From assembly GCA_965197415.1 (NCBI GenBank), contig OZ240207.1:2858957-2922956 (forward strand): a stretch of 64,000 nucleotides of DNA. Direction: 5' to 3'. The stretch is from Dehalococcoidia bacterium. Lineage in GTDB: Bacteria; Chloroflexota; Dehalococcoidia; Lucifugimonadales; JAGWBF01. Shown one piece after another: positions 1 through 64,000 of this stretch. Made by a program: the position numbers and the translations under genes. Numbering within the stretch: the stretch's first letter is position 1; each line of letters begins with the position of its first letter. The notes under the pieces were generated by a model. It made no database searches. It had not been told where the DNA came from and saw only the letters and a program-made list of their open reading frames with translations.

Positions 1-2
1 AC

Positions 3-206
3 ATGCGTACGGACCACTTCCTCGGCACGGGAGCCAAGACAGTCGGGGTGTCCTGCCCCTTCTGCCTCCAGATGATGACTGAAGGCATCCAGGCCAAGGG
101 CCATGAAGGTGAAAAGGAGGCCAAGGACCTCCTGGAAATCCTGGCTGACAGCCTGGAGCCCGAAGCCCTGGTGCCACAAAGCACAAACGTGGACAGCGAC
201 GCTTAG
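3..206 (+). CDS. C-terminal fragment of a cysteine-rich (CCG-domain) Fe-S oxidoreductase subunit, GlcF/HdrD/LutA-like; 5' end outside window
   Basis: ORF runs off the left edge. The translated 'VGVSCPFCLQMM' looks like the CCG cysteine motif of glycolate-oxidase/heterodisulfide-reductase-type Fe-S subunits. Confidence 0.45.
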   Translation: MRTDHFLGTGAKTVGVSCPFCLQMMTEGIQAKGHEGEKEAKDLLEILADSLEPEALVPQSTNVDSDA

Positions 207-245
207 CCTACAACCTATGAATTCAGACTTAACAGGCGGTTAGAT

Positions 246-959
246 TTGAACAACCTCATGATTTGGGCCCGCGGGGTCAACAAGACGTACAGCACAGGCG
301 CAGTCCAGGTGCACGCCCTTAGAGGCGTTGACCTGGACGTCCGTCAGGGCGAGATGGTGGCTGTGATGGGTCCCAGCGGATGCGGCAAGACTACTCTGCT
401 CAACTGCCTCTCAGGACTGGACGAGGTGGACTCCGGGGAGATACGGGTCGAGAACACGGAACTGCATAGCCTGCCCGATGACGAGCGGAGCGACTACCGC
501 GCCCGCAGGATGGGATTCGTGTTTCAGCTGTACAACCTGCTTCCCGTGTTGAGCGCAGTGGAAAATGTCGAGATGCCCCTGTTGGTGTCAGGGACCAAGC
601 CTGGCGAGGCGCGGAGCCGCAGCATGGAAATCCTGGACGTCGTGGGCCTCTCGGACAGGGCCCACCACCTGCCCGGAGAGTTGTCAGGGGGCCAGCGTCA
701 ACGCGTGACCATTGCCAGGGCCCTGGTGAACCAGCCGACCATAATCTGGGCCGACGAGCCCACAGGAGACCTGGACAGCGAGACTGCCGAAGAGATAATT
801 CAACTGATGCGCGACCTGAACCGGCAGAACGGCCAGACCTTTGTTGTAGTCACCCACGACGACTACGTCGGAAGCTGCACCGACCGCATCATCCGAATGC
901 GGGACGGCCAGGTCGTGGACTACGGCGACGGCTCCGGCCCGGCAGACGGGCGGGCGTAG
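246..959 (+). CDS. ABC transporter ATP-binding protein (LolD/MacB/FtsE-like stand-alone ATPase)
   Basis: Walker [10 protein letters not shown], signature [15 protein letters not shown] and Walker [13 protein letters not shown]. Start uncertain (TTG 246 or ATG 258). No permease gene follows. Confidence 0.9.
716..958. repeat. Copy 1 of a 243-bp direct repeat (3' end of the ABC ATPase gene)
   Basis: Hand alignment of 716-958 against 1410-1652 (offset 694 bp). Identical except g936 vs a1630. Confidence 0.95.
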
Positions 960-960
960 C

Positions 961-1386
961 CTATCCGGAGTCGTCTGCGCCGGCCTCTTCCCTCTTGAGC
1001 TGCACCAAGCTGAGAACCCCGGACCCGATCAGGCCTAGGCCGCCGATGAGTGTGATGTAGGCGCCCGCTCCTATATAGCCGGGGACATCGGTCCGAGCCA
1101 TAAAGACCAGCGCAGCGATGGTTGTGGCAGCGCCTAGCAATAAAATCGCTATGGCTATCCACATGGGGCGCACCAGCTCGGAGCTGCCATAAAAACGCCA
1201 GCCGAGCGCCAGCAAGGCTGCCAGGCCCGCAGCAAAAACGGCCTTCCCCTCACTTGCCCAGGTTCCGATGAGACCGACTGGTTGGGGTGATTCGTTAAAG
1301 GCTACAACCCAGGGAAGCAATGATCCAAGCACCGCCAGTGCCGCCGCCACGACGCCTATTGCCGTTGCTTGATGGTCTTCTCTCAT
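961..1386 (-). CDS. Small 4-TM membrane protein (141 aa), paralog of the N-terminal part of 1733..2386
   Basis: Internal ATG at 1386 is preceded by TAAGGAGG. Four hydrophobic segments. Shares GWR and IGAG.Y..L.G motifs with the neighbouring membrane protein. The longer 961..1668 ORF only extends antisense into the duplicated ABC fragment. Confidence 0.6.
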   Translation of the reverse strand: MREDHQATAIGVVAAALAVLGSLLPWVVAFNESPQPVGLIGTWASEGKAVFAAGLAALLALGWRFYGSSELVRPMWIAIAILLLGAATTIAALVFMARTDVPGYIGAGAYITLIGGLGLIGSGVLSLVQLKREEAGADDSG

Positions 1387-1409
1387 ACGACGCCTCCTTA
1401 ACCACATAG

Positions 1410-1653
1410 CAGGGCCCTGGTGAACCAGCCGACCATAATCTGGGCCGACGAGCCCACAGGAGACCTGGACAGCGAGACTGCCGAAGAGATAATTCAACTG
1501 ATGCGCGACCTGAACCGGCAGAACGGCCAGACCTTTGTTGTAGTCACCCACGACGACTACGTCGGAAGCTGCACCGACCGCATCATCCGAATGCGGGACG
1601 GCCAGGTCGTGGACTACGGCGACGGCTCCAGCCCGGCAGACGGGCGGGCGTAA
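1410..1653 (+). pseudogene. Duplicated 3' fragment of the ABC ATPase gene (last ~77 codons), no start or promoter of its own
   Basis: Copy 2 of the 243-bp repeat. The translation equals the C-terminus of 246..959 with one G->S change. Confidence 0.8.
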
Positions 1654-1732
1654 GCCGAGGCCACTCACTATTCCGAATCTTCCCTCTCTACCGATCCTAG
1701 ACCCTGTTTACACCGGTCCAGTGCGTCCGTCG

Positions 1733-2386
1733 TTAGAGACCAAGCAACTCTTTCTTCTTGGCATCGAACTCTTCCTGTGTGAGTACGCCTCTCTCCAGGA
1801 GGCCAGCCAGCTTGTCTATCTCGTCGGCTGCGGACCCAGGTTGGCTTGCTTCAGGTGTCGAGGCCGCAGCGGAAGTTTTGGCTTCGTCGGTAGAACCTCT
1901 AGCCGTGTTGACGAGTTCAACAATGCTAGGAACGGCGGACGCAATCAACATTAGGGACCCGACTAGACCAAGGTAAATCCCCGCTCCTATGGATAATGCA
2001 CCGCCGGACTCGTCGGCTAATCCGTTCAAGTCGACCCATTTCAGGATAACAGCGATCAATATGGCGATTCCCGCCAACGAAACAGCTCTGTCAACCCATG
2101 CCCAGTGGGGGGATCCTCGGCTAGTAGAGGCGATGCCCAGATACGATGCAGCCTTGTCCAGCCAGGGGGCCGTCTCTTGAGTCTCGCCGATAAGGTGACG
2201 CCACCCAATCACCACTAAGGATAATATGGCGAAGGCAAGAACGACCTCTCCCTCTGCAAAGTCCATCCCCGTGGCCGATTCGTCGTACGCAGCGACGGTG
2301 GCCCACGCGACCAACGCCCCTATCAGAGCGAGCAGTCCTCCAAGGGCTCCGAGACCTCTCCATACCAGCGGATTGATTCCAGACAT
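1733..2386 (-). CDS. Membrane protein with C-terminal SHOCT domain
   Basis: Multiple TM segments. The C-terminal 'IDKLAGLLERGVLTQEEFDAKKKELLG' is a typical SHOCT motif. SD AAGGAGG lies upstream of the ATG. Confidence 0.7.
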   Translation of the reverse strand: MSGINPLVWRGLGALGGLLALIGALVAWATVAAYDESATGMDFAEGEVVLAFAILSLVVIGWRHLIGETQETAPWLDKAASYLGIASTSRGSPHWAWVDRAVSLAGIAILIAVILKWVDLNGLADESGGALSIGAGIYLGLVGSLMLIASAVPSIVELVNTARGSTDEAKTSAAASTPEASQPGSAADEIDKLAGLLERGVLTQEEFDAKKKELLGL

Positions 2387-2700
2387 GCGTAGCCTCCTTG
2401 ACCACGTAATATCCTGCAGGCGCCTGCCTGCACTGACACTGGCCTAAAGGCCACACCGCTTTGCGGCGTGCGTGCGCATTACAGCACAGCTTAGTTGCAA
2501 TGCGCAAGTTTCCTTTTCATTCGGAATTTTCCAAACTGTCTTTCCCGTGGAAATATGCCGAAACGTCCCGTTCGCCTCTGGCGGGAGAAGGTTGGGCCGG
2601 CCCTGAGCTTGCCGAAAGGATGAGGGGGAACCTAGGACTGTCAGACAGCGCAACAGATAGCATGTGAGATTAGGAGGACCTTAGACCGGAATCCCCTGAG

Positions 2701-4038
2701 TTAAAGCTGAGGGAGGTACCGCTTGATCTCGTAGTCGGTGATTTGAGTGCGGAACTCGTTCCACTCAAGCTTTTTGTTCTCCAGGAACACCCTGAATACG
2801 TGGTCTCCGAGAGTCTCCTGGAGCAGTTCGCTGTTCTCGGCTAGCTTGATGGCCTCATGCAGGCTGCCCGGCAGAGCGGCTATCCCCCTGGCGGCTCTGG
2901 TCTCCTCGGACATGTCGAATACGTTCTCCTCGGTGGGCGGGGGAACTTCGTATTCGTTCTCGATTCCCTTGAGACCGGCCGCCAGCATCACGCTGAAGGC
3001 AAGGTAGGGGTTGCACGCCGGGTCGGGCGCACGGTACTCGATGTGCACCGAGTCCTGGCGTCCAGGTCTGTAGGAGGGGACGCGTATCAGGTCGGAACGG
3101 TTCTTCATCGCCCACGATATGTACATCGGCGCTTCGTGGCCTGGCGTCAACCTTTTGTAAGAGTTCACCCATTGGTTGGTCACCAAAGTGATCTCCGGTG
3201 CGTGGCGCAGCAGGCCAGCTGTGTAGAGCCGGCCGATTTGGGACAACTCCCCTGGGTTGTTCCGGTCAAAGAAGGAGTTGGAGTCCCCCTGGAAAAGGGA
3301 CTGGTGTACGTGCATTCCCGAACCGTTGACCCCTGGCAGCGGCTTCGGCATGAAGGTGGCGTAGACGTTGTTCTGGGAGGCCACCTCTTTTATGACCAGC
3401 TTGCTGGTGGTGACGTTGTCCGCCATAGTGATGGCATCGGTGTACTGAAGGTCGATTTCATGCTGTCCCGGCGCCGCTTCATGGTGGGAATACTTGACCG
3501 GAATTCCCATTTCGGCCAATGTCAGGACCGTCTCGCGCCGCAGGTCAGTTCCCAGTTCCATCGACAATTGGTCGAAATAGCCGCCTTTGTCGATGGCCTT
3601 GGGGTCTTCGGTTCCCGTGAGATAGAAGTATTCGAACTCCGGGCCAACGTAGTAAGTGAACCCGAGGTTGGATGCCTTCCTCACGTTCCTCTTAAGGACG
3701 AATCTTGGGTCTCCCTCGAACGGATCGCCAGTGGGCTTGTGTATGTCGCAGAACATCCTCGCCACCGAGTTCTGACGAGGCCGCCAACTGAGTATGCGGA
3801 ACGTGGTTGGGTCGGGTCGGGCCACCATGTCGCTTTCGTCTATGCGAACGAAACCCTCGATGGACGAGCCATCAAACGCAACCCCTTGCTCCAGGGCATC
3901 CTCAAGCTCCTCCACGGTGATGGCGAAACCCTTAAGGGCGCCCAGGATGTCGCAGAACCAGAGCCGGATGAACTTTACGTCGTTCTCCCGCGCAGTCCTG
4001 AGGACAAACTCTTTCGCTTCATCTTCGGCCCAAGTCAT
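2701..4038 (-). CDS. glnA: Glutamine synthetase type I, alpha-like form (445 aa, no adenylylation Tyr)
   Basis: Full-length GS-I-like translation (FDGSSIEGF, MPKPLPGVNGSGMHVHQS, NSYKRL, RAPDPACNPYL). The position of the adenylylation motif reads NVFDMS (Phe, not Tyr). Confidence 0.93.
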   Translation of the reverse strand: MTWAEDEAKEFVLRTARENDVKFIRLWFCDILGALKGFAITVEELEDALEQGVAFDGSSIEGFVRIDESDMVARPDPTTFRILSWRPRQNSVARMFCDIHKPTGDPFEGDPRFVLKRNVRKASNLGFTYYVGPEFEYFYLTGTEDPKAIDKGGYFDQLSMELGTDLRRETVLTLAEMGIPVKYSHHEAAPGQHEIDLQYTDAITMADNVTTSKLVIKEVASQNNVYATFMPKPLPGVNGSGMHVHQSLFQGDSNSFFDRNNPGELSQIGRLYTAGLLRHAPEITLVTNQWVNSYKRLTPGHEAPMYISWAMKNRSDLIRVPSYRPGRQDSVHIEYRAPDPACNPYLAFSVMLAAGLKGIENEYEVPPPTEENVFDMSEETRAARGIAALPGSLHEAIKLAENSELLQETLGDHVFRVFLENKKLEWNEFRTQITDYEIKRYLPQL

Positions 4039-4117
4039 AACCGATTCTCCGGTAGAGGTCTCCGATTGGGGAATATTGGGTTACGTATCGAGGATTGGCC
4101 GTCGCCAGGGATAAAGT

Positions 4118-4156
4118 GCGGCAGGCTTGGGATTAGGACCCCGTAGGGCCTGCCGC
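4118..4156 (-). terminator. GC-rich hairpin downstream of the 474-aa glnA (9-bp stem GCGGCAGGC/GCCTGCCGC)
   Basis: Perfect 9-bp inverted repeat at 4118-4126 / 4148-4156. On the minus strand it is followed by ACTTTATCC. It lies about 50 nt past the upstream gene's stop. Confidence 0.4.
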
Positions 4157-4160
4157 AACG

Positions 4161-4189
4161 ATTCTATTGACTGGCGCAGGTCGTGTCAA
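4161..4189 (-). promoter_or_regulatory. Sigma70-type promoter candidate for the 445-aa glnA
   Basis: The minus strand reads TTGACA (4189-4184), a 17-nt spacer, then TAGAAT (4166-4161). Confidence 0.5.
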
Positions 4190-4207
4190 TTTGGACGCCG
4201 AGTCGGG

Positions 4208-5632
4208 CTAGGCGTCGAAGTACATGAAGAACTCATACGGGTGGGGCCGTAGCCTGATGTTGTCCAGGTCGCCCTTCTTGTAGTCCAACCAGGTTTCAAT
4301 CAGGTCCTCGGTGAACACGCCGCCCCGCAACAGGAACTCGTAGTCGTTCTCCAGCGATGCCAGGGCCTCGTCCAAAGAGCCGGGCACCTGCCGTATCTTG
4401 GCAAGCTCTTCGGGCGGCAACTCATACAAGTTCTGGTCCACGGGGTCGGGCGGCTCTATTTCGTTTATGACTCCGTCGATCCCCGCCATCAGCATAGCCG
4501 AGAACGCTACATATGGGTTGCAGGCGGGGTCGGGTGCGCGGAACTCCAGCCTTCGGGCTGCCGGACTGGCAGAGTAGGTCGGGATGCGGATGCACGCCGA
4601 GCGGTTCCGCACGGAGTAGACCAGGTTCACGGGAGCCTCGAAACCTGGCACCAGCCGCTTGTAGCTGTTGGTGGTCGGGGCTATGAAGGCCAGTAGAGCC
4701 GGGGCGTGCTGGAGCAGGCCGCCGATGTAATGGCGGCAGGTGGCGCTGAGCATAGCGTAGCCGTTGGCGTCGTAGAAGAGGTTCTGCCCTTCCCTCCAAA
4801 GACTCTGGTGGGTGTGCATTCCTGTGCCGTTGTCGCCGAACAGGGGTTTGGGCATGAAGGTCGCCACCTTGCCGTACCTGTGTGCAACGTTCTTGACCAC
4901 GTACTTGAGTATCGTGACGGTGTCCGCCATTTTGGTCAGGCTGTCGAAGCGGACGTCGATCTCAGCCTGTCCCGCCGTAGCGACCTCGTGGTGGTGTTTC
5001 TCGACGATGATGCCGAACCGCTCTATTTCCTGAACGGCCTCCGTGCGTATGTCCTGGAAGGTGTCGAACGGGGGCGTCGGGAAGTAGCCTTCCTTGTGGC
5101 GAGGCCTGTAGGCCAGGTTGCGGCCACCGTCCACTGTACCGGGCTGGCCTGAGTTCCATATCCCTTCATCCGAATCGATGAAGTAGTAGCCTTCATTGCT
5201 GGTCTGGTTGAACCTGGCCGAGTCGAAGATGAAGAACTCCGGTTCCGGCCCCCAGTAGCTTACGTCGGCAATGCCGGAACTCTTGAGGTACTCCTCCGCC
5301 TTGTGGGCGACGTTGCGCGGGTCCCGGGTGAAGGTGTCCCGCGTCACCGGGTCCAGGATGTCGCAAATCATGGTCAAGGTCGGCGCCTTGAAGAAGGGGT
5401 CCATGTTGGCGGTGGTCGTGTCGGGGATGAGAAGCATGTCGCTCTCGTCGATGGACTTGAAGCCGCGAATGCTGGACCCGTCGAACCCGTAACCCTCAGC
5501 CAGGTTGTCCTCGCTAAGCTCGCTCAAGGGAATGGAGACGTGCTGGAAGGTGCCCGGCAGGTCCGTGAACTTCAGGTCGATGATCCCTATCTTGTTGTCT
5601 TTGGCGTGTCTAACAACTTCTTCCGGGGTCAT
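4208..5632 (-). CDS. glnA: Glutamine synthetase type I, beta-like form (474 aa) with adenylylation-site motif
   Basis: GS-I motifs (FDGSSIRGF, MPKPLFGDNGTGMHTHQS, NSYKRL, RAPDPACNPYV). 'DQNLYELPPEE' matches the NLYDLP adenylylation loop of GSI-beta. Confidence 0.95.
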   Translation of the reverse strand: MTPEEVVRHAKDNKIGIIDLKFTDLPGTFQHVSIPLSELSEDNLAEGYGFDGSSIRGFKSIDESDMLLIPDTTTANMDPFFKAPTLTMICDILDPVTRDTFTRDPRNVAHKAEEYLKSSGIADVSYWGPEPEFFIFDSARFNQTSNEGYYFIDSDEGIWNSGQPGTVDGGRNLAYRPRHKEGYFPTPPFDTFQDIRTEAVQEIERFGIIVEKHHHEVATAGQAEIDVRFDSLTKMADTVTILKYVVKNVAHRYGKVATFMPKPLFGDNGTGMHTHQSLWREGQNLFYDANGYAMLSATCRHYIGGLLQHAPALLAFIAPTTNSYKRLVPGFEAPVNLVYSVRNRSACIRIPTYSASPAARRLEFRAPDPACNPYVAFSAMLMAGIDGVINEIEPPDPVDQNLYELPPEELAKIRQVPGSLDEALASLENDYEFLLRGGVFTEDLIETWLDYKKGDLDNIRLRPHPYEFFMYFDA

Positions 5633-5703
5633 TGAAGGTTCCCTCCTGTTGGATTTGCTTTCCGATATAGGGCATTTTGGAACAGGACCGTCCCCAGGGG
5701 CGT

Positions 5704-6957
5704 CTATTCCTCTTCATCCCCCGACCCTCCGGCGATGCCCACTATGGACTCGTCGATGGGGACGTAGGCTTCCTCTCCATGCTGAGACAGGTCCAACCCC
5801 TCTTCCTCTTGGGACTCATCGGCCCTGATGCCGAGGGTGTACTTGATGGCGACGAGTATCACGGCGGTGGTGACCAGCGCCCATCCCCAGGTGGCGCCTA
5901 TTCCAGCCAACTGGTACAGGACCTGCTCCCCTCGGGTGACGCCTTCCGCCAGTCCTCCAAACCCTATTCCTACGAATAGGCCGGTTGCCAAGGCGCCCCA
6001 AGTGCCTCCCATTCCGTGGACGCCCCAGACGGCCAGAGCATCGTCAACCTTGAGTTTCAGCAAAAGCTCGACGGCGCCATAACAGATGACCCCCGCGCCC
6101 AGGCCGATGATTATGGCGGGCATGGGTCCGACGAAACCTGCGGCGGGCGTGATGGCTACCAGCCCGGCGACGGCCCCGGAAGCCGCTCCCACCAGGCTGG
6201 GCTTCTTTCCGAATATCCAGGACATGCCCACCCACGCGCACATCGCCATAGCCGTGGCGGTGTTGGTGGCCACGAATGCGTTGACCGCCGTGCCGTTGGC
6301 GGCCAGGGCGCTCCCGGCGTTGAACCCGAACCACCCGAACCAGAGCAAAGCGGCTCCTAGCACTATCATCGGAACGTTGTGGGGAGTCATCGGCCGTTGG
6401 CCGAACCCGATGCGCGGCCCAATGACGAACGCCGCCACCAGGGCTGCCACGCCAGCGTTGATGTGGACGACGGTGCCGCCCGCAAAGTCTAGGGCTCCAA
6501 GCTGGAAGAGCCATCCGTCGCCGTGCCATACCCAGTGGGCCACAGGAGCGTATACGATGGTCACCCACAGTATGGTGAAGATCACGAAGGCGCTGAATTT
6601 CATACGCTCGGCGAATGCGCCGGTTATCAGGGCGGGCGTGATTATGGCGAACATGGCTTGGAAAATCATGAACGCCTGGTCGGGTATGTTTCCGCCTTCT
6701 TCGGCGCTGACTCCGTTGAGTCCGAACAATTTCAGGTTTCCGATAAAACCGCCAATGTCATTGCCGAAGGCCAGGCTGTATCCCCACAGCACCCAGACTA
6801 CGCCCACGATGCCGATGGTCATGAAGCTGTACATTATGGTGGACAGGACATTCTTTTGGCGCGACAAGCCGCCGTAGAAGAATGCCAGCCCGGGCGTCAT
6901 AAGAAGCACCAGAGCCGATGACGTTAGGACCCATGCTGTATCTCCTGAGTCAATCAT
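5704..6957 (-). CDS. amt: Ammonium transporter (Amt family), 417 aa
   Basis: N-terminal 'DTAWVLTSSALVLLMTPGLAFFYGG', 11-12 TM segments and a 'VHGMGGTWGAL' region. SD AGGAGG before the ATG. Confidence 0.93.
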   Translation of the reverse strand: MIDSGDTAWVLTSSALVLLMTPGLAFFYGGLSRQKNVLSTIMYSFMTIGIVGVVWVLWGYSLAFGNDIGGFIGNLKLFGLNGVSAEEGGNIPDQAFMIFQAMFAIITPALITGAFAERMKFSAFVIFTILWVTIVYAPVAHWVWHGDGWLFQLGALDFAGGTVVHINAGVAALVAAFVIGPRIGFGQRPMTPHNVPMIVLGAALLWFGWFGFNAGSALAANGTAVNAFVATNTATAMAMCAWVGMSWIFGKKPSLVGAASGAVAGLVAITPAAGFVGPMPAIIIGLGAGVICYGAVELLLKLKVDDALAVWGVHGMGGTWGALATGLFVGIGFGGLAEGVTRGEQVLYQLAGIGATWGWALVTTAVILVAIKYTLGIRADESQEEEGLDLSQHGEEAYVPIDESIVGIAGGSGDEEE

Positions 6958-7010
6958 GACAGCCTAACCCTCCTTTCCGTGTTCCCCTTAATGTTTTTCT
7001 CCGACAAGCA

Positions 7011-7044
7011 ACCCAGTCCATACCCGCAGGGGCATGGACTGGGT
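7011..7044 (-). other. Strong hairpin between the 29-aa sORF and amt (11-bp perfect stem ACCCAGTCCAT/ATGGACTGGGT)
   Basis: Inverted repeat seen directly in the sequence. Only a weak U-run follows on the minus strand, so a terminator or attenuator role is unresolved. Confidence 0.4.
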
Positions 7045-7072
7045 CAACGTTGGACTTATCTTGGTTTGGGTG

Positions 7073-7162
7073 TTAGTTCTTCTGGGCAAACTTTCTCGGA
7101 AGCACAACCCACAACGCGAAGAGTCCTACGAACACGGCTCCCGCTAGAATTGCTGGCAACAT
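7073..7162 (-). CDS. Candidate 29-aa single-TM small protein (MLPAILAGAVFVGLFALWVVLPRKFAQKN)
   Basis: ATG at 7162 is preceded by GGAGG 7 nt upstream. One hydrophobic helix plus a basic tail. It sits between the two amt genes. There is no homology evidence. Confidence 0.3.
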   Translation of the reverse strand: MLPAILAGAVFVGLFALWVVLPRKFAQKN

Positions 7163-7205
7163 CTTTCCTCCATCTCTCCGCTGTCGTCTTGATATGCATT
7201 CTGAG

Positions 7206-7268
7206 GGCAATGTGTTTCGGACATTTTGCATCGATGTTAAATCTTTGTTACATCCGAAACACATTGCC
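7206..7268. promoter_or_regulatory. Perfect 16-bp inverted repeat with a 31-nt loop carrying phased TGTTAC-like hexamers
   Basis: GGCAATGTGTTTCGGA (7206-7221) pairs with TCCGAAACACATTGCC (7253-7268). Hexamers start at 7213, 7224, 7235 and 7246. TGTTA-N8-TTACA lies at 7235-7252. Confidence 0.5.
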
Positions 7269-7288
7269 TTGGTCTTGTTTCCGCTTGC

Positions 7289-8638
7289 TTAGAACGTTGA
7301 GGAAGGCGGCGCGTCCGTGACGTAGGTTTCAAGCCCATGCTCGGACTTGTCCAAGCCTTCGAGCTCCTCTTCCCTGCTCGCCCGCACACCGATGGTCGCC
7401 TTGAGGCCGAAGAACAGGGCGAAACCGGTGACTAGCGACCAGGCCACGACCACGGCCATGCTTATAAGCTGGGAGACGATTTGCTCAGCGTTCCCGTCCA
7501 CGAGGCCGCTCACGCCATTGTGGCCCGCGGCGAATATCCCCACCGCCAGGAGCCCCCAAAGTCCAGAGAATCCGTGGACTGCGATGGCCCCAATCGGGTC
7601 GTCCACCTTGAGGACCTTTTCCAGGAACTGGAGCGAGAGCATCATGATGGGCGCCGCTATTCCTCCGATGACCACGGCGGCCCAGGTGTCCACGTAGGCG
7701 CAGGGCGCCGTTATGCCCACCAATCCCGCCAGGGCCCCGTTGCAGGCCATAAGGATGTCGGCCTTGCCGGTCTGCACCAGTTTGATGTAAAGAGCTACGA
7801 CCGCTCCGGTGGCTCCGGCGAGGAGAGTGTTGACAGCGTTCAAACCGATGGTGTCGCTGCCGCCGATGTTGAACCCGAACCACCCGAAGAAGAGTATGAA
7901 GGTCCCGATTATCACGAAGGGCGTGCTGTGGCCGGATAGGATGTTGGCGGACCCGTCGGCGTTGAATTTGCCGATACGGGGACCCACTACCATGCAGGCT
8001 GCCAGCGCCAGAAATCCTCCGACGGCGTGGACTACGCCCGATCCGGCATAGTCAACCGCGCCAGGCAGGTTGATGGCTGAAAGGTCGCCCAACCATCCGC
8101 CGCCCCACACCCAGTGAGCGTACAGAGGGTATATGAGGGCGGTCACTATGAAGCTGTAAGCCATGTAGGTCTGGATTTTGGTCCGCTCGGCTATGGCCCC
8201 GGCCACGATGGTGGCGGCGGTGGCTGCGAACACCATTTGGAACATCCAGTCCACCCAGTTGTCATCCACAAGGAAGAAGTTGGACGTTCCGATGATTCCG
8301 GCCGCCGAGGCGCCGGTCATGAAGGCAAAACCGAAGGCCCAGAAGGACAGGGACGCGATGGCAAAGTCCATGAAGGACTTGGTCATATAGTTGGTGGTGT
8401 TCTTGGTGCGTATCAAGCCGGCTCCAAGGAAGGCGAAACCCGCTTGCATGAAGAACACCAGGAAGGCGGCTGCCAGGGTGATGAAAGCGCCCAGATTGCC
8501 GTCCACTACGTTGATGGCTTCCTGGGTCTCGTCGTCGACCTGTGCGAACGCCACGTTGTAGCCGCCGATGATGCCGACGGCCAACAACCCGGCCATCATC
8601 AGCACCAGCGTTCTCCTCAATGATACATGTTTCAACAT
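7289..8638 (-). CDS. amt: Ammonium transporter (Amt family) with N-terminal signal/anchor, 449 aa
   Basis: Amt-like TM pattern ('FMQAGFAFLGAGLIRTKN', 'VHGFSGLWGLL'). ATG at 8638 is preceded by AGGAGG. The upstream ATG at 8680 lacks an SD. Confidence 0.92.
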   Translation of the reverse strand: MLKHVSLRRTLVLMMAGLLAVGIIGGYNVAFAQVDDETQEAINVVDGNLGAFITLAAAFLVFFMQAGFAFLGAGLIRTKNTTNYMTKSFMDFAIASLSFWAFGFAFMTGASAAGIIGTSNFFLVDDNWVDWMFQMVFAATAATIVAGAIAERTKIQTYMAYSFIVTALIYPLYAHWVWGGGWLGDLSAINLPGAVDYAGSGVVHAVGGFLALAACMVVGPRIGKFNADGSANILSGHSTPFVIIGTFILFFGWFGFNIGGSDTIGLNAVNTLLAGATGAVVALYIKLVQTGKADILMACNGALAGLVGITAPCAYVDTWAAVVIGGIAAPIMMLSLQFLEKVLKVDDPIGAIAVHGFSGLWGLLAVGIFAAGHNGVSGLVDGNAEQIVSQLISMAVVVAWSLVTGFALFFGLKATIGVRASREEELEGLDKSEHGLETYVTDAPPSSTF

Positions 8639-8688
8639 GGGCTCCCCTCCTACAAACCGATATTGGCGACTCCATTTCATTCGAGAGA

Positions 8689-8749
8689 TGTTACGGGCCT
8701 GTTGCCGTTTTGTTACTCGTCTGTTTCATGGGTGTAAAATGATTGTTAC
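8689..8749. promoter_or_regulatory. Array of six hexamers (TGTTAC/TGTTGC/TGTTAC/TGTTTC/TGTAAA/TGTTAC) at exact 11-bp spacing upstream of amt
   Basis: Hexamer starts counted at 8689, 8700, 8711, 8722, 8733 and 8744. The array lies 51-111 nt upstream of the amt start codon in the amt/rmuC divergent region. Confidence 0.55.
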
Positions 8750-8787
8750 GCAAAACGCCGGCCCATAGCCGAAGGAGTCAATCCACG

Positions 8788-10023
8788 ATGGAATGGATAG
8801 TGGGAATCATCGTAGGCCTGATAGTGGGCGCAGCGGCGGCTTGGCTGGTTCGAAGCGCACGTGCCAAGGGCGAGGCAGCGTCCCTGCAAGCTGAGCATCG
8901 TGTAGCGGTAGCTGGACTGCAGGCCAAATTGGAGCAATCAGATGAGGCCCAGGCAATTCTCGACGCCGCCAAGGAGCAGTTAAGCGAAGCCTTCAAGTCC
9001 ACGGCCAGCAGTGCATTGCAAAACAATAATCAAGCCTTTCTTACCCTCGCCAACGAAAACTTGGGGAAGACTTTGGAGACTGCTAAGGGGGAACTTGACC
9101 GAAGACACAGGGAATTTCAGGAGTTGGTGAAACCCTTGTCCGAAAACTACGGTAAGCTCAACCCCCAGATCGAATCCCTGACCACAAGGGTAGAGTCTGT
9201 TACCAAAGCAACTACAGAGTTGAAGGGAGCGCTTACAGACAATCGCCAAGTCGGAAATTGGGGAGAAGTGCAATTGCACCGAGTTGTGGAGCTCGCAGGA
9301 ATGGTTGAGTACTGCGATTTTGCTGAGCAGTCAACAATCGAAGGGACGGGAAGCATCCCTGATATGGTCATCAACCTGCCCAACAAACGGGCCGTAGTGG
9401 TCGACGCCAAGGCGTCAACGGCTGCATTCATGGAATCGCACGAAGCCGCTGACGAAGACTCGGCCAGCGCAGCGTTGACTAAGCACGCGAATGCGCTGAA
9501 AAGGCAGGTTGACGACTTGGCTAAGAAGAATTACGGCGCCAAAGTTGACGGCGCTCTCGACTTCGTAGTGATGTTCGTTCCTGGAGACCAGTTCCTAGCG
9601 GCCGCCCTCAGAGCTAATCCCTACCTCATCGATTACGGAATGCAAAAGCGAATCGCCATCGCGACGCCCGTATCGTTGATTTCTCTCCTGTGGACCGTAC
9701 ACAGCGGCTGGCAACAGGAGCGGTTGGCCCGTAATGCACAAGAGATAAAAACGGTGGGAGACCAGATGCACAATCGGATGATGACCTTCATCGGCCACTA
9801 CCAGAAGGTGGGCTCCGAATTGGGAAGCGCCGTCACTGCATTCAATAGGTCAATCGGTTCCTTTGACCAGTCCGTAGCCCCCCAAGGAAGACGTTTTGCG
9901 GAGTTAGTGACAGGCAATGAGGATGACTTCCCCGAAATTACGGCTATTGACGAGGACCCAAGGACATCCCGGTACGTTCTCGATGGACCGACCGCGGAGG
10001 AAGGCAAACTGGCGGCTGACTAA
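8788..10023 (+). CDS. rmuC: DNA recombination protein RmuC
   Basis: N-terminal TM helix, a long coiled-coil, and a C-terminal nuclease-like region ('PDMVINLPNKRAVVVDAK', 'VMFVPGDQFL'). ATG 8788 follows AAGGAG. Confidence 0.85.
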   Translation: MEWIVGIIVGLIVGAAAAWLVRSARAKGEAASLQAEHRVAVAGLQAKLEQSDEAQAILDAAKEQLSEAFKSTASSALQNNNQAFLTLANENLGKTLETAKGELDRRHREFQELVKPLSENYGKLNPQIESLTTRVESVTKATTELKGALTDNRQVGNWGEVQLHRVVELAGMVEYCDFAEQSTIEGTGSIPDMVINLPNKRAVVVDAKASTAAFMESHEAADEDSASAALTKHANALKRQVDDLAKKNYGAKVDGALDFVVMFVPGDQFLAAALRANPYLIDYGMQKRIAIATPVSLISLLWTVHSGWQQERLARNAQEIKTVGDQMHNRMMTFIGHYQKVGSELGSAVTAFNRSIGSFDQSVAPQGRRFAELVTGNEDDFPEITAIDEDPRTSRYVLDGPTAEEGKLAAD

Positions 10024-10118
10024 TCGGCTGGCTTTCGCCGGAGTAAAACGGACTGACCTCTACGAAGCAGTTGGTCTCTTCCTTCCCCGTCTCATGTGGA
10101 CGGGACCGTTACACCGCA

Positions 10119-10146
10119 TTGCAATTGAGGGGCCGTCGTATATAAT
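10119..10146 (+). promoter_or_regulatory. Sigma70-type promoter candidate (TTGCAA-16-TATAAT)
   Basis: TTGCAA at 10119-10124 and TATAAT at 10141-10146, about 30 nt upstream of the 62-aa ORF. Confidence 0.5.
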
Positions 10147-10176
10147 ATTGCGGGCTTAGTCTTCCAGGAGAAAAGC

Positions 10177-10365
10177 ATGAGGAAGAAACAGACGGGACAG
10201 TTCGGCAATCTCATCGGCGGGTCCGTTGTCATAGGCGCCGCCATGATCTATGGCGGTCCCTTCCTTACCATCATCGGAATCATAGCGGGCGGAATTTACA
10301 CCGCTGTGATTGGTCTCCACATGATTACGCCCAAGGCCAAGCGTAAAAACATCCTCAAGTTCTAG
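10177..10365 (+). CDS. Small 2-TM membrane protein (62 aa)
   Basis: SD AGGAG before the ATG, its own promoter candidate, and two Gly/Ile-rich hydrophobic segments. Confidence 0.5.
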   Translation: MRKKQTGQFGNLIGGSVVIGAAMIYGGPFLTIIGIIAGGIYTAVIGLHMITPKAKRKNILKF

Positions 10366-11612
10366 CCGTCGTCCCTCAGCAAGTCAGCCCACGTTCCGGC
10401 TGGCAGCGAGCTGGCCAGATGAGGGTAGCGTCCCGATAGGACTTCAACGTGGGTTGGCGTGAGCATCGGCGGTCCCGCTTTTTCTGCCAGTTCAGTTGCC
10501 TGTTCGTCCCCACCCAGTCCCCATAGACTTCGCTGTTCGACGTCCTTGCCCTGGACCAGGACCCTGAAGTCCCCCATTTCCCCGGGCCTTGCCAAGTCCA
10601 ACATCCCCATGCGATTGGCGTCTAGCTCTCCCTGACTCAGCCCGAGCGCCCTCAGTTTCCTGACGAACTGGTCAAGTCCCAGGTTATTTAAGAATCGCTG
10701 CTGCGTAGTGATTCCAATGGGCGTAAGCCCGTGTGTCCGGCCTTGGCGTACGACGGTCGAAAAGTCCACGTGAGAAGTGAGGTCCTGCCGGCCCGAACGT
10801 TGGTATGGGTTCGGAACGGCAGTGTGTTTAAAGTGACTCGACAGCGTTCCCTGTCTTCGGCCTCCGGCGTACAGTTCCGGCGCCAAGCCGCCATAGTCGA
10901 TAGTGATGATGTAACCCTGGCGGAGTGCGTCCGATACGGCCTTCATCCAGGGGCCTAGCTCCAGGTTAATCTCTGCTCTCTGCCCTTCTTCCAGTCTGAC
11001 GCCAAGGGCTTCCAGATGTTGGGTCAGGGCGACTGTGGAGGGCTCACCCGTTTCTTCGACCAGCGTGCCGTCCGGGCCTTCCGTTACGAAAATCTCCCTC
11101 AGTTCTCCACCCTCCATAGTGACCCTGTGGACGGGGAAGGCGTCGGGCAGTTCGTTGGACAGGAAGCAGCCAACGACGTTCTTCAACGGGACCGTATGGG
11201 AGACCAAGCGGTCCACATTATCTCTTAAGTCAGACGGCAGGTCTCCTTCCAATCCTTGTCTCGCGGCGCGGTCGATGCAGATGTAATGGAGGGCGCGGCT
11301 AAAATCGCCAAGGAGTTGGGGAGAGAATGACATAATGTCGTGGCAGAGCCTTCCGTTTCCCGCTCCCATCTCAACCACACGGAACGGTCTGGGGCGGTCT
11401 AAGATGTCCCACATCTGGAACAGTTGTAAGGCAATAAGGCTCCCAAAGGCGGGATGGGCTTGTGGAGATGTGTAGAAGTCGCCTTCGGCTCCCGGCTCGG
11501 TGGTGGTGTAGTAGCCGCCGTCAGGCCAGTACAGGGCCGTCTCCATATACTCGGCGAAGGTGATCCTGCCCCGCTCTCTAATGCGCCGAATTATCTCGGC
11601 TTCTGCACTCAT
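10362..11612 (-). CDS. Class I SAM-dependent methyltransferase, MidA/NDUFAF7 (DUF185) family
   Basis: 'ITFAEYMETALYWPDGGYY', 'FYTSPQAHPAFG' and 'VVEMGAGNGRL' match the MidA-type N-terminus and SAM-binding loop. Confidence 0.8.
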   Translation of the reverse strand: MSAEAEIIRRIRERGRITFAEYMETALYWPDGGYYTTTEPGAEGDFYTSPQAHPAFGSLIALQLFQMWDILDRPRPFRVVEMGAGNGRLCHDIMSFSPQLLGDFSRALHYICIDRAARQGLEGDLPSDLRDNVDRLVSHTVPLKNVVGCFLSNELPDAFPVHRVTMEGGELREIFVTEGPDGTLVEETGEPSTVALTQHLEALGVRLEEGQRAEINLELGPWMKAVSDALRQGYIITIDYGGLAPELYAGGRRQGTLSSHFKHTAVPNPYQRSGRQDLTSHVDFSTVVRQGRTHGLTPIGITTQQRFLNNLGLDQFVRKLRALGLSQGELDANRMGMLDLARPGEMGDFRVLVQGKDVEQRSLWGLGGDEQATELAEKAGPPMLTPTHVEVLSGRYPHLASSLPAGTWADLLRDDG

Positions 11613-11635
11613 GCGAACTGGACCCTTGTAGCGGC

Positions 11636-11668
11636 TAAAACAAATTTGAGGGGGCTGAAAGCCCCCTC
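11636..11668 (-). terminator. Rho-independent terminator after citrate synthase
   Basis: 9-bp stem GAGGGGGCT/AGCCCCCTC with a 3-nt loop (11648-11668). On the minus strand it is followed by AAATTTGTTTT. Confidence 0.6.
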
Positions 11669-11694
11669 GATGTCAAGCTCGTTGGCGGTGTTCT

Positions 11695-12837
11695 CTATGC
11701 CCGCTGTTCTATGGGCACGTATTCAACGTCCATTGGGCCCGTGTAGTCCAGCAGCGGTCGGATGAGAATGTTGTCGGAGTACTGTTCCAGGCACTGAAGC
11801 GTCCAGCCGGGAATGCGGCCCAGGGCGAAGATGGAAATGAACAAGTCCTCGGGGATTCCGAGAAGGTTGTAGATGGAGCCGGCGAAGAAGTCGACGTTGA
11901 CATAGATGCCCTTTGCCCTGTAAGGGACCATCACTTCTTCTTCCAGGTGGCGCAGTATCTGGAACCAGTGGGGCTTGCCCAGCTTTTCCCCGAGGGTCTT
12001 GGAGCGGTCTCTCAGGTGACGTGCCCTAGGGTCTTCTGCCTTGTATACGCGGTGGCCGAACCCCATGATCTTGCCGCCGCCGTCCAGAAGGTTACGGGCC
12101 CAAGCCTCAGCGTTGCTGGCGTCGCCGATGTCCATGGCCATCTTCATGACCTCTTCCGCCGCCCCGCCGTGCCAGGGTCCCTTGAGGACGCCTATACCGG
12201 TGACGATGGCCGAGTGGAGGTCGGAAAGAGTGGACGCGGTGACTCTGGCGGCGAAGGCCGATGCGTTGGCGCTGTGCTCGGCGTGGAGTATGAAGTCCAC
12301 GTCCATGAGCTTTGTCGTCTCGTCGTCAGGCTCCTCGCCCATGAGCATGTAGAGGAAGTTTGCGGCGTGGGTCAAGTTGGGGTTTGGGGCCACCGGGTCC
12401 AATCCCTGCCTGATCCTGTGGTGGGCCGCTACGATGGTGGGTCCCTGGGCGGTGACTCGAATCCCTTTCCGCAGCGTGGCCTCCGGTGAATTGTCTCCAA
12501 CTTCCGGGTCGAACGCTGCCAGGGCGGAGACTCCCGTCCGGAGGGCGTCCATGGGGTGACTGTCTTTAACGATGTCCAGAACCGTGTACACCCCCTCTGG
12601 GATCTCCCTGTTAAGCCTGAGTTGGGCGTCGAAGTCCCTCAATTCGGCTGACGTGGGAAGTTTCCCGATGAGCAGGAGGTGCATGACCTCTTCGAAGGTA
12701 GACTTTTCGGCCAGGTCGTGGATGTCGTAACCCCGGTACAACAGCTTGCCCACTTCACCGTCTATGAAGCTGGCCTCGCTGGTGTCCAGGTATACATCCT
12801 TCAGTCCACGGTGGATTTGTGCTTTCGGCTGTACCAT
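11695..12837 (-). CDS. gltA: Citrate synthase (380 aa)
   Basis: 'GLKDVYLDTSEASFIDGEVGKLLYRGYDI', 'HAEHSANAS' and 'GFGHRVYK' are citrate synthase motifs. ATG 12837 follows GGAGGAG. Confidence 0.92.
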   Translation of the reverse strand: MVQPKAQIHRGLKDVYLDTSEASFIDGEVGKLLYRGYDIHDLAEKSTFEEVMHLLLIGKLPTSAELRDFDAQLRLNREIPEGVYTVLDIVKDSHPMDALRTGVSALAAFDPEVGDNSPEATLRKGIRVTAQGPTIVAAHHRIRQGLDPVAPNPNLTHAANFLYMLMGEEPDDETTKLMDVDFILHAEHSANASAFAARVTASTLSDLHSAIVTGIGVLKGPWHGGAAEEVMKMAMDIGDASNAEAWARNLLDGGGKIMGFGHRVYKAEDPRARHLRDRSKTLGEKLGKPHWFQILRHLEEEVMVPYRAKGIYVNVDFFAGSIYNLLGIPEDLFISIFALGRIPGWTLQCLEQYSDNILIRPLLDYTGPMDVEYVPIEQRA

Positions 12838-13164
12838 GGCATCTCCTCCATGGGCGCACCGCCCGGGGTTAACGCTGACGCAAGGCTTGGCGTCCGTCGG
12901 TTTCCTTCGTACCGGAAGGAAAACAGTTGGGGCCATTAAAACAGAACACGGCCAATCGAGCCTCTGGTCCGCCAACCAGCCGCCGATGCCGCCATCGGGA
13001 TTCTATCATCGGCCAAATTGGAGTGTCAACCTGTTGTAGCGGTGCGGTAGATATGGGGCGGGTGTAATGAGACCAACAGTTCTGGCCGACCTTGATGAAG
13101 TGTGTACGTCTCTAAGTCGTGACGTTGAACTCTAGCAGACTAGGGCGCGAGGTCCCGCTTTCGA

Positions 13165-13878
13165 TCATTGCAGGGAGTCCAGGAACTCCTGGATGGCCTG
13201 GTTTACGTCGTCAGGGCGTTCCGCCATGGGGAAGTGGCCCGCGTCGTGCAGCTTCAGGTACCGGGACCCTGGGATGGCCTGATGGATTTCCAGCTCATAT
13301 TCCGGTGGGTCCAGCGGGTCGTCCATCCCTCGAATCAGCAATAGAGGCTTGTCGAGGGAACCTATGCGGTCAGTGGCATCGAAGCCGTCTATGATTTGGA
13401 GGTCACGATACTGGGACATAGGCCCAACCAGACGGTGGTCATCTAAAAGCTTCTCTCTAAAATCCGGTTCGACGAACTTCAAGATGCCCCGCATCATTTC
13501 GATCCACTCCTCGAACGCGACCGGGTCTTGTGCAGCACGCAGCCTGAGTTCGAGGGAGGCCGGGTTTCGTTGCTTCAGGCGAAGGGCCATAGTCATTAGC
13601 ACCAGTCCCTTCACTTCATCGGGGTAGTCCAGGGCATACTGGAGGGCTGTGCAGGCCCCAAGGGTGTATCCCGCCAGCACTAAATTTTGGCGATGGCCCT
13701 GTGCCCACAGCCAACCCCTCAACCATTCCGCGCTTCGCTCCACGCTGGGACAGGACTCACCGTCGGGGTGGCCCGGAAAGGTCGGGGCCAAGCTGCCGGG
13801 AAAACGCTCCAGTTGGCGGGCAAACGATCTGGACGTTCCCCCGGCGCCTGGGCCGTGGAGGAACACTAGCTGTACCAC
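13165..13878 (-). CDS. Alpha/beta hydrolase
   Basis: 'VFLHGPGAGG' oxyanion region, a 'GYTLGA' nucleophile-elbow-like motif and C-terminal 'DAGHFPMAERP'. GTG start follows AGGAGG. Confidence 0.8.
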   Translation of the reverse strand: MVQLVFLHGPGAGGTSRSFARQLERFPGSLAPTFPGHPDGESCPSVERSAEWLRGWLWAQGHRQNLVLAGYTLGACTALQYALDYPDEVKGLVLMTMALRLKQRNPASLELRLRAAQDPVAFEEWIEMMRGILKFVEPDFREKLLDDHRLVGPMSQYRDLQIIDGFDATDRIGSLDKPLLLIRGMDDPLDPPEYELEIHQAIPGSRYLKLHDAGHFPMAERPDDVNQAIQEFLDSLQ

Positions 13879-13907
13879 CGGACCTCCTAGAGGATCGCCG
13901 CTGTACC

Positions 13908-15104
13908 TTAGTGCGCGGACGAGTGGGGGCTCATTATCAGGCAGTAGTGGAAGTCCAGCGTGCCTCCCTGACTAAGGGCCATGACCACGTCATGTTTGGC
14001 TACTTGCCGCTCGCCTGCGGTTCCGCGGGCCTGCAATACGCCCTCGGAAATGGGAGTGGCGCCCCACAGATAGTGGGCTGAAAGCTCGCCGCCGCTCGTG
14101 TTGGTTGGTAGAGAGCCGCCCGGCTCCAGCTTGCCGTCTGCCACAAACGGGCCGCCCTCGCCCTTGGCGCAAAAGCCGTAGTCCTCCAGGGTTACGATGC
14201 TGGTGTAGGTGTAGTTGTCATAGGTCTGGACCACGTCGATGTCGTCCACCGTAATGCCGGCCATGGGAAAGGCCCTCTCCTTGGCTATTGCGGCGCCGGT
14301 GTGCACCTCGTTCTCGTAACCCCTCCGCCTCGGGTTGCCGGGATAGCCCTCTCCCATCCCCAGGATGTAGGCGGGGGGCTGCTTAAGGTCTTTGGCCCTC
14401 TCGGCGGTGGTGGTGATGAAGGCAATGGCGCCGTTGTTGACCATGCAGCAGTCGAACAGGTGGAAGGGTTCCACAACCCACCGGGAGTTGTGATAGTCGT
14501 CGAGTGTCATGGGGTCCCTGAAGATTGCATCCGGGTTCATTCCGGCCCACTTGCGGTTGGACACGGCCACCGCTCCTAGATGGTCCTGGGTCGTGCCGTA
14601 GAGCGCCATGTGGCGTCTCGCTGCCAGGGCATAGGCGGTGTTGGCTCCAAAGAACCCGTAACCCCCGGGCAAGCCCCGGAGTCCGGACAAGGAACGCAGC
14701 CCACCGTAGGCCGCTCCGCCAGACGAGCTGGCGGGAGTCAAGGGGGCGTCGGCGAAGACGTAGCACACTGTGTCGGCCATTCCCGACTGGACGGCATGGG
14801 CTGACAGCACCATGTTCTGACCAGCTGCAGACCCCCGGTTAATCCACTGGCTGTACAAGCGCAGGTTTTTCAGTCCCATCATGTTGTGCAGGCCGCCTCC
14901 GCCGGATGCGTCGGGCCATCCCTCGGGCCCCACGCCTCCGTGGGTGAGCATCCCGTCCAGGTCCTCCTTCTGCAGTCCCGCGTCCTCCAGGGCCAACTGC
15001 ACCGCCTCCACCGCCAGGGACGTTACGGGTTTGGAGTACCTCCGGGTCATCTTCGTCAAGCCCAAGCCAACAACCGCTGCTTGGCGTGGATTGTTTGCTG
15101 CCAT
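13908..15104 (-). CDS. Thiolase-fold protein (SCP-x/nsLTP-type); nucleophile Cys apparently absent
   Basis: N-terminal 'AAVVGLGLTKM' and C-terminal 'NTSGGELS' thiolase-like blocks. The expected CxSG position reads 'NRGSAAGQNM'. Confidence 0.8.
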   Translation of the reverse strand: MAANNPRQAAVVGLGLTKMTRRYSKPVTSLAVEAVQLALEDAGLQKEDLDGMLTHGGVGPEGWPDASGGGGLHNMMGLKNLRLYSQWINRGSAAGQNMVLSAHAVQSGMADTVCYVFADAPLTPASSSGGAAYGGLRSLSGLRGLPGGYGFFGANTAYALAARRHMALYGTTQDHLGAVAVSNRKWAGMNPDAIFRDPMTLDDYHNSRWVVEPFHLFDCCMVNNGAIAFITTTAERAKDLKQPPAYILGMGEGYPGNPRRRGYENEVHTGAAIAKERAFPMAGITVDDIDVVQTYDNYTYTSIVTLEDYGFCAKGEGGPFVADGKLEPGGSLPTNTSGGELSAHYLWGATPISEGVLQARGTAGERQVAKHDVVMALSQGGTLDFHYCLIMSPHSSAH

Positions 15105-15318
15105 GACTCACCTCCGCTCTAGGATAGCCGGTCCAAGGGGCGGCAATTTAATACCGTAAGTATACTCGCCCAAGACGCTGCGTCTAGTGGGCAACGATAT
15201 AGCGTTCCTAAGGCTGGCGCCGTTGCTCTGAGTCCTCAAGGCGCACTGTGCTATCCGCTTCCGCTCCGTGGTAGAATGCTGTACCGCACGAATCAAGCGA
15301 TTGGTTAGGAGGTAAGCA

Positions 15319-16425
15319 ATGGCCGATAGAGGACGGGTTGTCGTTCACACCGCGCACAATGAGCCCTTCGAGATACGGGAATACGACCTTCCTGACCCTG
15401 AACCGGGCGCCATCATCTTGAAGATTACCCAGGCGGGCATCTGCGGCTCCGACCTCCACACCTGGAGGGGAGACCAGATAAACATCCCCGTCCCTCCCGG
15501 AGGACGGGTCATGGGCCACGAGGGCACGGGCGTCATCTATAAGATGGGTGCCGGAGTGACCACCGACAGCAACGGAGACCCCATCAAAGAGGGCGACCGT
15601 CTCATGCACGTCCATGTCTTCCCCTGCTACCACTGTCACATGTGCAACAAGGGCGACACCAACTGGTGCGTCAACCGGGAGTATCCGGAAGGAGACGTGT
15701 GGCCCTACTTCACGGGAACCTACGGCGACTACATTTACCTGCCTCCCAGGCACCCGGCGTTCCGCGTGCCCGACGAGTTGAGCGATGACATTCTTGGTTT
15801 CGTCAACTGCGCGATGGGCACGGTCACCCAGGGCCTGATTCGAGCCCGGGCCCACGAGGGCGACCAGGTGGTCATCATGGGGGCGGGCGGACTCGGGCTC
15901 AACGCCGTTGCTATGGCTCGGGACATGGGAGCCGACCGCATCATCGTGCTTGACCGGCTGGAAAATCGCCTTCAGCTGGCGGAGGACTTCGGCGCCGACG
16001 AGACCATCAACATCGAGGAGTACAACACGGCGGAGACCAGAGTGCAGCGTGTGTTCGAGTTGACCAGAGGCCGCGGAGCCGACATCGTCATGGAGCTGGT
16101 GGGCCGCCCGGACCTCATCGTCGAGGGCATCGACATGCTCAGCAACGGCGGCACTTTCGTCGAGATAGGCGACATCATTCCCGGCCCCACGGCGGCCATC
16201 GACCCGTCGAAGCTCCTCAGGGGCAAGAACATCATGGGTTCGCTGATGTACAGGCCGAGCACGCTGGCCGCCATCCTGGACTACATGGTCAAGAACCGGG
16301 ACAAGGTGCCCTTCCACAAAATCGTGTCCCACAAGTTCCCCCTAGCCGACATCAACGAGGCGTTCCCCCAGGCCGAATGGAACCAGCGTCAGACTGCCAT
16401 ATCCAGGGCCATGCTGGTCCCCTAG
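15319..16425 (+). CDS. Zn-dependent alcohol dehydrogenase (MDR superfamily)
   Basis: 'GICGSDLHTWRGD', 'GHEGTG' and a structural-Zn Cys cluster 'CYHCHMCNKGDTNWC', plus the GAGGLG Rossmann motif. Confidence 0.9.
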   Translation: MADRGRVVVHTAHNEPFEIREYDLPDPEPGAIILKITQAGICGSDLHTWRGDQINIPVPPGGRVMGHEGTGVIYKMGAGVTTDSNGDPIKEGDRLMHVHVFPCYHCHMCNKGDTNWCVNREYPEGDVWPYFTGTYGDYIYLPPRHPAFRVPDELSDDILGFVNCAMGTVTQGLIRARAHEGDQVVIMGAGGLGLNAVAMARDMGADRIIVLDRLENRLQLAEDFGADETINIEEYNTAETRVQRVFELTRGRGADIVMELVGRPDLIVEGIDMLSNGGTFVEIGDIIPGPTAAIDPSKLLRGKNIMGSLMYRPSTLAAILDYMVKNRDKVPFHKIVSHKFPLADINEAFPQAEWNQRQTAISRAMLVP

Positions 16426-16463
16426 GTTGAGGCGCAGGCGCGAAGCCTCCGAGAAAGTCTGTT

Positions 16464-17711
16464 ATGACATCGCCTCTTGAGGGACTAAAGGTCGTCGACA
16501 TGTCCCAGGTCTTCTTTGGGCCTGGGGCAGCCATGTTCCTGGGCGACCAAGGAGCAGACGTCATAAAGGTCGAACCCCTCGGCGGGGACGGGATGAGGTA
16601 CAAGTATGCCTCGCCCTTCCTGCGCAAATGGGGCCTCGGCAAGTGCTTCCTGGGGCTGAACCGGAACAAGCGGAGCATTTCCGTTGACGCTTCCGCCGAT
16701 GGCGGGCGGGAGATAGTCCACCGGCTGGTGGAATGGTCTGACGTTTACATCATGAATATGAGGCCGGGGACTGAGGCCCGTTTAGGGCTGGACTACGAAA
16801 CTCTCAGCCGGATAAATCCCCGGCTCGTATACGCTTCCATCAGCGGGTTCGGCCATGAGGGCCCGGAGGCCCGACTCCCGGCTTACGACATTGTCATACA
16901 GGCCCGTTCAGGCGTGATGTCCACCAACAAGCTGCCCGATGGCACTCCCATACCCTACGTGGTCATGTACGCCGACATATCCGGCTGCATGACCCTCTCC
17001 TACGCTATAATGGTCGCTTTGTGGGAGCGTGAACGCACCGGCAAAGGCCAGAAGATAGACGCCTCCCTGCTGCACCAGGGCTTGGCAATGCAGATGCAGC
17101 AGCTAGTGTGGGTAGAGAATGACGAATCGCCCATGGCCGGCGCCTCCCCTTCGGCCATGTCGGGCAGCTACCGCTGCTCCGACGGCGGCCATCTGGCCAT
17201 AGTCATCCAGGAAGAACGCCAATACCAGGCGTTATGCCAAGTCTTGGACCTTCCCGAGGCGGCCACGGATCTCAGGTTCGGCACGTTTCACTCCAGAATC
17301 GACAACGCCGCTGACCTCGGCGAGCTTATAGGCGGTGTATTTGGAACGCGCCCTCTCGACGAGTGGCTCCCCAAGCTCAAGCAAGCGGGGGTTCCCGTTG
17401 AGGCTGTCGTGACCAGGGACCAAACGCTCCAGGACGTTCAGGCTCTGGCCAACGGAATGTTCTGGGAGCAGGACCATCCACACGTGGGAAAGGTCAAGAT
17501 GGTTACGCCCCCATTCAGTTTGTCGTCTCACTCTTTAGAGGAAAGGCCGTGCAGGCCCGTCCCGCTGCTGGGGGAGCACACCGACGAGACTCTTGCAGGG
17601 CTGGGCTACGGAGCCCACGAGATTGCAAGACTGCACGAGATCGGCGTTGTCCGGGGACCCGAAGCTCTATTGAACGCGGCGGCTGGGAGCGTTAGCGGCC
17701 TGGCACGATGA
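16464..17711 (+). CDS. Family III CoA-transferase (CaiB/BaiF/Frc type)
   Basis: 'LEGLKVVDMSQVFFGPGAAMFLGDQGADVIKVEP' N-terminal signature and the 'YADISG' Asp region. Confidence 0.9.
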   Translation: MTSPLEGLKVVDMSQVFFGPGAAMFLGDQGADVIKVEPLGGDGMRYKYASPFLRKWGLGKCFLGLNRNKRSISVDASADGGREIVHRLVEWSDVYIMNMRPGTEARLGLDYETLSRINPRLVYASISGFGHEGPEARLPAYDIVIQARSGVMSTNKLPDGTPIPYVVMYADISGCMTLSYAIMVALWERERTGKGQKIDASLLHQGLAMQMQQLVWVENDESPMAGASPSAMSGSYRCSDGGHLAIVIQEERQYQALCQVLDLPEAATDLRFGTFHSRIDNAADLGELIGGVFGTRPLDEWLPKLKQAGVPVEAVVTRDQTLQDVQALANGMFWEQDHPHVGKVKMVTPPFSLSSHSLEERPCRPVPLLGEHTDETLAGLGYGAHEIARLHEIGVVRGPEALLNAAAGSVSGLAR

Positions 17712-17885
17712 ATCTCCGCTAACAGAGCCTCTGTGTTGGCATCGCGTCGACTTTCCAATTGGTTTCAATCAATTCGAGCCGGAAAGGATGCCCTGAAAAC
17801 CAGTTGCGCTGTTTTCCGTATGGACTTTGGCAAGGACACCCACTAAACTAATGGCATCGGGAAAAATCAAGGCAGGGAGGGCGAT

Positions 17886-19298
17886 ATGGGCGACGAAAAC
17901 ATTGCTCTGATGGCCCATCTTATGCGTCGAGCGGGATTCGGCGCGACCCGGGACGAACTGGAAGCTCTGGTGGAAAAGGGCTACGAAAACGTGGTCGATG
18001 AGCTGGTTGACCCGGACGGTCACGGGATACCCAAGATGAGCATCGACTACTTCTTCAGGTATTACCCCACCCTGGAGAGCTCCAACCCCATCCCTCAGGG
18101 AAGGTCTCACCTCGTCTACCACTTCATAAACAGCCCACGGCAGCTGGAAGAGAAGATGACCCTGCTGTGGCACACCATCTTCGCGACCGGCTACGCCAAG
18201 GTGGACAGCACTCCCGACGAGTTGCGGCAAATAGAGACCTTCCGGGTCAATGGCCTCGGCAACTTCCGGGACCTGCTGGTGGAACTGGCCAAAGACCCGG
18301 CGATGATTTTCTGGCTGGACAACAACTACAACCACAAGGACCTGCCCAACGAGAACTGGGGCAGGGAGCTTCTGGAGCTGTTCTCCATGGGCCAAGGCAA
18401 CTACACGGAGCAGGACGTCTTCGAGTGCGCCAGGGCCTTCACCGGTTGGACCATGGCTCACAAGCCTCCCAGGTTCCCCATGGGCCGCCACGTCTTGTGG
18501 CGGTTCCAGTACAACGCCGAAGACCACGACGACGGCGAGAAGCAGTTCCTGGGCCACACCGGTCGTTTCAACGGCGAGGACGTGATAGACATCATCGTCC
18601 GGCAGCCCGCGACGTCCCGCTTCATAGCCCGGCACCTCTACAACTTCTTCGTTGCCGACGAGGTGCAGGTCCCGGCGTGGCTGCACACTCCTCCAAGGGA
18701 TGCGGTGGCCATCAACATTATCGCCGACGCTTTCACCAACTCCGGCTACGAGCTAAAGGAAACGTTGAGGACTATCTTCAATTCCGACTTCTTCAAAGAG
18801 GCCCGCTACCAGAGGGTCAAGAGTCCTGCGGAGGTGGTGAGCGGCATTTGCAGGCTGGTGGGAGATTTCCGAGGCTTTCCCAGGCCCGGCTTGCAAGCTC
18901 TGGTGGAGGAGACCAACTACCAGGGCCAAGCCTTGCTCGACCCGCCCAGCGTCGAGGGCTGGCACTATGGGCCAGAGTGGATTGACAGCGGATCGCTGGT
19001 GAGGCGCATCAACTTTTCCGCCGACCGTCTTTCCGACCTGCGAATGCCCGGGGTGCGCTCCATCATTGGCCGTGTCCAGTCTATGGGGACCCTGACGCCG
19101 TCGGAGATGATCGCCGCCGCCCTGGACTTCATGGGTCCTGTGGAGGTCACCGACGCGACGCGGGAAGAGTTGATGGTCCTGGCTCAGCAGGGGGGTGACC
19201 TGGCTTGGGACACCGACGAGCAGGTTGCGACTTCCCAGCGGCGAGTGGCCGACCTTCTGGCCCTCATAGCGTCGTCCAGGGAGTTCCAGTTCTGTTGA
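17886..19298 (+). CDS. DUF1800-family protein
   Basis: 'LMAHLMRRAGFGATRDELEAL' and 'NENWGRELLELFSMGQGNYTEQDV' resemble DUF1800 proteins. Confidence 0.75.
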   Translation: MGDENIALMAHLMRRAGFGATRDELEALVEKGYENVVDELVDPDGHGIPKMSIDYFFRYYPTLESSNPIPQGRSHLVYHFINSPRQLEEKMTLLWHTIFATGYAKVDSTPDELRQIETFRVNGLGNFRDLLVELAKDPAMIFWLDNNYNHKDLPNENWGRELLELFSMGQGNYTEQDVFECARAFTGWTMAHKPPRFPMGRHVLWRFQYNAEDHDDGEKQFLGHTGRFNGEDVIDIIVRQPATSRFIARHLYNFFVADEVQVPAWLHTPPRDAVAINIIADAFTNSGYELKETLRTIFNSDFFKEARYQRVKSPAEVVSGICRLVGDFRGFPRPGLQALVEETNYQGQALLDPPSVEGWHYGPEWIDSGSLVRRINFSADRLSDLRMPGVRSIIGRVQSMGTLTPSEMIAAALDFMGPVEVTDATREELMVLAQQGGDLAWDTDEQVATSQRRVADLLALIASSREFQFC

Positions 19299-19345
19299 CC
19301 AGTGCCGTTGCCCGATGATGAAAAGACCCTCAGAAGGGAGGCGTC

Positions 19346-20419
19346 ATGCTAACTAAGTACGCACAGGGAAGAGTCTACAATTTTGATCAGTGCCTGGGCA
19401 AAGGAATCGGCGGCGGCAGGGCGTTCAGCGCCGGGGCCGACTTCGCCGTAAGCCAGGACGGTTCGCTTTACGTGCTCAACAAGGGACATGAGTACCAGCC
19501 AAGCACCGGCTTGACCAAGTGCACCATCGACCACGAGTTCCTGTGGGAGGACCGGGACTTCAGCTATGGGGCGGGGCTGCCCTTTCCCACTTCGGTCGCT
19601 CTTGACAGCGAAGAGAACGTTTACGTGTCCGACGACTACATGAACAAGATTTTCGTGTACGACAAGGATGGGAACGGTCAGGGCTTCTGGCCCGATAGGG
19701 AACCCGTGGAACAGGAGCCATACTCGGCGTCAGACTTGGATTTCAACCTGTATCTGGCCAAGCTGAACGGAGGCCTCAACGAAGATGGCCAGTTCAACGG
19801 CCCGTCGGGCCTGGCTTTCGACTGCGACGACAACCTGTACGTTGCGGACAGCCACAACCACCGAATTCAAGTGTTCGCCAAAGACGGCCAGTTCCTCCGG
19901 AAGTTCGGCAGCCACGGATCGGAAGAAGGCCAACTAAACCTCCCGTGGGGCATCGCGGTTGACGCCGACAGGAACATCTATGTGGCAGACTGGGGAAACG
20001 ATCGGGTGCAGAAGTTCTCCCCGGACGGTCAACACCTGGTCACCTTCGGCTGCACGGGTTCGGCCGATGGAGAGATAGTCCGCCCGACCAGCGTTGCGGT
20101 TGACGATGAAGGGGATGTATACGTTACGGACTGGGGCAACAACCGGGTCAACGTCTACAATCCGGACGGCGGGTTCATCACGTCCTTCTACGGAGACGCC
20201 GATAGGCTCTCCCCGTCCCACCAGGCCCAGGTGGACGCCAACCCCGACGTGGCCAAGGCTCGACGCCGCACCGACCTTACTATGGAGCGGACACTGGCCC
20301 GGCCCACGGCGGTCAAGGTGGACAGACAGGGGCGCATTATCATCCTGGAGTCGCTGCGCAGTCGGATGCAGGTCTACGTCAAAGAAAAGGACTGGCTAGA
20401 GGCCCAGTTCAACCTTTAG
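19346..20419 (+). CDS. NHL-repeat beta-propeller protein
   Basis: Repeated 'P.G.A.D..GN.YV.D..N.R.Q.F..DG' units, e.g. 'LYVADSHNHRIQVFAKDGQF' and 'IYVADWGNDRVQKFSPDGQH'. Confidence 0.85.
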   Translation: MLTKYAQGRVYNFDQCLGKGIGGGRAFSAGADFAVSQDGSLYVLNKGHEYQPSTGLTKCTIDHEFLWEDRDFSYGAGLPFPTSVALDSEENVYVSDDYMNKIFVYDKDGNGQGFWPDREPVEQEPYSASDLDFNLYLAKLNGGLNEDGQFNGPSGLAFDCDDNLYVADSHNHRIQVFAKDGQFLRKFGSHGSEEGQLNLPWGIAVDADRNIYVADWGNDRVQKFSPDGQHLVTFGCTGSADGEIVRPTSVAVDDEGDVYVTDWGNNRVNVYNPDGGFITSFYGDADRLSPSHQAQVDANPDVAKARRRTDLTMERTLARPTAVKVDRQGRIIILESLRSRMQVYVKEKDWLEAQFNL

Positions 20420-20440
20420 GGGGAGCAGCCGACTCCTGCC

Positions 20441-20569
20441 TACCCCCACCCTAACCCTCCCCCTCGAAGGGGGAGGGGATATGCTTTCTCGCTCGTTGGC
20501 GCAGGCAACGCGACGAAAATAAACTGCGACTGCTCCTTCCCCCTCAGGGGGAAGGTTGGGATGGGGGTA
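20441..20569. mobile_element. 129-bp MITE-like element: two inverted copies of the GC-rich hairpin unit flanking a 54-bp core
   Basis: Left arm TACCCCCACCCTAACCCTCCCCCTCGAAGGGGGAGGGGA (20441-20479). Right arm TCCTTCCCCCTCAGGGGGAAGGTTGGGATGGGGGTA (20534-20569). The arms are imperfect reverse complements. Confidence 0.55.
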
Positions 20570-20573
20570 TCAG

Positions 20574-21521
20574 CTACCCGGACACCGCCGGCATGATCTC
20601 CTCGGCCACATACTGCATGTCGTCCAGAAGCCTCTGGGGGCTTTCTTTGGTCGGGTCTCCGCTGGTGGGGACGGCGGCCAGGTGTTTCAGTCCTGCCCGC
20701 TGGTAGGCCATCAAGTTGTCTATGATTTTGTCCTTGCTGCCCGAGGCGATGACAGCCACGTCCCCGGGATGGGGGTCTCCGATTCGAATCCCTCCGTACA
20801 TGGCTATGTCCATTTCGTCCAGGTTCCTGCCCCGGCTGTCCAGCTCTCTGCGCAGATTGTCCAACTCCGCCGCCAACTCCTCTGCGGTGACCCTGAGAGT
20901 GTAGTAGCCGGAGGCGTATTGGGCCGCCCTCTGCGCGGCCCTGGGACCGCCGTAGCTCCCCAGCCATATTGGTATGTGGGGCTTCTGAACGGTTTTGGGG
21001 AACCCCCCTATAGATTCGAAGGAGTGGAAACGCCCCTGGTAGCTGGACGCGCCGTCGCCCGTCCAAAGCTCCACGCAAATCCTCAGCCACTCGTCAGTGA
21101 CGGTCCACCGGATGCGGAACCGCTCCCCCATCTCCAAGGTTTCGAACTCGTCCTGCATCCAACCTGCTCCCGCTCCGAGGATGACACGTCCGTCGGATAG
21201 GCAGTCCAGCGTAGCCAGCATCTTTGCCAGCACCAAGGGGTTCCGGTAAGGAATCACCAGGACACAGAAGCCCAGCTTTATCCGCGAGGTCCTGGCCGCT
21301 ATGCCTGCCAGCATCGCTATGGGGTCGTAGATGTCCTGTCGGGCGCCGAAGCTGGATTCCGGGTAGCGGGCGTGGTGCCTCGCCGGCATCACCAGATGAT
21401 CGTGGGCCCAAACGGCGTCGAACCCCAGCTGCTCGGCTCTCTCCGCGATGTGCACCTGGTCTTCGGCTCCTCCCCTCTTTTCGAACCATCCAAAGTTGCG
21501 TATAGATATGCCCAGCTTCAT
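20574..21521 (-). CDS. Luciferase-like (LLM class) flavin/F420-dependent oxidoreductase
   Basis: 'MKLGISIRNFG', 'GFDAVWAHDHL' and 'LGAGAGWMQDEFE' are typical LLM blocks. ATG 21521 follows AGGAGG. Confidence 0.88.
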   Translation of the reverse strand: MKLGISIRNFGWFEKRGGAEDQVHIAERAEQLGFDAVWAHDHLVMPARHHARYPESSFGARQDIYDPIAMLAGIAARTSRIKLGFCVLVIPYRNPLVLAKMLATLDCLSDGRVILGAGAGWMQDEFETLEMGERFRIRWTVTDEWLRICVELWTGDGASSYQGRFHSFESIGGFPKTVQKPHIPIWLGSYGGPRAAQRAAQYASGYYTLRVTAEELAAELDNLRRELDSRGRNLDEMDIAMYGGIRIGDPHPGDVAVIASGSKDKIIDNLMAYQRAGLKHLAAVPTSGDPTKESPQRLLDDMQYVAEEIMPAVSG

Positions 21522-21584
21522 ACAGGCTCCTCCTGACTTTCCCGCGCGATTGATGCCCAAATATGAGGCCGCTCTGGCCAGCGC

Positions 21585-21800
21585 CTAGGATTCCCTTGCA
21601 CCAGCTCTGTCGAACAAGGCTGCGGCTAGCATTGGTCCCAATAATTCAGCCGCGTGTTCAATCATCACTCCATTAGGTTTGCCCTCGTTGTCGAAGAACG
21701 CTGTGACGTGCTCGGCGATGTCTTCTCCGTCGGGCGTAGGCTTCCCATTACTAAGCCATAAAATGTCGGTTTCCTTGTCGTAATCGATTATCAATTTCAT
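21585..21800 (-). CDS. DUF2283-family small protein
   Basis: 'KLIIDYDKETDILWLSNG' and 'VTAFFDNEGKPNGVMIEHA' resemble DUF2283. Start is 5 nt after the upstream LLM stop. Confidence 0.6.
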   Translation of the reverse strand: MKLIIDYDKETDILWLSNGKPTPDGEDIAEHVTAFFDNEGKPNGVMIEHAAELLGPMLAAALFDRAGARES

Positions 21801-21805
21801 AGGGT

Positions 21806-22768
21806 TTACTGCTTAAACAGGGGAAGAATCTCGCTGGCGAAAAGCTCCATGCCCTCGTCCAGCGCCTTGCGTGGGTCAGATTCTCCCGCGATGGACGGTG
21901 TGCATTGGATATGCTGTAGTCCCACCTTGGCGTACTCCCTGAGGTCGTTGATGACCTGGTCTGGGGACCCGGTGAGGGGCGGGCGGTCGTCCCCGTCGAC
22001 GGGCGCATCGGTAAGGACCGTCCTGCCGCTCGTGCATATTTCAATCTCTGACGGGTCCCTCTTGTCCCGACGGCACAGCTCCCGGAGCAGGGAGACCTCC
22101 TCGGCCAGCTGGGACGGGGTCACGTTTATGCATATGAACCCGTCCCCCAATCTGACCGCGCGCAGAGCTGCGTTGCGGCCTTTGCCTCCGAGGTATATTG
22201 GCGGGTGAGGCTTACGGTAGGGTTTGGGAAACGTGCCGGCGTCGATGAACCCCACGTAGCGCCCCACAAAGTTGGAGGGGCCGGTATTGGTCCACATCTC
22301 TTTGATGGCCCGGATGTACTCGGACGTTACGGTCCCCCGCCGCCGGAAATGTTCCGGGGGCAGGCCCAATGCGTCGAACTCGTCCTCCAGCCATCCGGCT
22401 CCGGCTCCCAGGATGATTCGCCCGTTGGAGAGGAGGTCTGCGTTGGCAAGCATCTTGGCGGTGAGCGCGGGGTGGCGGTATGGAATGACCAGTACGCTGG
22501 AGATTATGCTGACCCGGCTGGTGACTGCGGCAAGGGCGTTCATCATTACTAGCGGGTCGTAGATGTCGCAGTTCCAGGCGAAAGGGAAGTCCCCACTGGC
22601 GTTGTATGGGTAGGCGGACTTAAAGACCTCCGGAAGCACCACATGGTCATGAACCCAGATTGAGTCATATCCCAGGTCCTCGGCGTGCCTGGCGATGTCG
22701 AGGCAGGCGCCGGGTCCCGGCTCGTTGCCTATCGATCCCAGGTTGCCCGTGGAAACTCCAAACTTCAT
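21806..22768 (-). CDS. Luciferase-like (LLM class) flavin/F420-dependent oxidoreductase
   Basis: 'MKFGVSTGN', 'GYDSIWVHDHV' and 'LGAGAGWLEDEFDALG'. Paralog of 20574..21521. Confidence 0.88.
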   Translation of the reverse strand: MKFGVSTGNLGSIGNEPGPGACLDIARHAEDLGYDSIWVHDHVVLPEVFKSAYPYNASGDFPFAWNCDIYDPLVMMNALAAVTSRVSIISSVLVIPYRHPALTAKMLANADLLSNGRIILGAGAGWLEDEFDALGLPPEHFRRRGTVTSEYIRAIKEMWTNTGPSNFVGRYVGFIDAGTFPKPYRKPHPPIYLGGKGRNAALRAVRLGDGFICINVTPSQLAEEVSLLRELCRRDKRDPSEIEICTSGRTVLTDAPVDGDDRPPLTGSPDQVINDLREYAKVGLQHIQCTPSIAGESDPRKALDEGMELFASEILPLFKQ

Positions 22769-22835
22769 TAAGCGCCTCCCGTTGCTCTCATTTGAACGCC
22801 TAATCTAAAGCTGCTCTGTGTACCTGCGGTGAGGG

Positions 22836-22864
22836 TTGACGTTACGACTATACCACAGTATCTT
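22836..22864 (+). promoter_or_regulatory. Promoter candidate TTGACG-17-TATCTT for the amidohydrolase gene
   Basis: Hexamers at 22836-22841 and 22859-22864, 41 nt upstream of the ATG. Confidence 0.4.
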
Positions 22865-22904
22865 GAGGGCGAAAGGCAATTTCAGTCGACGCGAGGGGTA
22901 AGGA

Positions 22905-24107
22905 ATGGACGATTTCAAGTTGATCGACGGCGACGCTCACATACTGGAGCATGACAACATATTCGACAACTATCTCGAAAAGAAGTACCGGCATCTCATT
23001 GACGAGGCCAGCGTCAGGTGGTGCAGGACTTCCAACCTGGGGGAAAGGCGGGCCGCCCCAATGGAATACGACACCGCCGACCCGCTTTGCTTTGAAATGA
23101 ACCTGAAGGTCATGGGCAGGCAGATGCCCTTCGGGGCCGAAGGCTTTGTCAATGCCGCCAAGGGTTTTGAGGGAAGGGACCTGGATGACCTGGACCGGGC
23201 CTACGGTAAGTGGGCCGACATGAACTTCCCGGCCAGCGCGTACCGTGAGGTCATGGACACCTGCGACATCAGCCACATGATTCTGTACCCCACCGCCGGG
23301 TTCTGGCTCACAGGCGTGCAGGAGATGGACGGGGTCACCGCCAACGCCCTGCGCCGCGCGTACAACCGCTGGCTTGGCGACTTCTGTGCGGAGATTGGTC
23401 CCGGAGGCTGCGGAGCCGCTTCCATCGACCTGCGGGACCCGGTGGCCGCCGCAGAGGAGGTCCGCCGCTGTGTGAAGGAGTACGACTTCAAGGCCGTGCA
23501 CATGAACCCTGCTCCCCACCCCGACATCCGCGTCTACCACGAAGAGTGCGACGTGTTGTGGGAGACATGCGCCGAGCTTGGGGTGCCCATAGGGCTGCAT
23601 CCCAGCACCAGCCATCCCTTCGACCAGGGGTTCCTTACTTACATCGACGGTCTGAGAAACTGCGCCTCCGCCGTCTCATTTGTCATGGGAAGCATGTTGG
23701 CCTGCACCGCCTTCATTATGGGCGGAGTCCTGGAGAGGCACCCCAAGCTTAAGCTCGTGTTCCTGGAGTCGGGCTGCGGATGGGCCGCATTCTGGCCTGA
23801 CCGCCTGGAAGCCGGCATTCAGGGCGGAACCCGCAAGCTCAAGATTGAAGGCCTCAACCACTCGCCGCAGGAATACTTCGAACGCCAGTGTTTCGTTGCC
23901 GCTGACCAGGACGACCCTGGTTTGGAAGACCTGATAGACGCCATCGGAGACCACGTCATCCTCGGCGCCACCGACTTCGGCCACCCCGAGGGGCGCATGT
24001 ACTACCGGGCCAAGCAGGACATGATGAACATGCCCAACATCTCCCTTGAGAGCAAGCGGAGAATCCTCAGGGACAACTCCCTCAGGGCATATCCCATCAA
24101 ACCCTAG
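22905..24107 (+). CDS. Amidohydrolase-2 family metal-dependent hydrolase/decarboxylase (ACMSD-like)
   Basis: 'IDGDAHILEH' metal-binding start, 'AVHMNPAP' and 'ATDFGHPEG' near the C-terminus. Confidence 0.82.
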   Translation: MDDFKLIDGDAHILEHDNIFDNYLEKKYRHLIDEASVRWCRTSNLGERRAAPMEYDTADPLCFEMNLKVMGRQMPFGAEGFVNAAKGFEGRDLDDLDRAYGKWADMNFPASAYREVMDTCDISHMILYPTAGFWLTGVQEMDGVTANALRRAYNRWLGDFCAEIGPGGCGAASIDLRDPVAAAEEVRRCVKEYDFKAVHMNPAPHPDIRVYHEECDVLWETCAELGVPIGLHPSTSHPFDQGFLTYIDGLRNCASAVSFVMGSMLACTAFIMGGVLERHPKLKLVFLESGCGWAAFWPDRLEAGIQGGTRKLKIEGLNHSPQEYFERQCFVAADQDDPGLEDLIDAIGDHVILGATDFGHPEGRMYYRAKQDMMNMPNISLESKRRILRDNSLRAYPIKP

Positions 24108-24119
24108 CCCCCTGTACTG

Positions 24120-25097
24120 GTGACAACAAGGAAGAATCACAGGCGGCCGCTTACAGCGGCCGCCTTGCATATATGGGTGGGAACACTGGTGCGCATCGTT
24201 ATAATCTGCCTCATTGTTGTGGGGTCCCTCGCTTGCCAGTTCACATCGGAGCCCACTCCTGAACCGACTGGAGTTCCGACTCCTACAGCAACTCCGACCC
24301 TGGCTCTGACTCAGTCCCCTGTTTTGCCGACCCAGCCGCCAGCCGTGTTGCTGGACATCGCTGTGGCTCCCGTTCCAGACGATCTGCCTCCCTATGACCG
24401 CGACGACTGGCGCCACTGGACCGATGAGGACAGGGACTGCCAGAACACCCGCCACGAGGTCCTTATCGAGGAAAGCCGCACTGACGTTGTGTACAAGACC
24501 GGCGAGCAGTGCAAAGTGAAGGCAGGAGAGTGGTACGGGGCGTACACCGGCGTGGTGGTCACAGACCCGGCCAAGTTGGACATCGACCACTTCGTCCCGC
24601 TGGCAAATGCTCACAAGTCGGGCGGCTGGTCCTGGTCATCCGAGCGTAAGCGGAGCTATGCCAACAGTCTTGACGACCCCGGGCATTTGATAGCCGTTAC
24701 GTCCGGAGCCAACCGGTCAAAGGGAGCCAAAGGCCCCGAAGAGTGGCGCCCTTCCAACGAGGCATACTCTTGCCAATACGCTCTTGATTGGATCAAGGTC
24801 AAGCAGACCTGGGAACTGACCGCGACTCCTGCTGAGACAAGTGCGCTGCAGGAGTTGTTGGCAACCTGTGATAGCCCCACGGAATTGGCTCCCTCGACGG
24901 TGGAACCCGCTGCGGTGCCTACCGGTCCCAAGCCTGCTGCGCCAGGACAAGGGGCCGTCTTTTCATCATGCGACGAGGCTGACGATGCCGGAGTGCAACG
25001 GATTCAAGGGTCTGTAGGGTCGGGCAAAGGATTCCCCAAGTCAGTGGTCCCGAGCGCGCGTGACGGCGACGCTGACGGGGTAGTCTGCGAGCATTGA
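24120..25097 (+). CDS. Membrane-anchored extracellular nuclease: DUF1524/HNH-type (GmrSD C-terminal-like) domain plus C-terminal excalibur Ca-binding domain
   Basis: TM helix, a Thr/Pro linker, 'LDIDHFVPLANAH' and 'AVTSGANRSKG' His-Me motifs, and C-terminal 'CDEADDAG...RDGDADGVVCE'. The true start is probably GTG 24177, after the hairpin. Confidence 0.72.
   Translation: MTTRKNHRRPLTAAALHIWVGTLVRIVIICLIVVGSLACQFTSEPTPEPTGVPTPTATPTLALTQSPVLPTQPPAVLLDIAVAPVPDDLPPYDRDDWRHWTDEDRDCQNTRHEVLIEESRTDVVYKTGEQCKVKAGEWYGAYTGVVVTDPAKLDIDHFVPLANAHKSGGWSWSSERKRSYANSLDDPGHLIAVTSGANRSKGAKGPEEWRPSNEAYSCQYALDWIKVKQTWELTATPAETSALQELLATCDSPTELAPSTVEPAAVPTGPKPAAPGQGAVFSSCDEADDAGVQRIQGSVGSGKGFPKSVVPSARDGDADGVVCEH
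24141..24165 (+). terminator. Perfect 11-bp GC hairpin after the amidohydrolase gene
   Basis: AGGCGGCCGCT-TAC-AGCGGCCGCCT. There is no clear U-tract. Confidence 0.35.
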
Positions 25098-25143
25098 GAG
25101 CCAGACGTCCCTTCTTCTACGAGGCGATAGGATAGTCTCCGTC

Positions 25144-25163
25144 ATTCCGGCCTTCGCCGGAAT
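25144..25163. repeat. Short hairpin ATTCCGGC-CTTC-GCCGGAAT
   Basis: 8-bp perfect stem. It sits next to a copy of the GC-rich unit in a convergent intergenic region. Confidence 0.4.
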
Positions 25164-25190
25164 CCAGGGTCTACAGTAAAGCTGGGGCAG

Positions 25191-25225
25191 CCCTCACCCC
25201 AACACTCTCCCAGAGGGAGAGGGGG
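25191..25225 (-). repeat. Single copy (reverse orientation) of the GC-rich hairpin unit
   Basis: CCCTCACCCCAACACTCTCCCAGAGGGAGAGGGGG is the reverse complement of the CCCTCTCCC-N3-GGGAGAG..GGGGTGAGGG pattern. Confidence 0.6.
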
Positions 25226-25250
25226 AGCTTGTGCCTAGTCGGGCTTTGGC

Positions 25251-26474
25251 CTATGACCAGGAGACCGGCAGCGACTTCAGGGAGCGAAAGCTGTTCGTGG
25301 GATGGTACTCCAACTCCTCCGACTCCAGGCGCATATCAGGGAACCTCTCGGCCAGAGCCATGAACGCCTCCTGACCCTCCAGGCGGGCCAATGTGGCTCC
25401 AAGGCAATGGTGGATTCCTGAACCGAAAGCCACGTGCCTGTTGGGGTGGCGGGTGATGTCGAAGCGGTCCGGCTGGTCGAATATGTCGGGGTCCCGGTTG
25501 GCAGAAGCGATGTACCACCGCATCCGGTCGTGTTTGCCCACCGTCCGTTCTCCCAGCTCAACCTCTTCGCTGGCGATGCGCCCTATGGACTTGACCGGCG
25601 GGTCATAGCGGAGACATTCCTCCGTGGCTCTTACGGTCATGCCGGCCGGGTCTGACCTGAGCAGCTCCCACTGGTCGGGGTGCCGCATGAACGACAGGGC
25701 GCCGTTGCAAATCAGGTTGATGGTCGTCTCATGTCCGGCCATCAGCAGCAGTAAGGAGTTGGCCAGCGCTTCTTCTCTGCTGTAGGCGCCCGTCTTGACC
25801 CCTCCGGCCAGGATGGACATCAGGTCGTCCTTGGGGGAGTCCACCCTCTCTTCCATCAGAGGCTCCACGTACCCGATAAGCCCCTTGATCCCTTCAGCCA
25901 GGGGTTTCATCCTGCTGCTCTCGCCCCGTCCGATGAATGTCAGCTTCTCGGCCAGATCGCGTATGAAGAGCCTGTCCTCAGTCGGGAGCCCCAGCATCTG
26001 GGCAATCACCAGCACGGGCAGAGGGGTTGCGAAGTCCCGCATCATGTCCATGCGGCCTTCTTCCTCCACCTCGTCGAGCAGGTACTTGATGGCCGAGCGC
26101 ACCAGAGGACGCCACCTCTCCGTCTCCTTGGGTGTGAAGTAGTGGTGAACCACCCGCCGCATGTCGGTGTGAGTGGGACGGTCCCGCAACGCGAACCAGT
26201 CGGAGAAGAAGTCGGTCACGTAGTGGTACAGGCCCATGTCCTCTTCCTGTATGGGTGGATAGGGCGGACGTGGGTCCAGCTTGTGCTGGACTGAGGAGAA
26301 TAGTTCATGGTGGCGGGCAATCCACACCAGGTGGTCGTAGCGGGTGATAATCCAGATGTCGTACTTCTCGTTCCAGTGGATGGGATCCTCATCCCGGAGC
26401 CGCGCGAAATAGGGATAAGGGTCCGTCATCACTTCCGGGGAGAATATGTCGTCATCGATGGTCTGTATTGCCAT
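25251..26474 (-). CDS. Cytochrome P450
   Basis: Heme loop 'FGSGIHHCLGATLA', 'ETT' I-helix 'LLLMAGHETT' and the ExxR 'ECLR' motif. ATG 26474 follows AAGGAG. Confidence 0.92.
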   Translation of the reverse strand: MAIQTIDDDIFSPEVMTDPYPYFARLRDEDPIHWNEKYDIWIITRYDHLVWIARHHELFSSVQHKLDPRPPYPPIQEEDMGLYHYVTDFFSDWFALRDRPTHTDMRRVVHHYFTPKETERWRPLVRSAIKYLLDEVEEEGRMDMMRDFATPLPVLVIAQMLGLPTEDRLFIRDLAEKLTFIGRGESSRMKPLAEGIKGLIGYVEPLMEERVDSPKDDLMSILAGGVKTGAYSREEALANSLLLLMAGHETTINLICNGALSFMRHPDQWELLRSDPAGMTVRATEECLRYDPPVKSIGRIASEEVELGERTVGKHDRMRWYIASANRDPDIFDQPDRFDITRHPNRHVAFGSGIHHCLGATLARLEGQEAFMALAERFPDMRLESEELEYHPTNSFRSLKSLPVSWS

Positions 26475-26558
26475 GCGTCTCCTTGCCATGATTCGCTTCC
26501 GGCCAAGGATGATTGCTCAACCTATTATGCGCCGACATTCTTGTCAAGGACGTATGGA

Positions 26559-26852
26559 GCGTTTCGGTTTGACACCCATCACGCGCCCAAGTATTCTCAG
26601 CTTAACGCTGTCCGGACGGTGCCCGGCGCCCAATATGTCGAAGGCGGGGTTTCATGGGTCGTCTCGACTGTAAAACGGCGATAATATCGGGTGGAGCCAG
26701 AGGTCAGGAAGCTGAAGAGGCCCGTCTCTTCGCGTCCGAGGGCGCCAATGCGTTAATCGGCGACATCCGGGACGAACTTGGTGCACAGGTGGAGGAGGAA
26801 ATCCGCGAGCTTGGCGGCGCCGCAGACTATGTGCACCTTGACGTGACTCAGG
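26559..26852. repeat. Copy A of a diverged ~294-bp duplication (promoter + 5' end of SDR gene)
   Basis: Hand alignment to 31980-32273 gives about 42 mismatches in 294 positions and no indels. Confidence 0.85.
26569..26597 (+). promoter_or_regulatory. Promoter candidate TTGACA-17-TATTCT (copy A)
   Basis: Hexamers at 26569-26574 and 26592-26597. Both hexamers and the spacing are conserved in copy B. Confidence 0.55.
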
Positions 26853-26998
26853 GCTGGAGACGGTTCCCACGCTCCCGAAAGCCAAGGGCTAAGGGCCACC
26901 TACGTACAGGCGCCGTTACAATAGGAGGTATTGATGTCCCTGTCCCCTCGAGAAACGGGAGAATTGCCACAAGCTCTTGCGGGAGTGCGTATTGTTGA
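26654..26998 (+). pseudogene. Truncated SDR gene fragment (first ~66 codons homologous to 32075..32833, then unrelated sequence)
   Basis: 'MGRLDCKTAIISGGARGQEAEEARLFASEGA...AADYVHLDVTQ' parallels the intact SDR. After codon ~66 the similarity stops, and the ORF tail overlaps the next gene's start. Confidence 0.7.
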
Positions 26999-29618
26999 TT
27001 TCACTTGGGTGAGGGCAGGCCCATGGGCCACCCGCTGGCTGGGAGCTTTAGGCGCCGAGGTGATCAAGGTCGAGTGGCCGGACAGCGAGAGGGGCAGGGG
27101 CGAAGGAATAGGCACCCCCCCGGGAGTGGAGACCAGCCTGAACACATCGGGGAACTTCAACGACACCAACTGTAACAAGTTGGGTGTAACTCTGAACCTA
27201 CGCAGCCCAAAGGGCCTCGACCTGATAAAGCGTCTCATCTCCATCTCGGACGTGGTCATCGAGAACTTCAGCGCCAGGGCATTGGGGAGTTGGGGATTGG
27301 GTTACGATGAGATGCTTACGCTGAAACCCGACATCGTCTATGTATCCCAGGCAGGGTTTGGCCATACTGGACGTCATCGCCACTACACCACGTTCGGCCC
27401 TATCGCACAGGCCTTTTCGGGGCTGACCTACCAGTCTGGGCTGCCCGGAAAGCCTCCTGCAGGATGGGGCTGGTCCTACCTGGACGACACCGGCGGCATG
27501 TATATGGCCATGGCCACCATGACTGCCCTGTACCACCGCGACATGACCGGCCAGGGGCAGCACGTGGACCTTTCTCAGATGATCGCTGGGATAACCCTGA
27601 ACGGACCCGCGCTGCTGGACGCCACTGTGAACGGCAGACCATCTCGCCGCGAGGGGTATCCCCCGGGGAACCGCTCTGTTTGGCCGGGGATCGCCTTTGC
27701 GAACAACTACCGCGGCCGCACCGCCGCTCCCCACAACGCCTACCGCACCAAGGGGGACGGCTACAACGACTGGTGTGCCATCGCCTGTTTTTCCGACGAG
27801 GAATGGCAAAACCTGGTCCGTGCGATGGGCAGTCCTGCCTGGGCCACTGATGGCCGATTCACCAGCCTCGAAAGTCGACTCCAGCGCCAGGAGGAACTGG
27901 ACCGGCACATTCAGGAATGGACCCTGACGCTGGAGAAGTACGAGTTGATGGAGCGCTGCCAGGCAGCCGGGGTGGGCGCTATGCCTGTCCAGAGCGTCGA
28001 AGACCGGGTGGAGCACGATCCCCAGCTTCGCCACAGGGAGATGTACACGGAGCTGGACCATCCGGCGCTGGGACCTCGCAAGTTCCAGAACGCACCCTTC
28101 AAGCTCTCCGAGACCCCAGCGTTCCACTATCTGGCGAGCCCGTTGATCGGCCAGCACAACAGGGAGGTCTTCGAGGGTCTCCTGGAGCTGAGCCATGAAG
28201 AGTTGCTGGAAGGATACGAGGACGGCGCCTTTTGGCCCAAGACCAGGGAGCGCTACCCCTATATTGAGGAGATGCTGCAGGGAGGCCCGCTTCCCGCTGG
28301 AGAAGGGCGCAGGCTGTCTCGCCAAAATAGGGGATCAAGAGCGCCGGAGGGAACCGCGTCGGAGACTTCTGGGCACAACGCAAGCGGCCCTCTGTCGGGC
28401 CTCAGGGTACTGGAGCTGGCTGACGAGAAGGGAGAGTTCTGCGGCAAGCTGATGGCGGACCTGGGGGCTGACGTTATCAAAATCGAGCCTCCCGGCGGAG
28501 GCACCAGCCGGACCCTGGGACCTTTCCTCGATGACGTTCCTCACAGAGAGCAAAGCATCTCCTTCTGGCACTACAACACCTCCAAGCGAGGCATCACCCT
28601 CAATCTGGAAACATCGGACGGGAGAAGCCTCTTCCGACGCCTCGCCTCCAACGCAGACGTTATCCTGGAGACTTCGAGACCGGGGCGCCTGCCATCCCTT
28701 GGACTGGGATATCAGGATCTGAAGGAACTGAACCCCCGGTTGATCTTTTGCTCCCTGACTCCCTTCGGCCAGACGGGGCCATGGCGGGACTACGTCACCA
28801 GCGACCTGCTCCACCTGGCTGTCGGAGGCCAGATGGGGTGCTGCGGTTACGACGAGGAGGACCTGCCGGGCGCCCCTCCGATAGCTGGAGGTGGCGGGCA
28901 GGCCTGGCACATAGGATGCCACTATGCCAACATGGCCATCGTGGCAGCTCTGATGCATCGCAACGAATCGGGGCGAGGGCAGTACATTGATGCCTCCATT
29001 CATGACGCCTGCGCCCTCACCACCGAGTTCCACGTAGCCAACTACATATACACCGGCGCGTTCCCCCTCCGGCAGACAGGACGTCACGCCTCTGCCACGC
29101 CCCGTCCCCAGTCTCAGTTCCTCTGTCAGGATGGCAGATATATGCACGCCTCCGTCGGCCAGCTTGGCCCTCGGCAAATAGGCGCGCTGGCTGAGTGGAT
29201 GGACACCTATGGCCTGGCTGGAGATCTGCAAGACCCCAGCTACCAGGATGCCAAGGTAGTCCGGGAGAAGGTCTCCCACATCGGTGACCTCGTGGCGAGG
29301 TTTGCCGCCAACCTCACCGCAGAGGAGTTGGCCTACGGGGGCCAGGAGAGGGGTTTCGGTTGGGGATTGGTCCGGACTCCCGAAGACCTGCTAGAGGACG
29401 GCCACCTGGAGGACCGGGGCTTCTGGGTCGAGGTGGAGCATCCGGAGCTGGGGCGCAGCTTCAAGTATCCCGGGCCTGCAGGCATATACAACGGCTCTCC
29501 CTGGAGGATCCGCCGCCGGGCGCCACTGATCGGAGAAGACAACCAAGAGGTCTACTGCGGAGAGCTGGGGCTTCAGCCGGTGGAGCTGGCGCTCCTCGCG
29601 GAGTCCAAGGTCGTTTAG
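26934..29618 (+). CDS. Tandem fusion of two family-III CoA-transferase modules (about 894 aa)
   Basis: Two N-terminal signatures: 'LAGVRIVDFTWVRAGPWATRWLGALGAEVIKVE' and 'LSGLRVLELADEKGEFCGKLMADLGADVIKIE'. They are joined by a low-complexity linker. SD AGGAGG lies 5 nt before ATG 26934. Confidence 0.88.
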   Translation: MSLSPRETGELPQALAGVRIVDFTWVRAGPWATRWLGALGAEVIKVEWPDSERGRGEGIGTPPGVETSLNTSGNFNDTNCNKLGVTLNLRSPKGLDLIKRLISISDVVIENFSARALGSWGLGYDEMLTLKPDIVYVSQAGFGHTGRHRHYTTFGPIAQAFSGLTYQSGLPGKPPAGWGWSYLDDTGGMYMAMATMTALYHRDMTGQGQHVDLSQMIAGITLNGPALLDATVNGRPSRREGYPPGNRSVWPGIAFANNYRGRTAAPHNAYRTKGDGYNDWCAIACFSDEEWQNLVRAMGSPAWATDGRFTSLESRLQRQEELDRHIQEWTLTLEKYELMERCQAAGVGAMPVQSVEDRVEHDPQLRHREMYTELDHPALGPRKFQNAPFKLSETPAFHYLASPLIGQHNREVFEGLLELSHEELLEGYEDGAFWPKTRERYPYIEEMLQGGPLPAGEGRRLSRQNRGSRAPEGTASETSGHNASGPLSGLRVLELADEKGEFCGKLMADLGADVIKIEPPGGGTSRTLGPFLDDVPHREQSISFWHYNTSKRGITLNLETSDGRSLFRRLASNADVILETSRPGRLPSLGLGYQDLKELNPRLIFCSLTPFGQTGPWRDYVTSDLLHLAVGGQMGCCGYDEEDLPGAPPIAGGGGQAWHIGCHYANMAIVAALMHRNESGRGQYIDASIHDACALTTEFHVANYIYTGAFPLRQTGRHASATPRPQSQFLCQDGRYMHASVGQLGPRQIGALAEWMDTYGLAGDLQDPSYQDAKVVREKVSHIGDLVARFAANLTAEELAYGGQERGFGWGLVRTPEDLLEDGHLEDRGFWVEVEHPELGRSFKYPGPAGIYNGSPWRIRRRAPLIGEDNQEVYCGELGLQPVELALLAESKVV

Positions 29619-29622
29619 ACTT

Positions 29623-29826
29623 CTATTGGTTGCCGTTCCAGAGGTTGTCCAAGATACCCACTGGAGACAGTGAGAGCTGCTTCAATTTGACACCCACGGC
29701 CCTGTATATGGCGTTGGCCACATCAGCCGTGGGAGGCGCCAGCGTCACGTCTCCCATTCCTCGGGCTCCGAAGGGATGTCCGGGGTTCGCTGCCTCTACG
29801 GTCCCTAGCCAGGGGTGGCGCTCCAC
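29623..29826 (-). pseudogene. C-terminal remnant (~58 codons) of a molybdopterin XDH/aldehyde-oxidase large-subunit gene
   Basis: 'NPGHPFGARGMGDVTLAPPTADVANAIYRAVGV' parallels the C-terminus of 33657..36011 ('NPGHPFGVRGVGEVSLVPPMAAVANAIHDAIGV'). Its upstream part is replaced by the 3' end of the thiolase gene. Confidence 0.65.
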
Positions 29827-31139
29827 ACGGTGAAGTCGCCGTCCAAGGGCATGGGACCGCCGGAGATGGCGACCTCCGGCTTTACCCCCGTGACCTGTCG
29901 CGCACCCGCTCGTCCCTGCAACTGCTGAATGCAGTCCGTGTGCATCCAGAAACGGCTGCGGCCGCTCCCGATGTTGCCGCCGCTGGGGGAAACGGGGTTC
30001 GGCCCTTCGATGCTGATGTCCGTCTGGTAGAAGTCCAACGCCTCTCCAAACTTGATGCCACGGTAGCCCAGGCCTTCAATGTGGAACTGGTGGAACAGGG
30101 AGAAGCCGTCATACATGTTCTCGAAGGAGAGATCGGCTGCGGTAATCCCGGCGCCCTCATAGATCTTCCGGGCCGATCTGGCGGTTTCGGCTTCGACCTC
30201 GTCCAGTGTTGGAGTGAGGCTCCTGGGCTTGATCCGGCTCGACGCATGGTTCAGGATGTAGACGGGCTTCTGCTTCATGTCCTTGGCCCGTTCAGCGGTT
30301 GTGAAGAGGTAGGCGGCGCTCGCCATGACCGGTATGTCGTTATCGAAGAGGTTAGCCGGCTTGGCTATCCACCGGGCGGCCAGATAGTCCTCCTCCGTCA
30401 ATTGTTCAGGCCGATGCTGGGCCCAATAGCCTTCCGGGAACAACAGTCCGTTCCTTCTTGAATTCACCATAAAGGGAGCCATCATGTCGTGGGTCTTGCC
30501 ATACTTTCGGCAGTACTCGGCAAACTGCAGGGCGGTGCCGAAGGACGCCGGGGTACCCCAGAGACGGCTAACCCCGACAGTCCCGGGTACGTCGTCCCCA
30601 GCGTTGGCCCCTCCCTGGTAGTACCGGCCTTCCATGTTGTGCCAGCCCTTGAGCACCAGGCAGGTCTGCGCGAGACCAGCGCCTACAGCCTGGGCGCCTA
30701 GGACAACGGCTTGGGACATACAACCGTAGGGCGGCACCCGACAGTACATGGTGAATTTGACGTTCACCAACTCCGGCATGTTCTTCAACAGCCACTCGGC
30801 GCTCAGCTTGGCGATGCCGTCCAAGGGGTCGCTGGTGGTCTCAAAAGCGTTGATCACTTCCGTGGGTAAGGGTTGGCCTTCCGGCCAGTGAGCCCCGGTA
30901 GCGGTCCCAGGGTCAAGGATCAAACCGTCGACCTGGTCCGGCGAGACGCCTGCGTCCTCTATAGCTCTCCTGAGGGCCAGGATGCTGTTTGCGCCTACGC
31001 TGGTTTCGGGTTTCCAGTCCCAGCGCCGGGCAGTGGGAGAGTGCCCAACACCGACGGCCGCCACCTTCCCTCGGTGTTCCCATAACCCCGTACCCTCTTC
31101 TGTCCGGTACATCGAAATTGGAGCATGTTGAGTGGTCAT
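29805..31139 (-). CDS. Thiolase-fold protein (SCP-x type), DUF35-associated
   Basis: 'KVAAVGVGHS', a candidate nucleophile 'YGCMSQAV' and C-terminal 'SPSGGNIGSG'. It lies directly downstream of a DUF35 gene. Confidence 0.85.
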   Translation of the reverse strand: MTTQHAPISMYRTEEGTGLWEHRGKVAAVGVGHSPTARRWDWKPETSVGANSILALRRAIEDAGVSPDQVDGLILDPGTATGAHWPEGQPLPTEVINAFETTSDPLDGIAKLSAEWLLKNMPELVNVKFTMYCRVPPYGCMSQAVVLGAQAVGAGLAQTCLVLKGWHNMEGRYYQGGANAGDDVPGTVGVSRLWGTPASFGTALQFAEYCRKYGKTHDMMAPFMVNSRRNGLLFPEGYWAQHRPEQLTEEDYLAARWIAKPANLFDNDIPVMASAAYLFTTAERAKDMKQKPVYILNHASSRIKPRSLTPTLDEVEAETARSARKIYEGAGITAADLSFENMYDGFSLFHQFHIEGLGYRGIKFGEALDFYQTDISIEGPNPVSPSGGNIGSGRSRFWMHTDCIQQLQGRAGARQVTGVKPEVAISGGPMPLDGDFTVWSATPG

Positions 31140-31184
31140 TGGTGATTCCTTTCTGAGAGCCTTAGTCCACAAGGATGTGAGTGT

Positions 31185-31595
31185 CTAGCTAACTACCCGC
31201 CACTCGGGGACCTTTTGGCCGTTGGCTGTGGCCTCGAACAGGACCTCCACACTGGCCCCCAACGGGACCTCGTCCACCGGAGTTCCGGGGAGGTGAGAAT
31301 ACATCTGGATGCTCGGGTCGTCGTCCAGCATAATTACCGCGACGTTGAAGGGTTGGTCGTCCTGAAGCAGTCTGATGGGGCAGTCGTAGACCACTCCGTA
31401 GTTGTATATCTTGCCGCGGCCGCTCATCTGCTTCCACTCCAGATTGTCCCCTGAGCCGCACTGGTCGCACGCCGGGACCGGGGGGTGCTGAAGCCTGTCG
31501 CAGGCTTTACAGTTCTGGATCACCAACCGCCCCTCGTTGGCGGCGTCCCAGAAGGGTTTGGTCAGCTCATCGGGCGCCACACCCTGCTTTACCAT
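31185..31595 (-). CDS. DUF35 OB-fold / rubredoxin-like zinc-ribbon protein
   Basis: 'CKACDRLQHPPVPACDQCGS' zinc ribbon followed by an OB-fold-like region. This is the typical partner of SCP-x thiolases. Confidence 0.85.
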   Translation of the reverse strand: MVKQGVAPDELTKPFWDAANEGRLVIQNCKACDRLQHPPVPACDQCGSGDNLEWKQMSGRGKIYNYGVVYDCPIRLLQDDQPFNVAVIMLDDDPSIQMYSHLPGTPVDEVPLGASVEVLFEATANGQKVPEWRVVS

Positions 31596-31979
31596 ATCTC
31601 ATCTCTCCTATTGTTAGTTTCCAGCGACTCGACAACGACGAGCTTTACCAGGTCAACAATACAGTCCGTCTTAACCGAGTCCTAGCTTACACGATTCCTC
31701 TGGCGCTCGAAACGCCACAGCAATCGACGGAACGAATCACGGGGAACTCGCCCGGCGACTTGGTTTGCCATGAGCTTTTAATATACTACATCCTGTTTCC
31801 AGCGAGGTAGAGCGTCATCGATCTACTAGGCAGGCGCTCTGGCTCGCCACGAATTAGCGCCTAACCCAAGATACATGGCATCTCCATGGGCGGTACAGTC
31901 TCGTTCCTTCGGCACACGATGCCGGCGGGCCGTTCGGTGCACTAGAGAACCGGCGCCCGATCCTCAGCAGGTTCCTACG

Positions 31980-32273
31980 GCGTTGCGGTTTGACACCCAT
32001 CCCATGCCCAAGTATTCTCTGCTTAACGGTGTGCGGGCGGCGCCCGGTGCGCAATATGTCCAAGGCGGGGTTTCATGGGACGTCTCGACGGCAAAACGGC
32101 CATCATATCCGGTGGAGCCAGGGGGCAGGGAGCTGAAGAGGCCCGCCTTTTCGCGTCCGAGGGCGCCAGTGTAGTCATCGGAGACATCAGAGATGAACTG
32201 GGCGTCCAAGTGGAGGCGGAAATCCGAGAGCTTGGCGGGGCCGCAGACTACGTGCACCTTGACGTGACCCAGG
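31980..32273. repeat. Copy B of the diverged ~294-bp duplication
   Basis: See copy A (26559-26852). Confidence 0.85.
31990..32018 (+). promoter_or_regulatory. Promoter candidate TTGACA-17-TATTCT (copy B) for the intact SDR gene
   Basis: Hexamers at 31990-31995 and 32013-32018. Confidence 0.55.
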
Positions 32274-32833
32274 AGGACGATTGGCGCAGGGCTGTGGAGT
32301 TTGCCGAGTCAAAGTACGGTGGGCTGAACGTTCTGGTAAACAATGCTGGCATCGTGACCTGGTCCGCCATCGATGAAATGCCCGTTGAGGAATGGGACCT
32401 GGTTATGGCCGTCAACATGCGCGGCGTGTTTCTGGGCACCAAGCACTCCATACCGGCCATGATAAGAGCTGGAGGAGGCTCCATAATCAACATCTCCTCT
32501 GGGGCGGGCATTGCCCCGGCCTCTCCTTCGTCCTCCGCCTACGCCGCCAGCAAGGGCGGGGTGCGGCTTTTCACCAAGGCAACGGCTATCCAACACGCCA
32601 AGGACAACATTCGCTGCAACTCCGTCCACCCCGGCCCCATAGACACACCCATGGTACAAGAGACCCGCATGGCCAGGCCCGATGAGATGGCGGCCCGCAT
32701 GGACCGGGTGCCCTTGGGTCGCATGGGCGAGTCCTCGGAGATAGCTTATGGAGTCCTTTTCCTTGCCTCCGACGAGTCGTCCTACATGACCGGCTCTGAA
32801 GTCGTCATCGACGGCGGCCGGACAGCCATGTAG
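32075..32833 (+). CDS. Short-chain dehydrogenase/reductase (SDR)
   Basis: 'TAIISGGARGQG' cofactor motif, 'NNAG' and the catalytic 'YAASKGG'. Confidence 0.92.
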   Translation: MGRLDGKTAIISGGARGQGAEEARLFASEGASVVIGDIRDELGVQVEAEIRELGGAADYVHLDVTQEDDWRRAVEFAESKYGGLNVLVNNAGIVTWSAIDEMPVEEWDLVMAVNMRGVFLGTKHSIPAMIRAGGGSIINISSGAGIAPASPSSSAYAASKGGVRLFTKATAIQHAKDNIRCNSVHPGPIDTPMVQETRMARPDEMAARMDRVPLGRMGESSEIAYGVLFLASDESSYMTGSEVVIDGGRTAM

Positions 32834-32877
32834 GTCGAGTTAGCGCTAGAGTCAACTCCAGAAACAGGAGGACACCA

Positions 32878-33555
32878 ATGACCAGACGAAAGGGATCAGT
32901 CATATCGGTGGTTTTCGCCGACGTTGACCCGGAAATGGACGATGAATGGAACCGGTGGTACAACGAGGAGCACATACCCGACCTGCTTAAGATGCCCGGA
33001 TACCTGGACGCCGCCCGGTATGAAGCTGTAAGAGGCTCACCCAGGTATCTGGCCATCTATGAACATGAGGATTTCGGCGTGTTCTCCACGCAGGAGCGAA
33101 ACGCCTACCGCGACAATCCTCCGGAGTGGACCCGGAGCATCCAGGAGCGAGGGGGAGCGCGTCTCACCATCCGCAACGTCTACACCCGAATCTACCCTGA
33201 AACAGAAGAGCCGGAAGCACTGGGCCGACCCATGCCTGCGGCGGTCCAGGTGGGGCGTATGGAAGTTCCCGCGGAAATCGAGGAAAAGTACAACCACTAC
33301 TACGACAACATACGTCTGCCCCAGAACACCGCCCTTCCCGGCTGCCTGTACGCCAGGCGGTTCCATTGCATAGAGGGGGGTGGGCCCAAGTATCTGACCC
33401 TCTACGAGTTCGAGCACGAGAACGTCTCGCAGACCATAGCATGGAACGAGTGGCGTAAGACTGACACCATGAACGACTACATTGGGGGCGACTACGACCA
33501 CGCTCCCGGCTCGCCGGGCGTGTACCGCCGTATCTTCCCTCAGCGATCTTTTTAA
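32878..33555 (+). CDS. Hypothetical protein with two tandem ferredoxin-like (EthD/DUF4286-like) half-domains
   Basis: Internal repeat: 'DDEWNRWYNEEHIPDLLKMPGYLDAARYE...YLAIYEHED' vs 'EEKYNHYYDNIRLPQNTALPGCLYARRFH...YLTLYEFEH'. SD AGGAGG. The family assignment is tentative. Confidence 0.5.
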   Translation: MTRRKGSVISVVFADVDPEMDDEWNRWYNEEHIPDLLKMPGYLDAARYEAVRGSPRYLAIYEHEDFGVFSTQERNAYRDNPPEWTRSIQERGGARLTIRNVYTRIYPETEEPEALGRPMPAAVQVGRMEVPAEIEEKYNHYYDNIRLPQNTALPGCLYARRFHCIEGGGPKYLTLYEFEHENVSQTIAWNEWRKTDTMNDYIGGDYDHAPGSPGVYRRIFPQRSF

Positions 33556-33629
33556 CCCTCACCCCAACCCTCTCCCAGCGGGAGAGGGGGTATGTTCCTT
33601 CCCCCAACGGGAAACGCTAGGATGGGGGG
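33556..33629. repeat. Two adjacent copies (reverse then forward, degenerate) of the GC-rich hairpin unit
   Basis: CCCTCACCCCAACCCTCTCCCAGCGGGAGAGGGGG (33556-33590) and CCTTCCCCCAACGGGAAACGCTAGGATGGGGGG (33597-33629). They start right after the stop codon at 33553-33555. Confidence 0.6.
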
Positions 33630-33656
33630 CGGACGAATAATGAAAGGGGGGCGTTG

Positions 33657-36011
33657 ATGACCACGGGACAGATAATAAAAAGCCCTGAAGTTCCCGATTA
33701 CAACGTAGTGGGCAGCAGGCCTGTGCGACACGACGGACCGGACAAGGTGACGGGCCGGGCGCGTTATGCCGCCGACACGTCCTTTGCCGACATTCCAGGC
33801 CCCGCGCTTCTGCATGCGAGGGCGCTTCGCAGTCCTCACGCCCACGCGCGCATCAAGTCTATAGACGCCTCCAAAGCCCTGGCCCTTCCAGGGGTGAAGG
33901 CAGTGGTCACGGCTGCCGACATGCCGGAGGTCTCGGCGAAGCTGTCGGAAATAGAGGAAGGAGCCGCCGTCAACTACGGCTTCTACAGCCGCAACGTCAT
34001 GGCTAGGGAGAAGGCGTTGTACAAAGGCCATACCGTGGCGGCGGTAGCGGCAACCAGCGCCCACGTCGCAGAAGAGGCGCTGGCCTTGATCGAGGTGGAC
34101 TACGAGGTCTTGGAGCCGGTGTTCACCGCCGAGGAAGCCATGAAGGACGATGCACCCATACTTCATGAGCGGCTGGTGACAATGGCCGACGCAGCCTTCA
34201 GAGGCGGCGGCTACGCCGATGACGACGTGGAACGGCCCTCCAACGTAGCCAACCATTTCGAGTTCAAGCTGGGCGAGCCTGAGCAGGGGTTTGCTGAGGC
34301 CGACGTGGTTGTGGAACGGGAGTACCACACCCGGCCAGTGCACCAGGGATACATCGAACCACACTCCGCCACCGCGTACTGGGGGACCGATGGGTTGGTG
34401 ACGATATGGACCAGTTCCCAGGGCCACTTCGCCCTGAGAGACCATACCTCCAGCATGCTTGAGTTGCCGGTGTCCCAGGTGAAAATCATCCCGATGGAAA
34501 TCGGAGGCGGATTCGGAGGCAAGGGGCAGGGCGGCTGCTACCTGGAGCCGGTGGCTGCGGTCCTTTCCCGAAAGACGGGACACCCCGTGAAGTTGAGCAT
34601 GACCAGGACGGACGTGTTTCTGGGCACCGGCCCGACGTCGGCAGGCCATATCAAAATCAAGATTGGCGCCAGGAACGACGGCAAGATGGTTGCCGCTGAT
34701 GCACGTCTGGTCTTCGAGGCGGGCGCCTTCCCCGGGTCGCCAGTAGCGTCGGGAACGCGGACTATTTTCGGCCCTTACGACCTACAGAACGCCTACCTGG
34801 AAGCGATGGATGTGGTGGTGAACACTCAGAAGGTCGCCGCTTACCGGGCGCCCGGCTCTCCCATAGCCTCCTTTGCAGCTGAGACAGTCATCGACGAGCT
34901 TTGCGAAAAGCTCGGCATGGACCCCATCGAGATGCGCTTGCTCAACGCTTCCAAGGAGGGGACACGGCAGGTGGTCGGGCCGGTGTTCCAGCGCATCGGC
35001 AACGTGGAGGTCCTCCAAGCCGCCAGGGATCACGACCACAACAAGACGCCGGTTTCGCCGGACGGTCCCGACGGAAAGAAGCGTGGGCGCGGGGTAGCCA
35101 GCGGCGCATGGATGAACGGCACAGGGCCTGCCAGCGCTGTGGCCTCCGTGCACGCCGACGGCACCGTAAGCCTTCTTGAGGGCTCCCCCGACATCGGGGG
35201 CAGCAGGGCCGTTGCCGCCATGCACGTGGCCGAGGTCCTGGGCATCGGCGCCGAGGACGTTAAGCCGGCCATCGGCGACACCGCGGCGATAGGCTATAGC
35301 AGCGGGGCTGGCGGTTCCGGTGTGACCTTCAAGACCGGCACCGCCGTCTACGAGGCGGCCCAGGACGTTAAACGCCAGATGATTGCCCGGGCGGCAACGA
35401 TTTGGGACGCTGACCCTGAGGACATCGAGTACAGTGACCGGGGTTCGCTGTCCCACAAGTCCGACCCGGAACTGCGAATGACTTTCGCGGAGCTTGCGGC
35501 CAGGTTGAACGCCACTGGCGGCCCCATTGTTGGAAAGGCTGCCGTCAATCCGTCGCGGGTGGGGAACGCTTTCGCCGTTCACATGGTGGACGTGGAGGTG
35601 GACCCGGAGACGGGAAAGGTGGATATACTGCGCTACACCACCTTCCAGGATGCAGGAACGGCCATACACCCCTCCTATGTAGAGGGGCAGATGCAGGGCG
35701 GAGCCGTCCAAGGCATCGGCTGGGCTCTCAATGAAGAGTATTACATGAGTGGCGACGGTCAGATGCTGAACTCCAGCTTCCTGGACTACAGGATGCCCAC
35801 TTCACTGGACCTGCCCATGATAGACACGGTGATAATCGAGGTGCCCAACCCTGGCCATCCCTTTGGCGTCAGGGGAGTGGGCGAAGTGTCGCTGGTGCCG
35901 CCTATGGCTGCCGTGGCCAACGCAATACACGACGCGATAGGCGTCAGAATGAACCGGCTTCCCATGAGCCCCGGGGCCATACTGGAAACCATGTGGGAAC
36001 AAGAGGGCTAA
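33657..36011 (+). CDS. Xanthine dehydrogenase/aldehyde oxidase family molybdopterin-binding large subunit
   Basis: 'VTGRARYAADT', 'HARIKSID', 'GGGFGGKG' and 'AYRAPG' blocks, plus the C-terminal 'NPGHPFGVRGVGE'. No FeS or FAD subunit genes are adjacent. Confidence 0.9.
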   Translation: MTTGQIIKSPEVPDYNVVGSRPVRHDGPDKVTGRARYAADTSFADIPGPALLHARALRSPHAHARIKSIDASKALALPGVKAVVTAADMPEVSAKLSEIEEGAAVNYGFYSRNVMAREKALYKGHTVAAVAATSAHVAEEALALIEVDYEVLEPVFTAEEAMKDDAPILHERLVTMADAAFRGGGYADDDVERPSNVANHFEFKLGEPEQGFAEADVVVEREYHTRPVHQGYIEPHSATAYWGTDGLVTIWTSSQGHFALRDHTSSMLELPVSQVKIIPMEIGGGFGGKGQGGCYLEPVAAVLSRKTGHPVKLSMTRTDVFLGTGPTSAGHIKIKIGARNDGKMVAADARLVFEAGAFPGSPVASGTRTIFGPYDLQNAYLEAMDVVVNTQKVAAYRAPGSPIASFAAETVIDELCEKLGMDPIEMRLLNASKEGTRQVVGPVFQRIGNVEVLQAARDHDHNKTPVSPDGPDGKKRGRGVASGAWMNGTGPASAVASVHADGTVSLLEGSPDIGGSRAVAAMHVAEVLGIGAEDVKPAIGDTAAIGYSSGAGGSGVTFKTGTAVYEAAQDVKRQMIARAATIWDADPEDIEYSDRGSLSHKSDPELRMTFAELAARLNATGGPIVGKAAVNPSRVGNAFAVHMVDVEVDPETGKVDILRYTTFQDAGTAIHPSYVEGQMQGGAVQGIGWALNEEYYMSGDGQMLNSSFLDYRMPTSLDLPMIDTVIIEVPNPGHPFGVRGVGEVSLVPPMAAVANAIHDAIGVRMNRLPMSPGAILETMWEQEG

Positions 36012-36036
36012 AAGTAGAACAATCTCAGGAGGAGAC

Positions 36037-37155
36037 ATGGTTGCGTTGCCTGACACTTGCAAAGTGGCCGCCCTCGTGGGCGTACATCAACCCATGGAGA
36101 TCATGGAAGTCCCGATTCCCAAAGAGATGGAGTACGGGTCGATTATCGTCAAGACCGCCTCCGCCACCATCTGCGGGAGCGACGTCCACTACTGGGAGGG
36201 TGAGTCCACCACCGCTCCGAAAGAGTTCCCGCGCATACTGGGACACGAGATGACCGGGCATATAGCCAGGATGGGCCCGGGCGTAACCCACGACTCGGTG
36301 GGCCAGCCCCTGAGCGAAGGCGACCGCATCATATGGACCCACGGGTTCTGCGGCCAGTGCCATTACTGCACCGTGGAAAACCAGTACACGCTTTGCACCA
36401 ACCGGCGAGGTTACATGTCACCGTTATGCACCGAATATCCGTATTTGGTCGGTGGATTCGCCGAATACTGCTACGTATACCCCACTTCCGGCAGGCTCAA
36501 GGTCCCAGACAGTGTGTCCGATGACTTGGCGTCCGCCGCGGCCTGCGCCCTGCGGACGGTGGTCCACGGGTTTGACCGCCTGGGGCGCATCGAGAACCGG
36601 CACACCGTCGCAATCCAGGGCAGCGGCCCTCTGGGCCTCTTCTCCTTGACCCAGGCGCTGACGGCCGGAGCCAGGAAGGTCATTGTCATTGGAGGCCCGC
36701 CGGGCAGGCTGGAGATAGCCAGGAAGTGGGGCGCCGACTATACGCTGGACGTGGGTGAACTCAACGCCCAGGAACGGCACGAACGCATCATGGACATCAC
36801 GGGTGGACAAGGGCCGGACGTGGTGGTCGAGGTGTCGGGCGCCAAGACAGCCTTCCCCGAGGGTCTGCAGATGGTCCGGGGGACTGGCCGCTACCTGATC
36901 ATCGGGCAAATCGGCCCTCACGAGGTCACTTTCAGGCCCGCGGACATCGTTCGCAAGCACATGCGCATCGTTTCCACCCAGTCGGCTAGCGTGGCTCACT
37001 ACTGGAAGGCGTTGCAGTTCCTCCAGGACAACGCCGAGAACTTCACGTTCGAGGACATGATTACCAGCCATACGCCTCTGGCGGGCATCAACGAGGCGAT
37101 GGAACGCATGAAGTCCTTCCAGGACCTTAAGGCCGCTCTGACCTTCCCCGACTGA
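36037..37155 (+). CDS. Zn-dependent alcohol dehydrogenase (MDR superfamily)
   Basis: 'ICGSDVHYWEGE', 'GHEMTG', 'CGQCHYCTVENQYTLC' and a 'GSGPLG' Rossmann motif. Confidence 0.9.
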   Translation: MVALPDTCKVAALVGVHQPMEIMEVPIPKEMEYGSIIVKTASATICGSDVHYWEGESTTAPKEFPRILGHEMTGHIARMGPGVTHDSVGQPLSEGDRIIWTHGFCGQCHYCTVENQYTLCTNRRGYMSPLCTEYPYLVGGFAEYCYVYPTSGRLKVPDSVSDDLASAAACALRTVVHGFDRLGRIENRHTVAIQGSGPLGLFSLTQALTAGARKVIVIGGPPGRLEIARKWGADYTLDVGELNAQERHERIMDITGGQGPDVVVEVSGAKTAFPEGLQMVRGTGRYLIIGQIGPHEVTFRPADIVRKHMRIVSTQSASVAHYWKALQFLQDNAENFTFEDMITSHTPLAGINEAMERMKSFQDLKAALTFPD

Positions 37156-37835
37156 TGGGACGCGTTCCCTTTCCCCCTCTCCCCCTGGGAGAGGGCTGGG
37201 GTGAGGGCCGGAAGGCGCTGCTGGGCACAACCAACCCCGCCAAGCTGGAACGCTTGCGGTGGCTGCTTGAGGGTCTTCCTATTGAGACCGTGGGCCCGTC
37301 GTCCCTGGGTTTGTCGGGGTTGGACATCGAGGAAGCGGGGGCGACCCACGAGGAAAACGCTCGTCTCAAAGCCGACGCTTGGTCCCAAGCGGCTGGCTTA
37401 CCGGCCCTGGCAAGCGACGGCGGCTTGGTAATACCAGCGTTGGGCGATAACTGGTTGAGCTTACACACCCGTCGCTTTGCTGGCGAGGACGCTGACGACG
37501 ATGCCCGCATACGCCGGCTGCTTGAGCTAATGGAGCCCTACAGCGAAGAGGACCGCAAAGGTGTATGGGTCGAATCAGTAGCCTTGGCGGGAGGCGGGCT
37601 GCCCACCGTTTCCTGGCTGATGGAAGGTCCTGCCGGATACATTCTGGAAGCGCCCGACGACGCTCACCGAATACCCGGGTTCTGGTTCTTCTCGTTGTGG
37701 TTCCTTCCAGAGCTGGGCAAGACCTACGCCGCCGCCCTTGACGGCCCGGAAGCGGACCTGGATTCCATAGGCGACCATTGGGCCCGCCTCAAGTCCAAGG
37801 TGCGGGACTATGTCACGAGACTTTCGGGCTCGTGA
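37155..37835 (+). CDS. Ham1/RdgB-like non-canonical purine NTP pyrophosphatase with repeat-derived N-terminal extension
   Basis: 'LLGTTNPAKLERL', 'EEAGATHEENARLKA' and 'ALASDGGLVIPAL' loosely match Ham1 motifs. The only in-frame ATG (37155, overlapping the upstream stop as TGATG) places the repeat unit in codons 7-18. Confidence 0.5.
   Translation: MGRVPFPPLPLGEGWGEGRKALLGTTNPAKLERLRWLLEGLPIETVGPSSLGLSGLDIEEAGATHEENARLKADAWSQAAGLPALASDGGLVIPALGDNWLSLHTRRFAGEDADDDARIRRLLELMEPYSEEDRKGVWVESVALAGGGLPTVSWLMEGPAGYILEAPDDAHRIPGFWFFSLWFLPELGKTYAAALDGPEADLDSIGDHWARLKSKVRDYVTRLSGS
37175..37207 (+). repeat. Single forward copy of the GC-rich hairpin unit, inside the 5' end of the Ham1-like ORF
   Basis: CCCTCTCCCCCTGGGAGAGGGCTGGGGTGAGGG, translated as PLPLGEGWGEG. 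Confidence 0.7.
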
Positions 37836-37875
37836 TATGATGTAGCGACCATATAGATCATGTAGGTTGCACCAC

Positions 37876-38124
37876 ATGACTACGTATAGCATAAGAGAGT
37901 TCAAGGCCAAAGTCAGCGAAATACTCAGAAACCTCAATGACGGCGAAGAGGTGATCATCACCCGACGCGGAAAGCCATGCGGGAAACTCATTCCCCTGCA
38001 ATCTGCCGCCGAGGGAAAGCCTTCGCTACGTGACCTGAGAGGGTCCATGACGCAACTTCCCGACGCGAACTACGAGGACTTTCTGGGCGCCAAGGCGCTA
38101 TGGGACTCGCAGCGGGCCGATTAA
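37876..38124 (+). CDS. Phd/YefM-family antitoxin, apparently orphan
   Basis: 'YSIREFKAKVSEILRNLNDGEEVIITRRGKPCGKLIPL' is typical of Phd/YefM N-termini. No toxin ORF lies in the 75 nt before the next gene. Confidence 0.7.
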   Translation: MTTYSIREFKAKVSEILRNLNDGEEVIITRRGKPCGKLIPLQSAAEGKPSLRDLRGSMTQLPDANYEDFLGAKALWDSQRAD

Positions 38125-38199
38125 AGACGGCTCCGCGCAGTCCTAATGACATCTTGGCTAGGCTGTTTAAGGGACATTTGAAGGAGAAGCTGATACCCG

Positions 38200-38919
38200 A
38201 TGAAGAATAAAGTCGTTGGCAGCATCGATGAGGCTGTTGCGGACATACCCGACGGCTCCACCGTCATGTTCCCAGGGTTCGGACCCACAGGCATGCCCCG
38301 TAACCTCATAGCCGCCCTGCTCAAGCAGGGGGCAAAGGACCTCACCGGAATTTCCAACAGGTTTGGGCGCCCCGAGGACTCCATGGACGTGCTGAACCTC
38401 ATCGAAGCTGGGCGCATGAGGAAGATGGTCCTTGCCTTCTCAGCCGAACCCCACCCTTCCCGCACCTCCGCTTGGTCGGACATGTACCAGGCGGGCGAAA
38501 TCGAGGCCGAACTGGTCCCCCAGGGGACACTGGCCGAGCGGATGCGAGCCGCCGGAGCCGGGATCGGGGCGTTTTACACCCCTACGTCGGTGGGCACCGA
38601 GTTGGCCGAGGGTAAAGAACACCGGACCATAGACGGTCGGGAGTACGTCCTGGAATATCCGCTCCACGCCGACTACGCTTTCATCAGGGCCTGGAGGTCG
38701 GACACCTTTGGAAACCTCCAGTACCGACTCTCCCAGCGCAACTTCAACCCAGTGATGGCCCAGGCAGCTAGAATCACCATAGTAGAGGTGGAGCACGAGA
38801 TCGTGGAGTTGGGCGAACTGGACCCCGACTGTGTGCACACCCCCGGCCTATGCGTAGACCGCATAGTAAAGATTCCCCCGCCTCCCGAGGGGATCTTCGA
38901 AAAACCCCCAGGGCGGTAG
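38200..38919 (+). CDS. scoA: 3-oxoacid CoA-transferase subunit A (family I)
   Basis: 'KVVGSIDEAVADIPDGSTVMFPGFG' and 'ELVPQGTLAERMRAAGAGI' are typical of subunit A. Confidence 0.9.
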   Translation: MKNKVVGSIDEAVADIPDGSTVMFPGFGPTGMPRNLIAALLKQGAKDLTGISNRFGRPEDSMDVLNLIEAGRMRKMVLAFSAEPHPSRTSAWSDMYQAGEIEAELVPQGTLAERMRAAGAGIGAFYTPTSVGTELAEGKEHRTIDGREYVLEYPLHADYAFIRAWRSDTFGNLQYRLSQRNFNPVMAQAARITIVEVEHEIVELGELDPDCVHTPGLCVDRIVKIPPPPEGIFEKPPGR

Positions 38920-38957
38920 CTCCCATTTCAAGCATTTCCTAAGTCGGAGGCAGACGG

Positions 38958-39626
38958 ATGGAGAAGAAATCTTTGGACCGACAGACCATGTGCAGCCGTT
39001 TGGCCATGGAATTCCAGGATGGATGGGTGGTCAATCTGGGTGTGGGGATGCCCACGCTATGCTCCAACTATGACTTCAAAGACGTAGACATCATCTTCCA
39101 CTCTGAGAATGGGGTTATAGGTTACGGCCCCATAGCCAAGGAAGGTGAGGAAGACCTGCATCTGGTGAACGCCGGAGGCCAATACACCACCATCCACAAG
39201 GGCGCGGCCATAGTCCACCATGCCGACTCCTTCGGCCTTATCCGGGGAGGCTACGTGGACGTGACCGTAATGGGCGCCTACGAGGTGGCGGAGAACGGAG
39301 ACTTCGCCAACTGGAGAATCGCAGGCCGGAAGGGCGGAGGCATCGGCGGAGCCATGGACCTGGCGGTGGGCGCCAAGAGGGTGTACATAGCTCTCGAGCA
39401 CACCACCAGGGACGGGGAGCCCAGGCTTCTTAAGCGTTGTGATCTGCCCGTGACCGCGGTAGGAGTGGTGACCCTGGTGGTCACCAACCTGGGCCTGTTC
39501 GAGGTGTCGCCCCAGGGGTTCGTATTGAAGGAAATTGCCCCGGGCTACACGCCCGAGGAGGTCCAAGAGGCCACAGGCGCCGAGTTGGTAATCGCACCGG
39601 ACCTTAAGGAGTTGGAAGTAAGGTAG
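38958..39626 (+). CDS. scoB: 3-oxoacid CoA-transferase subunit B (family I)
   Basis: 'HSENGVIGYGP' carries the catalytic Glu (SENG motif). 'GGAMDL' block present. Confidence 0.9.
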   Translation: MEKKSLDRQTMCSRLAMEFQDGWVVNLGVGMPTLCSNYDFKDVDIIFHSENGVIGYGPIAKEGEEDLHLVNAGGQYTTIHKGAAIVHHADSFGLIRGGYVDVTVMGAYEVAENGDFANWRIAGRKGGGIGGAMDLAVGAKRVYIALEHTTRDGEPRLLKRCDLPVTAVGVVTLVVTNLGLFEVSPQGFVLKEIAPGYTPEEVQEATGAELVIAPDLKELEVR

Positions 39627-39683
39627 ACCTCCGGAAGCACCGTAGTGCGGTGTTCCGGCAATGTTTGAAGACCGGAGGAGAGC

Positions 39684-40712
39684 ATGAGAGGCATAGTTTA
39701 CGAGTCGGGCGGCGTTGAGGCGCTGGCCATCACCGAATTGCCGGACCCAAAGCCCGCCGCCGGCGAGGTCCTGCTCAGGGTCAAGGGCTGCGCCATGAAC
39801 CACCTGGACGTTTGGGCGACCAAGAATCCGAAGAACCGTCGCTTCGGAGGCCCGCGGATCATGGGCAGCGACGTTTCAGGTGTAGTCGAAGAGCTGGGAC
39901 CCGGGGTGACGGGATATTCCGTCGGAGACTCGGTGGTGGTGTCGCCGGGCATCAGCTGCCAGCATTGCTTCCAGTGTTTGCGTGGGCGGCACGCCGACTG
40001 TCCTCAGTACCACCTATTAGGAGTGGGCAGGGACGGAGGATATTCGGAGCTCATGACCGTTCCCGCAGCGAACCTGGCTCCCCTTCCCGCCAACCTCAGC
40101 CTGGAAGAGGCCGCTTCCGTGCCGCTTGTTTTCATTACAGCCTGGAGGATGCTCCACGAGCGGGCCAGGGTCGAACCGGGAGAGTGGGTGTTGGTTACGG
40201 CGGCCGGCAGCGGAGTGGGCATCGCCGCCATCCAAATCGCCAAATCCACCGGTGCAAAGGTCATCACCACCGCCTCAACCGAGGAGAAGCGTCAGAAGGG
40301 CCTGGACCTGGGAGCCGACGCAGCCATCGACTACACGCAGCCTGACTGGCACCAGCAGCTCCTCGAAATCACGGACGGGCGCGGGGTAAACGTGGCGGCT
40401 GACAGTGTGGGAGGCAGGACCATCGAAGAGCTGATAAAGGGCATGGCCCCCGGAGGGCGGGTGGTCAACTGCGGTTTCACCGACACCACGCCCATGTCCA
40501 TCGATATGGCCACGCTGAGGGACAGGAAAATATCCGTCGGCTGGTCCTTCATGGGCAGCAACAGCTACATGCACGAGTCCCTCAGGCTGATGGAAGCCGG
40601 GCGTATGAAGCCGGTGGTCCACAAGGTCTTTCCCTTCGAGGAGGTTCAGGACGCCCATCACTCGATGATTAACAGGGACAACTTTGGCAAGATAGTGCTC
40701 ACCTGGCAATAG
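39684..40712 (+). CDS. Zn-containing/quinone-oxidoreductase-type MDR dehydrogenase
   Basis: GroES-like N-terminus, a 'CQHCFQCLRGRHADC' cluster and an 'AAGSGVG' NAD(P) motif. Confidence 0.86.
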   Translation: MRGIVYESGGVEALAITELPDPKPAAGEVLLRVKGCAMNHLDVWATKNPKNRRFGGPRIMGSDVSGVVEELGPGVTGYSVGDSVVVSPGISCQHCFQCLRGRHADCPQYHLLGVGRDGGYSELMTVPAANLAPLPANLSLEEAASVPLVFITAWRMLHERARVEPGEWVLVTAAGSGVGIAAIQIAKSTGAKVITTASTEEKRQKGLDLGADAAIDYTQPDWHQQLLEITDGRGVNVAADSVGGRTIEELIKGMAPGGRVVNCGFTDTTPMSIDMATLRDRKISVGWSFMGSNSYMHESLRLMEAGRMKPVVHKVFPFEEVQDAHHSMINRDNFGKIVLTWQ

Positions 40713-40722
40713 GGAGGCGTCA

Positions 40723-41298
40723 ATGGCGGAAGACACCGTGATAGCGGACTTCATTGACAAGGTCAAAGGGCAAATTTCGGAGAAGGGCGTCACCGATGAA
40801 GCTCTGTCAGCCATCGCGTCGATGACGCAGGAACTCAGCCGCCGGGACGACCTCTGCGACCTAGGCGTCTGGCGCGACCCCACTCCCGGAGGGAACACCA
40901 TCGGATCCTATCGCCTCCACTCCGAGCCGGACGACACGCTGGTGCTGTCGGTGTCCCGCTTCTCCCAGGAGAAGCCCACTCCCGTCCACACCCACGGCAC
41001 TTGGGGCGTGATATGCGGATACCAGGGCCGGGACAAGTACGAGGGCTGGCGTAGGGTGGACGACGGCGCAGAGCCGGGCAAGGCCGAGTTGGAGCTGCTG
41101 GTGGACGCTGTGCTGGAGCGAGGGGACGCCGTCTACTGGCTGGAGTATCCCGGGGACATCCACAGGCAGCAAGCCCTCGGCGACGAGCCTTCATGGGAAG
41201 TGCTCCTCATGGGCAAGAGCACGAGAGGCGTCACCAGACTCCACTTTGACCCCGACAAGGGCTCCGTCTGGGAAGTTCCGCCGCTGACGCCCGCATAG
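40723..41298 (+). CDS. Cupin-fold (double-stranded beta-helix) metalloprotein, cysteine-dioxygenase-like
   Basis: 'PVHTHGTWGVICGYQG' and 'GDIHRQ' are His-containing cupin motifs. SD GGGAGG. Confidence 0.5.
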   Translation: MAEDTVIADFIDKVKGQISEKGVTDEALSAIASMTQELSRRDDLCDLGVWRDPTPGGNTIGSYRLHSEPDDTLVLSVSRFSQEKPTPVHTHGTWGVICGYQGRDKYEGWRRVDDGAEPGKAELELLVDAVLERGDAVYWLEYPGDIHRQQALGDEPSWEVLLMGKSTRGVTRLHFDPDKGSVWEVPPLTPA

Positions 41299-41308
41299 CC
41301 GCCGTTCT

Positions 41309-42013
41309 ATGAGAGTGCTGGGGAGAGAACTGGAGGCCCCCTTCGATGATTTCTGGAGGTGGGCCGAGCCTGAAATCGGAATTCCCTGGGAGCTTGCGGA
41401 GAACGGCCACTGGACCATCTTTGGAGACCAGGCCTACAGCCCCGCCTCAGGTCAACTGCCGCCTTGGATGGAGTTGCCCGGTTTTGCCCTAAGCTTCCAC
41501 GTGGCCCATGAGCTTACGCACGTACTCATGAGGAAACGTGGATTCCCTATGACCAACAGGGGGCCGCAATACGCTCCGAATTCCCACGAAGCCAGGGTCG
41601 GCGGTGACCTGGAGGAGATGGTGGGCCATCCAGGTATGGAACGGCTACTGGAGCCCCTTCCCTTCGACAAGTCCCACATTCAGCAGAAGCTCTTCGAGGG
41701 CGCCCGGAGCGGACTGGAAAATGCTCCTATTCCTACACAGGGCGGCCTGTGGTGGGTGACTTGGGCGATGCGATTCTGCGAGCTTCAGTTCCTTTTGACG
41801 GAGCCCATGTGGCTGCGGCTGGAGGTGGTTTACGACGGGCGGTGCCCCGAAATCGCCGCTAAAGGCCGTGAGTTGGTGGACGTCATGCTTGCTGAGGGGT
41901 TCGAAACGCCGGACCAGGCCCTCGGCGCAATGATAGGTTGCCGGGACGCTTTGGGACTGCGGGAAGAAGCCAAGTGTCTTATCACCGACCCCAGGGATGG
42001 ACAGACCTATTAG
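41309..42013 (+). CDS. Hypothetical protein with HExxH motif
   Basis: 'FHVAHELTHVLM' contains HExxH. There is no SD and the start is uncertain. Confidence 0.4.
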   Translation: MRVLGRELEAPFDDFWRWAEPEIGIPWELAENGHWTIFGDQAYSPASGQLPPWMELPGFALSFHVAHELTHVLMRKRGFPMTNRGPQYAPNSHEARVGGDLEEMVGHPGMERLLEPLPFDKSHIQQKLFEGARSGLENAPIPTQGGLWWVTWAMRFCELQFLLTEPMWLRLEVVYDGRCPEIAAKGRELVDVMLAEGFETPDQALGAMIGCRDALGLREEAKCLITDPRDGQTY

Positions 42014-42185
42014 TTCTGTACAGATTCAGGTTTCGCGCCAAGAACCCTGGTTTCCCCCTTGAATTTATAGACGCTCGGAAAGTATCGTCAATTTAGGGGA
42101 TGTGCGCTTCGGCGCCGTCCCGTCTCTGCGTCCTGTGACTGGGCCGGTTACTTCCCCGCGTGCCGGGAATATTGTGGAGTAGACG

Positions 42186-44771
42186 TTGTTGGGGAGACTG
42201 CTCTCTAGTGGTCTGTGGAGCGCATTTCAGGTGCGCCCTACACGCCTTATGTTGTCGCTGCTTGCTCTGTTGGTGGTAAGCTTGCTGTTGGTCGCGGCCT
42301 GCAACGGCGATGCCAGGTCCACCGCTACCCCTGAACCAACCGACGAAGCGCCCACCGTCCAGCCTACTCCTAGAGCTACATCCACGCCCCGACCCACGAA
42401 CACTCCGGTTCCCACGTCTACGCCGACCGTGGCTCCCAGGACGCCCACCGCCACCCCTACTATAGCGCCCACTCCGCCTCCCCCTACGCCAACGCTGCCA
42501 CCGCCCCCAACGTCAACGCCGCCTCCAACACCAACACTGGCTCCGACGCCAACCCCGACGCCGGCGCTGCCGCCACAGCGCGCCCACAGCGAGGGACTTG
42601 AGATCCAGTTGACTTCACCGATGGGGGATTTGACGCTGTCTCAAGGGACGGTGTCGGTGACCGGTCTAACTTCCCCCAATGCTGTAGTGAGCGTCAACGG
42701 TTTGATTGCTGACGTCGATGACGAGGGAAATTTCTCAATCGAAAACATTCCGCTCGATGAAGGCCCCAACCTGCTGGAAATCATAGCGTCGGACCTCTCT
42801 GGGGCCGTCGCATACGAGACTCTGGCTGTGGCGGTCACCGGGGGCGACGCTGTCTTCGGCGTCGTAAGCCGGATAGACGCTGTCGGGCAAGGACTCACGA
42901 GGATTGTCGTGGACTCACCGGACGGAAGCAGCATTGCGGTCCAAGCCACTCTTTTTACCGGTGTGCTGATTCCGGGAAGCGCCTCCGCCGTGATTGGCGA
43001 CATCCGCATAGGAGATTCTATAGTTGCCACCGACTCCGTCGACGCCGGAGTTGCCTCTGCAGAGCTCATAATGGTTAAGCCGTCGTCTCCCGTCTCCCAT
43101 GCCCACATCGTAGCGGCCCTGGTGGGGGTTTCACAAACCGGAGATGCCCAACTGATGGACGCCCAGGGGAACCTGGTGACAGTGGCGGTCTCACCTACGG
43201 TTGGCGCCGCACTCCAACCCGCCGGCATAGTAACGGCTGTGCTCAGCCAGGACCTGAAGACAGGTGTGCTGGCCCTTAGCGGAGCCGAGATTTCCAGCCA
43301 CAGCATGGGCAGGCTCAAGACTGCTTTGGAAGAGGCTGCAAAACGGGGAGCTACAGACAACGAGACTCGGTTGGGACACAGGATGCGGCAGGCTGCCACC
43401 GGGTCCCTGACTACCTCTATGGAGCTTATATCCAGAGTCGACCCCAACGTTCGGTTCATATTCCAGCAGTCCTTCAACACACTCCTGACCGCGTTGTCTC
43501 AGACTCTGGCAGACCTGGGTCTCGGCCCTGCGCTCGTGAGAGGCGGAGGGGTCATTCAGGGGACTTCAGCCGCTGGAGACTCAGTCGTAGTTGCTCCAGA
43601 GATTGGTCCAGAATTCATCTTGAATCTCCCCGGCGACACTGAACTGACCATCTTTGGAGAGCCTGCGGTGGTCGATGACTTGGAGCCCGGTCAGAGAACG
43701 GTTTTCCTATACGACCCATCCGACACATCCGTTTCCAGCTTGGACGTGCTGTTCCCTCGGCTCCCCGCGGCGGCGGCGGAAGCGCTGCGAGGCCAGGCTA
43801 TGGCGGGAGAATTGCAAGGCGTCCTGGCGTCCCCACCTGTCGCCGGTTCGGTGGCGTTGAGGTTGGACACCGGAGAGCAGGTGACGTTCCCGCTCTCAGA
43901 CGACGTTGTAGTCAGTGTATTCGGGCTTCCCGCCGGTCTGGACGCCCTTCAGGTCGGGGCAAATGTCAAGGTCCTCTACGATGATGACCTGGGCGCTGTC
44001 GTGGCCATAGACGCTGTCATAGCCAACCAGACCTTCATAAGCGGCGTGGTGGAGGCCATCGTGCCTAAGTTCCGGGTGGGGCTCGTCATTCCGGGCGCCA
44101 GCGAAGAAGGAAACTTGATAGTCATCACCCCTCAGGGGGAGCGCGTTGTCCTCAAGATAACGGAAGGGACGATCGTGGAACGGGACAGCGTCGTGCTCAA
44201 CATAGGCGCTCCCAAGTTGGGAGACCTGGTGCGCCCCACCAGCAGCTATGACCCGGCCACGAGGAACTTGATCAAGCTCTCGGTCAGGTCTCCCGAACTC
44301 AGCGGGACCGTTCGAGGGAAGTCGGAAAGCCAGCCCGGCAATAGGACTCTGACCCTGTCCACCGACTCTCTGAAGCTCGTCAGCTTCAAGTTGCTCGACT
44401 ACACCATGCTGCTTGTCAGGGGCGACCAGGGCGACGAGGAAGCCGCCTTCGACGACCTGGAAGAAGGTTCCAGGGTGGTGTACGCCCGATACGAACCCTT
44501 CACAGGAGGTTTGTCCAAGCTGCTGTTGGACCCGCCGCGAACGAGATCGGCCAGCGGCGCCATAGCGTTCCTGGACAAAGAGAACGGCGTCATTTCGGTG
44601 ACTACGCAGGTAGGGGCGACCATAAGGCTGCTCATCCCCAACAAGCCGGGTATCGTAACCGTGAACGGCCAACCAGGCTCCTTCAGGGACCTGACGGAGA
44701 CCATGCTCATCGACGAGGTCCACTACGACAGGAACAACATCGTAGTCCTTCTTAACGCCTCCGGGGCATAG
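42186..44771 (+). CDS. Large predicted lipoprotein with Pro/Thr-rich linker, Ig-like domain and repeated beta-barrel (DUF5666-like) modules
   Basis: Signal plus lipobox 'LLLVAAC', a ~90-aa PT-rich tract, and repeated 'G.V..ID....L.V....G..V.V....T.I' units. Start is TTG 42186 or ATG 42249. Confidence 0.7.
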   Translation: MLGRLLSSGLWSAFQVRPTRLMLSLLALLVVSLLLVAACNGDARSTATPEPTDEAPTVQPTPRATSTPRPTNTPVPTSTPTVAPRTPTATPTIAPTPPPPTPTLPPPPTSTPPPTPTLAPTPTPTPALPPQRAHSEGLEIQLTSPMGDLTLSQGTVSVTGLTSPNAVVSVNGLIADVDDEGNFSIENIPLDEGPNLLEIIASDLSGAVAYETLAVAVTGGDAVFGVVSRIDAVGQGLTRIVVDSPDGSSIAVQATLFTGVLIPGSASAVIGDIRIGDSIVATDSVDAGVASAELIMVKPSSPVSHAHIVAALVGVSQTGDAQLMDAQGNLVTVAVSPTVGAALQPAGIVTAVLSQDLKTGVLALSGAEISSHSMGRLKTALEEAAKRGATDNETRLGHRMRQAATGSLTTSMELISRVDPNVRFIFQQSFNTLLTALSQTLADLGLGPALVRGGGVIQGTSAAGDSVVVAPEIGPEFILNLPGDTELTIFGEPAVVDDLEPGQRTVFLYDPSDTSVSSLDVLFPRLPAAAAEALRGQAMAGELQGVLASPPVAGSVALRLDTGEQVTFPLSDDVVVSVFGLPAGLDALQVGANVKVLYDDDLGAVVAIDAVIANQTFISGVVEAIVPKFRVGLVIPGASEEGNLIVITPQGERVVLKITEGTIVERDSVVLNIGAPKLGDLVRPTSSYDPATRNLIKLSVRSPELSGTVRGKSESQPGNRTLTLSTDSLKLVSFKLLDYTMLLVRGDQGDEEAAFDDLEEGSRVVYARYEPFTGGLSKLLLDPPRTRSASGAIAFLDKENGVISVTTQVGATIRLLIPNKPGIVTVNGQPGSFRDLTETMLIDEVHYDRNNIVVLLNASGA

Positions 44772-44955
44772 CGGTCTTTCGCCAAATAAAGCCCGGCCCC
44801 CCCACTTCTGTTGAAAAGGAACGGGGCGCCGGGGGCCGCGTTGGGAAGGACATGCAAGAACACATCCAAGCATTCGTCCTTTCCGTCATACTCGGTTTCC
44901 TAATCCGTTCCTTCGCCTTGTGACCACTGCCCGACAACCGCCTCATATTAAGGTG

Positions 44956-44996
44956 GGGGCCGTCATGCCATCCGGCATCACGGCCCCTTTTCTTTT
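44956..44996 (+). terminator. Rho-independent terminator
   Basis: GGGGCCG...CGGCCCC stem with an inner ATGCC/GGCAT pairing, followed by TTTTCTTTT. Confidence 0.6.
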
Positions 44997-45251
44997 GTGA
45001 CTTATATACAATGCTACCCGTACCGTATAACGAAAACTCTTGGCATCACTCCCGCAAAGGCGCAACATGCGATACAATTGTATTACAGTATTACAGTGGT
45101 ATAGGCAACTGTCGGGCCTGTTTGACAACGCAAAGGAGGCAGCATGTCAGACAAAGAACCAAGGCGGGAGACCGCCTACGCTCTGGCGCATCCCCGACAC
45201 GTTCGAGAACGTGATTAAGGCCCTGGTGAAGCCGGTTAAGGGGAAAGGCTA

Positions 45252-45461
45252 ATGGTTACTCTAGAACGCATACAAGCTATTGAGACTCGTGTAGAGGTTC
45301 TGGAGAAAAGTACAGCTTCTCTTACAGACCCTCTAACAAGGGTGCTGGACCTAACTGGACGGTTTATTGCTCATGCCGAAGCCATTGATAAGCGCATGGA
45401 CAGGATGGAAGCAACCCTCAATCAAGTGTTGGAGCATGTCCAAGGACGCACCACTTACTAA
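45252..45461 (+). CDS. Hypothetical small coiled-coil protein (69 aa) in the AT-richer island
   Basis: Its ATG overlaps the stop of the upstream frame (TAATG). Heptad-like 'IQAIETRVEVLEK'. No homology evidence. Confidence 0.3.
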   Translation: MVTLERIQAIETRVEVLEKSTASLTDPLTRVLDLTGRFIAHAEAIDKRMDRMEATLNQVLEHVQGRTTY

Positions 45462-45768
45462 CCCGTAAGTTCCCTGTATCTAAGTCGCTTCCCTTCCATC
45501 CCTGAATCATACCCCGTATCTGTTCCACAGTGTCCTTGGGCCGTTCATTGTGCCTTCCGGCAAATTCGGAGGCGTACCGCCCTACATGCTTGTGACTAAT
45601 GTGGTGATACGTTCCAGTTATCCCACGATTCAGCATCGCCCAGAAACTCTCAATCCCGTTTGTCGTAGCCATGCCCTTCACGTATTCTCCAGCATTGTAT
45701 ATAAGTCCCTTTCTTTTGTGTCCCCTTCTACCGAAAGGGACAGGTTGAAGGCCCCTAACGGGCGGCAC
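45418..45768 (-). pseudogene. IS1595-family (ISXO2-like DDE) transposase remnant, N-terminally truncated and internally deleted
   Basis: 'TNGIESFWAMLNRGITGTYHHISHKHVGRYASEFAGRHNER' matches the conserved C-terminal block of IS1595 transposases. The ORF is only 116 aa, and 'GRRGHKRKG' joins directly to the 'AGEYVKG' region. Confidence 0.65.
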
Positions 45769-45802
45769 GGCTCTTTAAGGAAGGAGCGTTGCCGTGCCGC
45801 CC
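45760..45802. repeat. Perfect 12-bp GC hairpin (GGGCGGCACGGC / GCCGTGCCGCCC) with a 19-nt loop
   Basis: Inverted repeat seen directly in the sequence, at the junction between the IS remnant and the ABC exporter upstream region. Confidence 0.5.
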
Positions 45803-45885
45803 TTCCGGGGCGACCCTAAAGGTGGCTGGCGCATTCGTAAGGAACGGGTGGCCGGGGGCGGCGTCCGCACGCCGCCTGGGGGCGC

Positions 45886-45891
45886 TATAAT
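45886..45891 (+). promoter_or_regulatory. TATAAT -10 box 6 nt upstream of the ABC exporter ATG (leaderless-transcript candidate)
   Basis: TATAAT-gcaccg-ATG(45898). No SD and no convincing -35. Confidence 0.35.
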
Positions 45892-45897
45892 GCACCG

Positions 45898-48048
45898 ATG
45901 CCCATTCTCCTCCGACTGGCAGGATACGCCCTGCGCATCTCTCCCTTCCGCCTCGTCCTGGCATACGTCTGCCTCATAGGCTCCACCCTCCTTTCTCTGG
46001 CGATTCCTCGTCTGCTCGGCACCGCAATTGACAAAGTCCTGGAGAGCGGCGATTCCGGTGTGCTGATATGGCTGGCCGCAACAGTGCTGGTCATAAGCCT
46101 GGCCGCCGGAGCTTTCCACTACGGGCAGACCTACTTGTCCGAGTACATCTCCCAGCACGTGGCCTACCGGCTTCGCCACAACTTCCTGGCCCGCCTCCAA
46201 GCCCTCAGCTACGCCTTCCACGATCGGCACAAGACCGGAGACCTGATGTCCAGGGCCGCCGCCGACGTGGAGAGCATCCGCTGGTTCGTGTCTTTCGGTC
46301 TCATATACTCCGTCCACATAATCACGCTGCTTGTGGCCGTGTCGGTCTTGCTCATCACCATATCCTGGGACCTGGGCCTGCTCGGCTTGGCGGCCGTTCC
46401 AGTGGCCGTGAACATCGCCGTCGCCATGACCCGCAGGTTCAGGCGGATGTGGCGGGAGGTGCAGGAAGACACCGGGCGCATGTCGACGGTCCTCCAGGAA
46501 AACCTGTCCGGGATGAGAGTCGTCAAGACTTTCGGCGCGGAGGAACGGCAGATGGAGAAGTTCGGCCAGGCCGCGACCGTCGTCTCCGAAAAGACCTTCG
46601 CCGTCAGCCGCCTTCACGCGGCAAACTCGTCCCTGCTGAACATGCTCTTTACCTTGGTGACCGCCCTGGTGGTCTGGTACGGCGGCACCAAGATCATCAA
46701 TGGCTACGATGCCGCCGCCGGCCTGTTCCTGGGACTGACTCCCGGCGAGCTTACCCAGTTCGTCCTCTACATGGGACTTCTGGTCTTCCCCATACGCATG
46801 TCCGGGTGGGTGGTCAACAACTTCGCCAGGGCCATAGCCGCCGGAACGCGCATCTTCTACGTCATCGACGCCCAATCCCCCGTCCAGGAGAAAGAAAACG
46901 CCCAGCACCTGGAGCGAGCCGAAGGCCGAGTCTCCTTCGAAGCCGTGCGCTTCCACTACGGCCCCCCACTCCCCTCTCCCCCCGCGGGAGAGGGCCAGGG
47001 TGAGGGGGCATCAGAACCCCAGCCCCACGGAGGTCAAACCCCAGACCCCCTCTCCCCCCGGGAGAGGGCCGGGGTGAGGGACGAGGAATCCATCCCCTCT
47101 CCCCTGGCGGGAGAGGGCCAGGGTGAGGGGGAACCAGACTCTCAAACCCCAGACCCCCTCTCCCCCCGGGAGAGGGCCGGGGTGAGGGAGAAGGAATCCA
47201 TCCCCTCTCCCCTCGCGGGAGAGGGTCAGGGTGAGGGGGAATCAGACTCTCAGACCGCAGACCCCCTCTCCCCCCGGGAGAGGGCCGGGGTGAGGGAGTC
47301 CCACCCCGAAGTCCTCCGGAACATAAACCTGACCATAGAACCCGGTCAACGAGTGGCGGTCCTGGGCGCGCCCGGAAGCGGCAAGAGCGCCATGGTGTCC
47401 CTTATTCCCCGGTTCTACGACGTAACATCCGGGCGAATCACCCTGGACAACGTGGACGTTCGAGACCTGAACCTGCGCAGCCTGCGAAGGAACGTGGCCA
47501 TCGTCCCCCAGGACGTGTTCCTGTTCGCCGCCACAATCAGGGAGAACATCGCCTACGGAGTGCCAAACGCCCCTCTGGAGGATGTGATAGAGGCGGCCAG
47601 GTCCGCCCAGATACACGAATTCATAGACAGCCTCCCGGACAAGTACGAGACCCTGGTGGGCGAGCGGGGAATCACCCTGTCCGGCGGCCAACGCCAGCGG
47701 GTCGCCCTTGCCCGCACGCTGCTGATGGACCCTCCCGTCCTCTTGCTGGACGACTCCACCTCCAGCGTCGACGTGGACACGGAGGCCCTGATACAGCGGG
47801 CCCTGGAAGAGGTGATGAAGGGCCGCACCACCATCGCAATCACCCACAGGATAAGCGCCGTCAGAAAAGCCGACCTCGTCCTTGTCATGGAGGGCGGCCG
47901 CATCGTGGAGAGGGGCACACACGACGAGCTGATGGCCCTGAACGGCCTCTACCGGGAGATATACAGGATTCAGCTGGAGATGGAAGGGGACCTGGCGGAC
48001 GGGACCTGGGCTGGGGACGGAGCTGACGGTCAGGGTCGTGCGCTATGA
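45898..48048 (+). CDS. ABC exporter permease/ATPase fusion (type I exporter half-transporter), degenerate-site subunit, with ~110-aa repeat insertion in the NBD
   Basis: 6-TM domain followed by the NBD: Walker A GAPGSGKS, signature [13 protein letters not shown], Walker B 'LLLDDSTS' (Asp in place of the catalytic Glu). 716 aa vs 599 aa for the partner. Confidence 0.9.
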   Translation: MPILLRLAGYALRISPFRLVLAYVCLIGSTLLSLAIPRLLGTAIDKVLESGDSGVLIWLAATVLVISLAAGAFHYGQTYLSEYISQHVAYRLRHNFLARLQALSYAFHDRHKTGDLMSRAAADVESIRWFVSFGLIYSVHIITLLVAVSVLLITISWDLGLLGLAAVPVAVNIAVAMTRRFRRMWREVQEDTGRMSTVLQENLSGMRVVKTFGAEERQMEKFGQAATVVSEKTFAVSRLHAANSSLLNMLFTLVTALVVWYGGTKIINGYDAAAGLFLGLTPGELTQFVLYMGLLVFPIRMSGWVVNNFARAIAAGTRIFYVIDAQSPVQEKENAQHLERAEGRVSFEAVRFHYGPPLPSPPAGEGQGEGASEPQPHGGQTPDPLSPRERAGVRDEESIPSPLAGEGQGEGEPDSQTPDPLSPRERAGVREKESIPSPLAGEGQGEGESDSQTADPLSPRERAGVRESHPEVLRNINLTIEPGQRVAVLGAPGSGKSAMVSLIPRFYDVTSGRITLDNVDVRDLNLRSLRRNVAIVPQDVFLFAATIRENIAYGVPNAPLEDVIEAARSAQIHEFIDSLPDKYETLVGERGITLSGGQRQRVALARTLLMDPPVLLLDDSTSSVDVDTEALIQRALEEVMKGRTTIAITHRISAVRKADLVLVMEGGRIVERGTHDELMALNGLYREIYRIQLEMEGDLADGTWAGDGADGQGRAL
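46971..47296 (+). repeat. Tandem array of six GC-rich hairpin units (three 108-bp super-repeats) inside the ABC exporter CDS
   Basis: Units start near 46971, 47045, 47094, 47152, 47202 and 47262. The A2-to-A3 period is 108 bp (47091 to 47199). The translated 36-aa repeat is 'ESIPSPLAGEGQGEGE.DSQT.DPLSPRERAGVR'. Confidence 0.9.
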
Positions 48049-49844
48049 GGGGCGGCAGCAGGGCAATCCATCGACGAATGGGCGCCGCGGCCGAGGCGGC
48101 GGAAAACCGGCAAGGCTACGACTACCGGCTGGTGTTCCGCATGATGGCCTTCGTCAAGCCCGACAAGGGCAAGGTCGTCGTCTCCGTGGCAGCCATGTTC
48201 ATCTTTTCCGGCACGGTGGTGGCGGCTCCCTGGCTCATCGAGAGGGCCATCGACAGCGTCGTTGCCCACCGGGACGCCAACGGCCTCCGCATGGCCGCCA
48301 TTCTCCTGGCCGTCAACGCCGTGGTCGGATACTTCAGCAACTTCATCCACCTGGCCACCATGTCCAGGGTCGGGCAAAACCTGCTGCTTAGGCTTCGAAG
48401 GGCCACCTTCGACCATCTCCAGCGGCTGTCCATGTCTTACTACGACCGTGCTGAGGTGGGCGGCATCATGTCGCGGGTCCAGAACGACGTCCAGCAGCTC
48501 CAGGAGTTCCTTTCCATATTCGTCCTGGCGTTGAGCGATCTGGTCGTCTTGGTGGGAATCGTAGTGGCTATGCTCCTGATGAATGCGGAACTGGCCTTGA
48601 TCACCTTCTCGGTAGTGCCTGTTCTGCTGGTCATGATGGTCTTATGGCAGCGATATGCCCTGCGGATCTTCATGCGAGTCCGTCGTGAAGTGGCCCACGT
48701 CAACTCGGAGCTTCAGGAGAACATTTCGGGAATTCGGGTGATTCAGAGTCTGGACCGGCAGGACGAGAACCTCAGTCAGTTCGACGACGCCAACCGGCGC
48801 TACGTGGACACCAGCATGAACGCCACGCGGCTGTCCGCGGCTCTGAACCCGTCGGTGGAGCTTGTTTCGGCGGTGTCCACCGCTTTGGTGATAATCTTCG
48901 GCGGACTCATGGTGTTGGACGGGAACATCGAGGTCGTGGGAGTGCTGGTGGCGTTCGCCCTGTACATCCAACGTTTCTTCGACCCCATACGCTCCCTCAC
49001 CATGCAGTACGGTCAACTCCAAAGGGCCGTGGCTTCTGGCCGGCACATCTTCGAGATTCTCGACACGGAGCCGTTGATACAGGACAGGCCTGGAGCGCCT
49101 CCTATGCCGCCTCTCATGGGAGAAGTGCGCTATGAAGGGGTCAGCTTTCACTACATCCCCGGAATGCCTGTGCTCAAGGACGTTGACCTCGTCATCCGAC
49201 CGGGAGAGAGGGTTGCGCTGGCTGGGCCGACAGGGGCGGGCAAAACTACGTTGGCCTCTCTTATTTCCCGCTTGTATGACGTAACCGACGGTCGTGTGCT
49301 AGTCGACGGCCATGACGTACGCGACGTAGCGAGGACCAGCCTGAACCACCAGGTCAGCGTAGTGAGCCAGGAGCCGTTTCTGTTTTCGGGCACGATCATG
49401 GACAACATCCGGTTCGCCAACCCTGACGCTTCCGATGAAGAGGTCATCCAGGCGTCCCGGGCGGTCGGCGCCCACGGGTTCATACAACAGCTGGAAGCGG
49501 GCTACGACGCTCAGGTCGAGGAGCGGGGGATCAACTTCAGCCCGGGCCAGCGACAGTTGATATCCCTGGCCAGGGCCCTGGTGGCCAAGCCGAAGATTGT
49601 AGTGCTGGATGAGGCCACGGCCTCCGTGGACTCAAAGACGGAGCTGATGGTCCAGAACGCGCTGGAACGAGTCCTGGAGGGAAGGACTTCCATCATCATC
49701 GCCCACCGCTTTTCGACCATCCGCAGGGCGGACCGTGTGGTTGTGATGGACCAGGGAAGCGTCGTCGAGCAGGGCAGTCACCAACAGCTCCTGGAGCAGA
49801 AGGGCCTCTATGCCCGCCTCTACGCCCTCAACGCCCAGGACTGA
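48045..49844 (+). CDS. ABC exporter permease/ATPase fusion, consensus-site subunit (heterodimer partner)
   Basis: Start overlaps the upstream stop (ATGA). Walker A GPTGAGKTT, Walker B 'VVLDEATASVD' with Glu, H-loop AHR, and an atypical signature 'FSPGQRQ'. Confidence 0.92.
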   Translation: MRGGSRAIHRRMGAAAEAAENRQGYDYRLVFRMMAFVKPDKGKVVVSVAAMFIFSGTVVAAPWLIERAIDSVVAHRDANGLRMAAILLAVNAVVGYFSNFIHLATMSRVGQNLLLRLRRATFDHLQRLSMSYYDRAEVGGIMSRVQNDVQQLQEFLSIFVLALSDLVVLVGIVVAMLLMNAELALITFSVVPVLLVMMVLWQRYALRIFMRVRREVAHVNSELQENISGIRVIQSLDRQDENLSQFDDANRRYVDTSMNATRLSAALNPSVELVSAVSTALVIIFGGLMVLDGNIEVVGVLVAFALYIQRFFDPIRSLTMQYGQLQRAVASGRHIFEILDTEPLIQDRPGAPPMPPLMGEVRYEGVSFHYIPGMPVLKDVDLVIRPGERVALAGPTGAGKTTLASLISRLYDVTDGRVLVDGHDVRDVARTSLNHQVSVVSQEPFLFSGTIMDNIRFANPDASDEEVIQASRAVGAHGFIQQLEAGYDAQVEERGINFSPGQRQLISLARALVAKPKIVVLDEATASVDSKTELMVQNALERVLEGRTSIIIAHRFSTIRRADRVVVMDQGSVVEQGSHQQLLEQKGLYARLYALNAQD

Positions 49845-49945
49845 CCGACGTTCCTTCTACAGTTTATTCTGGGTGTCTGTCAGCCCTTTTGCACCTGGGC
49901 CTCCCTCTACCCCGTTCGGCCTGAGCCTGTCGACGGCCCGCCGCT

Positions 49946-49974
49946 TTGACATGAGAATAGCCTGCTGATATATT
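49946..49974 (+). promoter_or_regulatory. Promoter candidate TTGACA-17-TATATT
   Basis: Hexamers at 49946-49951 and 49969-49974, 46 nt upstream of the comD-like ATG. Confidence 0.55.
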
Positions 49975-50019
49975 CCCCCTTGGCTTCAATGCCTCTAAGT
50001 TCAATTCCCAAGGAGAACC

Positions 50020-50529
50020 ATGGCTCAGTGGGCCCAGACGATCGTTGACTGCCTGAAAGAATCGGACATATCCTTCATCACCTTCGTGCCCGACGTCAAC
50101 ATTGGGCAGATCATTCCTCTGATGGAGGAGGACCCCTACTTCCACGTGGTCTACGCCGCCAGGGAAGAGGAGGCTGTGGGCATCGCCGTGGGAGCTTACG
50201 CCGCGGGACGGAAGTCGGCGGTTTTCATGCAGTCCAGCGGTTTCGGCAACAGCATCAATGCAGTGGCCAGCCTCTGCGTGCCCTTCCGCACACCCATTCC
50301 CTTCTTCATCAACATGAGAGGAGACTTGGGAGAGTTCAATATCGCCCAGGTCCCGATGGGGAAGGCGACTCGGCCAATCCTGGACCTTTTCGGCCTGCCC
50401 CACTACACAATCACCGAGGAGGAAGGCCTCGACCGGACCGTCAAAGGCGCAATGCAGCTTTGCTATGCCTCGCGACAGCCGGTGGCCCTATGCCTGACTC
50501 CCCTTCTCCACGGGGGCAAGATTGCATAG
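50020..50529 (+). CDS. comD: Sulfopyruvate/phosphonopyruvate decarboxylase alpha subunit-like (TPP enzyme N-terminal PYR domain)
   Basis: 169 aa. 'FITFVPDVNIGQI', 'AREEEAVGIAVGAYAAG' and 'MQSSGFGNSINA' resemble ComD. SD AAGGAG. Confidence 0.7.
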   Translation: MAQWAQTIVDCLKESDISFITFVPDVNIGQIIPLMEEDPYFHVVYAAREEEAVGIAVGAYAAGRKSAVFMQSSGFGNSINAVASLCVPFRTPIPFFINMRGDLGEFNIAQVPMGKATRPILDLFGLPHYTITEEEGLDRTVKGAMQLCYASRQPVALCLTPLLHGGKIA

Positions 50530-51076
50530 ATTCGAAGCAACCAAGCTGGTGTTGAGTCTTGTGGGAGACAGTCCCATCGTGAGCAACCTGGGACCGACCA
50601 CCGACGAGCTGTGGCACGCCGGACATCGAGACCGCAACTTCTACACCTATGGCGCCATGGGCCTTTGCTCGTCCATTGCCCTTGGAGTCGCGCTGTCCAC
50701 CACCGAAAAGGTCATATCCCTGGACGGCGACGGCTCCATGCTGATGAACTTGGGCGGAGTGGCCACCGTTGGCCGCGAGTACCCGGCCAACCTGATCATC
50801 ATAGTTTGGGACAACCAGGAGTGGGGCCAAACGGGACACCAACCCAGCCACACCGCCGTCAGGACGGACCTGGAACAGGTGGCCCAATCCTGCGGCATCA
50901 CCCAGACGACTACGGTGCGCGCCGTCGAGGACTTGGAGCTTGCGCTGAGGACCGCGCTGGAGACTCCTGGCCCCTGGTTCATTGTCGCCAAGGTGGAGGA
51001 AGTCGGCTACATGCCCGTTTCCCCCATCGAGCCGGAAATGACCCTGTACAGGTTTCGCAAGAGCTTCACCGGCTAG
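50522..51076 (+). CDS. comE: Sulfopyruvate/phosphonopyruvate decarboxylase beta subunit-like (TPP-binding PP domain)
   Basis: 184 aa. TPP motif 'LDGDGSMLMNLG...WDNQEWG'. The start (TTG 50522) overlaps the comD-like stop and is uncertain. Confidence 0.7.
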   Translation: MHRFEATKLVLSLVGDSPIVSNLGPTTDELWHAGHRDRNFYTYGAMGLCSSIALGVALSTTEKVISLDGDGSMLMNLGGVATVGREYPANLIIIVWDNQEWGQTGHQPSHTAVRTDLEQVAQSCGITQTTTVRAVEDLELALRTALETPGPWFIVAKVEEVGYMPVSPIEPEMTLYRFRKSFTG

Positions 51077-51226
51077 GCCTCCCGCTTTCGGCTCTTGGGA
51101 GACCAGGAGATTCATCGACATGACTACGCTACGGGCTCCTGTTGCAAAAACAAGCGCGCTGCTCCGCTGGAACCATGTGAAATCCATGGTTGACATATGG
51201 TGTAGAATCGGTAGTCGTAAGGCGCA

Positions 51227-51625
51227 TTGACTGTGGATTCAACAACTGACTTCTATACGATCCTTGGTGTGCCGGAGCACACCAACCAAAACGGCATTCG
51301 CAGGGCCTACATTGAGAAGGCCTGGAGATGTCACCCCGACGTCAACACCAATGTCCCTGAGTCGACCTCTGAGATGAGCGCCGTCAACCGGGCGTACGCA
51401 ACACTCTCTAGTCCCGCTCTCAGAGCCGACTATGACGCCCGTCGCCACGCTGTATACGTGACCCGAAGCCCTCTTCTTAACGACTCCTCAATAGTCTACG
51501 TTGACACATGGGCTTCTGGGAGGGCTAGAGGTCGATCGTCGTCGTATAGGCACAAAAGGGATCATGGCCTGTTCGGACTGGCCACGTCTACGCTGCGCCG
51601 CTTCTGCCGCTTCGTCTCCGGCTAG
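51227..51625 (+). CDS. J-domain (DnaJ-like) protein, 132 aa
   Basis: 'DFYTILGVPEHTNQNGIRRAYIEKAWRCHPDVN' contains the HPD motif. Non-ATG start (TTG 51227 or GTG 51233). Confidence 0.7.
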   Translation: MTVDSTTDFYTILGVPEHTNQNGIRRAYIEKAWRCHPDVNTNVPESTSEMSAVNRAYATLSSPALRADYDARRHAVYVTRSPLLNDSSIVYVDTWASGRARGRSSSYRHKRDHGLFGLATSTLRRFCRFVSG

Positions 51626-51713
51626 CTGGCGTCCCGCCCCGAATATACACTTCCTTTCCCTGTCTATCCGCCTTTCCACACATCTACAGCCGTTCTCCAG
51701 AGGCTCCAACTCC

Positions 51714-51742
51714 TTGACCAGCGCCCCGTAGGCCCGTAACAT
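51714..51742 (+). promoter_or_regulatory. Promoter candidate TTGACC-17-TAACAT ending 6 nt before the tsaD ATG (leaderless candidate)
   Basis: Hexamers at 51714-51719 and 51737-51742. ATG at 51749. No SD. Confidence 0.45.
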
Positions 51743-51748
51743 CCGCTT

Positions 51749-52786
51749 ATGGCCGTAACCATACTTGGCATTGAGACCTCATGCGACGAGACCGCCGTCG
51801 CCGTCGTGCGTGACGGCCGGATTCTGAAGTCCAACGTCATCGCTTCCCAGGTGGACATCCACTCCCAATATGGTGGCGTGGTCCCCGAGGTGGCCTCCCG
51901 CCAGCACATGATTCACATTGCGCCTGTTGTCGAGATGGCCCTTGACGAGGCGGAAGTGAGCATGGCTGACCTGGACGCGGTGGCCGTAACCTACGGCCCA
52001 GGTCTGGCCGGGTCCCTTCTCGTGGGCCTCAACGTCGCCAAGTCCTTCAGCTATTCTCTGGGAATCCCAATGCTGGGGGTCAACCACCTTGAGGGGCACA
52101 TCTACTCAGCCTGGCTCATGGAGGACATCCCCGACCCGGCGAAAGAGCCGGGGTTTCCGCTTCTCTGCCTGATTGCGTCAGGAGGCCACACCGACTTGGC
52201 TCTGATGGAAGACCACGGGAGCTATCGTCTGCTGGGCCGAACCAGGGACGACGCGGCAGGAGAGGCGTTCGACAAGGCGGCGCGAATATTGGGCTTGGGC
52301 TTTCCCGGAGGCCCTTATATTCAAAAGGCGGCAATGGGAGTGAACCCGACCCAATCGTTCCCAAGGGCCTGGCTCAGAGGGAGCCACGACTTCAGCTTCA
52401 GCGGCGTAAAGACCGCTCTGCTTCACAGGGCGCAGGAACAGGGTGTGTATCCTCCGCCGGAAGAGGGCGGCCCTGACTCTGGCCAGGTGGCAGATTTGGG
52501 GGCGGCCTTCCAGGACTCGGTGGTGGACGTGATGGTCCGCAAGACCCTGGAGGCGGCGGAGGTCCACAATGCCTGCGGAATCGTTCTGGGAGGCGGCGTA
52601 ACCGCCAACGCCTTGCTGCGTGAACGAATGGCCTCAGAATCGGCTCTGCCCACGCTGCTCCCTCCGCCCGTCCTGTGCACCGACAATGGTGCAATGATCG
52701 CCGCGTGCGGGTACTTTCTGCACCAGGCGGGGCGTCATGGGTCGATGGACTTGGACGTGGACCCAGGGCTAAGCCTGGGTATGTAG
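51749..52786 (+). CDS. tsaD: tRNA N6-adenosine threonylcarbamoyltransferase TsaD
   Basis: 'ILGIETSCDETAVAVV', 'GPGLAGSLLVG' and 'VNHLEGHI' are hallmark Kae1/TsaD motifs. Confidence 0.94.
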   Translation: MAVTILGIETSCDETAVAVVRDGRILKSNVIASQVDIHSQYGGVVPEVASRQHMIHIAPVVEMALDEAEVSMADLDAVAVTYGPGLAGSLLVGLNVAKSFSYSLGIPMLGVNHLEGHIYSAWLMEDIPDPAKEPGFPLLCLIASGGHTDLALMEDHGSYRLLGRTRDDAAGEAFDKAARILGLGFPGGPYIQKAAMGVNPTQSFPRAWLRGSHDFSFSGVKTALLHRAQEQGVYPPPEEGGPDSGQVADLGAAFQDSVVDVMVRKTLEAAEVHNACGIVLGGGVTANALLRERMASESALPTLLPPPVLCTDNGAMIAACGYFLHQAGRHGSMDLDVDPGLSLGM

Positions 52787-52990
52787 TCAGATTGTTTGAG
52801 CCGACCTAATCCGGCCCGCCATGCTCTAGACCTGTGTATCACGGTTGACGGCACAGATATTCTGTGAGAACCCCCAGTACATCGGCGGCCATGAAATAAC
52901 AGGGATTAGGACTTTCAATGCGTGAGATTGCTGACGAGTCCTTGTCGGATAGGTCAGAGGAAATTAGTTCAGATGGAAGGGATGGGAGTC

Positions 52991-53395
52991 TTACTCGAGA
53001 GGATTTACTGTAGGGACTCCTGTCGGCTCGAAGTCGCGGACGTTGCGGGTTACGACGGTCAGACCGTGCTCTAACGCGGTGGCGGCGATAAGCAGGTCTG
53101 CGCCGTCGTGGTCCAAGGTCGCAGACAACTGTCCCCATCGCCGAGCCGTGGCGACATCTACGAGAAGAATGCGGTCGCTATACCAGGCCAGAACCCGGTC
53201 CAACCAGAGGGACAGTTCCTTAGCGAACGATGGATCGTGCTTCCGTTGTTGGACGATGCCTCGCTCTATCTCCCCCACGGTAACAACGCTCAAATATAAG
53301 TCTGACGTCCGCTGCGCCTCCACCCAGCGAATAGCCTCTGGATTGCGGTCACGCCTGCGGAGGGCCGACAAGATGTCGGTGTCTAGGAGAAACAT
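52991..53395 (-). CDS. vapC: PIN-domain toxin VapC (FitB-like)
   Basis: 'MFLLDTDILSAL', 'LSVVTVGEIERG' and 'DLLIAATALEHGLTVVTRNVRDF' carry the PIN acidic residues. Confidence 0.85.
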   Translation of the reverse strand: MFLLDTDILSALRRRDRNPEAIRWVEAQRTSDLYLSVVTVGEIERGIVQQRKHDPSFAKELSLWLDRVLAWYSDRILLVDVATARRWGQLSATLDHDGADLLIAATALEHGLTVVTRNVRDFEPTGVPTVNPLE

Positions 53396-53649
53396 TACAA
53401 ATCTAGGGGCCGGGCGCCAAGAGACAACCGCTGGAATTCCTGGTCGTCCTGCGGGATTTGAAGAAGCAGTTCACCCAGAGTCGGAGCGTCAGCCTTCTCC
53501 AAGCGGCAAAGTCGCTCGTACTCCTCCGCAGCCAGCACGACCACGGCGGGCTGCCCACGCCGAGTTACTCGCTGAGGTTCACCGGTTAGCGCAGCATTGA
53601 CCAGAGCGCTGAACTTGTTCTTTGCATCCTGTAGAGGCCACTCTGACAT
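53395..53649 (-). CDS. Phd/YefM-type antitoxin paired with VapC
   Basis: 'LQDAKNKFSALVNAALTGEPQRVTRRGQPAVVVLAAEEYERL'. Its stop overlaps the vapC start. Confidence 0.8.
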   Translation of the reverse strand: MSEWPLQDAKNKFSALVNAALTGEPQRVTRRGQPAVVVLAAEEYERLCRLEKADAPTLGELLLQIPQDDQEFQRLSLGARPLDL

Positions 53650-53659
53650 GATAGTCTCC

Positions 53660-53708
53660 GGCTAGATGGTCTGGCTAGATTATACTGTGGGTTGAGCCTG
53701 ATTCTCAA
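53660..53708 (-). promoter_or_regulatory. TA-operon promoter/operator candidate: TTGAGA-18-TATAAT with two ATCTAGCC direct repeats
   Basis: Minus-strand TATAAT at 53684-53679. GGCTAGAT (plus strand) occurs at 53660-53667 and 53673-53680, overlapping the -10 and the 5' UTR. Confidence 0.45.
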
Positions 53709-53833
53709 TATTGAATTGAGGCTGGCCGGGCATTGAGAAGGGGCAGCGGTCCCGGGTGACAATGCTCCATGACGGTCGAGAGTAAATGACTCTAACTCGT
53801 TCCGTAGGTGTAACGGCGCCAGGGCGGGGAGGT

Positions 53834-54658
53834 TTACGTAGCCTCGGCGGTGTCAGGCGCCGCTTTCTCCGTGGAGCCGGTGGGCGACCCGTGGACGTAC
53901 AGGCGCCATATCTCCGTTTCCTGGGATACTAGCGTTGCTCTGTCGTCTGATGGTGGGAGACCTGCGGTCCTGTCCTCCAAGCCGCCCGAGGCAATGGCTT
54001 GGGTGTCCGACATCAGTTGACCGTCGACGGCGTGGCCGTCGAGGCTCCGTATCTCGAAGAAGCGGTTGACCAGGGTATAGACCTCATCGTTGGCCTTATC
54101 GCTTCGATAGGGGAAGGACATCTGCCATTGGTAAGACTCGACGGGGCCCCGGTTGTTCGCCGACGGTTTCTCCCACGTCCCTCCCTGGAAGACAATCTCT
54201 CCCTCCGGTTCCCAAAGTAGATGCCTGGTCAGATAGGACGCTCCGAACACAACCACTATCAGCCCCACGACGGAAGCGATGCTGATCTCCGACCAGGTAG
54301 ATTCTCTGATGTAGCCAATGATGAAGTAGGCGAGGATTCCCGCCAGAACGAAAAGAATTCCCTGTATCAGGTTTCTTACTCCACGCGACTTGCCCTTAAC
54401 GAACACCGTCTTCAACTCGTCGATTGGGGCTAGGTAGGTCTCTTTGACGTCCTCGCCTCTCAGGAATGAGATGACCCGGAGATTTGTGATAAGCAGCAGC
54501 GGGCCCTTCTTAGGAGCGCCGCTGACGAGGCCGTGATTTGAGGCGAAACGTTCCTGGACCTGCTCACCGGCCATAAGCGGGAGACCGCGCACCGAGCGGT
54601 CTCCCGTCGAAGCAGGCTCCTCGTCCCTCCCAAAAGCGCTCTTTAAGAATTGCCGCAT
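53834..54658 (-). CDS. Hypothetical 2-TM membrane protein with PH-like N-terminal region
   Basis: 'LLLITNLRVISF' (bacterial PH-like) followed by two TM helices. No recognisable catalytic motif. Confidence 0.55.
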   Translation of the reverse strand: MRQFLKSAFGRDEEPASTGDRSVRGLPLMAGEQVQERFASNHGLVSGAPKKGPLLLITNLRVISFLRGEDVKETYLAPIDELKTVFVKGKSRGVRNLIQGILFVLAGILAYFIIGYIRESTWSEISIASVVGLIVVVFGASYLTRHLLWEPEGEIVFQGGTWEKPSANNRGPVESYQWQMSFPYRSDKANDEVYTLVNRFFEIRSLDGHAVDGQLMSDTQAIASGGLEDRTAGLPPSDDRATLVSQETEIWRLYVHGSPTGSTEKAAPDTAEAT

Positions 54659-54846
54659 ATACGTCCTGAGCTTTGGTGTTTGACAACAATACTATCATAG
54701 CGGTCTGTCTCGATTTCCGACAAGAAACCGCCTTCCCGACGAGTTTAGGCCGCCCTGTCGCAAGCCCTTATCGGACATAATGATGTTACAATGAGGGTTG
54801 TTTCAGACTGGTCGGGAGACCGTCGTTCAGTGATTTAGGGAGACCT

Positions 54847-57744
54847 ATGCCTCAGGAATACATTCACGTCAAGGGAGCTCGGGAACACAACTTAAAGAAC
54901 ATCGACGTAACCATCCCAAGAGACAAGCTGGTGGTCATCACCGGAGTGTCCGGTTCAGGCAAGAGCTCGCTGGCCTTCGACACTATCTACGCCGAAGGAC
55001 GCCGCAGGTACGTGGAGTCCCTCTCGGCCTATGCCCGTCAGTTCCTTGGGCGCATGGACAAGCCCGACGTAGAATACATCGAGGGGCTTTCCCCTGCCAT
55101 CTCCATAGACCAGAAGGGCGTGTCCCACAACCCCAGGTCCACTGTGGGCACGGTCACCGAGGTCTATGACTACCTGCGCCTGCTGTATGCCAGGGTTGGA
55201 ATCCCCCACTGCCCCAAGTGCGGCCGCCCAGTAGAAAAGCAGACGGTGCAGCAGATAGTCGACGCCGTAATGAAGCTGCCGGCCGGCTCCCGGATTATGG
55301 TGCTGGCCCCCAAGGTCAGGCGCCGCAAGGGTGAACACCGGGAGGTCTTCGAGGACGCCCGCAAGGCGGGGTTCGTTCGAGTCAGGGTCAACGGAGAGGT
55401 CCACGAGCTGGACGACATGGGCGACCTGGGCCTGGACAAGCAGAAGTGGCACTACATCGAAGTCGTGGTCGACCGCCTCGTAGTCAGCGATGACTTGGAG
55501 TTGAACCGTGTATCCGACTCCGTTGAGACGGGCCTACGCCAGGGAGAGGGCGTAGTGCAGGTATGGGTTGAGAACGGCGAAGAGCTGGTCTTTTCCGAGC
55601 AGTTCGCCTGCGTTAGGTGCAGCATCAGCCTGCCCGAAATTGAACCCCGGACGTTCAGCTTCAACAGCCCCCACGGCGCTTGTTCCGCCTGCACCGGACT
55701 GGGTTACAAGCTGGAAGTGGACGTAGACTTGTTGATTCCCAACAAGTCCTTGACCCTGGCTGAGGGCGCCATAACACCCTGGGCCCGCTCTGCGGCTTCC
55801 GGAGCATGGTATCGCAGCCTGATTGCCTCGGTGGCCCGGACGTACGGCTTCTCCAACAAAGTCCCGGTGCGGGACCTGCCCCAAGAGTCTCTCGACCTGA
55901 TTCTATATGGCAATGACGGCGAACCGCTGACCATGCGGCACACCACTCACTCCGGTCATGAATACGCCTGGGAGACGTCCTTCGAAGGCGTGGTACGGAA
56001 CCTGGAGCGCCGCTACAAAGAGACGGAGTCGGACCACACGCGCACTGAGATAGAGCGATACATGGCTGCTCGGCCCTGCACATCCTGCAAAGGCCGCCGC
56101 CTGCGGCCCGAAGCCCTGGCTGTCAAGGTGTCGGGCCTCGGGATTATGGAGCTCTGCTCCCAAACCATCAGCAATTCTTCCCAGTGGATTAGGGCGATAG
56201 GCGGAGAAGCAACCACCATCAAAGGCAAGGCGCCCCCGGAGTTGAATGCCCGCGACAAGACCATCGCCCGCCAGATTCTCAAGGAGATAGACTCGCGGCT
56301 TCAGTTTCTGGTGGACATCGGTCTGGACTACCTGACCCTCGGTCGGACGGCCCAGACTCTCTCGGGAGGGGAGGCGCAGCGCATTCGCCTAGCCACCCAG
56401 ATTGGTTCGGGGTTGACCGGAGTGCTCTACGTCTGTGACGAGCCGACCATTGGCCTGCATCCCGCCGACGACAGCCGTTTGGTGGACACGCTCAGGCGGT
56501 TACAGGAGTTGGGCAACACGGTGGTGGTGGTGGAGCATGACGAGGCCGTGATGAGGGCCGCCGACTACCTGCTCGACTTGGGCCCCGGGGCCGGTGAACA
56601 CGGGGGGTGGGTGGTGGCAGCCGGTACTTTGGACGAGGTCCTGGAGTCCAGCGAGTCCATAACCGCCGACTACCTGAGCGGGCGGAGGAGAATCAGCGTG
56701 CCGGAGACGCGGCGGCACGTTAACGAGAAGCATCTATCGATCCGAGGAGCCAAGGAAAACAACCTGAAGGGTCTTAACATCGACATTCCGCTGGGCGTGC
56801 TGGTGTGCGTGACCGGAGTGTCCGGCTCAGGCAAGAGCACCCTGATTTACGAGATCCTATACAAGCGGCTGGCCCAGCAGCTCTACCGGAGCAAAGACCG
56901 TCCCGGCAAGCATGAATCGCTGGAAGGACTGGAGCACATCGACAAGGTGGTCAACATCGACCAGTCGCCCATTGGGAGGACGCCTCGAAGCAACCCGGCC
57001 ACCTACACAGGCGCCTTCACCCCTATCCGGGAACTGTTCGCATCCATGCCTGAGGCTAAAGTCCGAGGATATGGGCCAGGACGGTTCTCCTTCAACGTTA
57101 AGGGCGGACGCTGCGAGGCCTGTCAGGGCGGGGGGTACATCCAGATAGAGATGCAGTTCCTGCCCGACGTAGAAGTTCCCTGCGACATATGCCACGGGCG
57201 CCGGTACAACCGTGAGGCCCTGGAAGTGCTGTTCAAGGAGAAGAGCATCGCCGACGTGCTCTCTATGACAGTGGAGCAGGCACTGGACTTCTTCTCGGCC
57301 ATCCCCCGGATACGGAACAAGATGGAGACCCTCAAAGACGTCGGTCTGGGATACATAAGGCTTGGGCAGCCCGCTACTACCCTTTCAGGTGGAGAGGCCC
57401 AGCGAGTGAAACTGGCCACCGAGCTGTCCCGCAGAGCCACTGGGAAGACTCTCTACATCCTCGACGAGCCTACCACCGGGCTCTCCTTCCAGGACTGCGC
57501 GGCGCTTCTGTCCGTGCTCCACAGGCTGGTGGACGCGGGCAACTCGGTGGTGCTTATAGAGCACCACCTGGACATGATAAAGAACGCAGACTGGGTCATA
57601 GACCTAGGCCCTGGCGCGGGCGACAGCGGTGGCCGTCTGATGGCCGTAGGCGCTCCTGAAGATGTTATGAAGGTGAAGAAGTCGGCCACTGGCTTCTATC
57701 TCAAGAGGGCGCTTAACGGCGCCAAGAGCAGCGTCAGCGACTGA
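54847..57744 (+). CDS. uvrA: Excinuclease ABC subunit A
   Basis: '[46 protein letters not shown]', two ABC modules and zinc-finger Cys pairs. 965 aa. Confidence 0.97.
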
Positions 57745-59165
57745 TGCCCGACGACGAACTGGCTTTCGCCTCTGCCGCAGAGGTCCGGCGGATGCTGGAC
57801 TCCCGACAAATCTCATCTGTAGAACTCACAGAGCTTTTCCTCAGGCGAATCAAGCGCCTGGACCCCAAGCTCAACGCATACCTCACGGTCACGCCCGACT
57901 TGGCTATGGACCAGGCCAGGATGGCCGACGAGGCCACAGCCCGGGGAGAGTCGCCGGGCGCCCTGCAAGGGATACCCATATCCATCAAGGACCTGGAGTC
58001 CACCAAGGGAGTCAGGACCACTTTCGGGAGCCTTCCCTTCAAGGACCACGTGCCGGACAGGGACTCCGTCGTCGTGGAACGGGTCAAGGCCGCCGGAGCG
58101 GTAATTCTCGGAAAGACCAACACCCCCGAACACGGGTTTCGGGGCACGACGGAGAACCGCCTTGGGGAGCCTTGCCGCAATCCATGGAACCTTGAACGGA
58201 CCTCCGGCGGTTCCAGCGGAGGCGCAGGTGTGGCCATTGTCTCCGGCCTGAGCACCCTGGCGACCGGCAGCGATGGGGGCGGCTCCATCAGGATGCCCTC
58301 CAGCTTCTGCGGCGTCTACGGAATAAAGCCCAGCCAGGGGCGTGTCCCCCGATTCGGAGGCGTGGGCAGGCCCGCCTTCAACTTCCTGTCCCAGTCGGGG
58401 CCTATGACAAGAACCGTTGCTGACAGCGCGGCGCTGCTCCAGGTCCTGGCCGGTCGGGACGACCGGGACGCCGGCTGTATGACAGAGACGCCCCCGGACT
58501 GGTTGGAGGGGCTTCACGATGGCGTCAAGGGCCTGAAAGTGGGTTGGAGTCCTGACCTGGGTTTCGCGGCGGTGGACCCGGAGGTTGAGGACGCTACTCG
58601 GAAGGCAGCAGAAGCATTCCAACAAGAGTTGGGTTGCAGTGTTGAGGACGCCGGCATCCGCCTGGAGGATCCTTTCCTGGTATTCTGGGACCTTTTCAGG
58701 GTCCAGGGATATTCGGCCTACGGCGAGATATTCGAAGAGCGGCCCGAAGACTTCTCGAGCTATGGGCGGCTTAGCATGGAATACGGGAAGGCAATCACGA
58801 TTCCCGAGTATTCCAGAGCGTTGGTGGAGCGTCAGAGGCTGAAGAGGTTCATGGAGGACAAGCTTGACGAGTTTGATCTGCTATTGACTCCGACTATGGC
58901 CGTGACCGCTTTTCGCATAGAGCAGTTTCCGTCGGTGATAGGGGGCAGGCAGGTGAATCCGGCCTGGTCCTATACGCCATTTACCAGCCTGATAAACATG
59001 TCGGGGCAGACTGCGGCGAGCATTCCGTGCGGGTTCTCCTCGGAGGGGATGCCCATCGGCCTACATATCATCGGCCGCAAAGGAGACGAGGCTACAGTGT
59101 TGCGGGCTTCCGCCGCATTTGAAGAGGCCCGGCCTTGGCTGGACAAAAGGCCGCCCGTTTCATGA
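57744..59165 (+). CDS. Amidase (amidase-signature family)
   Basis: 'GGSSGGAGVAIVSG...ATGSDGGGSIRMPSSFCGVYGIKPS' is the AS signature. The start overlaps the uvrA stop (TGATG). Confidence 0.9.
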   Translation: MPDDELAFASAAEVRRMLDSRQISSVELTELFLRRIKRLDPKLNAYLTVTPDLAMDQARMADEATARGESPGALQGIPISIKDLESTKGVRTTFGSLPFKDHVPDRDSVVVERVKAAGAVILGKTNTPEHGFRGTTENRLGEPCRNPWNLERTSGGSSGGAGVAIVSGLSTLATGSDGGGSIRMPSSFCGVYGIKPSQGRVPRFGGVGRPAFNFLSQSGPMTRTVADSAALLQVLAGRDDRDAGCMTETPPDWLEGLHDGVKGLKVGWSPDLGFAAVDPEVEDATRKAAEAFQQELGCSVEDAGIRLEDPFLVFWDLFRVQGYSAYGEIFEERPEDFSSYGRLSMEYGKAITIPEYSRALVERQRLKRFMEDKLDEFDLLLTPTMAVTAFRIEQFPSVIGGRQVNPAWSYTPFTSLINMSGQTAASIPCGFSSEGMPIGLHIIGRKGDEATVLRASAAFEEARPWLDKRPPVS

Positions 59166-59434
59166 TAGTAAAAGCCGCTAACTTCCTGATTCTCGTGGTG
59201 GGTGTAACCCTGATAATCGTGGGCGCCATCGCCGGAAGCATAACCATCGCGATTGTCGGAGACATATTGGTCATTGGAGGCATTCTCCTGTTCTGGGCAG
59301 TCAGGAAAGGGATGCTGCCTCCGGCGCTGGGCGGCGCAGCAGGCCCGCAGGCCGCGACGACGAGTGATGCGGCGGGAGAGGACAACGACAGTCGCGGGGA
59401 TGCCGGGTCTTTGAAAGGGCCTGACGGCGCCTGA
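59162..59434 (+). CDS. Small 2-TM membrane protein (90 aa)
   Basis: ATG 59162 overlaps the amidase stop (ATGA). Hydrophobic 'FLILVVGVTLIIVGAIAGSITIAIVGDILVIGGILLFWAV'. Confidence 0.5.
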   Translation: MIVKAANFLILVVGVTLIIVGAIAGSITIAIVGDILVIGGILLFWAVRKGMLPPALGGAAGPQAATTSDAAGEDNDSRGDAGSLKGPDGA

Positions 59435-59499
59435 GTAGTTGCCTCAAGGACCAGGGTTAGACAGGTTCAGCGAGCCCAGCCCCCAAGTCGTTCAACACC

Positions 59500-60285
59500 C
59501 TAGCCCAGAAACTCTATGACCGCGTTGGAGAACTCTTCCGGCTTCTCGACGTGGGGGTAGTGGCCGCAGTTGTCCAGAACCTTCAGCGATGAGCCTTGGA
59601 TGGCCTGTTGGTAGCGTTCGGCGCATTCCAACGGCAGTATGGGGTCTTGCTTTCCCCAAACAATCAAGCAGGGCGCCTTGACCCTTTCCAGCAGGGCTGG
59701 AAACCGCGGGTCATGCATGTAGGGTTTCCATGTGAGCCTGGCCAGGGTCTCCCGGTTTTGAAGCAGCCTGTCCTGGTCCTCGAAACTGGGCTCCACTCCG
59801 AAAAGCTCCTGGAACTCCGGTGCTTGGGCGGTGTCGTGGAATATCAGCTCGTTGACCTGCTTCTCGGACATGAGAAATACGTCCGTTATCTCGCCGGACT
59901 CCGGCCTGATCCCCGGTGCGTCAGCGAGGACCAGCTTTCCGAAAACGTGGGGGCATATCACTGCCATTTCTGCGGCGACCCATCCACCGATGGACAGACC
60001 CACGCCGTTTGCTCCCTCCAAACCCAGTTTTTCTATTAACCAGGTGTAGAAAAGCGCCAGGTCCTGGGCGGATTCCACCCACTCCGGACGTTGGGACTTT
60101 TCGTAGCCGGGATGAGACGGAGCATACACGGTGTACCGTTCGGCCAGCTTCTGGTGGTGGAGAAGCCAACCGGGGTTGCCGGCCAGACCATGGAGCGCCA
60201 CCAGTGGTGGACCTGATCCGCCCTTGTAGTATTGGATGTTGGCCCCAGCCACTTCCACGAACTCTTCGGTCCACCCGCCGGGCAT
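59500..60285 (-). CDS. Alpha/beta hydrolase (meta-cleavage-product/BphD-MhpC-like)
   Basis: 'PPLVALHGLAGNPGW', a 'GLSIGG' nucleophile elbow and 'NCGHYPHVEKPEEF'. ATG 60285 follows GAGGTG. Confidence 0.85.
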   Translation of the reverse strand: MPGGWTEEFVEVAGANIQYYKGGSGPPLVALHGLAGNPGWLLHHQKLAERYTVYAPSHPGYEKSQRPEWVESAQDLALFYTWLIEKLGLEGANGVGLSIGGWVAAEMAVICPHVFGKLVLADAPGIRPESGEITDVFLMSEKQVNELIFHDTAQAPEFQELFGVEPSFEDQDRLLQNRETLARLTWKPYMHDPRFPALLERVKAPCLIVWGKQDPILPLECAERYQQAIQGSSLKVLDNCGHYPHVEKPEEFSNAVIEFLG

Positions 60286-60492
60286 AGCGTTCACCTCGGA
60301 AATCTTAGTCAGGAAGCCAGACTCAAAGCGTGTCCATGTTAGCGGCGCATAGGTGAGGGGTCAAGCTCAATCAGCCGTCCGTCCAGGATAGGCCAGGGGA
60401 CGGAAGCCACGCGCCCTGCATGGCAAGCAAAAGGACGGGCGCGATGGGCCCGCCCTTTGCTTGGTCGTCCTCGATTATGTGTACGCCAGGGG

Positions 60493-61299
60493 CTACTTGG
60501 CGTTGTCCGCCCTTATTCCCATGGCCGTGGGGCGTATCACTTCCCGCACCGTCTTGCGGACAAGGTCGTTGTCCATCTCGGCGGCGATGCCAGGGTAGCC
60601 GGACCGTTCGAGCATGCTGGGCAAGTTGCCCTTTTCGAACTGGTCCAGGGTCCAGTCCAGCGTGTCCGGCACCAACGTAGTGTCCCAGTAGATGCGTATG
60701 TCCTTGTTTCTGGGGCCGTAGTGGAAGTGAGGAGCCCGCTCGAAACAGTCGAAGGCCATCAGCTCGATCTCCTGGCCGGACACGTCGCTGAGCAGGTGGA
60801 CGGCAAGCCCGCGGTCGTTCGCCCGCTCCAACTCGCGGAACTCCAGCCCGAACCTGACGTTCCCGACCTCGATGACGGGCTCGCCCCGGTTGTGGACTAC
60901 GTAGCGACGCTCGGACACTGCCATCTCACGGGCGGTGCACTCCACCTCGCCCAGCTTGTCGGTGACTGCCGAGGGGTTGCTTCGGATTTGTCCGGCCAGG
61001 TTGTCGTACCCGGCCCGCTCCACCATCTCGGGCAAGCGGGTGCGCAACTGGTCCAGCGTCCAGCCGAGGGGGTTTCCGGCTGTGGTCTTGTCCATGAACA
61101 GGCGCTCGTTCTTGTTCTTAGGTCCGTAGTGGTAGTGGGGCGCCTGGTCGAAACAGTCGAACCTGAGAATCTCCACGTCTTCTCCGTCTATCTCACTGAT
61201 GACTTGGACGCAGAGTCCCTGGTCGTCCATGATTTCCTTCCGGTACTGCATAGCGATCTTGACTGGCCCGGCTTCTATCTGAGTCTCTCCCATTTCCAT
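60493..61299 (-). CDS. Hypothetical protein made of two tandem ~125-aa repeats with motif FDCF..APH(Y/F)HYGP(K/R)NK
   Basis: Internal duplication is visible in the translation. Strong SD AAGGAGG 6 nt before the ATG. I do not recognise the family. Confidence 0.7.
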   Translation of the reverse strand: MEMGETQIEAGPVKIAMQYRKEIMDDQGLCVQVISEIDGEDVEILRFDCFDQAPHYHYGPKNKNERLFMDKTTAGNPLGWTLDQLRTRLPEMVERAGYDNLAGQIRSNPSAVTDKLGEVECTAREMAVSERRYVVHNRGEPVIEVGNVRFGLEFRELERANDRGLAVHLLSDVSGQEIELMAFDCFERAPHFHYGPRNKDIRIYWDTTLVPDTLDWTLDQFEKGNLPSMLERSGYPGIAAEMDNDLVRKTVREVIRPTAMGIRADNAK

Positions 61300-61534
61300 G
61301 TCTAACCTCCTTTATCCCGTCGTTTTCACGGTTGCGATGAGGGGAACCCTATTCGATGATACGTATTATAGACCAGGATTTGCGAATGGTAAATATTCGA
61401 CTGTTCAAGACCGAGGACCCTACGTAGTCTCCCCCGACCGCCATAGACAGACAGATAATCCAATTCTTTGCCTTAACGCAGACAAATCTCTATGATTACG
61501 AAAAGGGATAGTGGATTCTGGAACGGGGAGCAAA

Positions 61535-62440
61535 ATGGCTGTACCTCCGCAGACCAAGATGCACCGGTTGCTATTGGAAGCAGCAGTCGAGACCGGTGGA
61601 ATCCTGTCAACTAAACAATTCATAGAAAAGATAACTAATCGGTTGTCATTGACACCGGAAGATTTGAATGAGAGGTCGTCTTCCGGAGCAGTGAGAATGT
61701 ACACAAATTCAGCTTTCGCGTTGTCCCTTCTGACAAGAGCGGGTCTGCTGGATAGACCATCTCGGGGTCATAACCGGATTAACGACAAAGGTCGTTCACT
61801 TCTTGAGAAGCACGACGGTGAGTTCACTGTCGGCATGCTGAATAGTATGGCGCAACAACGAGAAAAAGTTGAGCTAGACGAAGAGACGGCTTGGAAAGTT
61901 TCTTATATCGACGTCTATGATGACACGACGCCTGATGAAAAGATGGCGGACAGTTACAAAGCATTACGCGACAGTCTGGCTGATGACCTGCTGAGAAGTC
62001 TGTCAGAAGTATCGCCAGATAATTTCGAGCGTCTGGTTGTCAGTTTGCTGGAGAAGATGGGGTACGGTAAGGGCGATACCGTAGGGAGAAGCGGCGACGG
62101 CGGCATTGACGGCATTATCAATCAGGATGCATTAGGATTGGAGAAGGTCTATATCCAGGCCAAACGATGGAATAACCAGGTGGGTGAACCAGAGATACGT
62201 AACTTCTCAGGTAGCCTTGACGCACGCGGCGCTAGCAAGGGTGTGTTCGTCACTACGTCCCGGTTCAGCGAAGCGGCCAAGCGGACGGCCCAGATCATTT
62301 CGGCTGGCAGTAAGATCATACGTCTAATCGACGGTGGCGAACTGGCCCGTCTGATGATTGATCACGGTGTTGGAGTGATTACTGAACGTATCTACGAGGT
62401 CAAGAAGCTGGACGAAAACTATTTCGCCCCTGAGATATAG
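61535..62440 (+). CDS. mrr: Mrr-type restriction endonuclease (Mrr_N winged helix + Mrr catalytic domain)
   Basis: 'FERLVVSLLEKMGYG...GRSGDGGIDGII...VYIQAKRW' is the PD-(D/E)xK Mrr core. Visibly AT-richer than the flanks. Confidence 0.85.
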   Translation: MAVPPQTKMHRLLLEAAVETGGILSTKQFIEKITNRLSLTPEDLNERSSSGAVRMYTNSAFALSLLTRAGLLDRPSRGHNRINDKGRSLLEKHDGEFTVGMLNSMAQQREKVELDEETAWKVSYIDVYDDTTPDEKMADSYKALRDSLADDLLRSLSEVSPDNFERLVVSLLEKMGYGKGDTVGRSGDGGIDGIINQDALGLEKVYIQAKRWNNQVGEPEIRNFSGSLDARGASKGVFVTTSRFSEAAKRTAQIISAGSKIIRLIDGGELARLMIDHGVGVITERIYEVKKLDENYFAPEI

Positions 62441-62442
62441 GT

Positions 62443-63930
62443 CTAGTCGGAGGCGGGTTCGCTCACCGGTTGTGGAGCGGCTGGCTCCGCGACTTCACGG
62501 CGTCTCTCGCTCGTGAAAGCTGAAATGACCAAGCCTATCACCATTAAGCCGCCCATGGCCCAGAGGGCGCGCTGCACTCCGATTACGAACGCGCGAGGTT
62601 CTTCGGCGACTGCGTCCAGCGTGGACTCGACGCCCATAGAGGCCATCGTCGCGACAACTATGGCTGTCAGCGCTGCGATGCCAACCACAGAGGCCGTGTT
62701 TCTAGTCAGTTGAGTCAATGCCGAGACCACTCCATACCTGTGGCGCTCAACCGCACTGAGTATGGAGCTGGTGTTGGGGGAGATGAACAGTCCGAGGCCC
62801 GTCATTTGTCCCGTAACCAATACTATGACGACCGGAAGTGAAGTGTTTTCGTCCAGGGTCGCCGCCAGAGCAAACAGGCTGGCCGACGACAGGACCATGC
62901 CTGCGACGGTCAGTTTTCTCCAGCCCACTTTATCGGAGATGCCGCCCGCTATAGGCCCGACGAGGGTCATGGCCACGGCGCCGGAGATCAAAATCAGCCC
63001 CGATTCCCTGGGACTGTATTTCAACACGTCCTGAAGGTAGATGGGCATGAGGAACATGGCCGACACCACCCCCAGGAAGGAGAGCCAGCCCGCCGCTACC
63101 CCCCTGGCGAATACAGGCCTCTTGAAAAGCCGGAGGTCCAACATGGGGTTGGGAACTCGCAGCTCCCACCAGACGAACGCCAGTCCCGACCCGACCGACA
63201 GCGCCAGTCCAGTTGCGCACAAGACCGAGTCCCAACCCAGCCGGTTGCCGTTGGTGATGGTTAATAGGAACACTAACAGCGCCACCGCGGACAATACGGC
63301 GCCTCCCCAGTCGAACGCCGGCGCCCGACCAGCGGCTGCGTCCTGGGATATCCGCTTGTTGTTCAATATTAGGACGGAGGCCGCTATGGCTATCACGGCC
63401 GTAGGCACGTTGATGAGGAAAACGGCTTCCCAGCCGAAAGCGTCGATCAATACTCCGCTTATCACGGGGCCCAGGATGGCGCCTGTGCCGACAACTCCCA
63501 GATGGAGACCCAAGGCTTTGCCCCTCTCCTCGCTGGGGAACACTGAGACTATCATGGCCATGCCGTTGGCTTGAATCATGGCCGACCCCACGCCCTGCAG
63601 TGCCTTGGCGGCTATCAGCATTCCCAGGAACGTGGCCGACCCCGCCATGACGGAGGTCAGGGCGAATATGATGAGGCCTATTACGTAGACTTTCTTACGG
63701 CCTATGATGTCGGCTATGCGTCCGGCCGGCAGGAGGAAGACCGATATGAACAGGGTCTCGCCGATGGTCACCCATTGGACGGTGGAAAGGTCTGCGTCGA
63801 AGTGTTTCCCGATGGTGGACAGCGCCAGCGGCACGCTGGCCGCGCTTATCACGGAGACGAATGTCCCCAAGGCAATGGCGCCAAAGACCCACCACTTGTA
63901 GTTGGAAGAGAAGATTGTGGAAAGCGGCAT
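62443..63930 (-). CDS. MFS transporter, DHA2 (EmrB/QacA, 14-TM) family
   Basis: 'GRIADIIGRKKVY' (motif A-like), about 14 hydrophobic segments, and the first in-frame ATG at 63930. Confidence 0.88.
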   Translation of the reverse strand: MPLSTIFSSNYKWWVFGAIALGTFVSVISAASVPLALSTIGKHFDADLSTVQWVTIGETLFISVFLLPAGRIADIIGRKKVYVIGLIIFALTSVMAGSATFLGMLIAAKALQGVGSAMIQANGMAMIVSVFPSEERGKALGLHLGVVGTGAILGPVISGVLIDAFGWEAVFLINVPTAVIAIAASVLILNNKRISQDAAAGRAPAFDWGGAVLSAVALLVFLLTITNGNRLGWDSVLCATGLALSVGSGLAFVWWELRVPNPMLDLRLFKRPVFARGVAAGWLSFLGVVSAMFLMPIYLQDVLKYSPRESGLILISGAVAMTLVGPIAGGISDKVGWRKLTVAGMVLSSASLFALAATLDENTSLPVVIVLVTGQMTGLGLFISPNTSSILSAVERHRYGVVSALTQLTRNTASVVGIAALTAIVVATMASMGVESTLDAVAEEPRAFVIGVQRALWAMGGLMVIGLVISAFTSERRREVAEPAAPQPVSEPASD

Positions 63931-64000
63931 TGTACGAGATGTGCGAAAGGTTACTATGGCCCAACATGGCGCCGCCGTCAATGGCGCACAGCCGCAAGGT

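Follow-up and report, generated by a model that had tools for sequence, protein, structure and literature searches.

The segment that precedes a CoA-transferase gene in the window (the whole stretch of 64,000 nucleotides that was analysed) is probably the remnant of a second copy of an SDR gene together with its own promoter, and not a stub made by the insertion of a cassette. This remnant (copy A) and the start of an intact SDR gene (copy B) are direct repeats on either side of a 5.1-kb module. The locus is a product of ordinary genome evolution, namely a gene remnant with a probably reused promoter in an often reshuffled region of a marine Chloroflexota genome. Its features are listed below; labels such as L013 denote relatives.

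25251-26489, minus strand: cytochrome P450 gene (Pfam PF00067), divergent from copy A; one of several alternative left-hand modules.
26490-26558, no strand: IG_A, the left flank of copy A, not shared with copy B (alignment with relatives' flanks).
26559-26653, plus strand: non-coding part of copy A, with a putative sigma-70-type promoter (-35 TTGACA 26569-26574, 17-nt spacer, -10 TATTCT 26592-26597) and the former SDR 5' UTR.
26654-26852, plus strand: copy A remnant, SDR codons 1-66, with G6C, G19E (within TGxxxGxG), V33A and V34L in translation.
26654-26998, plus strand: 114-codon ORF, in translation SDR codons 1-66 and an out-of-frame tail, overlapping the CoA-transferase start; an incidental deletion product.
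26850-26855, plus strand: scar where an internal deletion between AGG microhomologies removed 194 nt (SDR codons 67-130) and shifted the frame, from alignment with copy A of L013, where the 194 nt are kept.
26853-26867, plus strand: second piece of copy A, SDR codons 131-135 (GCTGGAGACGGTTCC); 12 of 15 positions match copy B at 32468-32482, and the piece is contiguous with codons 1-130 in copy A of L013.
26868-26933, plus strand: leader with Shine-Dalgarno AGGAGG at 26923-26928, conserved in relatives.
26934-29618, plus strand: two-domain family III (CaiB/BaiF-type) CoA-transferase gene, 894 aa, with Pfam PF02515 (CoA_transf_3) twice.
29623-29826, minus strand: remnant of a molybdopterin (XDH-family) dehydrogenase C-terminus; BLASTP matches it to the end of the XDH at 33654-36011 (62 aa, 53% identity).
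29805-31139, minus strand: thiolase-like (SCP-x / lipid-transfer type) gene, Pfam PF22691.
31185-31595, minus strand: DUF35 / ChsH2-type zinc-ribbon and OB-fold gene, Pfam PF12172 and PF01796.
31596-31979, no strand: IG_B, the left flank of copy B, which belongs with the module; common to L001, L002, L003 and L013.
31980-32273, plus strand: copy B, comprising promoter (31990-32018), 5' UTR and first 66 codons of the intact SDR.
32075-32833, plus strand: SDR-B, intact, 252 aa, with full-length Pfam matches; it heads an SDR-DUF4286-XDH-ADH row.

Direct comparison of 26559-26852 with 31980-32273 gave an ungapped alignment in which 42 of the 294 positions are mismatched (85.7% identity), the same number as had been counted by hand in the initial annotation. 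The edges of the repeat are sharp, and directly beyond either end the identity is at background level (3-8 matches per 20 nt). A repeat search found this pair to be the largest direct repeat within 20000-40000, and a 39-nt promoter pattern matched copies A and B only in the whole 64-kb window, with 0 matches expected by chance. The TTGACA-17-TATTCT motif is conserved in both copies as previously described (26569-26597 and 31990-32018), and a promoter scan of 25100-33700 (8.6 kb) gave these two sites as the only ones with 10 of 12 matches to sigma-70. Both promoters are putative in the sense that they rest on consensus match and conservation, the consensus being that of sigma-70, from which the host's own promoter use may differ.

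The gene content between the copies also agrees with the earlier description: a CoA-transferase fusion on the plus strand, and an XDH C-terminal remnant, a thiolase and DUF35 on the minus strand. NCBIfam matches of the CoA-transferase are all below cut-offs, as are the lipid-transfer and thiolase subfamily matches of the thiolase-like gene. Homologues of the CoA-transferase with 94-62% identity are found in Dehalococcoidia/SAR202 assemblies, the closest named one being from a SAR202 cluster bacterium. Copy B does run into an intact SDR; SDR-B is 98-99% identical to proteins of related assemblies, and the SDR-DUF4286-XDH-ADH row is conserved in all relatives. The locus is dense in luciferase-like monooxygenase, SDR, CoA-transferase, P450 and XDH genes. 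Paralogue expansions of CaiB/BaiF-type CoA-transferases, short-chain dehydrogenases and flavin monooxygenases have been described for SAR202 Chloroflexota (Landry et al. 2017, PMC5395668; Saw et al. 2020, PMC6946804). The enzyme families and the kind of organism are the same here; however, those papers concern ancient, family-level deep paralogy, whereas the present locus has a small scar of recent date, and its modules are swapped between genomes of 83-97% identity.

The extent of copy A was where the initial annotation had to be revised. It had proposed that the duplicated unit was the promoter with about 66 codons and that similarity ends after HLDVTQ. In the window, 66 SDR codons are indeed followed by out-of-frame sequence, but 26853-26867 is still SDR-derived. 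In the sister genome L013, whose SDR-B is identical to that of the window at 249 of 252 aa (DNA 92-93% identical), position A has the promoter and SDR codons 1-135 (141-aa ORF), and then the leader and the CoA-transferase gene as in the window. That the 66 codons break off after HLDVTQ is therefore due to a later 194-nt deletion in the window lineage only. No part of copy A in L013 is further from all the B copies than codons 67-130, with 57-67% identity at third positions, so that a later insertion of these codons, for example by gene conversion from B, is unlikely. The original repeat was about 500 nt long, of which 294 + 15 nt are now left in the window.

These observations bear directly on a model, akin to the rnk-citT promoter capture of the E. 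coli long-term evolution experiment, in which the cassette was inserted or duplicated in one event that also copied only the SDR promoter with about 66 codons. The promoter would thereby have come to stand before a CoA-transferase gene not previously served by it, the stub being neutral since. Sharp-edged direct repeats bracket the module, the promoter sits within the repeat, relatives without the module exist, and promoter capture has experimental precedent (PMC6614815). However, L013 has codons 1-135 at A, and the window keeps codons 131-135 past the 194-nt deletion, which makes the 66-codon edge secondary. The low A-B dN/dS with high synonymous divergence and the age of the A/B split (both below) also speak against it. 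We regard this model as very unlikely, and as already largely refuted by L013. Of the promoter-capture reading in the initial annotation, what stands includes that two promoter/SDR 5' copies bracket the CoA-transferase/thiolase/DUF35 module.

In more distant relatives (L002, L003 and L001), copy A has decayed in different ways. The junction of SDR sequence and leader (...CGGTTCC/CAC..., 26867/26868 in the window) is common to the window, L013, L002, L003 and L001, five independent assemblies. L002 has ACG in place of the ATG, an 8-nt insertion, and lacks codons ~30-125; L003 retains the promoter, codons ~33-45 and codons 134-135 only; and L001, otherwise without copy A, has about 14 nt of SDR origin beside the leader (codons 131-135), so that it derives from an ancestor with copy A. 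These deletions differ from that of the window and are larger. Identity of the leader to that of the window is 94% in L013, 83% in L003, 80% in L002 and 75% in L001, and no significant similarity of the 66-nt leader to the 3' part of the SDR was found. An assembly error, with relatives having an intact SDR at A, had been considered earlier as an explanation of the truncation; no relative examined has a full-length SDR there, and with the junction in five assemblies the truncation is not such an error. As no relative showed a full-length SDR at A, that a complete gene once stood there is something we infer from substitution patterns and do not observe.

The differences between copies A and B are mainly synonymous. 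In the window, 22 of the 30 coding mismatches fall at codon position 3 (dN/dS 0.07), and the comparison of its copy A with every B-type copy gave dN/dS values of 0.06-0.12. In the upstream 95 nt, A and B differ at 12 positions (87% identity), whereas third codon positions are only 67% identical. For the 133 codons compared between copy A of L013 and the B copies, there are about 44 synonymous and 18 replacement differences (Fisher's test, p = 9e-18), where a neutral A branch would predict about 70 replacements. The A-B synonymous divergence equals that between the most distant genomes sampled. Derived states are common to A copies across genomes, so the A/B split is old. The synonymous excess suggests that, over most of the time since it separated, A was part of a working gene. 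The strong synonymous bias rules out a fragment that was dead and drifting from the duplication onward, as a neutral stub would give a dN/dS of at least about 0.5. No database SDR closer to A than to B was found, including 30 members of the closest 90% cluster.

The same bias would also be seen if A had never been a complete gene at this place. A DNA circle or fragment made up of the module and some 500 nt of the SDR promoter and 5' end may have entered a module-free P450-IG_A-promoter-SDR genome by a single crossover; it could have been excised from a genome whose SDR row directly follows the module. Both repeats would then arise at once, and the A-B bias would be the divergence of donor and recipient alleles, since alleles of working genes would differ in this way. 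The order of flank, repeat, module, repeat and rest of the gene is the exact product of single-crossover integration, recipient-type genomes are common among close relatives (L010, L014-L016), and module exchange between these lineages is evident. On the other hand, a pristine donor-type genome was not found, L001 with the module and no copy A keeping its ~14 SDR nt; no integrase, transposase or terminal inverted repeats were found within the 5.1-kb module; and the age paradox described next applies equally. We consider such an integration unlikely, if less so than the copying of a promoter with 66 codons, and prefer the remnant of a second gene copy.

The paradox lies in the small number of replacements since the junction was formed. 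L002 and L003, which share the junction, show about 20-28% neutral divergence from the window (identity of 79% at third positions of the CoA-transferase, and of 72% plus gaps in the XDH remnant), but replacement changes in the A copies of the window and L013 are at only about 5% of replacement sites. This requires refreshment by recombination with functional alleles, or residual selection. The two A copies differ by 11 synonymous and 7 replacement changes, with a dN/dS of 0.18; the bias has p = 5e-4 with equal mutation rates and 0.02 if 35% of mutations are synonymous. It might be argued from this ratio, from the open ORFs (114 codons in the window, 141 in L013) and from the shortage of replacements relative to the age of the junction that the product of copy A is functional and under selection, as an N-terminal Rossmann half-protein or as a translated leader tuning CoA-transferase expression. 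However, the catalytic Ser/Tyr/Lys region is absent, and the nucleotide-binding motif has G19E in the window and G13V in L013. The window has the 194-nt frameshift, the start codon is lost in L002, and L003 has mostly lost the copy. Overall, the two A copies have diverged by 8%, as much as the XDH pseudogene next to them (10%), and the third-position excess is marginal after mutation bias. A functional product is hard to credit on this evidence.

That copy A no longer functions as an SDR, as first proposed, holds. Its Pfam adh_short match has 26.3 bits, under the 26.6 cut-off, and G6C, G19E, V33A and V34L hit positions that are invariant or nearly so among 120 homologues; these changes appear to be signs of recently lost constraint. 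The ORF tail does cross the AGGAGG and ATG of the CoA-transferase gene, as had been noted, and runs to 26998. The L013 ORF, by comparison, stops 50 nt upstream, and this overlap is unique to the window and a by-product of the frameshift, not a conserved feature.

The promoter has fared differently from the coding remnant. The pattern -35 TTGAC[A/G/T], 17-nt spacer, -10 TATTCT is present in 18 of 18 copies from 14 assemblies, and all four genomes with A copies retain the hexamers at A despite the decay of the coding part. Three unrelated upstream flanks (IG_A, IG_B and the P450 3' remnant of L007) all give way to the conserved block no more than about 15 nt from the -35. A scan of the plus strand from 26600 to the CoA-transferase ATG at 26934 gave no terminator-like site. 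The retention of putative promoter A fits continued use for the CoA-transferase gene, and supports, short of proof, that it now transcribes this gene. After its split from SDR-B, a second SDR copy would have remained a working gene over most of the time, and would then have been cut at codon 135 and joined to the short leader before the two-domain CoA-transferase gene. Lineage-specific deletions would have eroded the remnant, in the window by the frameshifting loss of codons 67-130. The transcript from promoter A would most likely start near 26604 and cross about 330 nt of dead SDR remnant and leader before it reaches the CoA-transferase gene; the thiolase-like and DUF35 genes are transcribed from the opposite strand.

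When the first gene of an operon decays, its remnant can leave the promoter to the downstream gene. Copy A resembles such operon-head pseudogenes in its truncated and frameshifted ORF, lineage-specific deletions, retained promoter, lost motif residues and, in a relative, lost start codon. The CoA-transferase gene may always have lain downstream of SDR-A, perhaps as the second gene of an ordinary operon, or the module may have come in by insertion. Promoter capture by duplication or by microhomology-mediated deletion has been documented experimentally (PMC6614815), as has the activation of transferred genes (PMC6614815, PMC11111574). As in the rnk-citT capture of the E. coli long-term evolution experiment (discussed in PMC6614815), a promoter and the 5' end of the original gene precede a different gene while a second promoter copy still serves the original one, and as in known captures the junctions are at microhomologies. 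Unlike these fresh, near-identical duplicates, copy A is old, diverged under purifying selection and once had at least 135 codons, and the CoA-transferase gene may have been active and regulated in the same way before.

Relatives lacking the cassette, which the initial annotation had suggested looking for, do exist: in L010, L014, L015 and L016 the P450 and IG_A are followed by a single repeat copy and an intact SDR. IG_A aligns with the flank before the single promoter copy in these genomes and in L004; in L002, L003 and L013 it aligns with the flank before copy A. In L004, also without the module, a methyltransferase and CAR replace the P450 body; L004 falls inside the module-carrying clade in trees of four flanking genes, and is 99-100% identical to L010 outside the swapped piece. 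The P450 is intact in L002, L003, L010 and L014. Only its first ~17 codons are left in L004 and L013, and only a 3' remnant in L007 and L011, which likewise lack the 5.1-kb module (in L007 the last ~48 codons of the P450); L001 has no P450. Genomes with either left module (P450 or CAR) occur both with and without the 5.1-kb module, so that each of the four combinations is represented and the region is a recombination hotspot. The direct repeats and the shared IG_A flank would offer homology for gain, loss and exchange of this module and the left modules, and recombination through the repeats may explain the pattern of presence and absence. The single copy of L004 and L010 is B-like from about 26564 onward, so that in a simple A x B pop-out the crossover would have to fall in the repeat's first ~20 nt.

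With its occurrence in some close relatives only and its alternative neighbouring modules, the 5.1-kb module resembles direct-repeat-flanked genomic islands. Unlike typical islands, it has no integrase, attachment site or tRNA gene, its repeats are gene-derived (promoter and coding sequence), and the crossover implied by module-less relatives lies at the very edge of the repeat. L001 and L013 have the XDH remnant, in L002 and L003 part of it is deleted, and L005 has none. IG_B has a variable insertion site near 31889-31920, with an extra ~77 nt in L001 and ~570 nt (NOV_C gene) in L013. In L013, an IS630-family transposase adjoins the module.

The two segments that the initial annotation had aligned without gaps, copy A (26559-26852) and copy B (31980-32273), differ at 42 of 294 positions (85.7% identity), which agrees with the hand count. 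Identity falls to background a few bases beyond both ends, and the pair is the largest direct repeat in the 20-40 kb of the window. The TTGACA-17 nt-TATTCT promoter described for both copies is found at 26569-26597 and 31990-32018. Both putative promoters are of the sigma-70 type, with -35 and -10 elements near the consensus and a spacing within 16-18 nt. They are the only sites in 25100-33700 that match sigma-70 at 10 of 12 positions, and a 39-nt promoter pattern matches only these two sites in the window (0 expected by chance). The genes reported between the copies are also present, so that all features described from the sequence alone could be located in the window.

Genes and gene remnants between copies A and B.
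26934-29618, + strand: CoA-transferase, two-domain family III, 894 aa
29623-29826, - strand: C-terminal remnant of XDH (molybdopterin dehydrogenase), last ~62 codons, 53% aa identity over 62 aa to the XDH at 33654-36011
Between the copies, - strand: thiolase-like gene
Between the copies, - strand: DUF35/ChsH2-type gene

In the CoA-transferase two complete family III domains are fused, an architecture that is widespread in Dehalococcoidia/SAR202 assemblies (at least 120 matches of ~830-1030 aa). Every NCBIfam match of the module genes was below cut-off, and the CoA-transferase received no equivalog-level assignment. The XDH remnant lies where the ends of the CoA-transferase and thiolase genes converge, with the intact XDH 4 kb downstream in the opposite orientation. 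Among related assemblies (denoted by L and a number), L001 and L013 carry the remnant, L002 and L003 carry it with a partial deletion, and L005 lacks it. The ORFs in 26559-32273 comprise only the CoA-transferase, thiolase-like and DUF35 genes and the remnants, with no transposase or integrase. No inverted repeats were found at the borders of the 5.1-kb module, which are formed by the 294-nt gene-derived direct repeat. Having neither transposase, integrase nor terminal inverted repeats, the module is not a mobile element.

The SDR gene at copy B (32075-32833, 252 aa) is intact, as had been proposed. Its translation contains the SGGARGQG, NNAG and SS...YAASK motifs of a classical SDR, and it matches Pfam adh_short_C2 with 211 bits over residues 15-249 and NCBIfam NF005559 with 234.9 bits (cut-off 215). 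Copy A is not a full-length SDR: only codons 1-66 and 131-135 are left, without the catalytic Ser and YxxxK. Its Pfam adh_short score of 26.3 bits is under the 26.6 cut-off, and in place of TGxxxGxG it reads SGGARGQE, where G19E replaces a Gly found in 119 of 120 homologues. No SDR N-terminus nearer to A than to B was found among 120 matches or among those members of the nearest 90% cluster that were listed. The tail of copy A does overlap the start of the CoA-transferase gene, since it runs out of frame to 26998 across AGGAGG (26923-26928) and the ATG at 26934; the resulting 114-codon ORF is window-specific and incidental. The claim that similarity is lost after HLDVTQ holds for the 66 SDR codons followed by an out-of-frame stretch. 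It does not hold for the 15 nt beyond, because 26853-26867 (GCTGGAGACGGTTCC) still represents SDR codons 131-135, with 12 of 15 positions matching 32468-32482. The true junction between SDR and leader (26868-26933, the segment before the CoA-transferase ATG) is thus 26867/26868, and not 26852.

Exact look-ups of the window CoA-transferase and SDR gave no record. Relatives were therefore reached through homologues, the closest of which are in Dehalococcoidia assemblies (closest named, SAR202 cluster bacterium), and 14 related assemblies yielded gene neighbourhoods. Four flanking genes gave trees with a consistent topology, (L007,((L002,L003),(L004,(L001,window)))). The close group of the window also includes L013 and L010/L014 at 89-93% DNA identity, and the SDR at copy B of L013 is identical to that of the window at 249 of 252 aa. 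At position A, upstream of the CoA-transferase gene, L013 has the same promoter and a 141-aa ORF with SDR codons 1-135, followed by the same leader and CoA-transferase. Alignment to this copy reveals a gap of 194 nt in the window (codons 67-130), with an AGG triplet on either side; as 194 is not a multiple of three, the deletion is frameshifting. The 26852/26853 edge was dropped as the original junction, given that L013 has SDR codons 67-135 at position A. The 26867/26868 junction is common to five genomes (the window, L013, L002, L003 and L001), in which the SDR part has decayed differently. Copy A of L002 has ACG in place of ATG, an 8-nt insertion and no codons ~30-125. That of L003 is reduced to the promoter, codons ~33-45 and codons 134-135. 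In L001, ~14 nt of SDR-derived bases are left next to an unrelated upstream ORF with no Pfam match. Copy A therefore has the marks of a pseudogene or gene remnant, namely a frameshifting deletion and independent decay at the same position in relatives. No full-length SDR was found at position A in the relatives examined. These alignments indicate that the SDR truncation is real and old, and that the 66-codon edge is a later, lineage-specific deletion in the window.

Several other accounts of position A were considered. An L001-type parent of the module side, joined by homology-facilitated illegitimate recombination, was dropped, as L001 keeps its ~14 SDR-derived nucleotides and L013 keeps codons 67-135. 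Reading the 120-aa upstream ORF of L001 as a glyoxalase/VOC remnant had no Pfam support and was dropped. A full-length SDR upstream of the L005 CoA-transferase was ruled out, the gene there being an unrelated membrane protein. In no relative was the CoA-transferase preceded by an upstream region native to this clade; L005, L006 and L008 were too distant to align. Similarity of the 66-nt leader to the SDR 3' part and downstream spacer was no better than that of shuffled sequence. The right end of the 194-nt deletion (26852/26853) and the join to unrelated sequence in L001 (~9912-9918) lie within ~2 nt of each other, at ..GCTGG..; this may be a coincidence or a local breakage hotspot.

While the SDR part decayed, the promoter was retained. 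In all 18 promoter copies compared (four at position A, 14 at B or single-copy) we found a -35 TTGAC(A/G/T), a 17-nt spacer and a -10 TATTCT. In L003, where SDR coding sequence is nearly all gone, the promoter is still present 178 nt upstream of the CoA-transferase ATG. Between A and B the 95 non-coding nucleotides are 87% identical as compared to 67% at third codon positions, a sign that the promoter and 5' UTR are under constraint. In addition, three unrelated upstream sequences (the intergenic flanks left of A and of B, referred to as IG_A and IG_B, and a P450 3' remnant in L007) meet the conserved block within ~15 nt of the -35, as would be expected if rearrangements removing the promoter were not tolerated. 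There is no terminator-like site on the + strand between promoter A and 26934, and no further promoter-like match in the leader. It is a reasonable inference that the putative promoter A transcribes the CoA-transferase gene via a ~330-nt leader. An Rfam scan of the leader and the whole window returned no element. A dispersed mobile promoter was rejected: the promoter pattern gave four matches in species-representative genomes, one per genome, and two promoter patterns gave no match in JGI metagenomes.

The presence of the module varies among relatives. L010, L014, L015 and L016 have GmrSD_C, P450(-), IG_A, one repeat copy and an intact SDR, and lack the module. L004 matches L010 at 99-100% identity, but where L010 has the P450 body L004 carries a methyltransferase and a carboxylate-reductase-like (CAR) gene. 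L013 has the same CAR module (96.6% identical) with an IS630-type transposase, copy A and the CoA-transferase/thiolase/DUF35 module. The left module and the CoA-transferase module thus occur in all four combinations among close relatives. L007 and L011 have only the last ~48 P450 codons, adjoining the promoter; P450 stubs are 5' in L004 and L013 and 3' in L007.

Alternative modules between the amidohydrolase gene and the SDR promoter (window 24120-26558; L001, L003, L004, L007, L010, L013).
Module 1: GmrSD_C and P450
Module 2: GmrSD_C, methyltransferase and carboxylate-reductase-like gene, with or without IS630 transposase
Module 3: extra 884-aa DUF4379/DUF559 gene (L003)
Module 4: 120-aa ORF (L001)
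Module 5: almost nothing (L007)

The region from the amidohydrolase gene to the SDR row (SDR-DUF4286-XDH-ADH genes) is a recombination hotspot, with the A/B repeat and IG_A as plausible crossover substrates. L004 and L010 fall inside the module-carrying clade. Since their single copy is B-like from ~26564 on, loss of the module by an A x B crossover would need to have occurred in the first ~20 nt of the repeat. A further variable point is seen in IG_B (window 31889-31920), 60-90 nt upstream of promoter B, where L001 has ~77 nt extra and L013 ~570 nt extra with a NOV_C-domain gene.

We also compared substitutions by codon position. Coding mismatches between A and B are mostly at third codon positions (22 of 30), and the codon differences are 18 synonymous and 7 replacement. 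Against every B-type copy, dN/dS of the window copy A is 0.06-0.12 with dS of 0.6-0.8, a dS as large as that between the most distant B copies. Over 133 codons, copy A of L013 has ~44 synonymous and 18 replacement differences from B copies; a neutral A branch would predict ~70 replacements (Poisson p ~ 4e-14). This synonymous-biased divergence indicates that copy A belonged to a functional gene during the greater part of its independent evolution. Changes at positions (near-)invariant in the 120 homologues, G19E in TGxxxGxG, G6C, V33A and V34L in the window and G13V and W70R among those in L013, fit a later loss of constraint on A.

The more recent divergence is less simple. L002 and L003, which have the junction in common with the window, are at ~20-28% neutral divergence from it (CoA-transferase third positions 79% identical, XDH remnant 72% with gaps). 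Yet no more than ~5% of replacement sites are changed in the A copies of the window and L013. Between these two copies there are 11 synonymous to 7 replacement differences (dN/dS 0.18), a bias with p = 5e-4 under equal rates and 0.02 if 35% of mutations are synonymous; their overall divergence of 8% is on par with the 10% of the neighbouring XDH pseudogene. The sole surprising element of the locus is how few replacements the A remnant has accumulated. Residual selection on the SDR fragment would explain this rate. We consider it less likely than overwriting of A at times from its 5' side, via recombination with working alleles of module-less genomes that share IG_A. Such overwriting, which we prefer, would fit the lower dS in codons 1-66 (0.39-0.74) than in codons 67-133 (0.84-1.44), and exchanges of this kind clearly occur. 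It seems very improbable to us that selection maintains the A fragment in the window/L013 lineage, whether in the form of a small Rossmann-like protein or of a translated leader controlling CoA-transferase expression. The same holds for a less exotic version, a population-level switch formed by the repeat pair, with repeated loss and recovery of the module and repeated overwriting of A by working alleles. If true, a selected A fragment would explain ~3x fewer replacements than expected of a pseudogene as old as the junction common with L002/L003.

SAR202-type Chloroflexota have very large families of paralogous catabolic enzymes, and to our knowledge the wiring and rewiring of their individual modules is poorly documented. 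At the present locus, at least five stages form a natural series along which an SDR copy decays and its promoter is kept before a CoA-transferase gene. Among close relatives, this region is seen both with the 5.1-kb module and lacking it, and with alternative neighbouring modules. Together these make it a concrete case, open to testing, of how an uncultured marine lineage may reuse a promoter and shuffle modules by recombination. The original interpretation as promoter capture is partly supported: the junction exists and the promoter is kept before the CoA-transferase gene, which it may or may not have served earlier. The copied segment is not a fragment made by the event. In promoter capture by duplication, as reportedly in rnk-citT, a fragment created by the event itself is the defining feature; it is missing here, where the remnant had at least 135 codons and evolved under purifying selection. 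The layout does resemble promoter capture by duplication or microhomology-mediated deletion, of which experimental examples have been discussed (PMC6614815). A gene remnant with retained promoter, inside a variable region of a SAR202-type genome, is the better description of the locus. It is well documented, but as an outcome of gene decay and recombination it is ordinary, and it reveals no new mechanism or new kind of element. The SAR202 group is known for paralogous CaiB/BaiF CoA-transferases and SDRs, and Landry et al. noted that some of its CoA-transferases resemble DddD (PMC5395668).

Two minor observations concern the surroundings. In L002, XDH and the zinc-type alcohol dehydrogenase are called as a single 1135-aa ORF (16642-20049), either a gene fusion or a lost stop codon; the window keeps them as separate genes (33654-36011 and 36037-37155). 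We also observed ~35-nt GC-rich palindromic REP-like intergenic repeats (CCCTCACCCCAACCCTCTCCC..GGGAGAGGGGG) in both orientations.

Copies of the REP-like repeat.
Window, both orientations: 20443-20477, 25191-25225, 33556-33590, 37173-37207
Relatives: L002 ~14950-15010, L003 ~14895-14950, L009

L002, L003 and L009 each have a copy of it inserted upstream of the intact SDR gene, between the -10 and the Shine-Dalgarno, so this part of the 5' UTR tolerates a ~19-nt-longer replacement.

Follow-up and report, generated by a model that had tools for sequence, protein, structure and literature searches.

Architecture of the fused gene

Does a gene that joins two family-III CoA-transferase modules in one reading frame encode a duplicated enzyme, or a single-chain heteromer in which only one module supplies the catalytic aspartate and the other serves as its partner? 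The question is raised by the gene at 26934-29618 (+) in the stretch of 64,000 nucleotides analysed here (the window), which comes from a marine SAR202-type bacterium of the Dehalococcoidia. Family-III enzymes form interlocked dimers whose active sites lie where the two subunits meet, and they work through an Asp residue (PMC9813914). In our reading, the product of the fusion gene is probably a heteromeric CoA-transferase of family III (Frc/CaiB/BaiF type) in single-chain form.

According to the list of open reading frames, the gene is single and intact, with an 894-aa product. The frame runs uninterrupted to 29618 (+) from possible starts at 26931 (TTG) or 26934 (ATG), and the latter is likely to be the true start because AGGAGG lies 5 nt before it; the gene thus carries a strong ribosome-binding site. 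Its features are as follows:

26923..26928, + strand: Shine-Dalgarno motif AGGAGG, with 5 nt between it and the ATG at 26934, read from the sequence
26934..29618, + strand: two-module family-III CoA-transferase gene, stop included (open reading frame, two PF02515 stretches, fused homologs)
26934..28280, + strand: module 1, Asp-bearing, residues 1-449, nearest to BbsEF chain B
27060..27080, + strand: signature VIKVEWP, module 1 residues 43-49, from conserved columns
27483..27485, + strand: codon of Asp184, predicted catalytic nucleophile, from the alignment column of known catalytic Asp residues
28281..28385, + strand: linker GGPLPAGEGRRLSRQNRGSRAPEGTASETSGHNAS, residues 450-484, of low complexity, unconserved, in frame and predicted disordered
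28386..29615, + strand: module 2, Asp-less, residues 485-894, nearest to BbsEF chain A
28473..28493, + strand: signature VIKIEPP, module 2 residues 514-520, with K516 and E518 invariant
28878..28910, + strand: motif PIAGGGGQAWH, residues 649-659, in place of the catalytic-Asp loop, with W658 in the Asp column

Pfam recognizes two full-length PF02515 stretches in the product (596 bits in total against a cut-off of 23.3), and our own family HMM places the modules at residues 8-424 and 480-885. The NCBIfam models of family III match each module over its whole length but below the equivalog cut-offs, neither module reaching any curated cut-off of a specific NCBIfam equivalog. The modules are 27-28% identical to each other, and module 1 ends in a conserved C-terminal tail (residues 425-449) in which W434, P435 and Y443 are invariant. 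The linkers of homologs are 26-45 aa long, rich in A, P, G, S and T, and unconserved; here the AlphaFold2 pLDDT falls below 50 at residues 462-482, so the linker is predicted to be disordered. An earlier note on this DNA had described two tandem family-III modules in a single chain, each beginning with the family signature, joined by a low-complexity linker of about 35 aa and read from 26934. The single frame with its two PF02515 stretches, the two signatures and the 35-aa linker agree with this description, and the start that it gave is likely true.

The catalytic column and the Asp-less module

The catalytic column was defined by an L-INS-i alignment of both modules, YfdW, SUGCT, YfdE, the BbsEF chains and a stand-alone paralog, the sole other family-III member in the window:

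16464..17711, + strand: stand-alone one-module family-III paralog with catalytic D171 (YADISG), from alignment, Pfam and HMM

One column of this alignment holds D184 of module 1 (YLDDTGG), D171 of the paralog (YADISG), YfdW D169, D178 of 9fn0_B and the Asp residues of SUGCT and YfdE, while module 2 contributes W658 (QAWHIGC) and BbsEF chain A has Tyr171. In pairwise HMMER alignments, the column falls on A657 or W658 of module 2. An acidic residue that could act as an alternative nucleophile in module 2 was sought around the column and none was found, no Asp or Glu being present within 10 residues on either side. The earlier note had aligned LDDTGG, YADISG and AWHIGC by hand and read module 2 as devoid of the catalytic Asp; both the alignment and the reading are correct, and the comparison with Frc Asp169 that it had proposed as a check leads to the same assignment, with D184 in the YfdW D169 column and W658 in module 2. 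The whole protein is predicted from this alignment to have one nucleophile.

Within the family, position 184 is Asp in 119 of 121 members and D185 is kept in all 121. The module 2 motif, PIA[PG]GGG[NQ]AWH, is nearly invariant across the family, with P649, A651, G654, G655, W658 and H659 invariant. Both modules are under purifying selection, with dN/dS values of 0.08-0.17 for module 1 and 0.10-0.20 for module 2, and of 0.2-1.1 for the linker. The loop of module 2 that replaces the Asp is conserved above the family average, as would be expected of a functional site more than of an inactive one.

Module 2 could on these grounds be a second working site rather than a passive partner, its pocket being made up of GGG-N/Q-A-W658-H659 and W545-H546-Y547; by analogy with the DddD lyase, such a pocket could bind the CoA ester or the acceptor acid, or run another reaction. 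In its favour, the motif is invariant in 121 family members at 61-94% identity, selection on module 2 is about as strong as on module 1, module 2 has kept its N-terminal signature region together with the residues critical for the fold, and DddD, a two-domain relative, has both transferase and lyase activity (PMC6006322). We nonetheless consider a second working site unlikely, since the Asp column is variable in related Asp-less modules (Y 40, S 13, H 13, E 10, F 9), and this free variation ties no general chemistry to the column; the conservation may also stem from interface packing with module 1. To our knowledge, no residue replaces the Asp nucleophile in family III. We therefore retain the reading of module 2 as a partner whose own site is presumably inactive.

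Heteromeric relatives and assembly

Taken separately, each module finds its best solved match in BbsEF, the succinyl-CoA:(R)-benzylsuccinate CoA-transferase (PDB 9fn0, 9fol, 9fun). For module 1 the match is the Asp-bearing 9fn0_B (E 3.9e-72; 238 bits, vs 87 bits for 9fn0_A; Foldseek TM-score 0.90-0.91, normalised to the target), and for module 2 it is 9fn0_A (E 1.1e-51; 176 bits, vs 105 bits for 9fn0_B; Foldseek TM-score 0.86, likewise normalised). By their lengths, chains A and B may correspond to BbsE and BbsF, but the chain letters are used here. The title of PDB 9fol names a 'D178-CoA adduct', and D178, a residue that we assigned to chain B by counting from the alignment, stands at the D184 column. 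BbsEF and the fusion protein thus have in common two subunit types with a single Asp bearer, the Asp lying in one chain (D178) and an aromatic residue in the other (Tyr171, with Trp658 here). They differ in that BbsEF consists of two separate polypeptides, which are fused here, in that its identity to the fusion modules is only 31-37%, and in that the genes at the fusion locus do not appear to form a bbs operon. BbsEF forms an alpha2-beta2 assembly, and bbsE precedes bbsF in gene order, which would place the Asp-less subunit first, opposite to the fusion protein. The fusion joins two subunit types that diverged long ago, as their mutual identity of 27-28% shows; it did not arise by duplication of one module and loss of the Asp from a copy. 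Frc/YfdW, YfdE, SUGCT, CaiB and Mct share the fold, the signature, the catalytic Asp of module 1 and the interlocked-dimer logic, but they assemble from two identical chains and have two equivalent active sites, whereas the fusion combines diverged modules with one nucleophile.

A full-chain AlphaFold model, which the earlier note had called for, is confident: AlphaFold2 gives a pLDDT of 86.8 and a pTM of 0.92 for the whole chain, with disorder in the linker only. Such a pTM indicates that the two modules pack against each other in a defined way, intrachain threading being judged by pTM alone. The PDB holds no solved two-domain family-III structure, the best full-query TM-score in Foldseek being 0.42. 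The two modules may pair in an interlocked manner within the chain.

The modules of one chain might instead pair with those of another, so that a domain-swapped dimer or some longer assembly would result. The flexible tether of 26-45 aa permits either arrangement, and higher-order contacts occur in the subfamily, as in the alpha2-beta2 assembly of BbsEF; however, a pTM of 0.92 for a monomer model of 894 residues is unlikely to arise without defined mutual packing, and pairing within the chain is favoured entropically, which makes cross-chain pairing quite unlikely. As for the single-chain heterodimer with one nucleophile that the earlier note had put forward, the BbsEF match, the split relatives described below and the pTM support it, while its intrachain pairing and its dead second site are parts that we infer. 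The concern raised there about the topology of an interlocked ring is largely answered, because two-module fusions with one Asp are already known.

Module order among two-domain relatives

Two-domain proteins with a single essential Asp were described in 2018, and in the PtmU4 homologs among them the conserved catalytic Asp lies in the C-terminal domain (PMC6006322). As a concept, the two-module fusion with a single Asp is therefore not new. The protein of the window has the two tandem modules by which that class was defined (PMC6006322), and shares with PtmU4-type proteins the tandem PF02515 modules with the N-termini most similar, the poorly conserved linker and the Asp in one module only; both of its modules are also homologous to those of the nearest two-domain representatives. 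It differs from them in the position of the Asp, which is in the C-terminal module there and in the N-terminal module here, where Trp takes its place in the C-terminal module. Further differences are that Actinobacteria and Proteobacteria dominate the published set, the host here belonging to the Chloroflexota (SAR202), and that the fusion locus has neither a thioacid cassette nor a DMSP context.

The earlier note had proposed a survey of tandem fusions, and such fusions prove to be known already. Among the 140 nearest two-domain cluster representatives, read from the N- to the C-terminus, the Asp-less module precedes the Asp module in 123, both modules have the Asp in 10, neither has it in 4, and the Asp module comes first in 3; the 123 include the entry P0121, which our argument does not treat as a true fusion. 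The N-terminal modules of these representatives resemble module 2 of the window and their C-terminal modules resemble module 1, so that homology extends to both modules with the order swapped. What is new here is the module order: Asp-first, the reverse of nearly all other fusions. This reversal had gone unnoticed in the earlier note. P0124 and P0218, two entries that bear on whether the Asp-first order arose more than once, share only 36-40% identity with the family of the window protein.

Two sets of candidates were rejected. Plasmid fusions in RefSeq (Mycolicibacterium, Rhodococcus, Paraburkholderia), against which tblastn of the window protein covered residues 12-883, were considered as colinear homologs and were ruled out by a domain-level analysis, which found the Asp-less module followed by the Asp module. 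P0121 (811 aa, 48% identical, the closest entry of the opposite order) is an adjacent gene pair that forms one ORF through a frameshift.

Split gene pairs with the same order, Asp-bearing first, occur at loci L003 and L004, at 57-66% identity. In L003, the two genes overlap in the sequence GTGA, which holds both the GTG start for module 2 and the stop codon of the gene for module 1, and in L004 the two genes lie 45 nt apart, with a GAGGAA ribosome-binding site in the spacer. By pairwise identity ranks, the split module-2 proteins lie inside the identity range of the fused family, a position compatible with either fusion or fission as the first event. The direction may have been fusion rather than fission, by loss of the stop codon between adjacent genes, the Asp-bearing one first and the Asp-less one second. 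The SAR202 fusion family occupies at least 517 places in species-representative genomes, mainly of Dehalococcoidia/SAR202 and with several copies each, and its clusters hold hundreds of ocean-metagenome members.

It is very improbable that the fusion protein is a DddD-type DMSP CoA-transferase/lyase. The conserved Asp of DddD is in the C-terminal domain, as in PtmU4 homologs, and hence in the opposite module; this domain polarity and the gene context, which has no dddD-type operon, speak against this assignment; the best sequence and structure matches are the two BbsEF chains, and the specific NCBIfam models all fall below the curated cut-off. In its favour, Landry et al. (2017) reported DddD as the top Swiss-Prot hit for a number of CaiB/BaiF paralogs of SAR202 (PMC5395668).

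Fused homologs of the 894-aa protein are 880-900 aa long and 61-94% identical to it, and translation of 10 orthologous loci gave nine free of stops and one (L011) with a single in-frame stop. That the fusion is an assembly artefact, with a frameshift or a lost stop codon hiding two genes in the organism, is scarcely credible: split relatives are known and a frameshift accounts for at least one database entry (P0121) that looks like a two-domain protein, but the same fused gene recurs in the 80 loci retrieved from species-representative genomes and in over 120 independent clusters (90% identity), nine of the ten translated orthologs lack a stop, and the linker stays in frame while varying in sequence and length, as a real tether should.

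Gene neighbourhood

The genes around the fusion include the following:

26559..26852, + strand: 294-nt copy of an SDR upstream region and its first ~66 codons, directly upstream of the fusion gene
29805..31595, - strand: thiolase-like gene (29805-31172) and DUF35 OB-fold gene (31185-31595), convergent with the fusion gene

The first of these is a direct repeat of 31980-32273 at 86% identity, the copied segment deriving from the SDR gene at 32075-32833; the truncated ORF that it contains aligns with the adh_short profile over positions 1-60 only, and in L005 and L007 the region upstream of the ortholog lacks this copy. The best PDB matches of the thiolase-like gene are of the lipid-transfer-protein type (9myr_A, 6ok1_A; E 6.5e-18 for this type vs 1.2e-6 for a benzoylsuccinyl-CoA thiolase subunit), and that of the DUF35 gene is ChsH2(DUF35) (6ok1_B), so that the nearby thiolase-like, DUF35 and SDR genes are of the lipid-transfer-protein/ChsH2 and hydroxysteroid-dehydrogenase types. 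The thiolase-like/DUF35 pair is conserved beside the closest orthologs only (10-12 of 80 loci), no gene family is common to more than 11 of 81 loci, and no acyl-CoA dehydrogenase or hydratase gene lies adjacent to the fusion gene.

Proposed mechanism and role

In the single-chain heteromer proposed here, module 1 would be the catalytic subunit, with Asp184 attacking the donor acyl-CoA. An acyl-aspartyl anhydride followed by an aspartyl-CoA is the canonical route of family III; Asp184 would pass through the anhydride to a beta-aspartyl-CoA thioester, from which CoA would be transferred to the acceptor carboxylate. Module 2 would be the obligatory partner, keeping the fold and the shared N-terminal signature region. 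A partner module would be needed because a family-III enzyme is an interlocked dimer whose active sites are cavities at the interface, and since Trp658-His659 occupies the nucleophile position, the site of module 2 would be without covalent chemistry. The disordered tether of 26-45 aa would set a 1:1 stoichiometry.

The family is a set of multi-copy paralogs in SAR202/Dehalococcoidia and most likely activates diverse carboxylic acids without ATP. The neighbours of the present copy, namely a P450, the LTP-type thiolase with DUF35 and the hydroxysteroid-dehydrogenase-like SDR, hint at an alicyclic or steroid-like acid as its presumed substrate class; because neighbours are not conserved across paralogs, this indication from a single locus is weak.

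Implications

Tandem fusion with one Asp has already been reported and, for DddD and PtmU4, confirmed by biochemistry; the present finding adds detail to known biology and overturns nothing. It may be that the Asp-first family is a natural domain-order permutation of the interlocked heterodimer which arose independently of the common order, and that the invariant GGG-(N/Q)-A-W-H pocket of its Asp-less module is a second working site, for ligand binding or for catalysis. This combined proposal is doubtful; if true, a tether could join the threaded family-III architecture with either module, Asp-bearing or Asp-less, in the leading position.

Three forms can be compared, the same-order fusion and the same-order split pairs (57-94% identical) together with the distant opposite-order fusions, and they offer natural cases for testing how tethering of the subunits affects the folding of an interlocked, threaded dimer. 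For annotation, the SAR202 genes of about 890 aa labelled 'CoA transferase / CaiB-like' are best treated as heteromers in a single chain that have one active site, rather than as duplicated enzymes.

Organization and spread of the fused gene

A single open reading frame without interruption occupies 26931/26934-29618 on the forward strand of the window, encoding an 894-aa protein with two modules of the family-III CoA-transferase type. The sequence AGGAGG (26923-26928) precedes the ATG at 26934 by 5 nt, which makes the start assumed in the earlier note likely to be the real one. Two full-length stretches of PF02515 (CoA_transf_3) were recovered with Pfam, 596 bits summed, and a custom-built family HMM placed the modules at residues 8-424 and 480-885. 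The layout first proposed from the sequence, two modules with family signatures joined by a low-complexity linker, is thereby confirmed:

Residues 1-449: module 1, Asp-bearing; family signature VIKVEWP at residues 43-49
Residues 450-484: linker, GGPLPAGEGRRLSRQNRGSRAPEGTASETSGHNAS, in frame between both modules
Residues 485-894: module 2, Asp-less; family signature VIKIEPP at residues 514-520

The linkers of homologs measure 26-45 aa (median 34), lack conservation and abound in A/P/G/S/T. Elsewhere in the 64-kb window the family is represented only once, by the one-module paralog at 16464-17711.

The fusion is no artefact. Among 5.8 billion proteins searched there are at least 120 clusters with 61-94% identity, nearly all of them 874-915 aa long and spanning the full query; in a scan that took one genome for each prokaryotic species, at least 517 places matched. 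The best 80 of these places belong mostly to Dehalococcoidia, SAR202 or Chloroflexota metagenome-assembled genomes; the closest among the matches listed is OZ244780.1 (94% identity), and some genomes carry multiple paralogs, with four in OZ253588.1 among the best 80. Judged by this distribution, the window very probably stems from a SAR202-type Dehalococcoidia genome. Upon translation, nine of ten orthologous loci are intact through the fusion, the exception (L011, CAXXFI010000002.1, 5001-7667) having one in-frame TGA at codon 750, where it replaces the conserved Trp of an AEWMD motif; this ortholog is either a pseudogene or affected by a sequencing error. Two homologs of 1029 aa (P0012 and P0014) are longer at the N-terminus by ~135 aa. 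This extension contains a P-loop-like motif, IYGPSAAGKLTVARELA, and may represent either an additional, third domain or a gene lying upstream that gene calling merged with it.

The catalytic column

Family-III enzymes are interlocked dimers with active sites in cavities of the dimer interface, and their Asp forms anhydride and thioester intermediates (PMC9813914). To locate this residue, both modules, the paralog, YfdW, YfdE, SUGCT and both benzylsuccinate CoA-transferase chains were aligned with L-INS-i, in agreement with HMMER alignments to solved structures. D184, the first Asp of YLDDTGG in module 1, shares its column with D169 of YfdW, the Asp of SUGCT and YfdE, D171 of the paralog and D178 of 9fn0 chain B. 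Module 2 has W658 at this position (A657 in some pairwise alignments). The earlier hand alignment of LDDTGG, YADISG and AWHIGC was therefore correct, as was the claim that module 2 lacks the catalytic Asp: the acidic residue at this position that would have refuted it is missing, and no Asp or Glu occurs within 10 residues on either side.

In place of the Asp loop, module 2 carries PIA[PG]GGG[NQ]AWH, in which P649, A651, G654, G655, W658 and H659 are invariant in family alignments of 121 and 91 sequences. The Asp-less modules of remoter two-domain proteins retain the fold-critical residues, while their catalytic column is variable (Y, S, H, E, F and others), which makes the Trp-His pocket specific to this family. 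For the predicted function, the evidence best supports the canonical mechanism, acting through D184.

Two subunit types in one chain

The halves of the fusion are different subunit types and not duplicates, sharing 27-28% identity. The best solved relatives are 9fn0 chain B for module 1 (E 3.9e-72; 238 bits, against 87 bits for chain A) and 9fn0 chain A for module 2 (E about 1e-51; 176 bits, against 105 bits for chain B), the two chains being both subunits of succinyl-CoA:(R)-benzylsuccinate CoA-transferase, BbsEF. In superpositions of the AlphaFold2 model, the TM-score normalised to the target is 0.90-0.91 with chain B and 0.86 with chain A. PDB entry 9fol is titled 'D178-CoA adduct', and residue counting along the HMMER alignment assigns D178 to chain B and to the column of D184, where chain A has Tyr171. 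The natural heteromer thus already combines one nucleophile with an aromatic residue at the other site, corresponding to D184 in module 1 and W658 in module 2. In the window protein this BbsEF-type heteromer is found in tethered form, and the single-chain heterodimer with one nucleophile put forward earlier is supported by both the D184/W658 pair and the match to the two BbsEF chains.

Module 1 also has a conserved C-terminal tail (residues 425-449, nt 28206-28280; W434, P435 and Y443 invariant) that continues beyond the point where the aligned BbsEF chain B stops and is modeled with high confidence by AlphaFold2. Since split relatives possess it too, this tail is part of module 1 and not of the linker.

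Against the ten orthologous loci, module 1 has a dN/dS (Nei-Gojobori) of 0.08-0.17 and module 2 one of 0.10-0.20, so module 2 is not in decay. The linker has 0.2-1.1. The whole-chain AlphaFold2 model, built with 91 homologs, has a mean pLDDT of 86.8, with values below 50 only at residues 1-9, 262-265 and 462-482, and its pTM of 0.92, reached over 894 residues, implies that the two modules pack against each other in a defined way, a prediction that concerns packing rather than threading.

Split relatives

Two independent metagenome contigs encode the modules as separate adjacent genes in the order of the fusion. In L003, the module-1 gene ends in ...FPYMEEMLR*, its TGA overlapping the GTG start of the module-2 gene (GTGA), whose product is 66% identical to module 2 of the window. 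In L004, a spacer of 45 nt that contains a GAGGAA ribosome-binding site lies between the module-1 gene (57% identical) and the sequence MTTQELPGPLAGLRV... Split module-2 proteins lie inside the identity range of the fused family, which would fit either fusion or fission as the earlier event.

Genomic neighbourhood

No NCBIfam equivalog reached its cut-off for the fusion protein, and neighbours differ widely between paralog loci. The genes beside the fusion are:

25251-26489: P450
29805-31595, reverse strand: convergent pair of thiolase-like and DUF35 genes
32075-32833, forward strand: SDR

In the PDB, the thiolase-like protein best matches the lipid-transfer-protein-type 9myr_A and 6ok1_A, the best match of the DUF35 OB-fold protein is ChsH2(DUF35) 6ok1_B, and the SDR is most similar to 3-alpha,20-beta-hydroxysteroid dehydrogenase. 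Jointly, these three genes are reminiscent of steroid side-chain cleavage modules. As a weak hint, the four neighbours are compatible with the activation of a putative alicyclic or steroid-like acid substrate.

A direct repeat of 294 nt (26559-26852 and 31980-32273, 86% identity) places a copy of the SDR gene's first ~66 codons, together with the region before them, directly 5′ of the fusion gene, whose start is overlapped out of frame by a truncated SDR ORF (26654-26998). The copy is absent at the corresponding position of orthologous loci L005 and L007, which indicates that the duplication is recent and confined to this genome, possibly amounting to a promoter capture. A GmrSD_C-like ORF (24120-25097) and the P450 gene separate the fusion gene from a luciferase-like monooxygenase block. 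Both are matched in L007. At L005, the locus with 94% identity, the 5-kb flank yielded neither of them, and the counterparts of window genes 22848-23615 and 23676-24614 sit within about 500-1,000 nt 5′ of the CoA-transferase, a difference that resembles an insertion or deletion polymorphism.

On the Mycolicibacterium madagascariense plasmid pJCM13574 (33062-45063; L001, L085), one region holds three family-III genes (762-aa two-domain, 429-aa one-domain and 863-aa two-domain) adjoining genes for an enoyl-CoA hydratase, a thiolase, an OB-fold (DUF35) protein and two acyl-CoA dehydrogenases, a bbs-like beta-oxidation layout around a fusion of the usual module order.

Module order within the two-domain class

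DddD was the sole two-domain member characterised prior to Dong et al., who counted 2,401 two-domain homologs, chiefly in Actinobacteria and Proteobacteria, and found in PtmU4 homologs a conserved Asp in the C-terminal domain whose mutation abolishes activity (PMC6006322). The central idea of the earlier note was thus already published and biochemically validated, and the activity of two-domain enzymes shows that a tethered fold is attainable. Whereas PtmU4 homologs carry the Asp in the C-terminal domain, the window protein carries it (D184) in the N-terminal module.

Cluster representatives at 50% identity, 1.84 billion in all, were searched exhaustively with HMMER, and the best 150 matches were then analysed at the level of domains; 140 of these are two-domain proteins, a neighbourhood of the query and not a census.

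Module order (N- to C-terminal) in the 140 two-domain proteins
Asp-less, Asp: 123
Asp, Asp: 10
Neither Asp (ambiguous): 4
Asp, Asp-less: 3

The Asp-first trio comprises P0029 (the window protein's own cluster), P0124 and P0218. In the predominant order, the N-terminal module is nearer to window module 2 (133 of the 140) and the C-terminal one nearer to window module 1 (137 of the 140). RefSeq fusions from cultured Mycolicibacterium, Rhodococcus and Paraburkholderia follow the usual order, their first module having Y/F and their second D. The window protein's family is a reversed-order variant of the two-domain class. Several opposite-order proteins are more similar to the window protein (43-48% identity) than P0124 and P0218 are (36-40%), which hints, judged by pairwise identities, that module order may have been set more than once.

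At least one of the 140 entries, P0121 (MBI3743439.1; L087, JACQEE010000114.1, 4001-6436), annotated as an 811-aa 'CoA transferase' and included in the 123 with the Asp-less module first, was rejected as a true fusion: a frameshift makes two neighbouring genes, one for the Asp-less and the next for the Asp subunit, look like a single ORF. The C-terminal third of its first module is encoded in a different frame, and residues 283-397 as annotated are out-of-frame and Arg/Gly/Ala-rich.

In SAR202, CaiB/BaiF paralogs are known to have expanded, with DddD as best hit for some (Landry et al. 2017, PMC5395668). The novelty of the present protein is modest: within the known class of tethered heteromeric CoA-transferases it is a variant with reversed module order, expanded in SAR202.

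Follow-up and report, generated by a model that had tools for sequence, protein, structure and literature searches.

A dispersed ~35-bp palindromic repeat has entered, in frame, the nucleotide-binding domain (NBD) of an ABC exporter gene in the 64,000-nt stretch of Dehalococcoidia DNA that we analysed (the window), where six copies of it separate two strands of a well-studied ATPase fold in a reading frame that stays open over 716 codons. The insert is real biology, and its presence, frame and position are read directly from the DNA. The explanation that we consider probable is that a REP-like element was captured in frame, expanded, and has been tolerated as a passenger in a permissive loop. 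A palindrome normally found just downstream of genes would have inserted, in an ancestor of the Dehalococcoidia clade, into the DNA for the NBD loop that joins strand β1 (with Tyr354) to strand β2, and the array would then have grown and shrunk via unequal recombination or replication slippage between units, leaving in the window 2.5 copies of a 108-bp super-repeat composed of one A and one B unit. The product would be a hypervariable, intrinsically disordered surface loop of about 116 residues, rich in P, G, E and R, and tolerated because a β-hairpin loop is structurally permissive, so that the exporter would stay functional. We infer both the mechanism of insertion and the neutrality of the insert; the hypervariability could instead reflect diversifying selection.

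The exporter pair and its insert

The host and partner genes (Table 1) both carry ABC_membrane and ABC_tran domains by domain search, share the sequence ATGA between the stop of one and the start of the other (48045), and are syntenic among orthologues. The best fold matches of the host by Foldseek are TmrB (6rai_B, E 8e-36) and TM287 (4q4j_A/3qf4_A), and the best sequence matches of the partner among single-chain half-transporters of ~600 aa are TM288 and TmrA, with full-length ABCB-type exporters ranking higher. The catalytic Glu after Walker B is replaced in the host only, where the motif reads LLLDD and D618 and D619 are invariant among 76 homologues, while the partner keeps its Glu (LDE) and has the signature FSPGQ, which is retained in the partners of four orthologues (the window, L156, L157 and L158). 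This is the degenerate-site pattern of TM287/288 (PMC5216877; the Glu-replacement criterion also in PMC7544095), as had been proposed from the motifs, and it predicts a TM287/288-like heterodimeric type IV ABC exporter with one degenerate ATP site, in which the host would be the TM287/TmrB-like subunit carrying the degenerate-site Walker motifs. With TM287/288, TmrAB, BmrCD and Rv1273c/72c the pair shares adjacent half-transporter genes, an Asp at Walker B of one subunit and a signature that deviates in the second subunit, but the solved degenerate-site exporters have no counterpart of host residues 356-471 between the A-loop and β2.

Table 1. Coordinates of the exporter genes, their motifs, the insert and the dispersed repeat copies in the window.
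Feature	Position	Strand	Remarks
Host ABC half-transporter ORF	45898..48048	+	716 aa, open throughout; ABC_membrane 20-298, ABC_tran 473-622
Strand β1 ending in A-loop aromatic, VRFHY (Y354)	46945..46959	+	Y354 nearly invariant; AF2 strand 345-352
Insert, residues 356-471	46963..47310	+	P/E/G/S/R-rich; none in solved ABC exporters; predicted disordered
Unit A1	46972-47007	+	translated PSPPAGEGQGEG
Tandem array, 108-bp (36-codon) super-repeat, 2.5 copies	47034..47298	+	TRF score 481, 95% matches, 0 indels
Unit B1	47046-47081	+	translated DPLSPRERAGVRD, other open frame
Unit A2	47095-47131	+	
Unit B2	47154-47190	+	
Unit A3	47203-47239	+	
Unit B3	47262-47298	+	
Host Walker A, GAPGSGKS	47365..47388	+	G490, G493, G495, K496 invariant
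Host ABC signature, LSGGQ	47677..47691	+	canonical; contributes to consensus site
Host Walker B, VLLLDD	47737..47754	+	Asp replaces catalytic Glu; degenerate site, as TM287
Partner half-transporter ORF	48045..49844	+	599 aa; TM288/TmrA-like; ATGA overlap with host stop
Partner signature, FSPGQ	49536-49550	+	deviant, vs LSGGQ
Partner Walker B, IVVLDE	49596-49613	+	
Dispersed copy, variant	20447..20477	-	~25 nt past stop of NHL-repeat gene
Dispersed copy	25190..25225	-	between convergent GmrSD_C and P450 genes
Dispersed copy	33555..33590	-	first base is last base of stop codon of gene 32878..33555
Dispersed copy	37172..37207	+	17 nt past ADH stop; within 5' end of Ham1-like ORF 37155..37835

Compared with all solved structures by HMMER, the host splits at 355|472, which gives 116 extra residues (P21 E18 G17 S13 R9) at a point where ABCB19 has 6 and the partner just FHYIPGMPVLKDV. 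The original prediction had put this surplus at ~110 residues, placed just past the A-loop aromatic residue, against a short partner loop, and had ascribed it to six hairpin units translated in two frames, with a period of 108 bp from A2 to A3; every part of that description stands. In the assembly we located the six units at 46972-47298, each of the form CCCTCTCCC-loop-GGGAGAGGG-NNN-GGGTGAGGG and ~35 bp long (those here ~36 bp), with a 9-bp stem and a 3-5-nt loop; dinucleotide-preserving shuffles gave 0 unit matches. TRF and the unit spacing agree on the period, since A2-A3, B1-B2 and B2-B3 all lie exactly 108 bp apart (A1-A2 is 123 bp), and the two full 108-bp copies are identical at 103/108 positions. 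The A units translate as PSPLAGEGQGEG and the B units as DPLSPRERAGVRE, in two distinct frames; the third sense frame is closed by a TGA within GGGTGAGGG, and the remaining two sense frames are stop-free and both in use. On sequence grounds the insert is probably translated and the exporter probably functional, and the peptides predicted from the insert are IPSPLAGEGQGEGE and DPLSPRERAGVR, with FHYGPPLPSPPAGEGQGEGASEPQPHGGQTPDPLSPR as a junction peptide.

The insert begins two residues past the A-loop tyrosine. AF2 structure prediction, one of the checks that had been suggested, gives residues 358-467 a pLDDT of about 33 and no secondary structure, with β1 and β2 confident on either side, consistent with a disordered loop between the two strands. 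Searching the 115-aa insert peptide against 5.8 billion proteins returned 3 weak matches, although such a search is weakened by low complexity and by the effect of database size on the E-value, and we traced the wider spread of the unit by a DNA-pattern search instead of by the peptide.

Copy number, frame and selection among relatives

Alignment of orthologous exporters, which had likewise been suggested as a check, shows 0-5 units at the identical site in >20 independently assembled relatives (uncultured Dehalococcoidia), arranged in >20 distinct in-frame architectures. The nearest of these, P0001, is the window array minus exactly one 108-bp super-repeat, and copy number varies widely between strains that are 80-92% identical. 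The window partner is 96-97% identical to the partners in L001 and L002 and 92% to that in L003. Against orthologues, dN/dS amounts to 0.11-0.17 in the TMD and to 0.07-0.13 in the part of the NBD that follows the insert, values that show purifying selection on both flanks of the insert.

Expansion of the array had been described as proceeding in codon-preserving steps. The frame is indeed kept, but no special mechanism is needed for this: recombination between same-frame units suffices, and the frame is kept automatically because the recombining units share it. Truncated duplicates of the host gene occur in related genomes, and frame preservation is partly automatic also because many of the in-frame architectures are such truncated copies. 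We have downgraded the in-frame architectures as proof of selection, since several come from truncated duplicates and same-frame recombination keeps the frame unaided. Three relatives (P0065, P0104 and P0110) run into a stop within the array, in the TGA frame, and a fourth (P0020) leaves the frame inside the array and then regains it. P0065 and P0104 lie on contigs labelled "2x" (by our reading, ~2x coverage) on which further genes are broken up too, and in P0110 a transposase insertion truncates the gene copy as well, so that we rejected the reading in which the gene is generally split at this point. The closest unit-free orthologue is L158 (GLDEERGNGEAYPP), which could be a decayed filled site instead of an empty one; a target-site duplication was not identified between this candidate empty site and the filled-site loops, which are too diverged for the junctions to be aligned.

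The repeat unit and its likeness to known palindromes

The unit belongs to a dispersed repeat family. As had been seen from the window alone, copies occur outside the exporter: there are four in the 64 kb, each right behind the stop codon of a Pfam-supported gene (Table 1), and in metagenomes long ORFs cover 29% of unit matches vs 62% of random positions. The original prediction had called the unit MITE-like, a label that we reject: the unit measures ~35 bp and consists of one hairpin with a tail, without terminal inverted repeats, and in 96 copies nothing in the flanks is conserved past 1-2 C's. MITEs resemble it in being small non-autonomous repeats able to fuse in frame with chromosomal ORFs, as documented for ERIC, BOX, Nezha and the Coxiella QMITE (PMC3184786, PMC10969869), but they have terminal inverted repeats around a core and are usually 50-500 bp, above the size of the window unit. 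On size, stem-loop and placement at 3' gene ends, the unit is REP-like. It has in common with REPs a 20-40-bp GC-rich stem-loop, mostly downstream of coding regions in convergent or co-directional gaps, and intragenic GTAG/CGTC REPs, often as dimers or groups, lie inside known proteins (Di Nocera et al. 2013, PMC3733652), where they encode 20-30 residues, compared with ~110 for the window array. The window unit differs from REPs in the absence of the GTAG/CGTC tag, which occurs within the unit ±8 nt in 9/96 copies, and in its extra half-stem-like tail (GGGTGAGGG). REPs are associated with RAYT (Y1) transposases; in the window and the short loci covered by our analysis, neither a RAYT nor another transposase could be tied to the unit.

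The closest behavioural parallel may be found in the Rickettsia RPEs (RPE-1, RPE-4, RPE-6; Ogata et al. 2000), which the summaries in PMC10969869 and PMC3733652 present as in-frame palindromes in conserved genes. The RPEs are likewise dispersed, with inter- and intragenic copies, and the RPE peptide is predicted to be compatible with protein fold and function, the same idea that we apply to the window insert. RPE-1 is ~100-150 bp (RPEs are given as ~150 bp in PMC10969869) against ~35 bp for the unit, the sequences are unrelated, the lineages are Rickettsia and Chloroflexota, and in the window the units have expanded into a six-unit, two-frame, strain-polymorphic tandem array. Judged by lineage (Dehalococcoidia) and unit size, membership of the RPE family is unlikely, although by analogy the unit behaves like an RPE. 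The suggestion that nothing of this kind had been described before was thus wrong as regards the class: in-frame insertion of palindromic repeats is already documented in Rickettsia RPEs and intragenic REPs (PMC10969869, PMC3733652, PMC3184786), and the window locus is a new example of it.

Beyond the window, we found the unit in Chloroflexota, in Alpha-, Beta- and Gammaproteobacteria and in Cyanobacteria, on contigs ranging from 38% to 73% GC and in 361 plasmid records, and the ~35-bp sequence is nearly identical across phyla. Stop codons are absent from five of its six frames, which encode P/G-rich (disordered) peptides, and it lies in frame within genes for HemN-like radical SAM, DUF3516 helicase, MFS, Lhr and PglX proteins, interrupting a radical SAM domain after profile position 43. 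A text search of the literature for the unit and its peptide strings gave no match.

Tolerance of the insert and what it means

The original prediction had proposed that the repeat was tolerated where it is because the ATP site of this NBD is already non-hydrolytic. The Walker B Asp, invariant throughout the host family, and the FSPGQ signature of the partner fit that idea, as does the fact that all units of the repeat family seen in exporter pairs sit in the degenerate-site subunit; it is weakened, however, by L156 and L157, whose partner subunit, with the consensus-site A-loop, has its own 22-residue palindrome-derived insert in the equivalent β1-β2 loop. The repeat is also found inside catalytic domains of unrelated enzymes, e.g. 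radical SAM, and the loop is long and variable already in unit-free relatives, so that tolerance specific to a non-hydrolytic site seems to us unlikely. Other insertions are found in the same loop of the host: L156 and L157 carry independent ones from the same repeat family, in opposite orientation and with other stems, and in P0099 and P0106 the site is occupied by a different insert, of low complexity. An adaptive array, acting as a functional disordered loop or as a contingency locus that switches via copy number or via frameshifts in the C6/G5 runs present in it, would find support in the wide copy-number variation between similar strains and in the four relatives that stop or shift frame within the array. 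The stops, however, fall on the 2x-labelled contigs and in the transposase-truncated copy, no sequence in the insert is conserved beyond the repeat itself, some relatives have 0 or 1 unit, and identical units in unrelated proteins speak against a function specific to the exporter; we regard adaptation as improbable.

It is more improbable still that the units act at the level of RNA or DNA, for example through ribosome pausing or transcription attenuation, and that their translation is incidental. The hairpins are predicted to be stable (-19 to -30.5 kcal/mol across units and dispersed copies, with -30.5 for the A unit and -22.1 for the B unit), and the placement of the dispersed copies at 3' gene ends is reminiscent of terminators or mRNA stabilisers, but the intragenic units have no following T-run and are oriented opposite to 3/4 of the dispersed copies, and Rfam gave no match at the gathering threshold over the whole window. 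Moreover, the downstream NBD and the overlapping partner are under strong purifying selection and must therefore be expressed. To a misassembled array or a dead gene we give very little credence: assembly readily collapses or expands repeats of 108-bp period, the exact 716-aa host protein is absent from the public collection, and truncated duplicates of the gene occur in related genomes, but many independent assemblies carry units at the identical site, the host is full length with Walker A, signature, Walker B and H-loop intact, the partner is intact as well, and dN/dS is about 0.1. What these observations jointly favour is the capture, expansion and passive tolerance of a REP-like element in a permissive loop.

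For the biology of ABC transporters, the locus amounts to a natural insertion-tolerance experiment on this fold, in which close strains have from 0 to about 116 additional residues, predicted to be disordered, two residues past the A-loop tyrosine of a gene that remains under purifying selection; the β1-β2 hairpin would accordingly be a permissive site, at which tags or engineered segments could be inserted. The locus also bears on annotation: "low-complexity" stretches rich in P, G, E and R, in Chloroflexota and other proteins, can originate from repeats, and frame breaks within such stretches in low-coverage long-read assemblies should not count as pseudogenes. It is possible, though on present evidence rather doubtful, that the unit represents an undescribed tag-less REP-like superfamily extending over several phyla and an ongoing source of disordered loops. 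If so, its stop-free frames would make the element unusually prone to in-frame exonisation, supplying disordered loops to ABC NBDs, radical SAM proteins, helicases, MFS proteins and PglX, insertions would recur in the β1-β2 loop of this exporter family, and the conservation of the unit between phyla would imply that they have in common a machinery that mobilises or recognises it. For the biology of repeats, it is this spread of one 35-bp unit between phyla and its repeated capture in frame that we consider most worth pursuing.

Structure of the array and of the protein that carries it

The host gene, which encodes a 716-aa ABC half-transporter (ABC_membrane at residues 20-298, ABC_tran at 473-622), ends in an ATGA overlap with the start of its 599-aa partner. 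As the original prediction had claimed, six copies of a hairpin unit lie in frame within its nucleotide-binding domain (NBD): the ORF is intact, the ~36-bp pattern CCCTCTCCC-loop-GGGAGAGGG-NNN-GGGTGAGGG occurs six times in the assembled gene, and dinucleotide-preserving shuffles gave no matches to it. Tandem Repeats Finder (TRF) describes the array as a 108-bp period with 2.5 copies, 95% matches, and 0 indels. The units alternate between two kinds, A and B, and the spacing is exactly 108 bp for A2-A3, the period that had been predicted, as it is for B1-B2 and B2-B3, with 123 bp for A1-A2; the two complete super-repeats are identical at 103/108 positions. The units are also read in two frames with the ORF open throughout, again as predicted. 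The A units have a loop of 5 nt and are translated as PSPLAGEGQGEG, and the B units, with a loop of 3 nt, are translated as DPLSPRERAGVRE, shifted one frame relative to A. The third sense frame is closed by a TGA within GGGTGAGGG, and the antisense frames are open 3/3. The exact 716-aa protein has no record in the public protein collection.

Aligned with HMMER against every solved structure, the host falls into two blocks with a break at residues 355 and 472, and ABCB19 has 6 residues where the host has 116. In an AlphaFold2 model, for which the input alignment held 76 sequences, one confident strand spans 345-352 and ends in the A-loop Tyr354, another spans 473-480, and residues 358-467 have a pLDDT of about 33 and no secondary structure. 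The break and the low-pLDDT model together make the insert, whose 116 residues include P21, E18, G17, S13, and R9, a disordered loop leading out of the β1-β2 hairpin. It sits where it had been placed from the sequence, two residues past the A-loop aromatic and ahead of Walker A, which follows after about 20 residues.

Coordinates of the genes, repeats, and retrieved loci (L) discussed in the text
Feature	Source	Coordinates	Strand
Host half-transporter gene	window	45898-48048	+
Partner half-transporter gene	window	48045-49844	+
Six-unit array in host gene	window	46972-47298	+
Dispersed unit (profile search)	window	20447	-
Dispersed unit (profile search)	window	25190	-
Dispersed unit (profile search)	window	33555	-
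Dispersed unit (profile search)	window	37172 (unit 37172-37207)	+
Ham1-like ORF	window	37155-37835	
861-aa Glucodextran_B protein	window	42186-44771	
TRF arrays in 861-aa protein gene	window	42486-42557	
IS1595-family transposase remnant	window	45418-45768	-
Exporter gene copies	L001	2763-4538 and 10001-12025	
Second exporter gene copy	L033	6001-7594	
Partner with 22-residue insert	L156	6600-8465	
Partner with 22-residue insert	L157	6013-7908	
HemN-like radical SAM gene	L060	744-3125	-
Unit in pglX, plasmid pPNAP01	L159	2501-2534	
Unit in plasmid p10265-KPC	L160	1501-1534	

Alleles among relatives and the β1-β2 loop

The source lineage consists of uncultured Dehalococcoidia with chromosomes of 3.1-3.2 Mb, in which the gene order is conserved: a Glucodextran_B-like protein, the exporter host, the partner, and then TPP-enzyme genes. 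Relatives that are 80-92% identical carry differing arrays at the identical position in the host gene, and more than 20 distinct in-frame read-through architectures were found among them. Of these homologous host proteins (P numbers), P0014 (84% identical), P0018, and P0041 have no unit at the site, P0009 and P0010 have one, P0003-P0007 have two or three A units with a GEGxSGEG micro-repeat, P0001 and the first copy in L001 have A-B-A-B, and P0002 has B-A-B-A-B. The array of P0001 is that of the window less one 108-bp super-repeat. Compared with three orthologues, the sequence preceding the insert has a dN/dS of 0.11-0.17 and the NBD that follows it one of 0.07-0.13; the domain past the array is hence conserved, and in the same frame.

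The gene is not generally split at the array, since of the three relatives with stops within it, in the TGA frame, two come from contigs labelled "2x" in which the exporter is fragmented (and in L035 the partner too), and the copy in the third is additionally cut off by a transposase insertion. Preservation of the frame is only partial evidence of selection, because several in-frame arrays sit in truncated duplicate copies, and because recombination between units of the same frame keeps the frame automatically, the A-A and B-B offsets being divisible by 3 and the A-B offset not.

In the second exporter copies of related genomes, homology stops inside the NBD, immediately ahead of Walker B in L001 and earlier in L033, where transposase genes lie past the break; the repeat array is unlike that of the intact copy. 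Unrelated tails, some of them recurrent, close many of the database relatives (P0016, P0017, P0019-P0021, P0035, and P0046). In the window, the IS1595 remnant, whose match covers no more than the final ~50 positions of the DDE_Tnp_IS1595 profile, sits in the 1.1 kb that separate the Glucodextran_B-like gene from the exporter; the two genes are directly adjacent in L002 and L003. The 861-aa product of the former gene, syntenic with the exporter pair clade-wide, begins with a long low-complexity stretch rich in proline and threonine.

The same loop has received other inserts. In the distant syntenic orthologues L156 (= P0036) and L157 (= P0040), same-site inserts are built from the same repeat family with other stems, CCTTCCCCC/GGGGGAAGG, some copies running the opposite way (nhmmer E about 1e-4 to 2e-5), and P0099 and P0106 carry an unrelated low-complexity insert there. 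Because closer relatives are without any unit, independent gains at the loop are the simpler reading of these sequences. The partners in L156 and L157 have a 22-residue insert in the equivalent loop, bounded by FSYIP before and VLKGINL after, which seems to come from another palindromic element, since in L156 its DNA contains a perfect inverted repeat of 10 bp, GGGTCTCTGG...CCAGAGACCC, of a family other than that of the host unit. Short inserts that look repeat-derived also occur in P0012 (FYPERSGGA ahead of the β1 region and VHPDPAEG in the loop) and P0013 (HPELVEGP), and several repeat families may thus have been captured in the exporter gene.

The unit as a dispersed element and its capture in other genes

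A profile search of the window returned ten copies, six in the host gene and, as had been claimed, others dispersed elsewhere; each of these four follows a Pfam-supported gene, within about 100 nt of its stop codon, and one is flanked by convergent genes. The hairpins have fold energies of -19 to -30.5 kcal/mol, and those in the window have no match in Rfam. At least 120 stretches of metagenome DNA, on contigs of 38-73% GC, match the pattern exactly; among 96 copies compared, there was no flank conservation beyond one or two C's, and a GTAG or CGTC tag lay close to only 9. The unit is also present, at 86-97% identity, in 361 plasmid records of PLSDB, from hosts such as Variovorax, Azospirillum, Rhizobium, Polaromonas, enterobacteria, Aeromonas, and Pseudomonas, as well as the cyanobacteria Oscillatoria and Leptolyngbya.

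Being short, palindromic, and located at the 3′ ends of genes, the unit behaves like a REP, although the two described REP super-families are defined by tags that it does not carry (PMC3733652). The original label of MITE-like was rejected for a hairpin of ~35 bp whose flanks are unconserved in 96 copies. Neither a transposase link nor a target-site duplication came to light for the unit. One set of unit-bearing plasmids is ~39-40 kb in size and comes from Klebsiella, Enterobacter, Aeromonas, Serratia, and Pseudomonas; in p10265-KPC (PLSDB replicon type IncP,IncU), the unit is intergenic and adjoins ISApu1/ISApu2 transposase genes.

A long ORF spans 29% of the metagenome matches versus 62% of random positions, and coding sequence is thus poorer in the unit, though not free of it. 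In-frame copies inside genes of these stretches were confirmed with Pfam: a DEAD/DUF3516 helicase whose domain is split in two, an MFS transporter, an Lhr helicase (two units, in its C-terminal region), and a HemN-like radical SAM gene with a ~265-residue insert, after which the domain match picks up again at profile position 44. This last is a much larger repeat-seeded expansion in a catalytic domain than the exporter array. Its insert lies between the CxxxCxxC region and the remaining domain and comprises about 10 tandem ~25-residue repeats (TAPSPCKGETFEPETVRAAxAATERDR) with hairpin units at the borders. Judging from the translations, a DinG-like helicase also appears to contain in-frame units, as does a GcvPB-like protein near its N-terminus; there the Pfam matches are confined to sequence downstream of the unit. 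In the cultured betaproteobacterium Polaromonas naphthalenivorans CJ2, the unit is read in frame as LLPLPQGEDRGEG in the plasmid gene pglX, annotated in RefSeq as the BREX-2 methyltransferase PglX. The window itself may hold a second exonised copy, at the 5′ end of the Ham1-like ORF: its only in-frame start is an ATG that overlaps the upstream ADH stop (TGATG), an N-terminal extension would then take its residues ~6-18 (PFPPLPLGEGWGEG) from the unit, and the Pfam match starts at residue 23. Exonisation is a property of the repeat family, not of the exporter gene.

Tolerance, origin, and precedent

The host has the Walker B motif VLLLDD (D618/D619 invariant in 76 homologues) and the signature LSGGQ, and the partner has IVVLDE and, in four orthologues, FSPGQ. 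The best half-transporter (single-chain) sequence matches of the partner are TM288 and TmrA, and the best fold matches of the host are TmrB and TM287. This is the degenerate-site pattern that had been predicted, in exact agreement with the description of TM287/288 (PMC5216877). The further idea that the insert is tolerated because the host ATP site is non-catalytic is weak, since the partner A-loop, which belongs to the consensus site, also takes an insert and the repeat is tolerated inside other catalytic domains; that the β-hairpin loop is permissive suffices as an explanation.

In the exporter, a dispersed REP-like unit lies in frame in a surface loop, varies by whole units among strains, and is flanked by sequence under purifying selection. 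The first step would have been the insertion of a single A unit, a state as in P0009 and P0010, with the B unit arriving or being derived later in the sub-clade that contains the window. The array would then have grown by unequal recombination or slippage while selection purged variants entering the TGA frame, the insert itself being presumably a near-neutral passenger.

Small palindromic repeats in frame within conserved genes have been known since the Rickettsia RPEs, and REPs in several phyla are likewise found in frame, including dimers and grouped units in known proteins (PMC10969869, PMC3733652, PMC3184786). The suggestion that such an exonised repeat might be previously undescribed therefore does not hold for the class: the mode of action is the same, although the window unit probably lies outside every named family. 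New here is the host, the NBD of a heterodimeric ABC exporter in Dehalococcoidia, and also the array size, the two-frame use, and the dense series of natural alleles. No mention of the unit was found within the searchable literature, which does not by itself establish that it is undescribed. The more novel thread is a near-invariant, untagged 35-bp unit that spans phyla and is repeatedly exonised.
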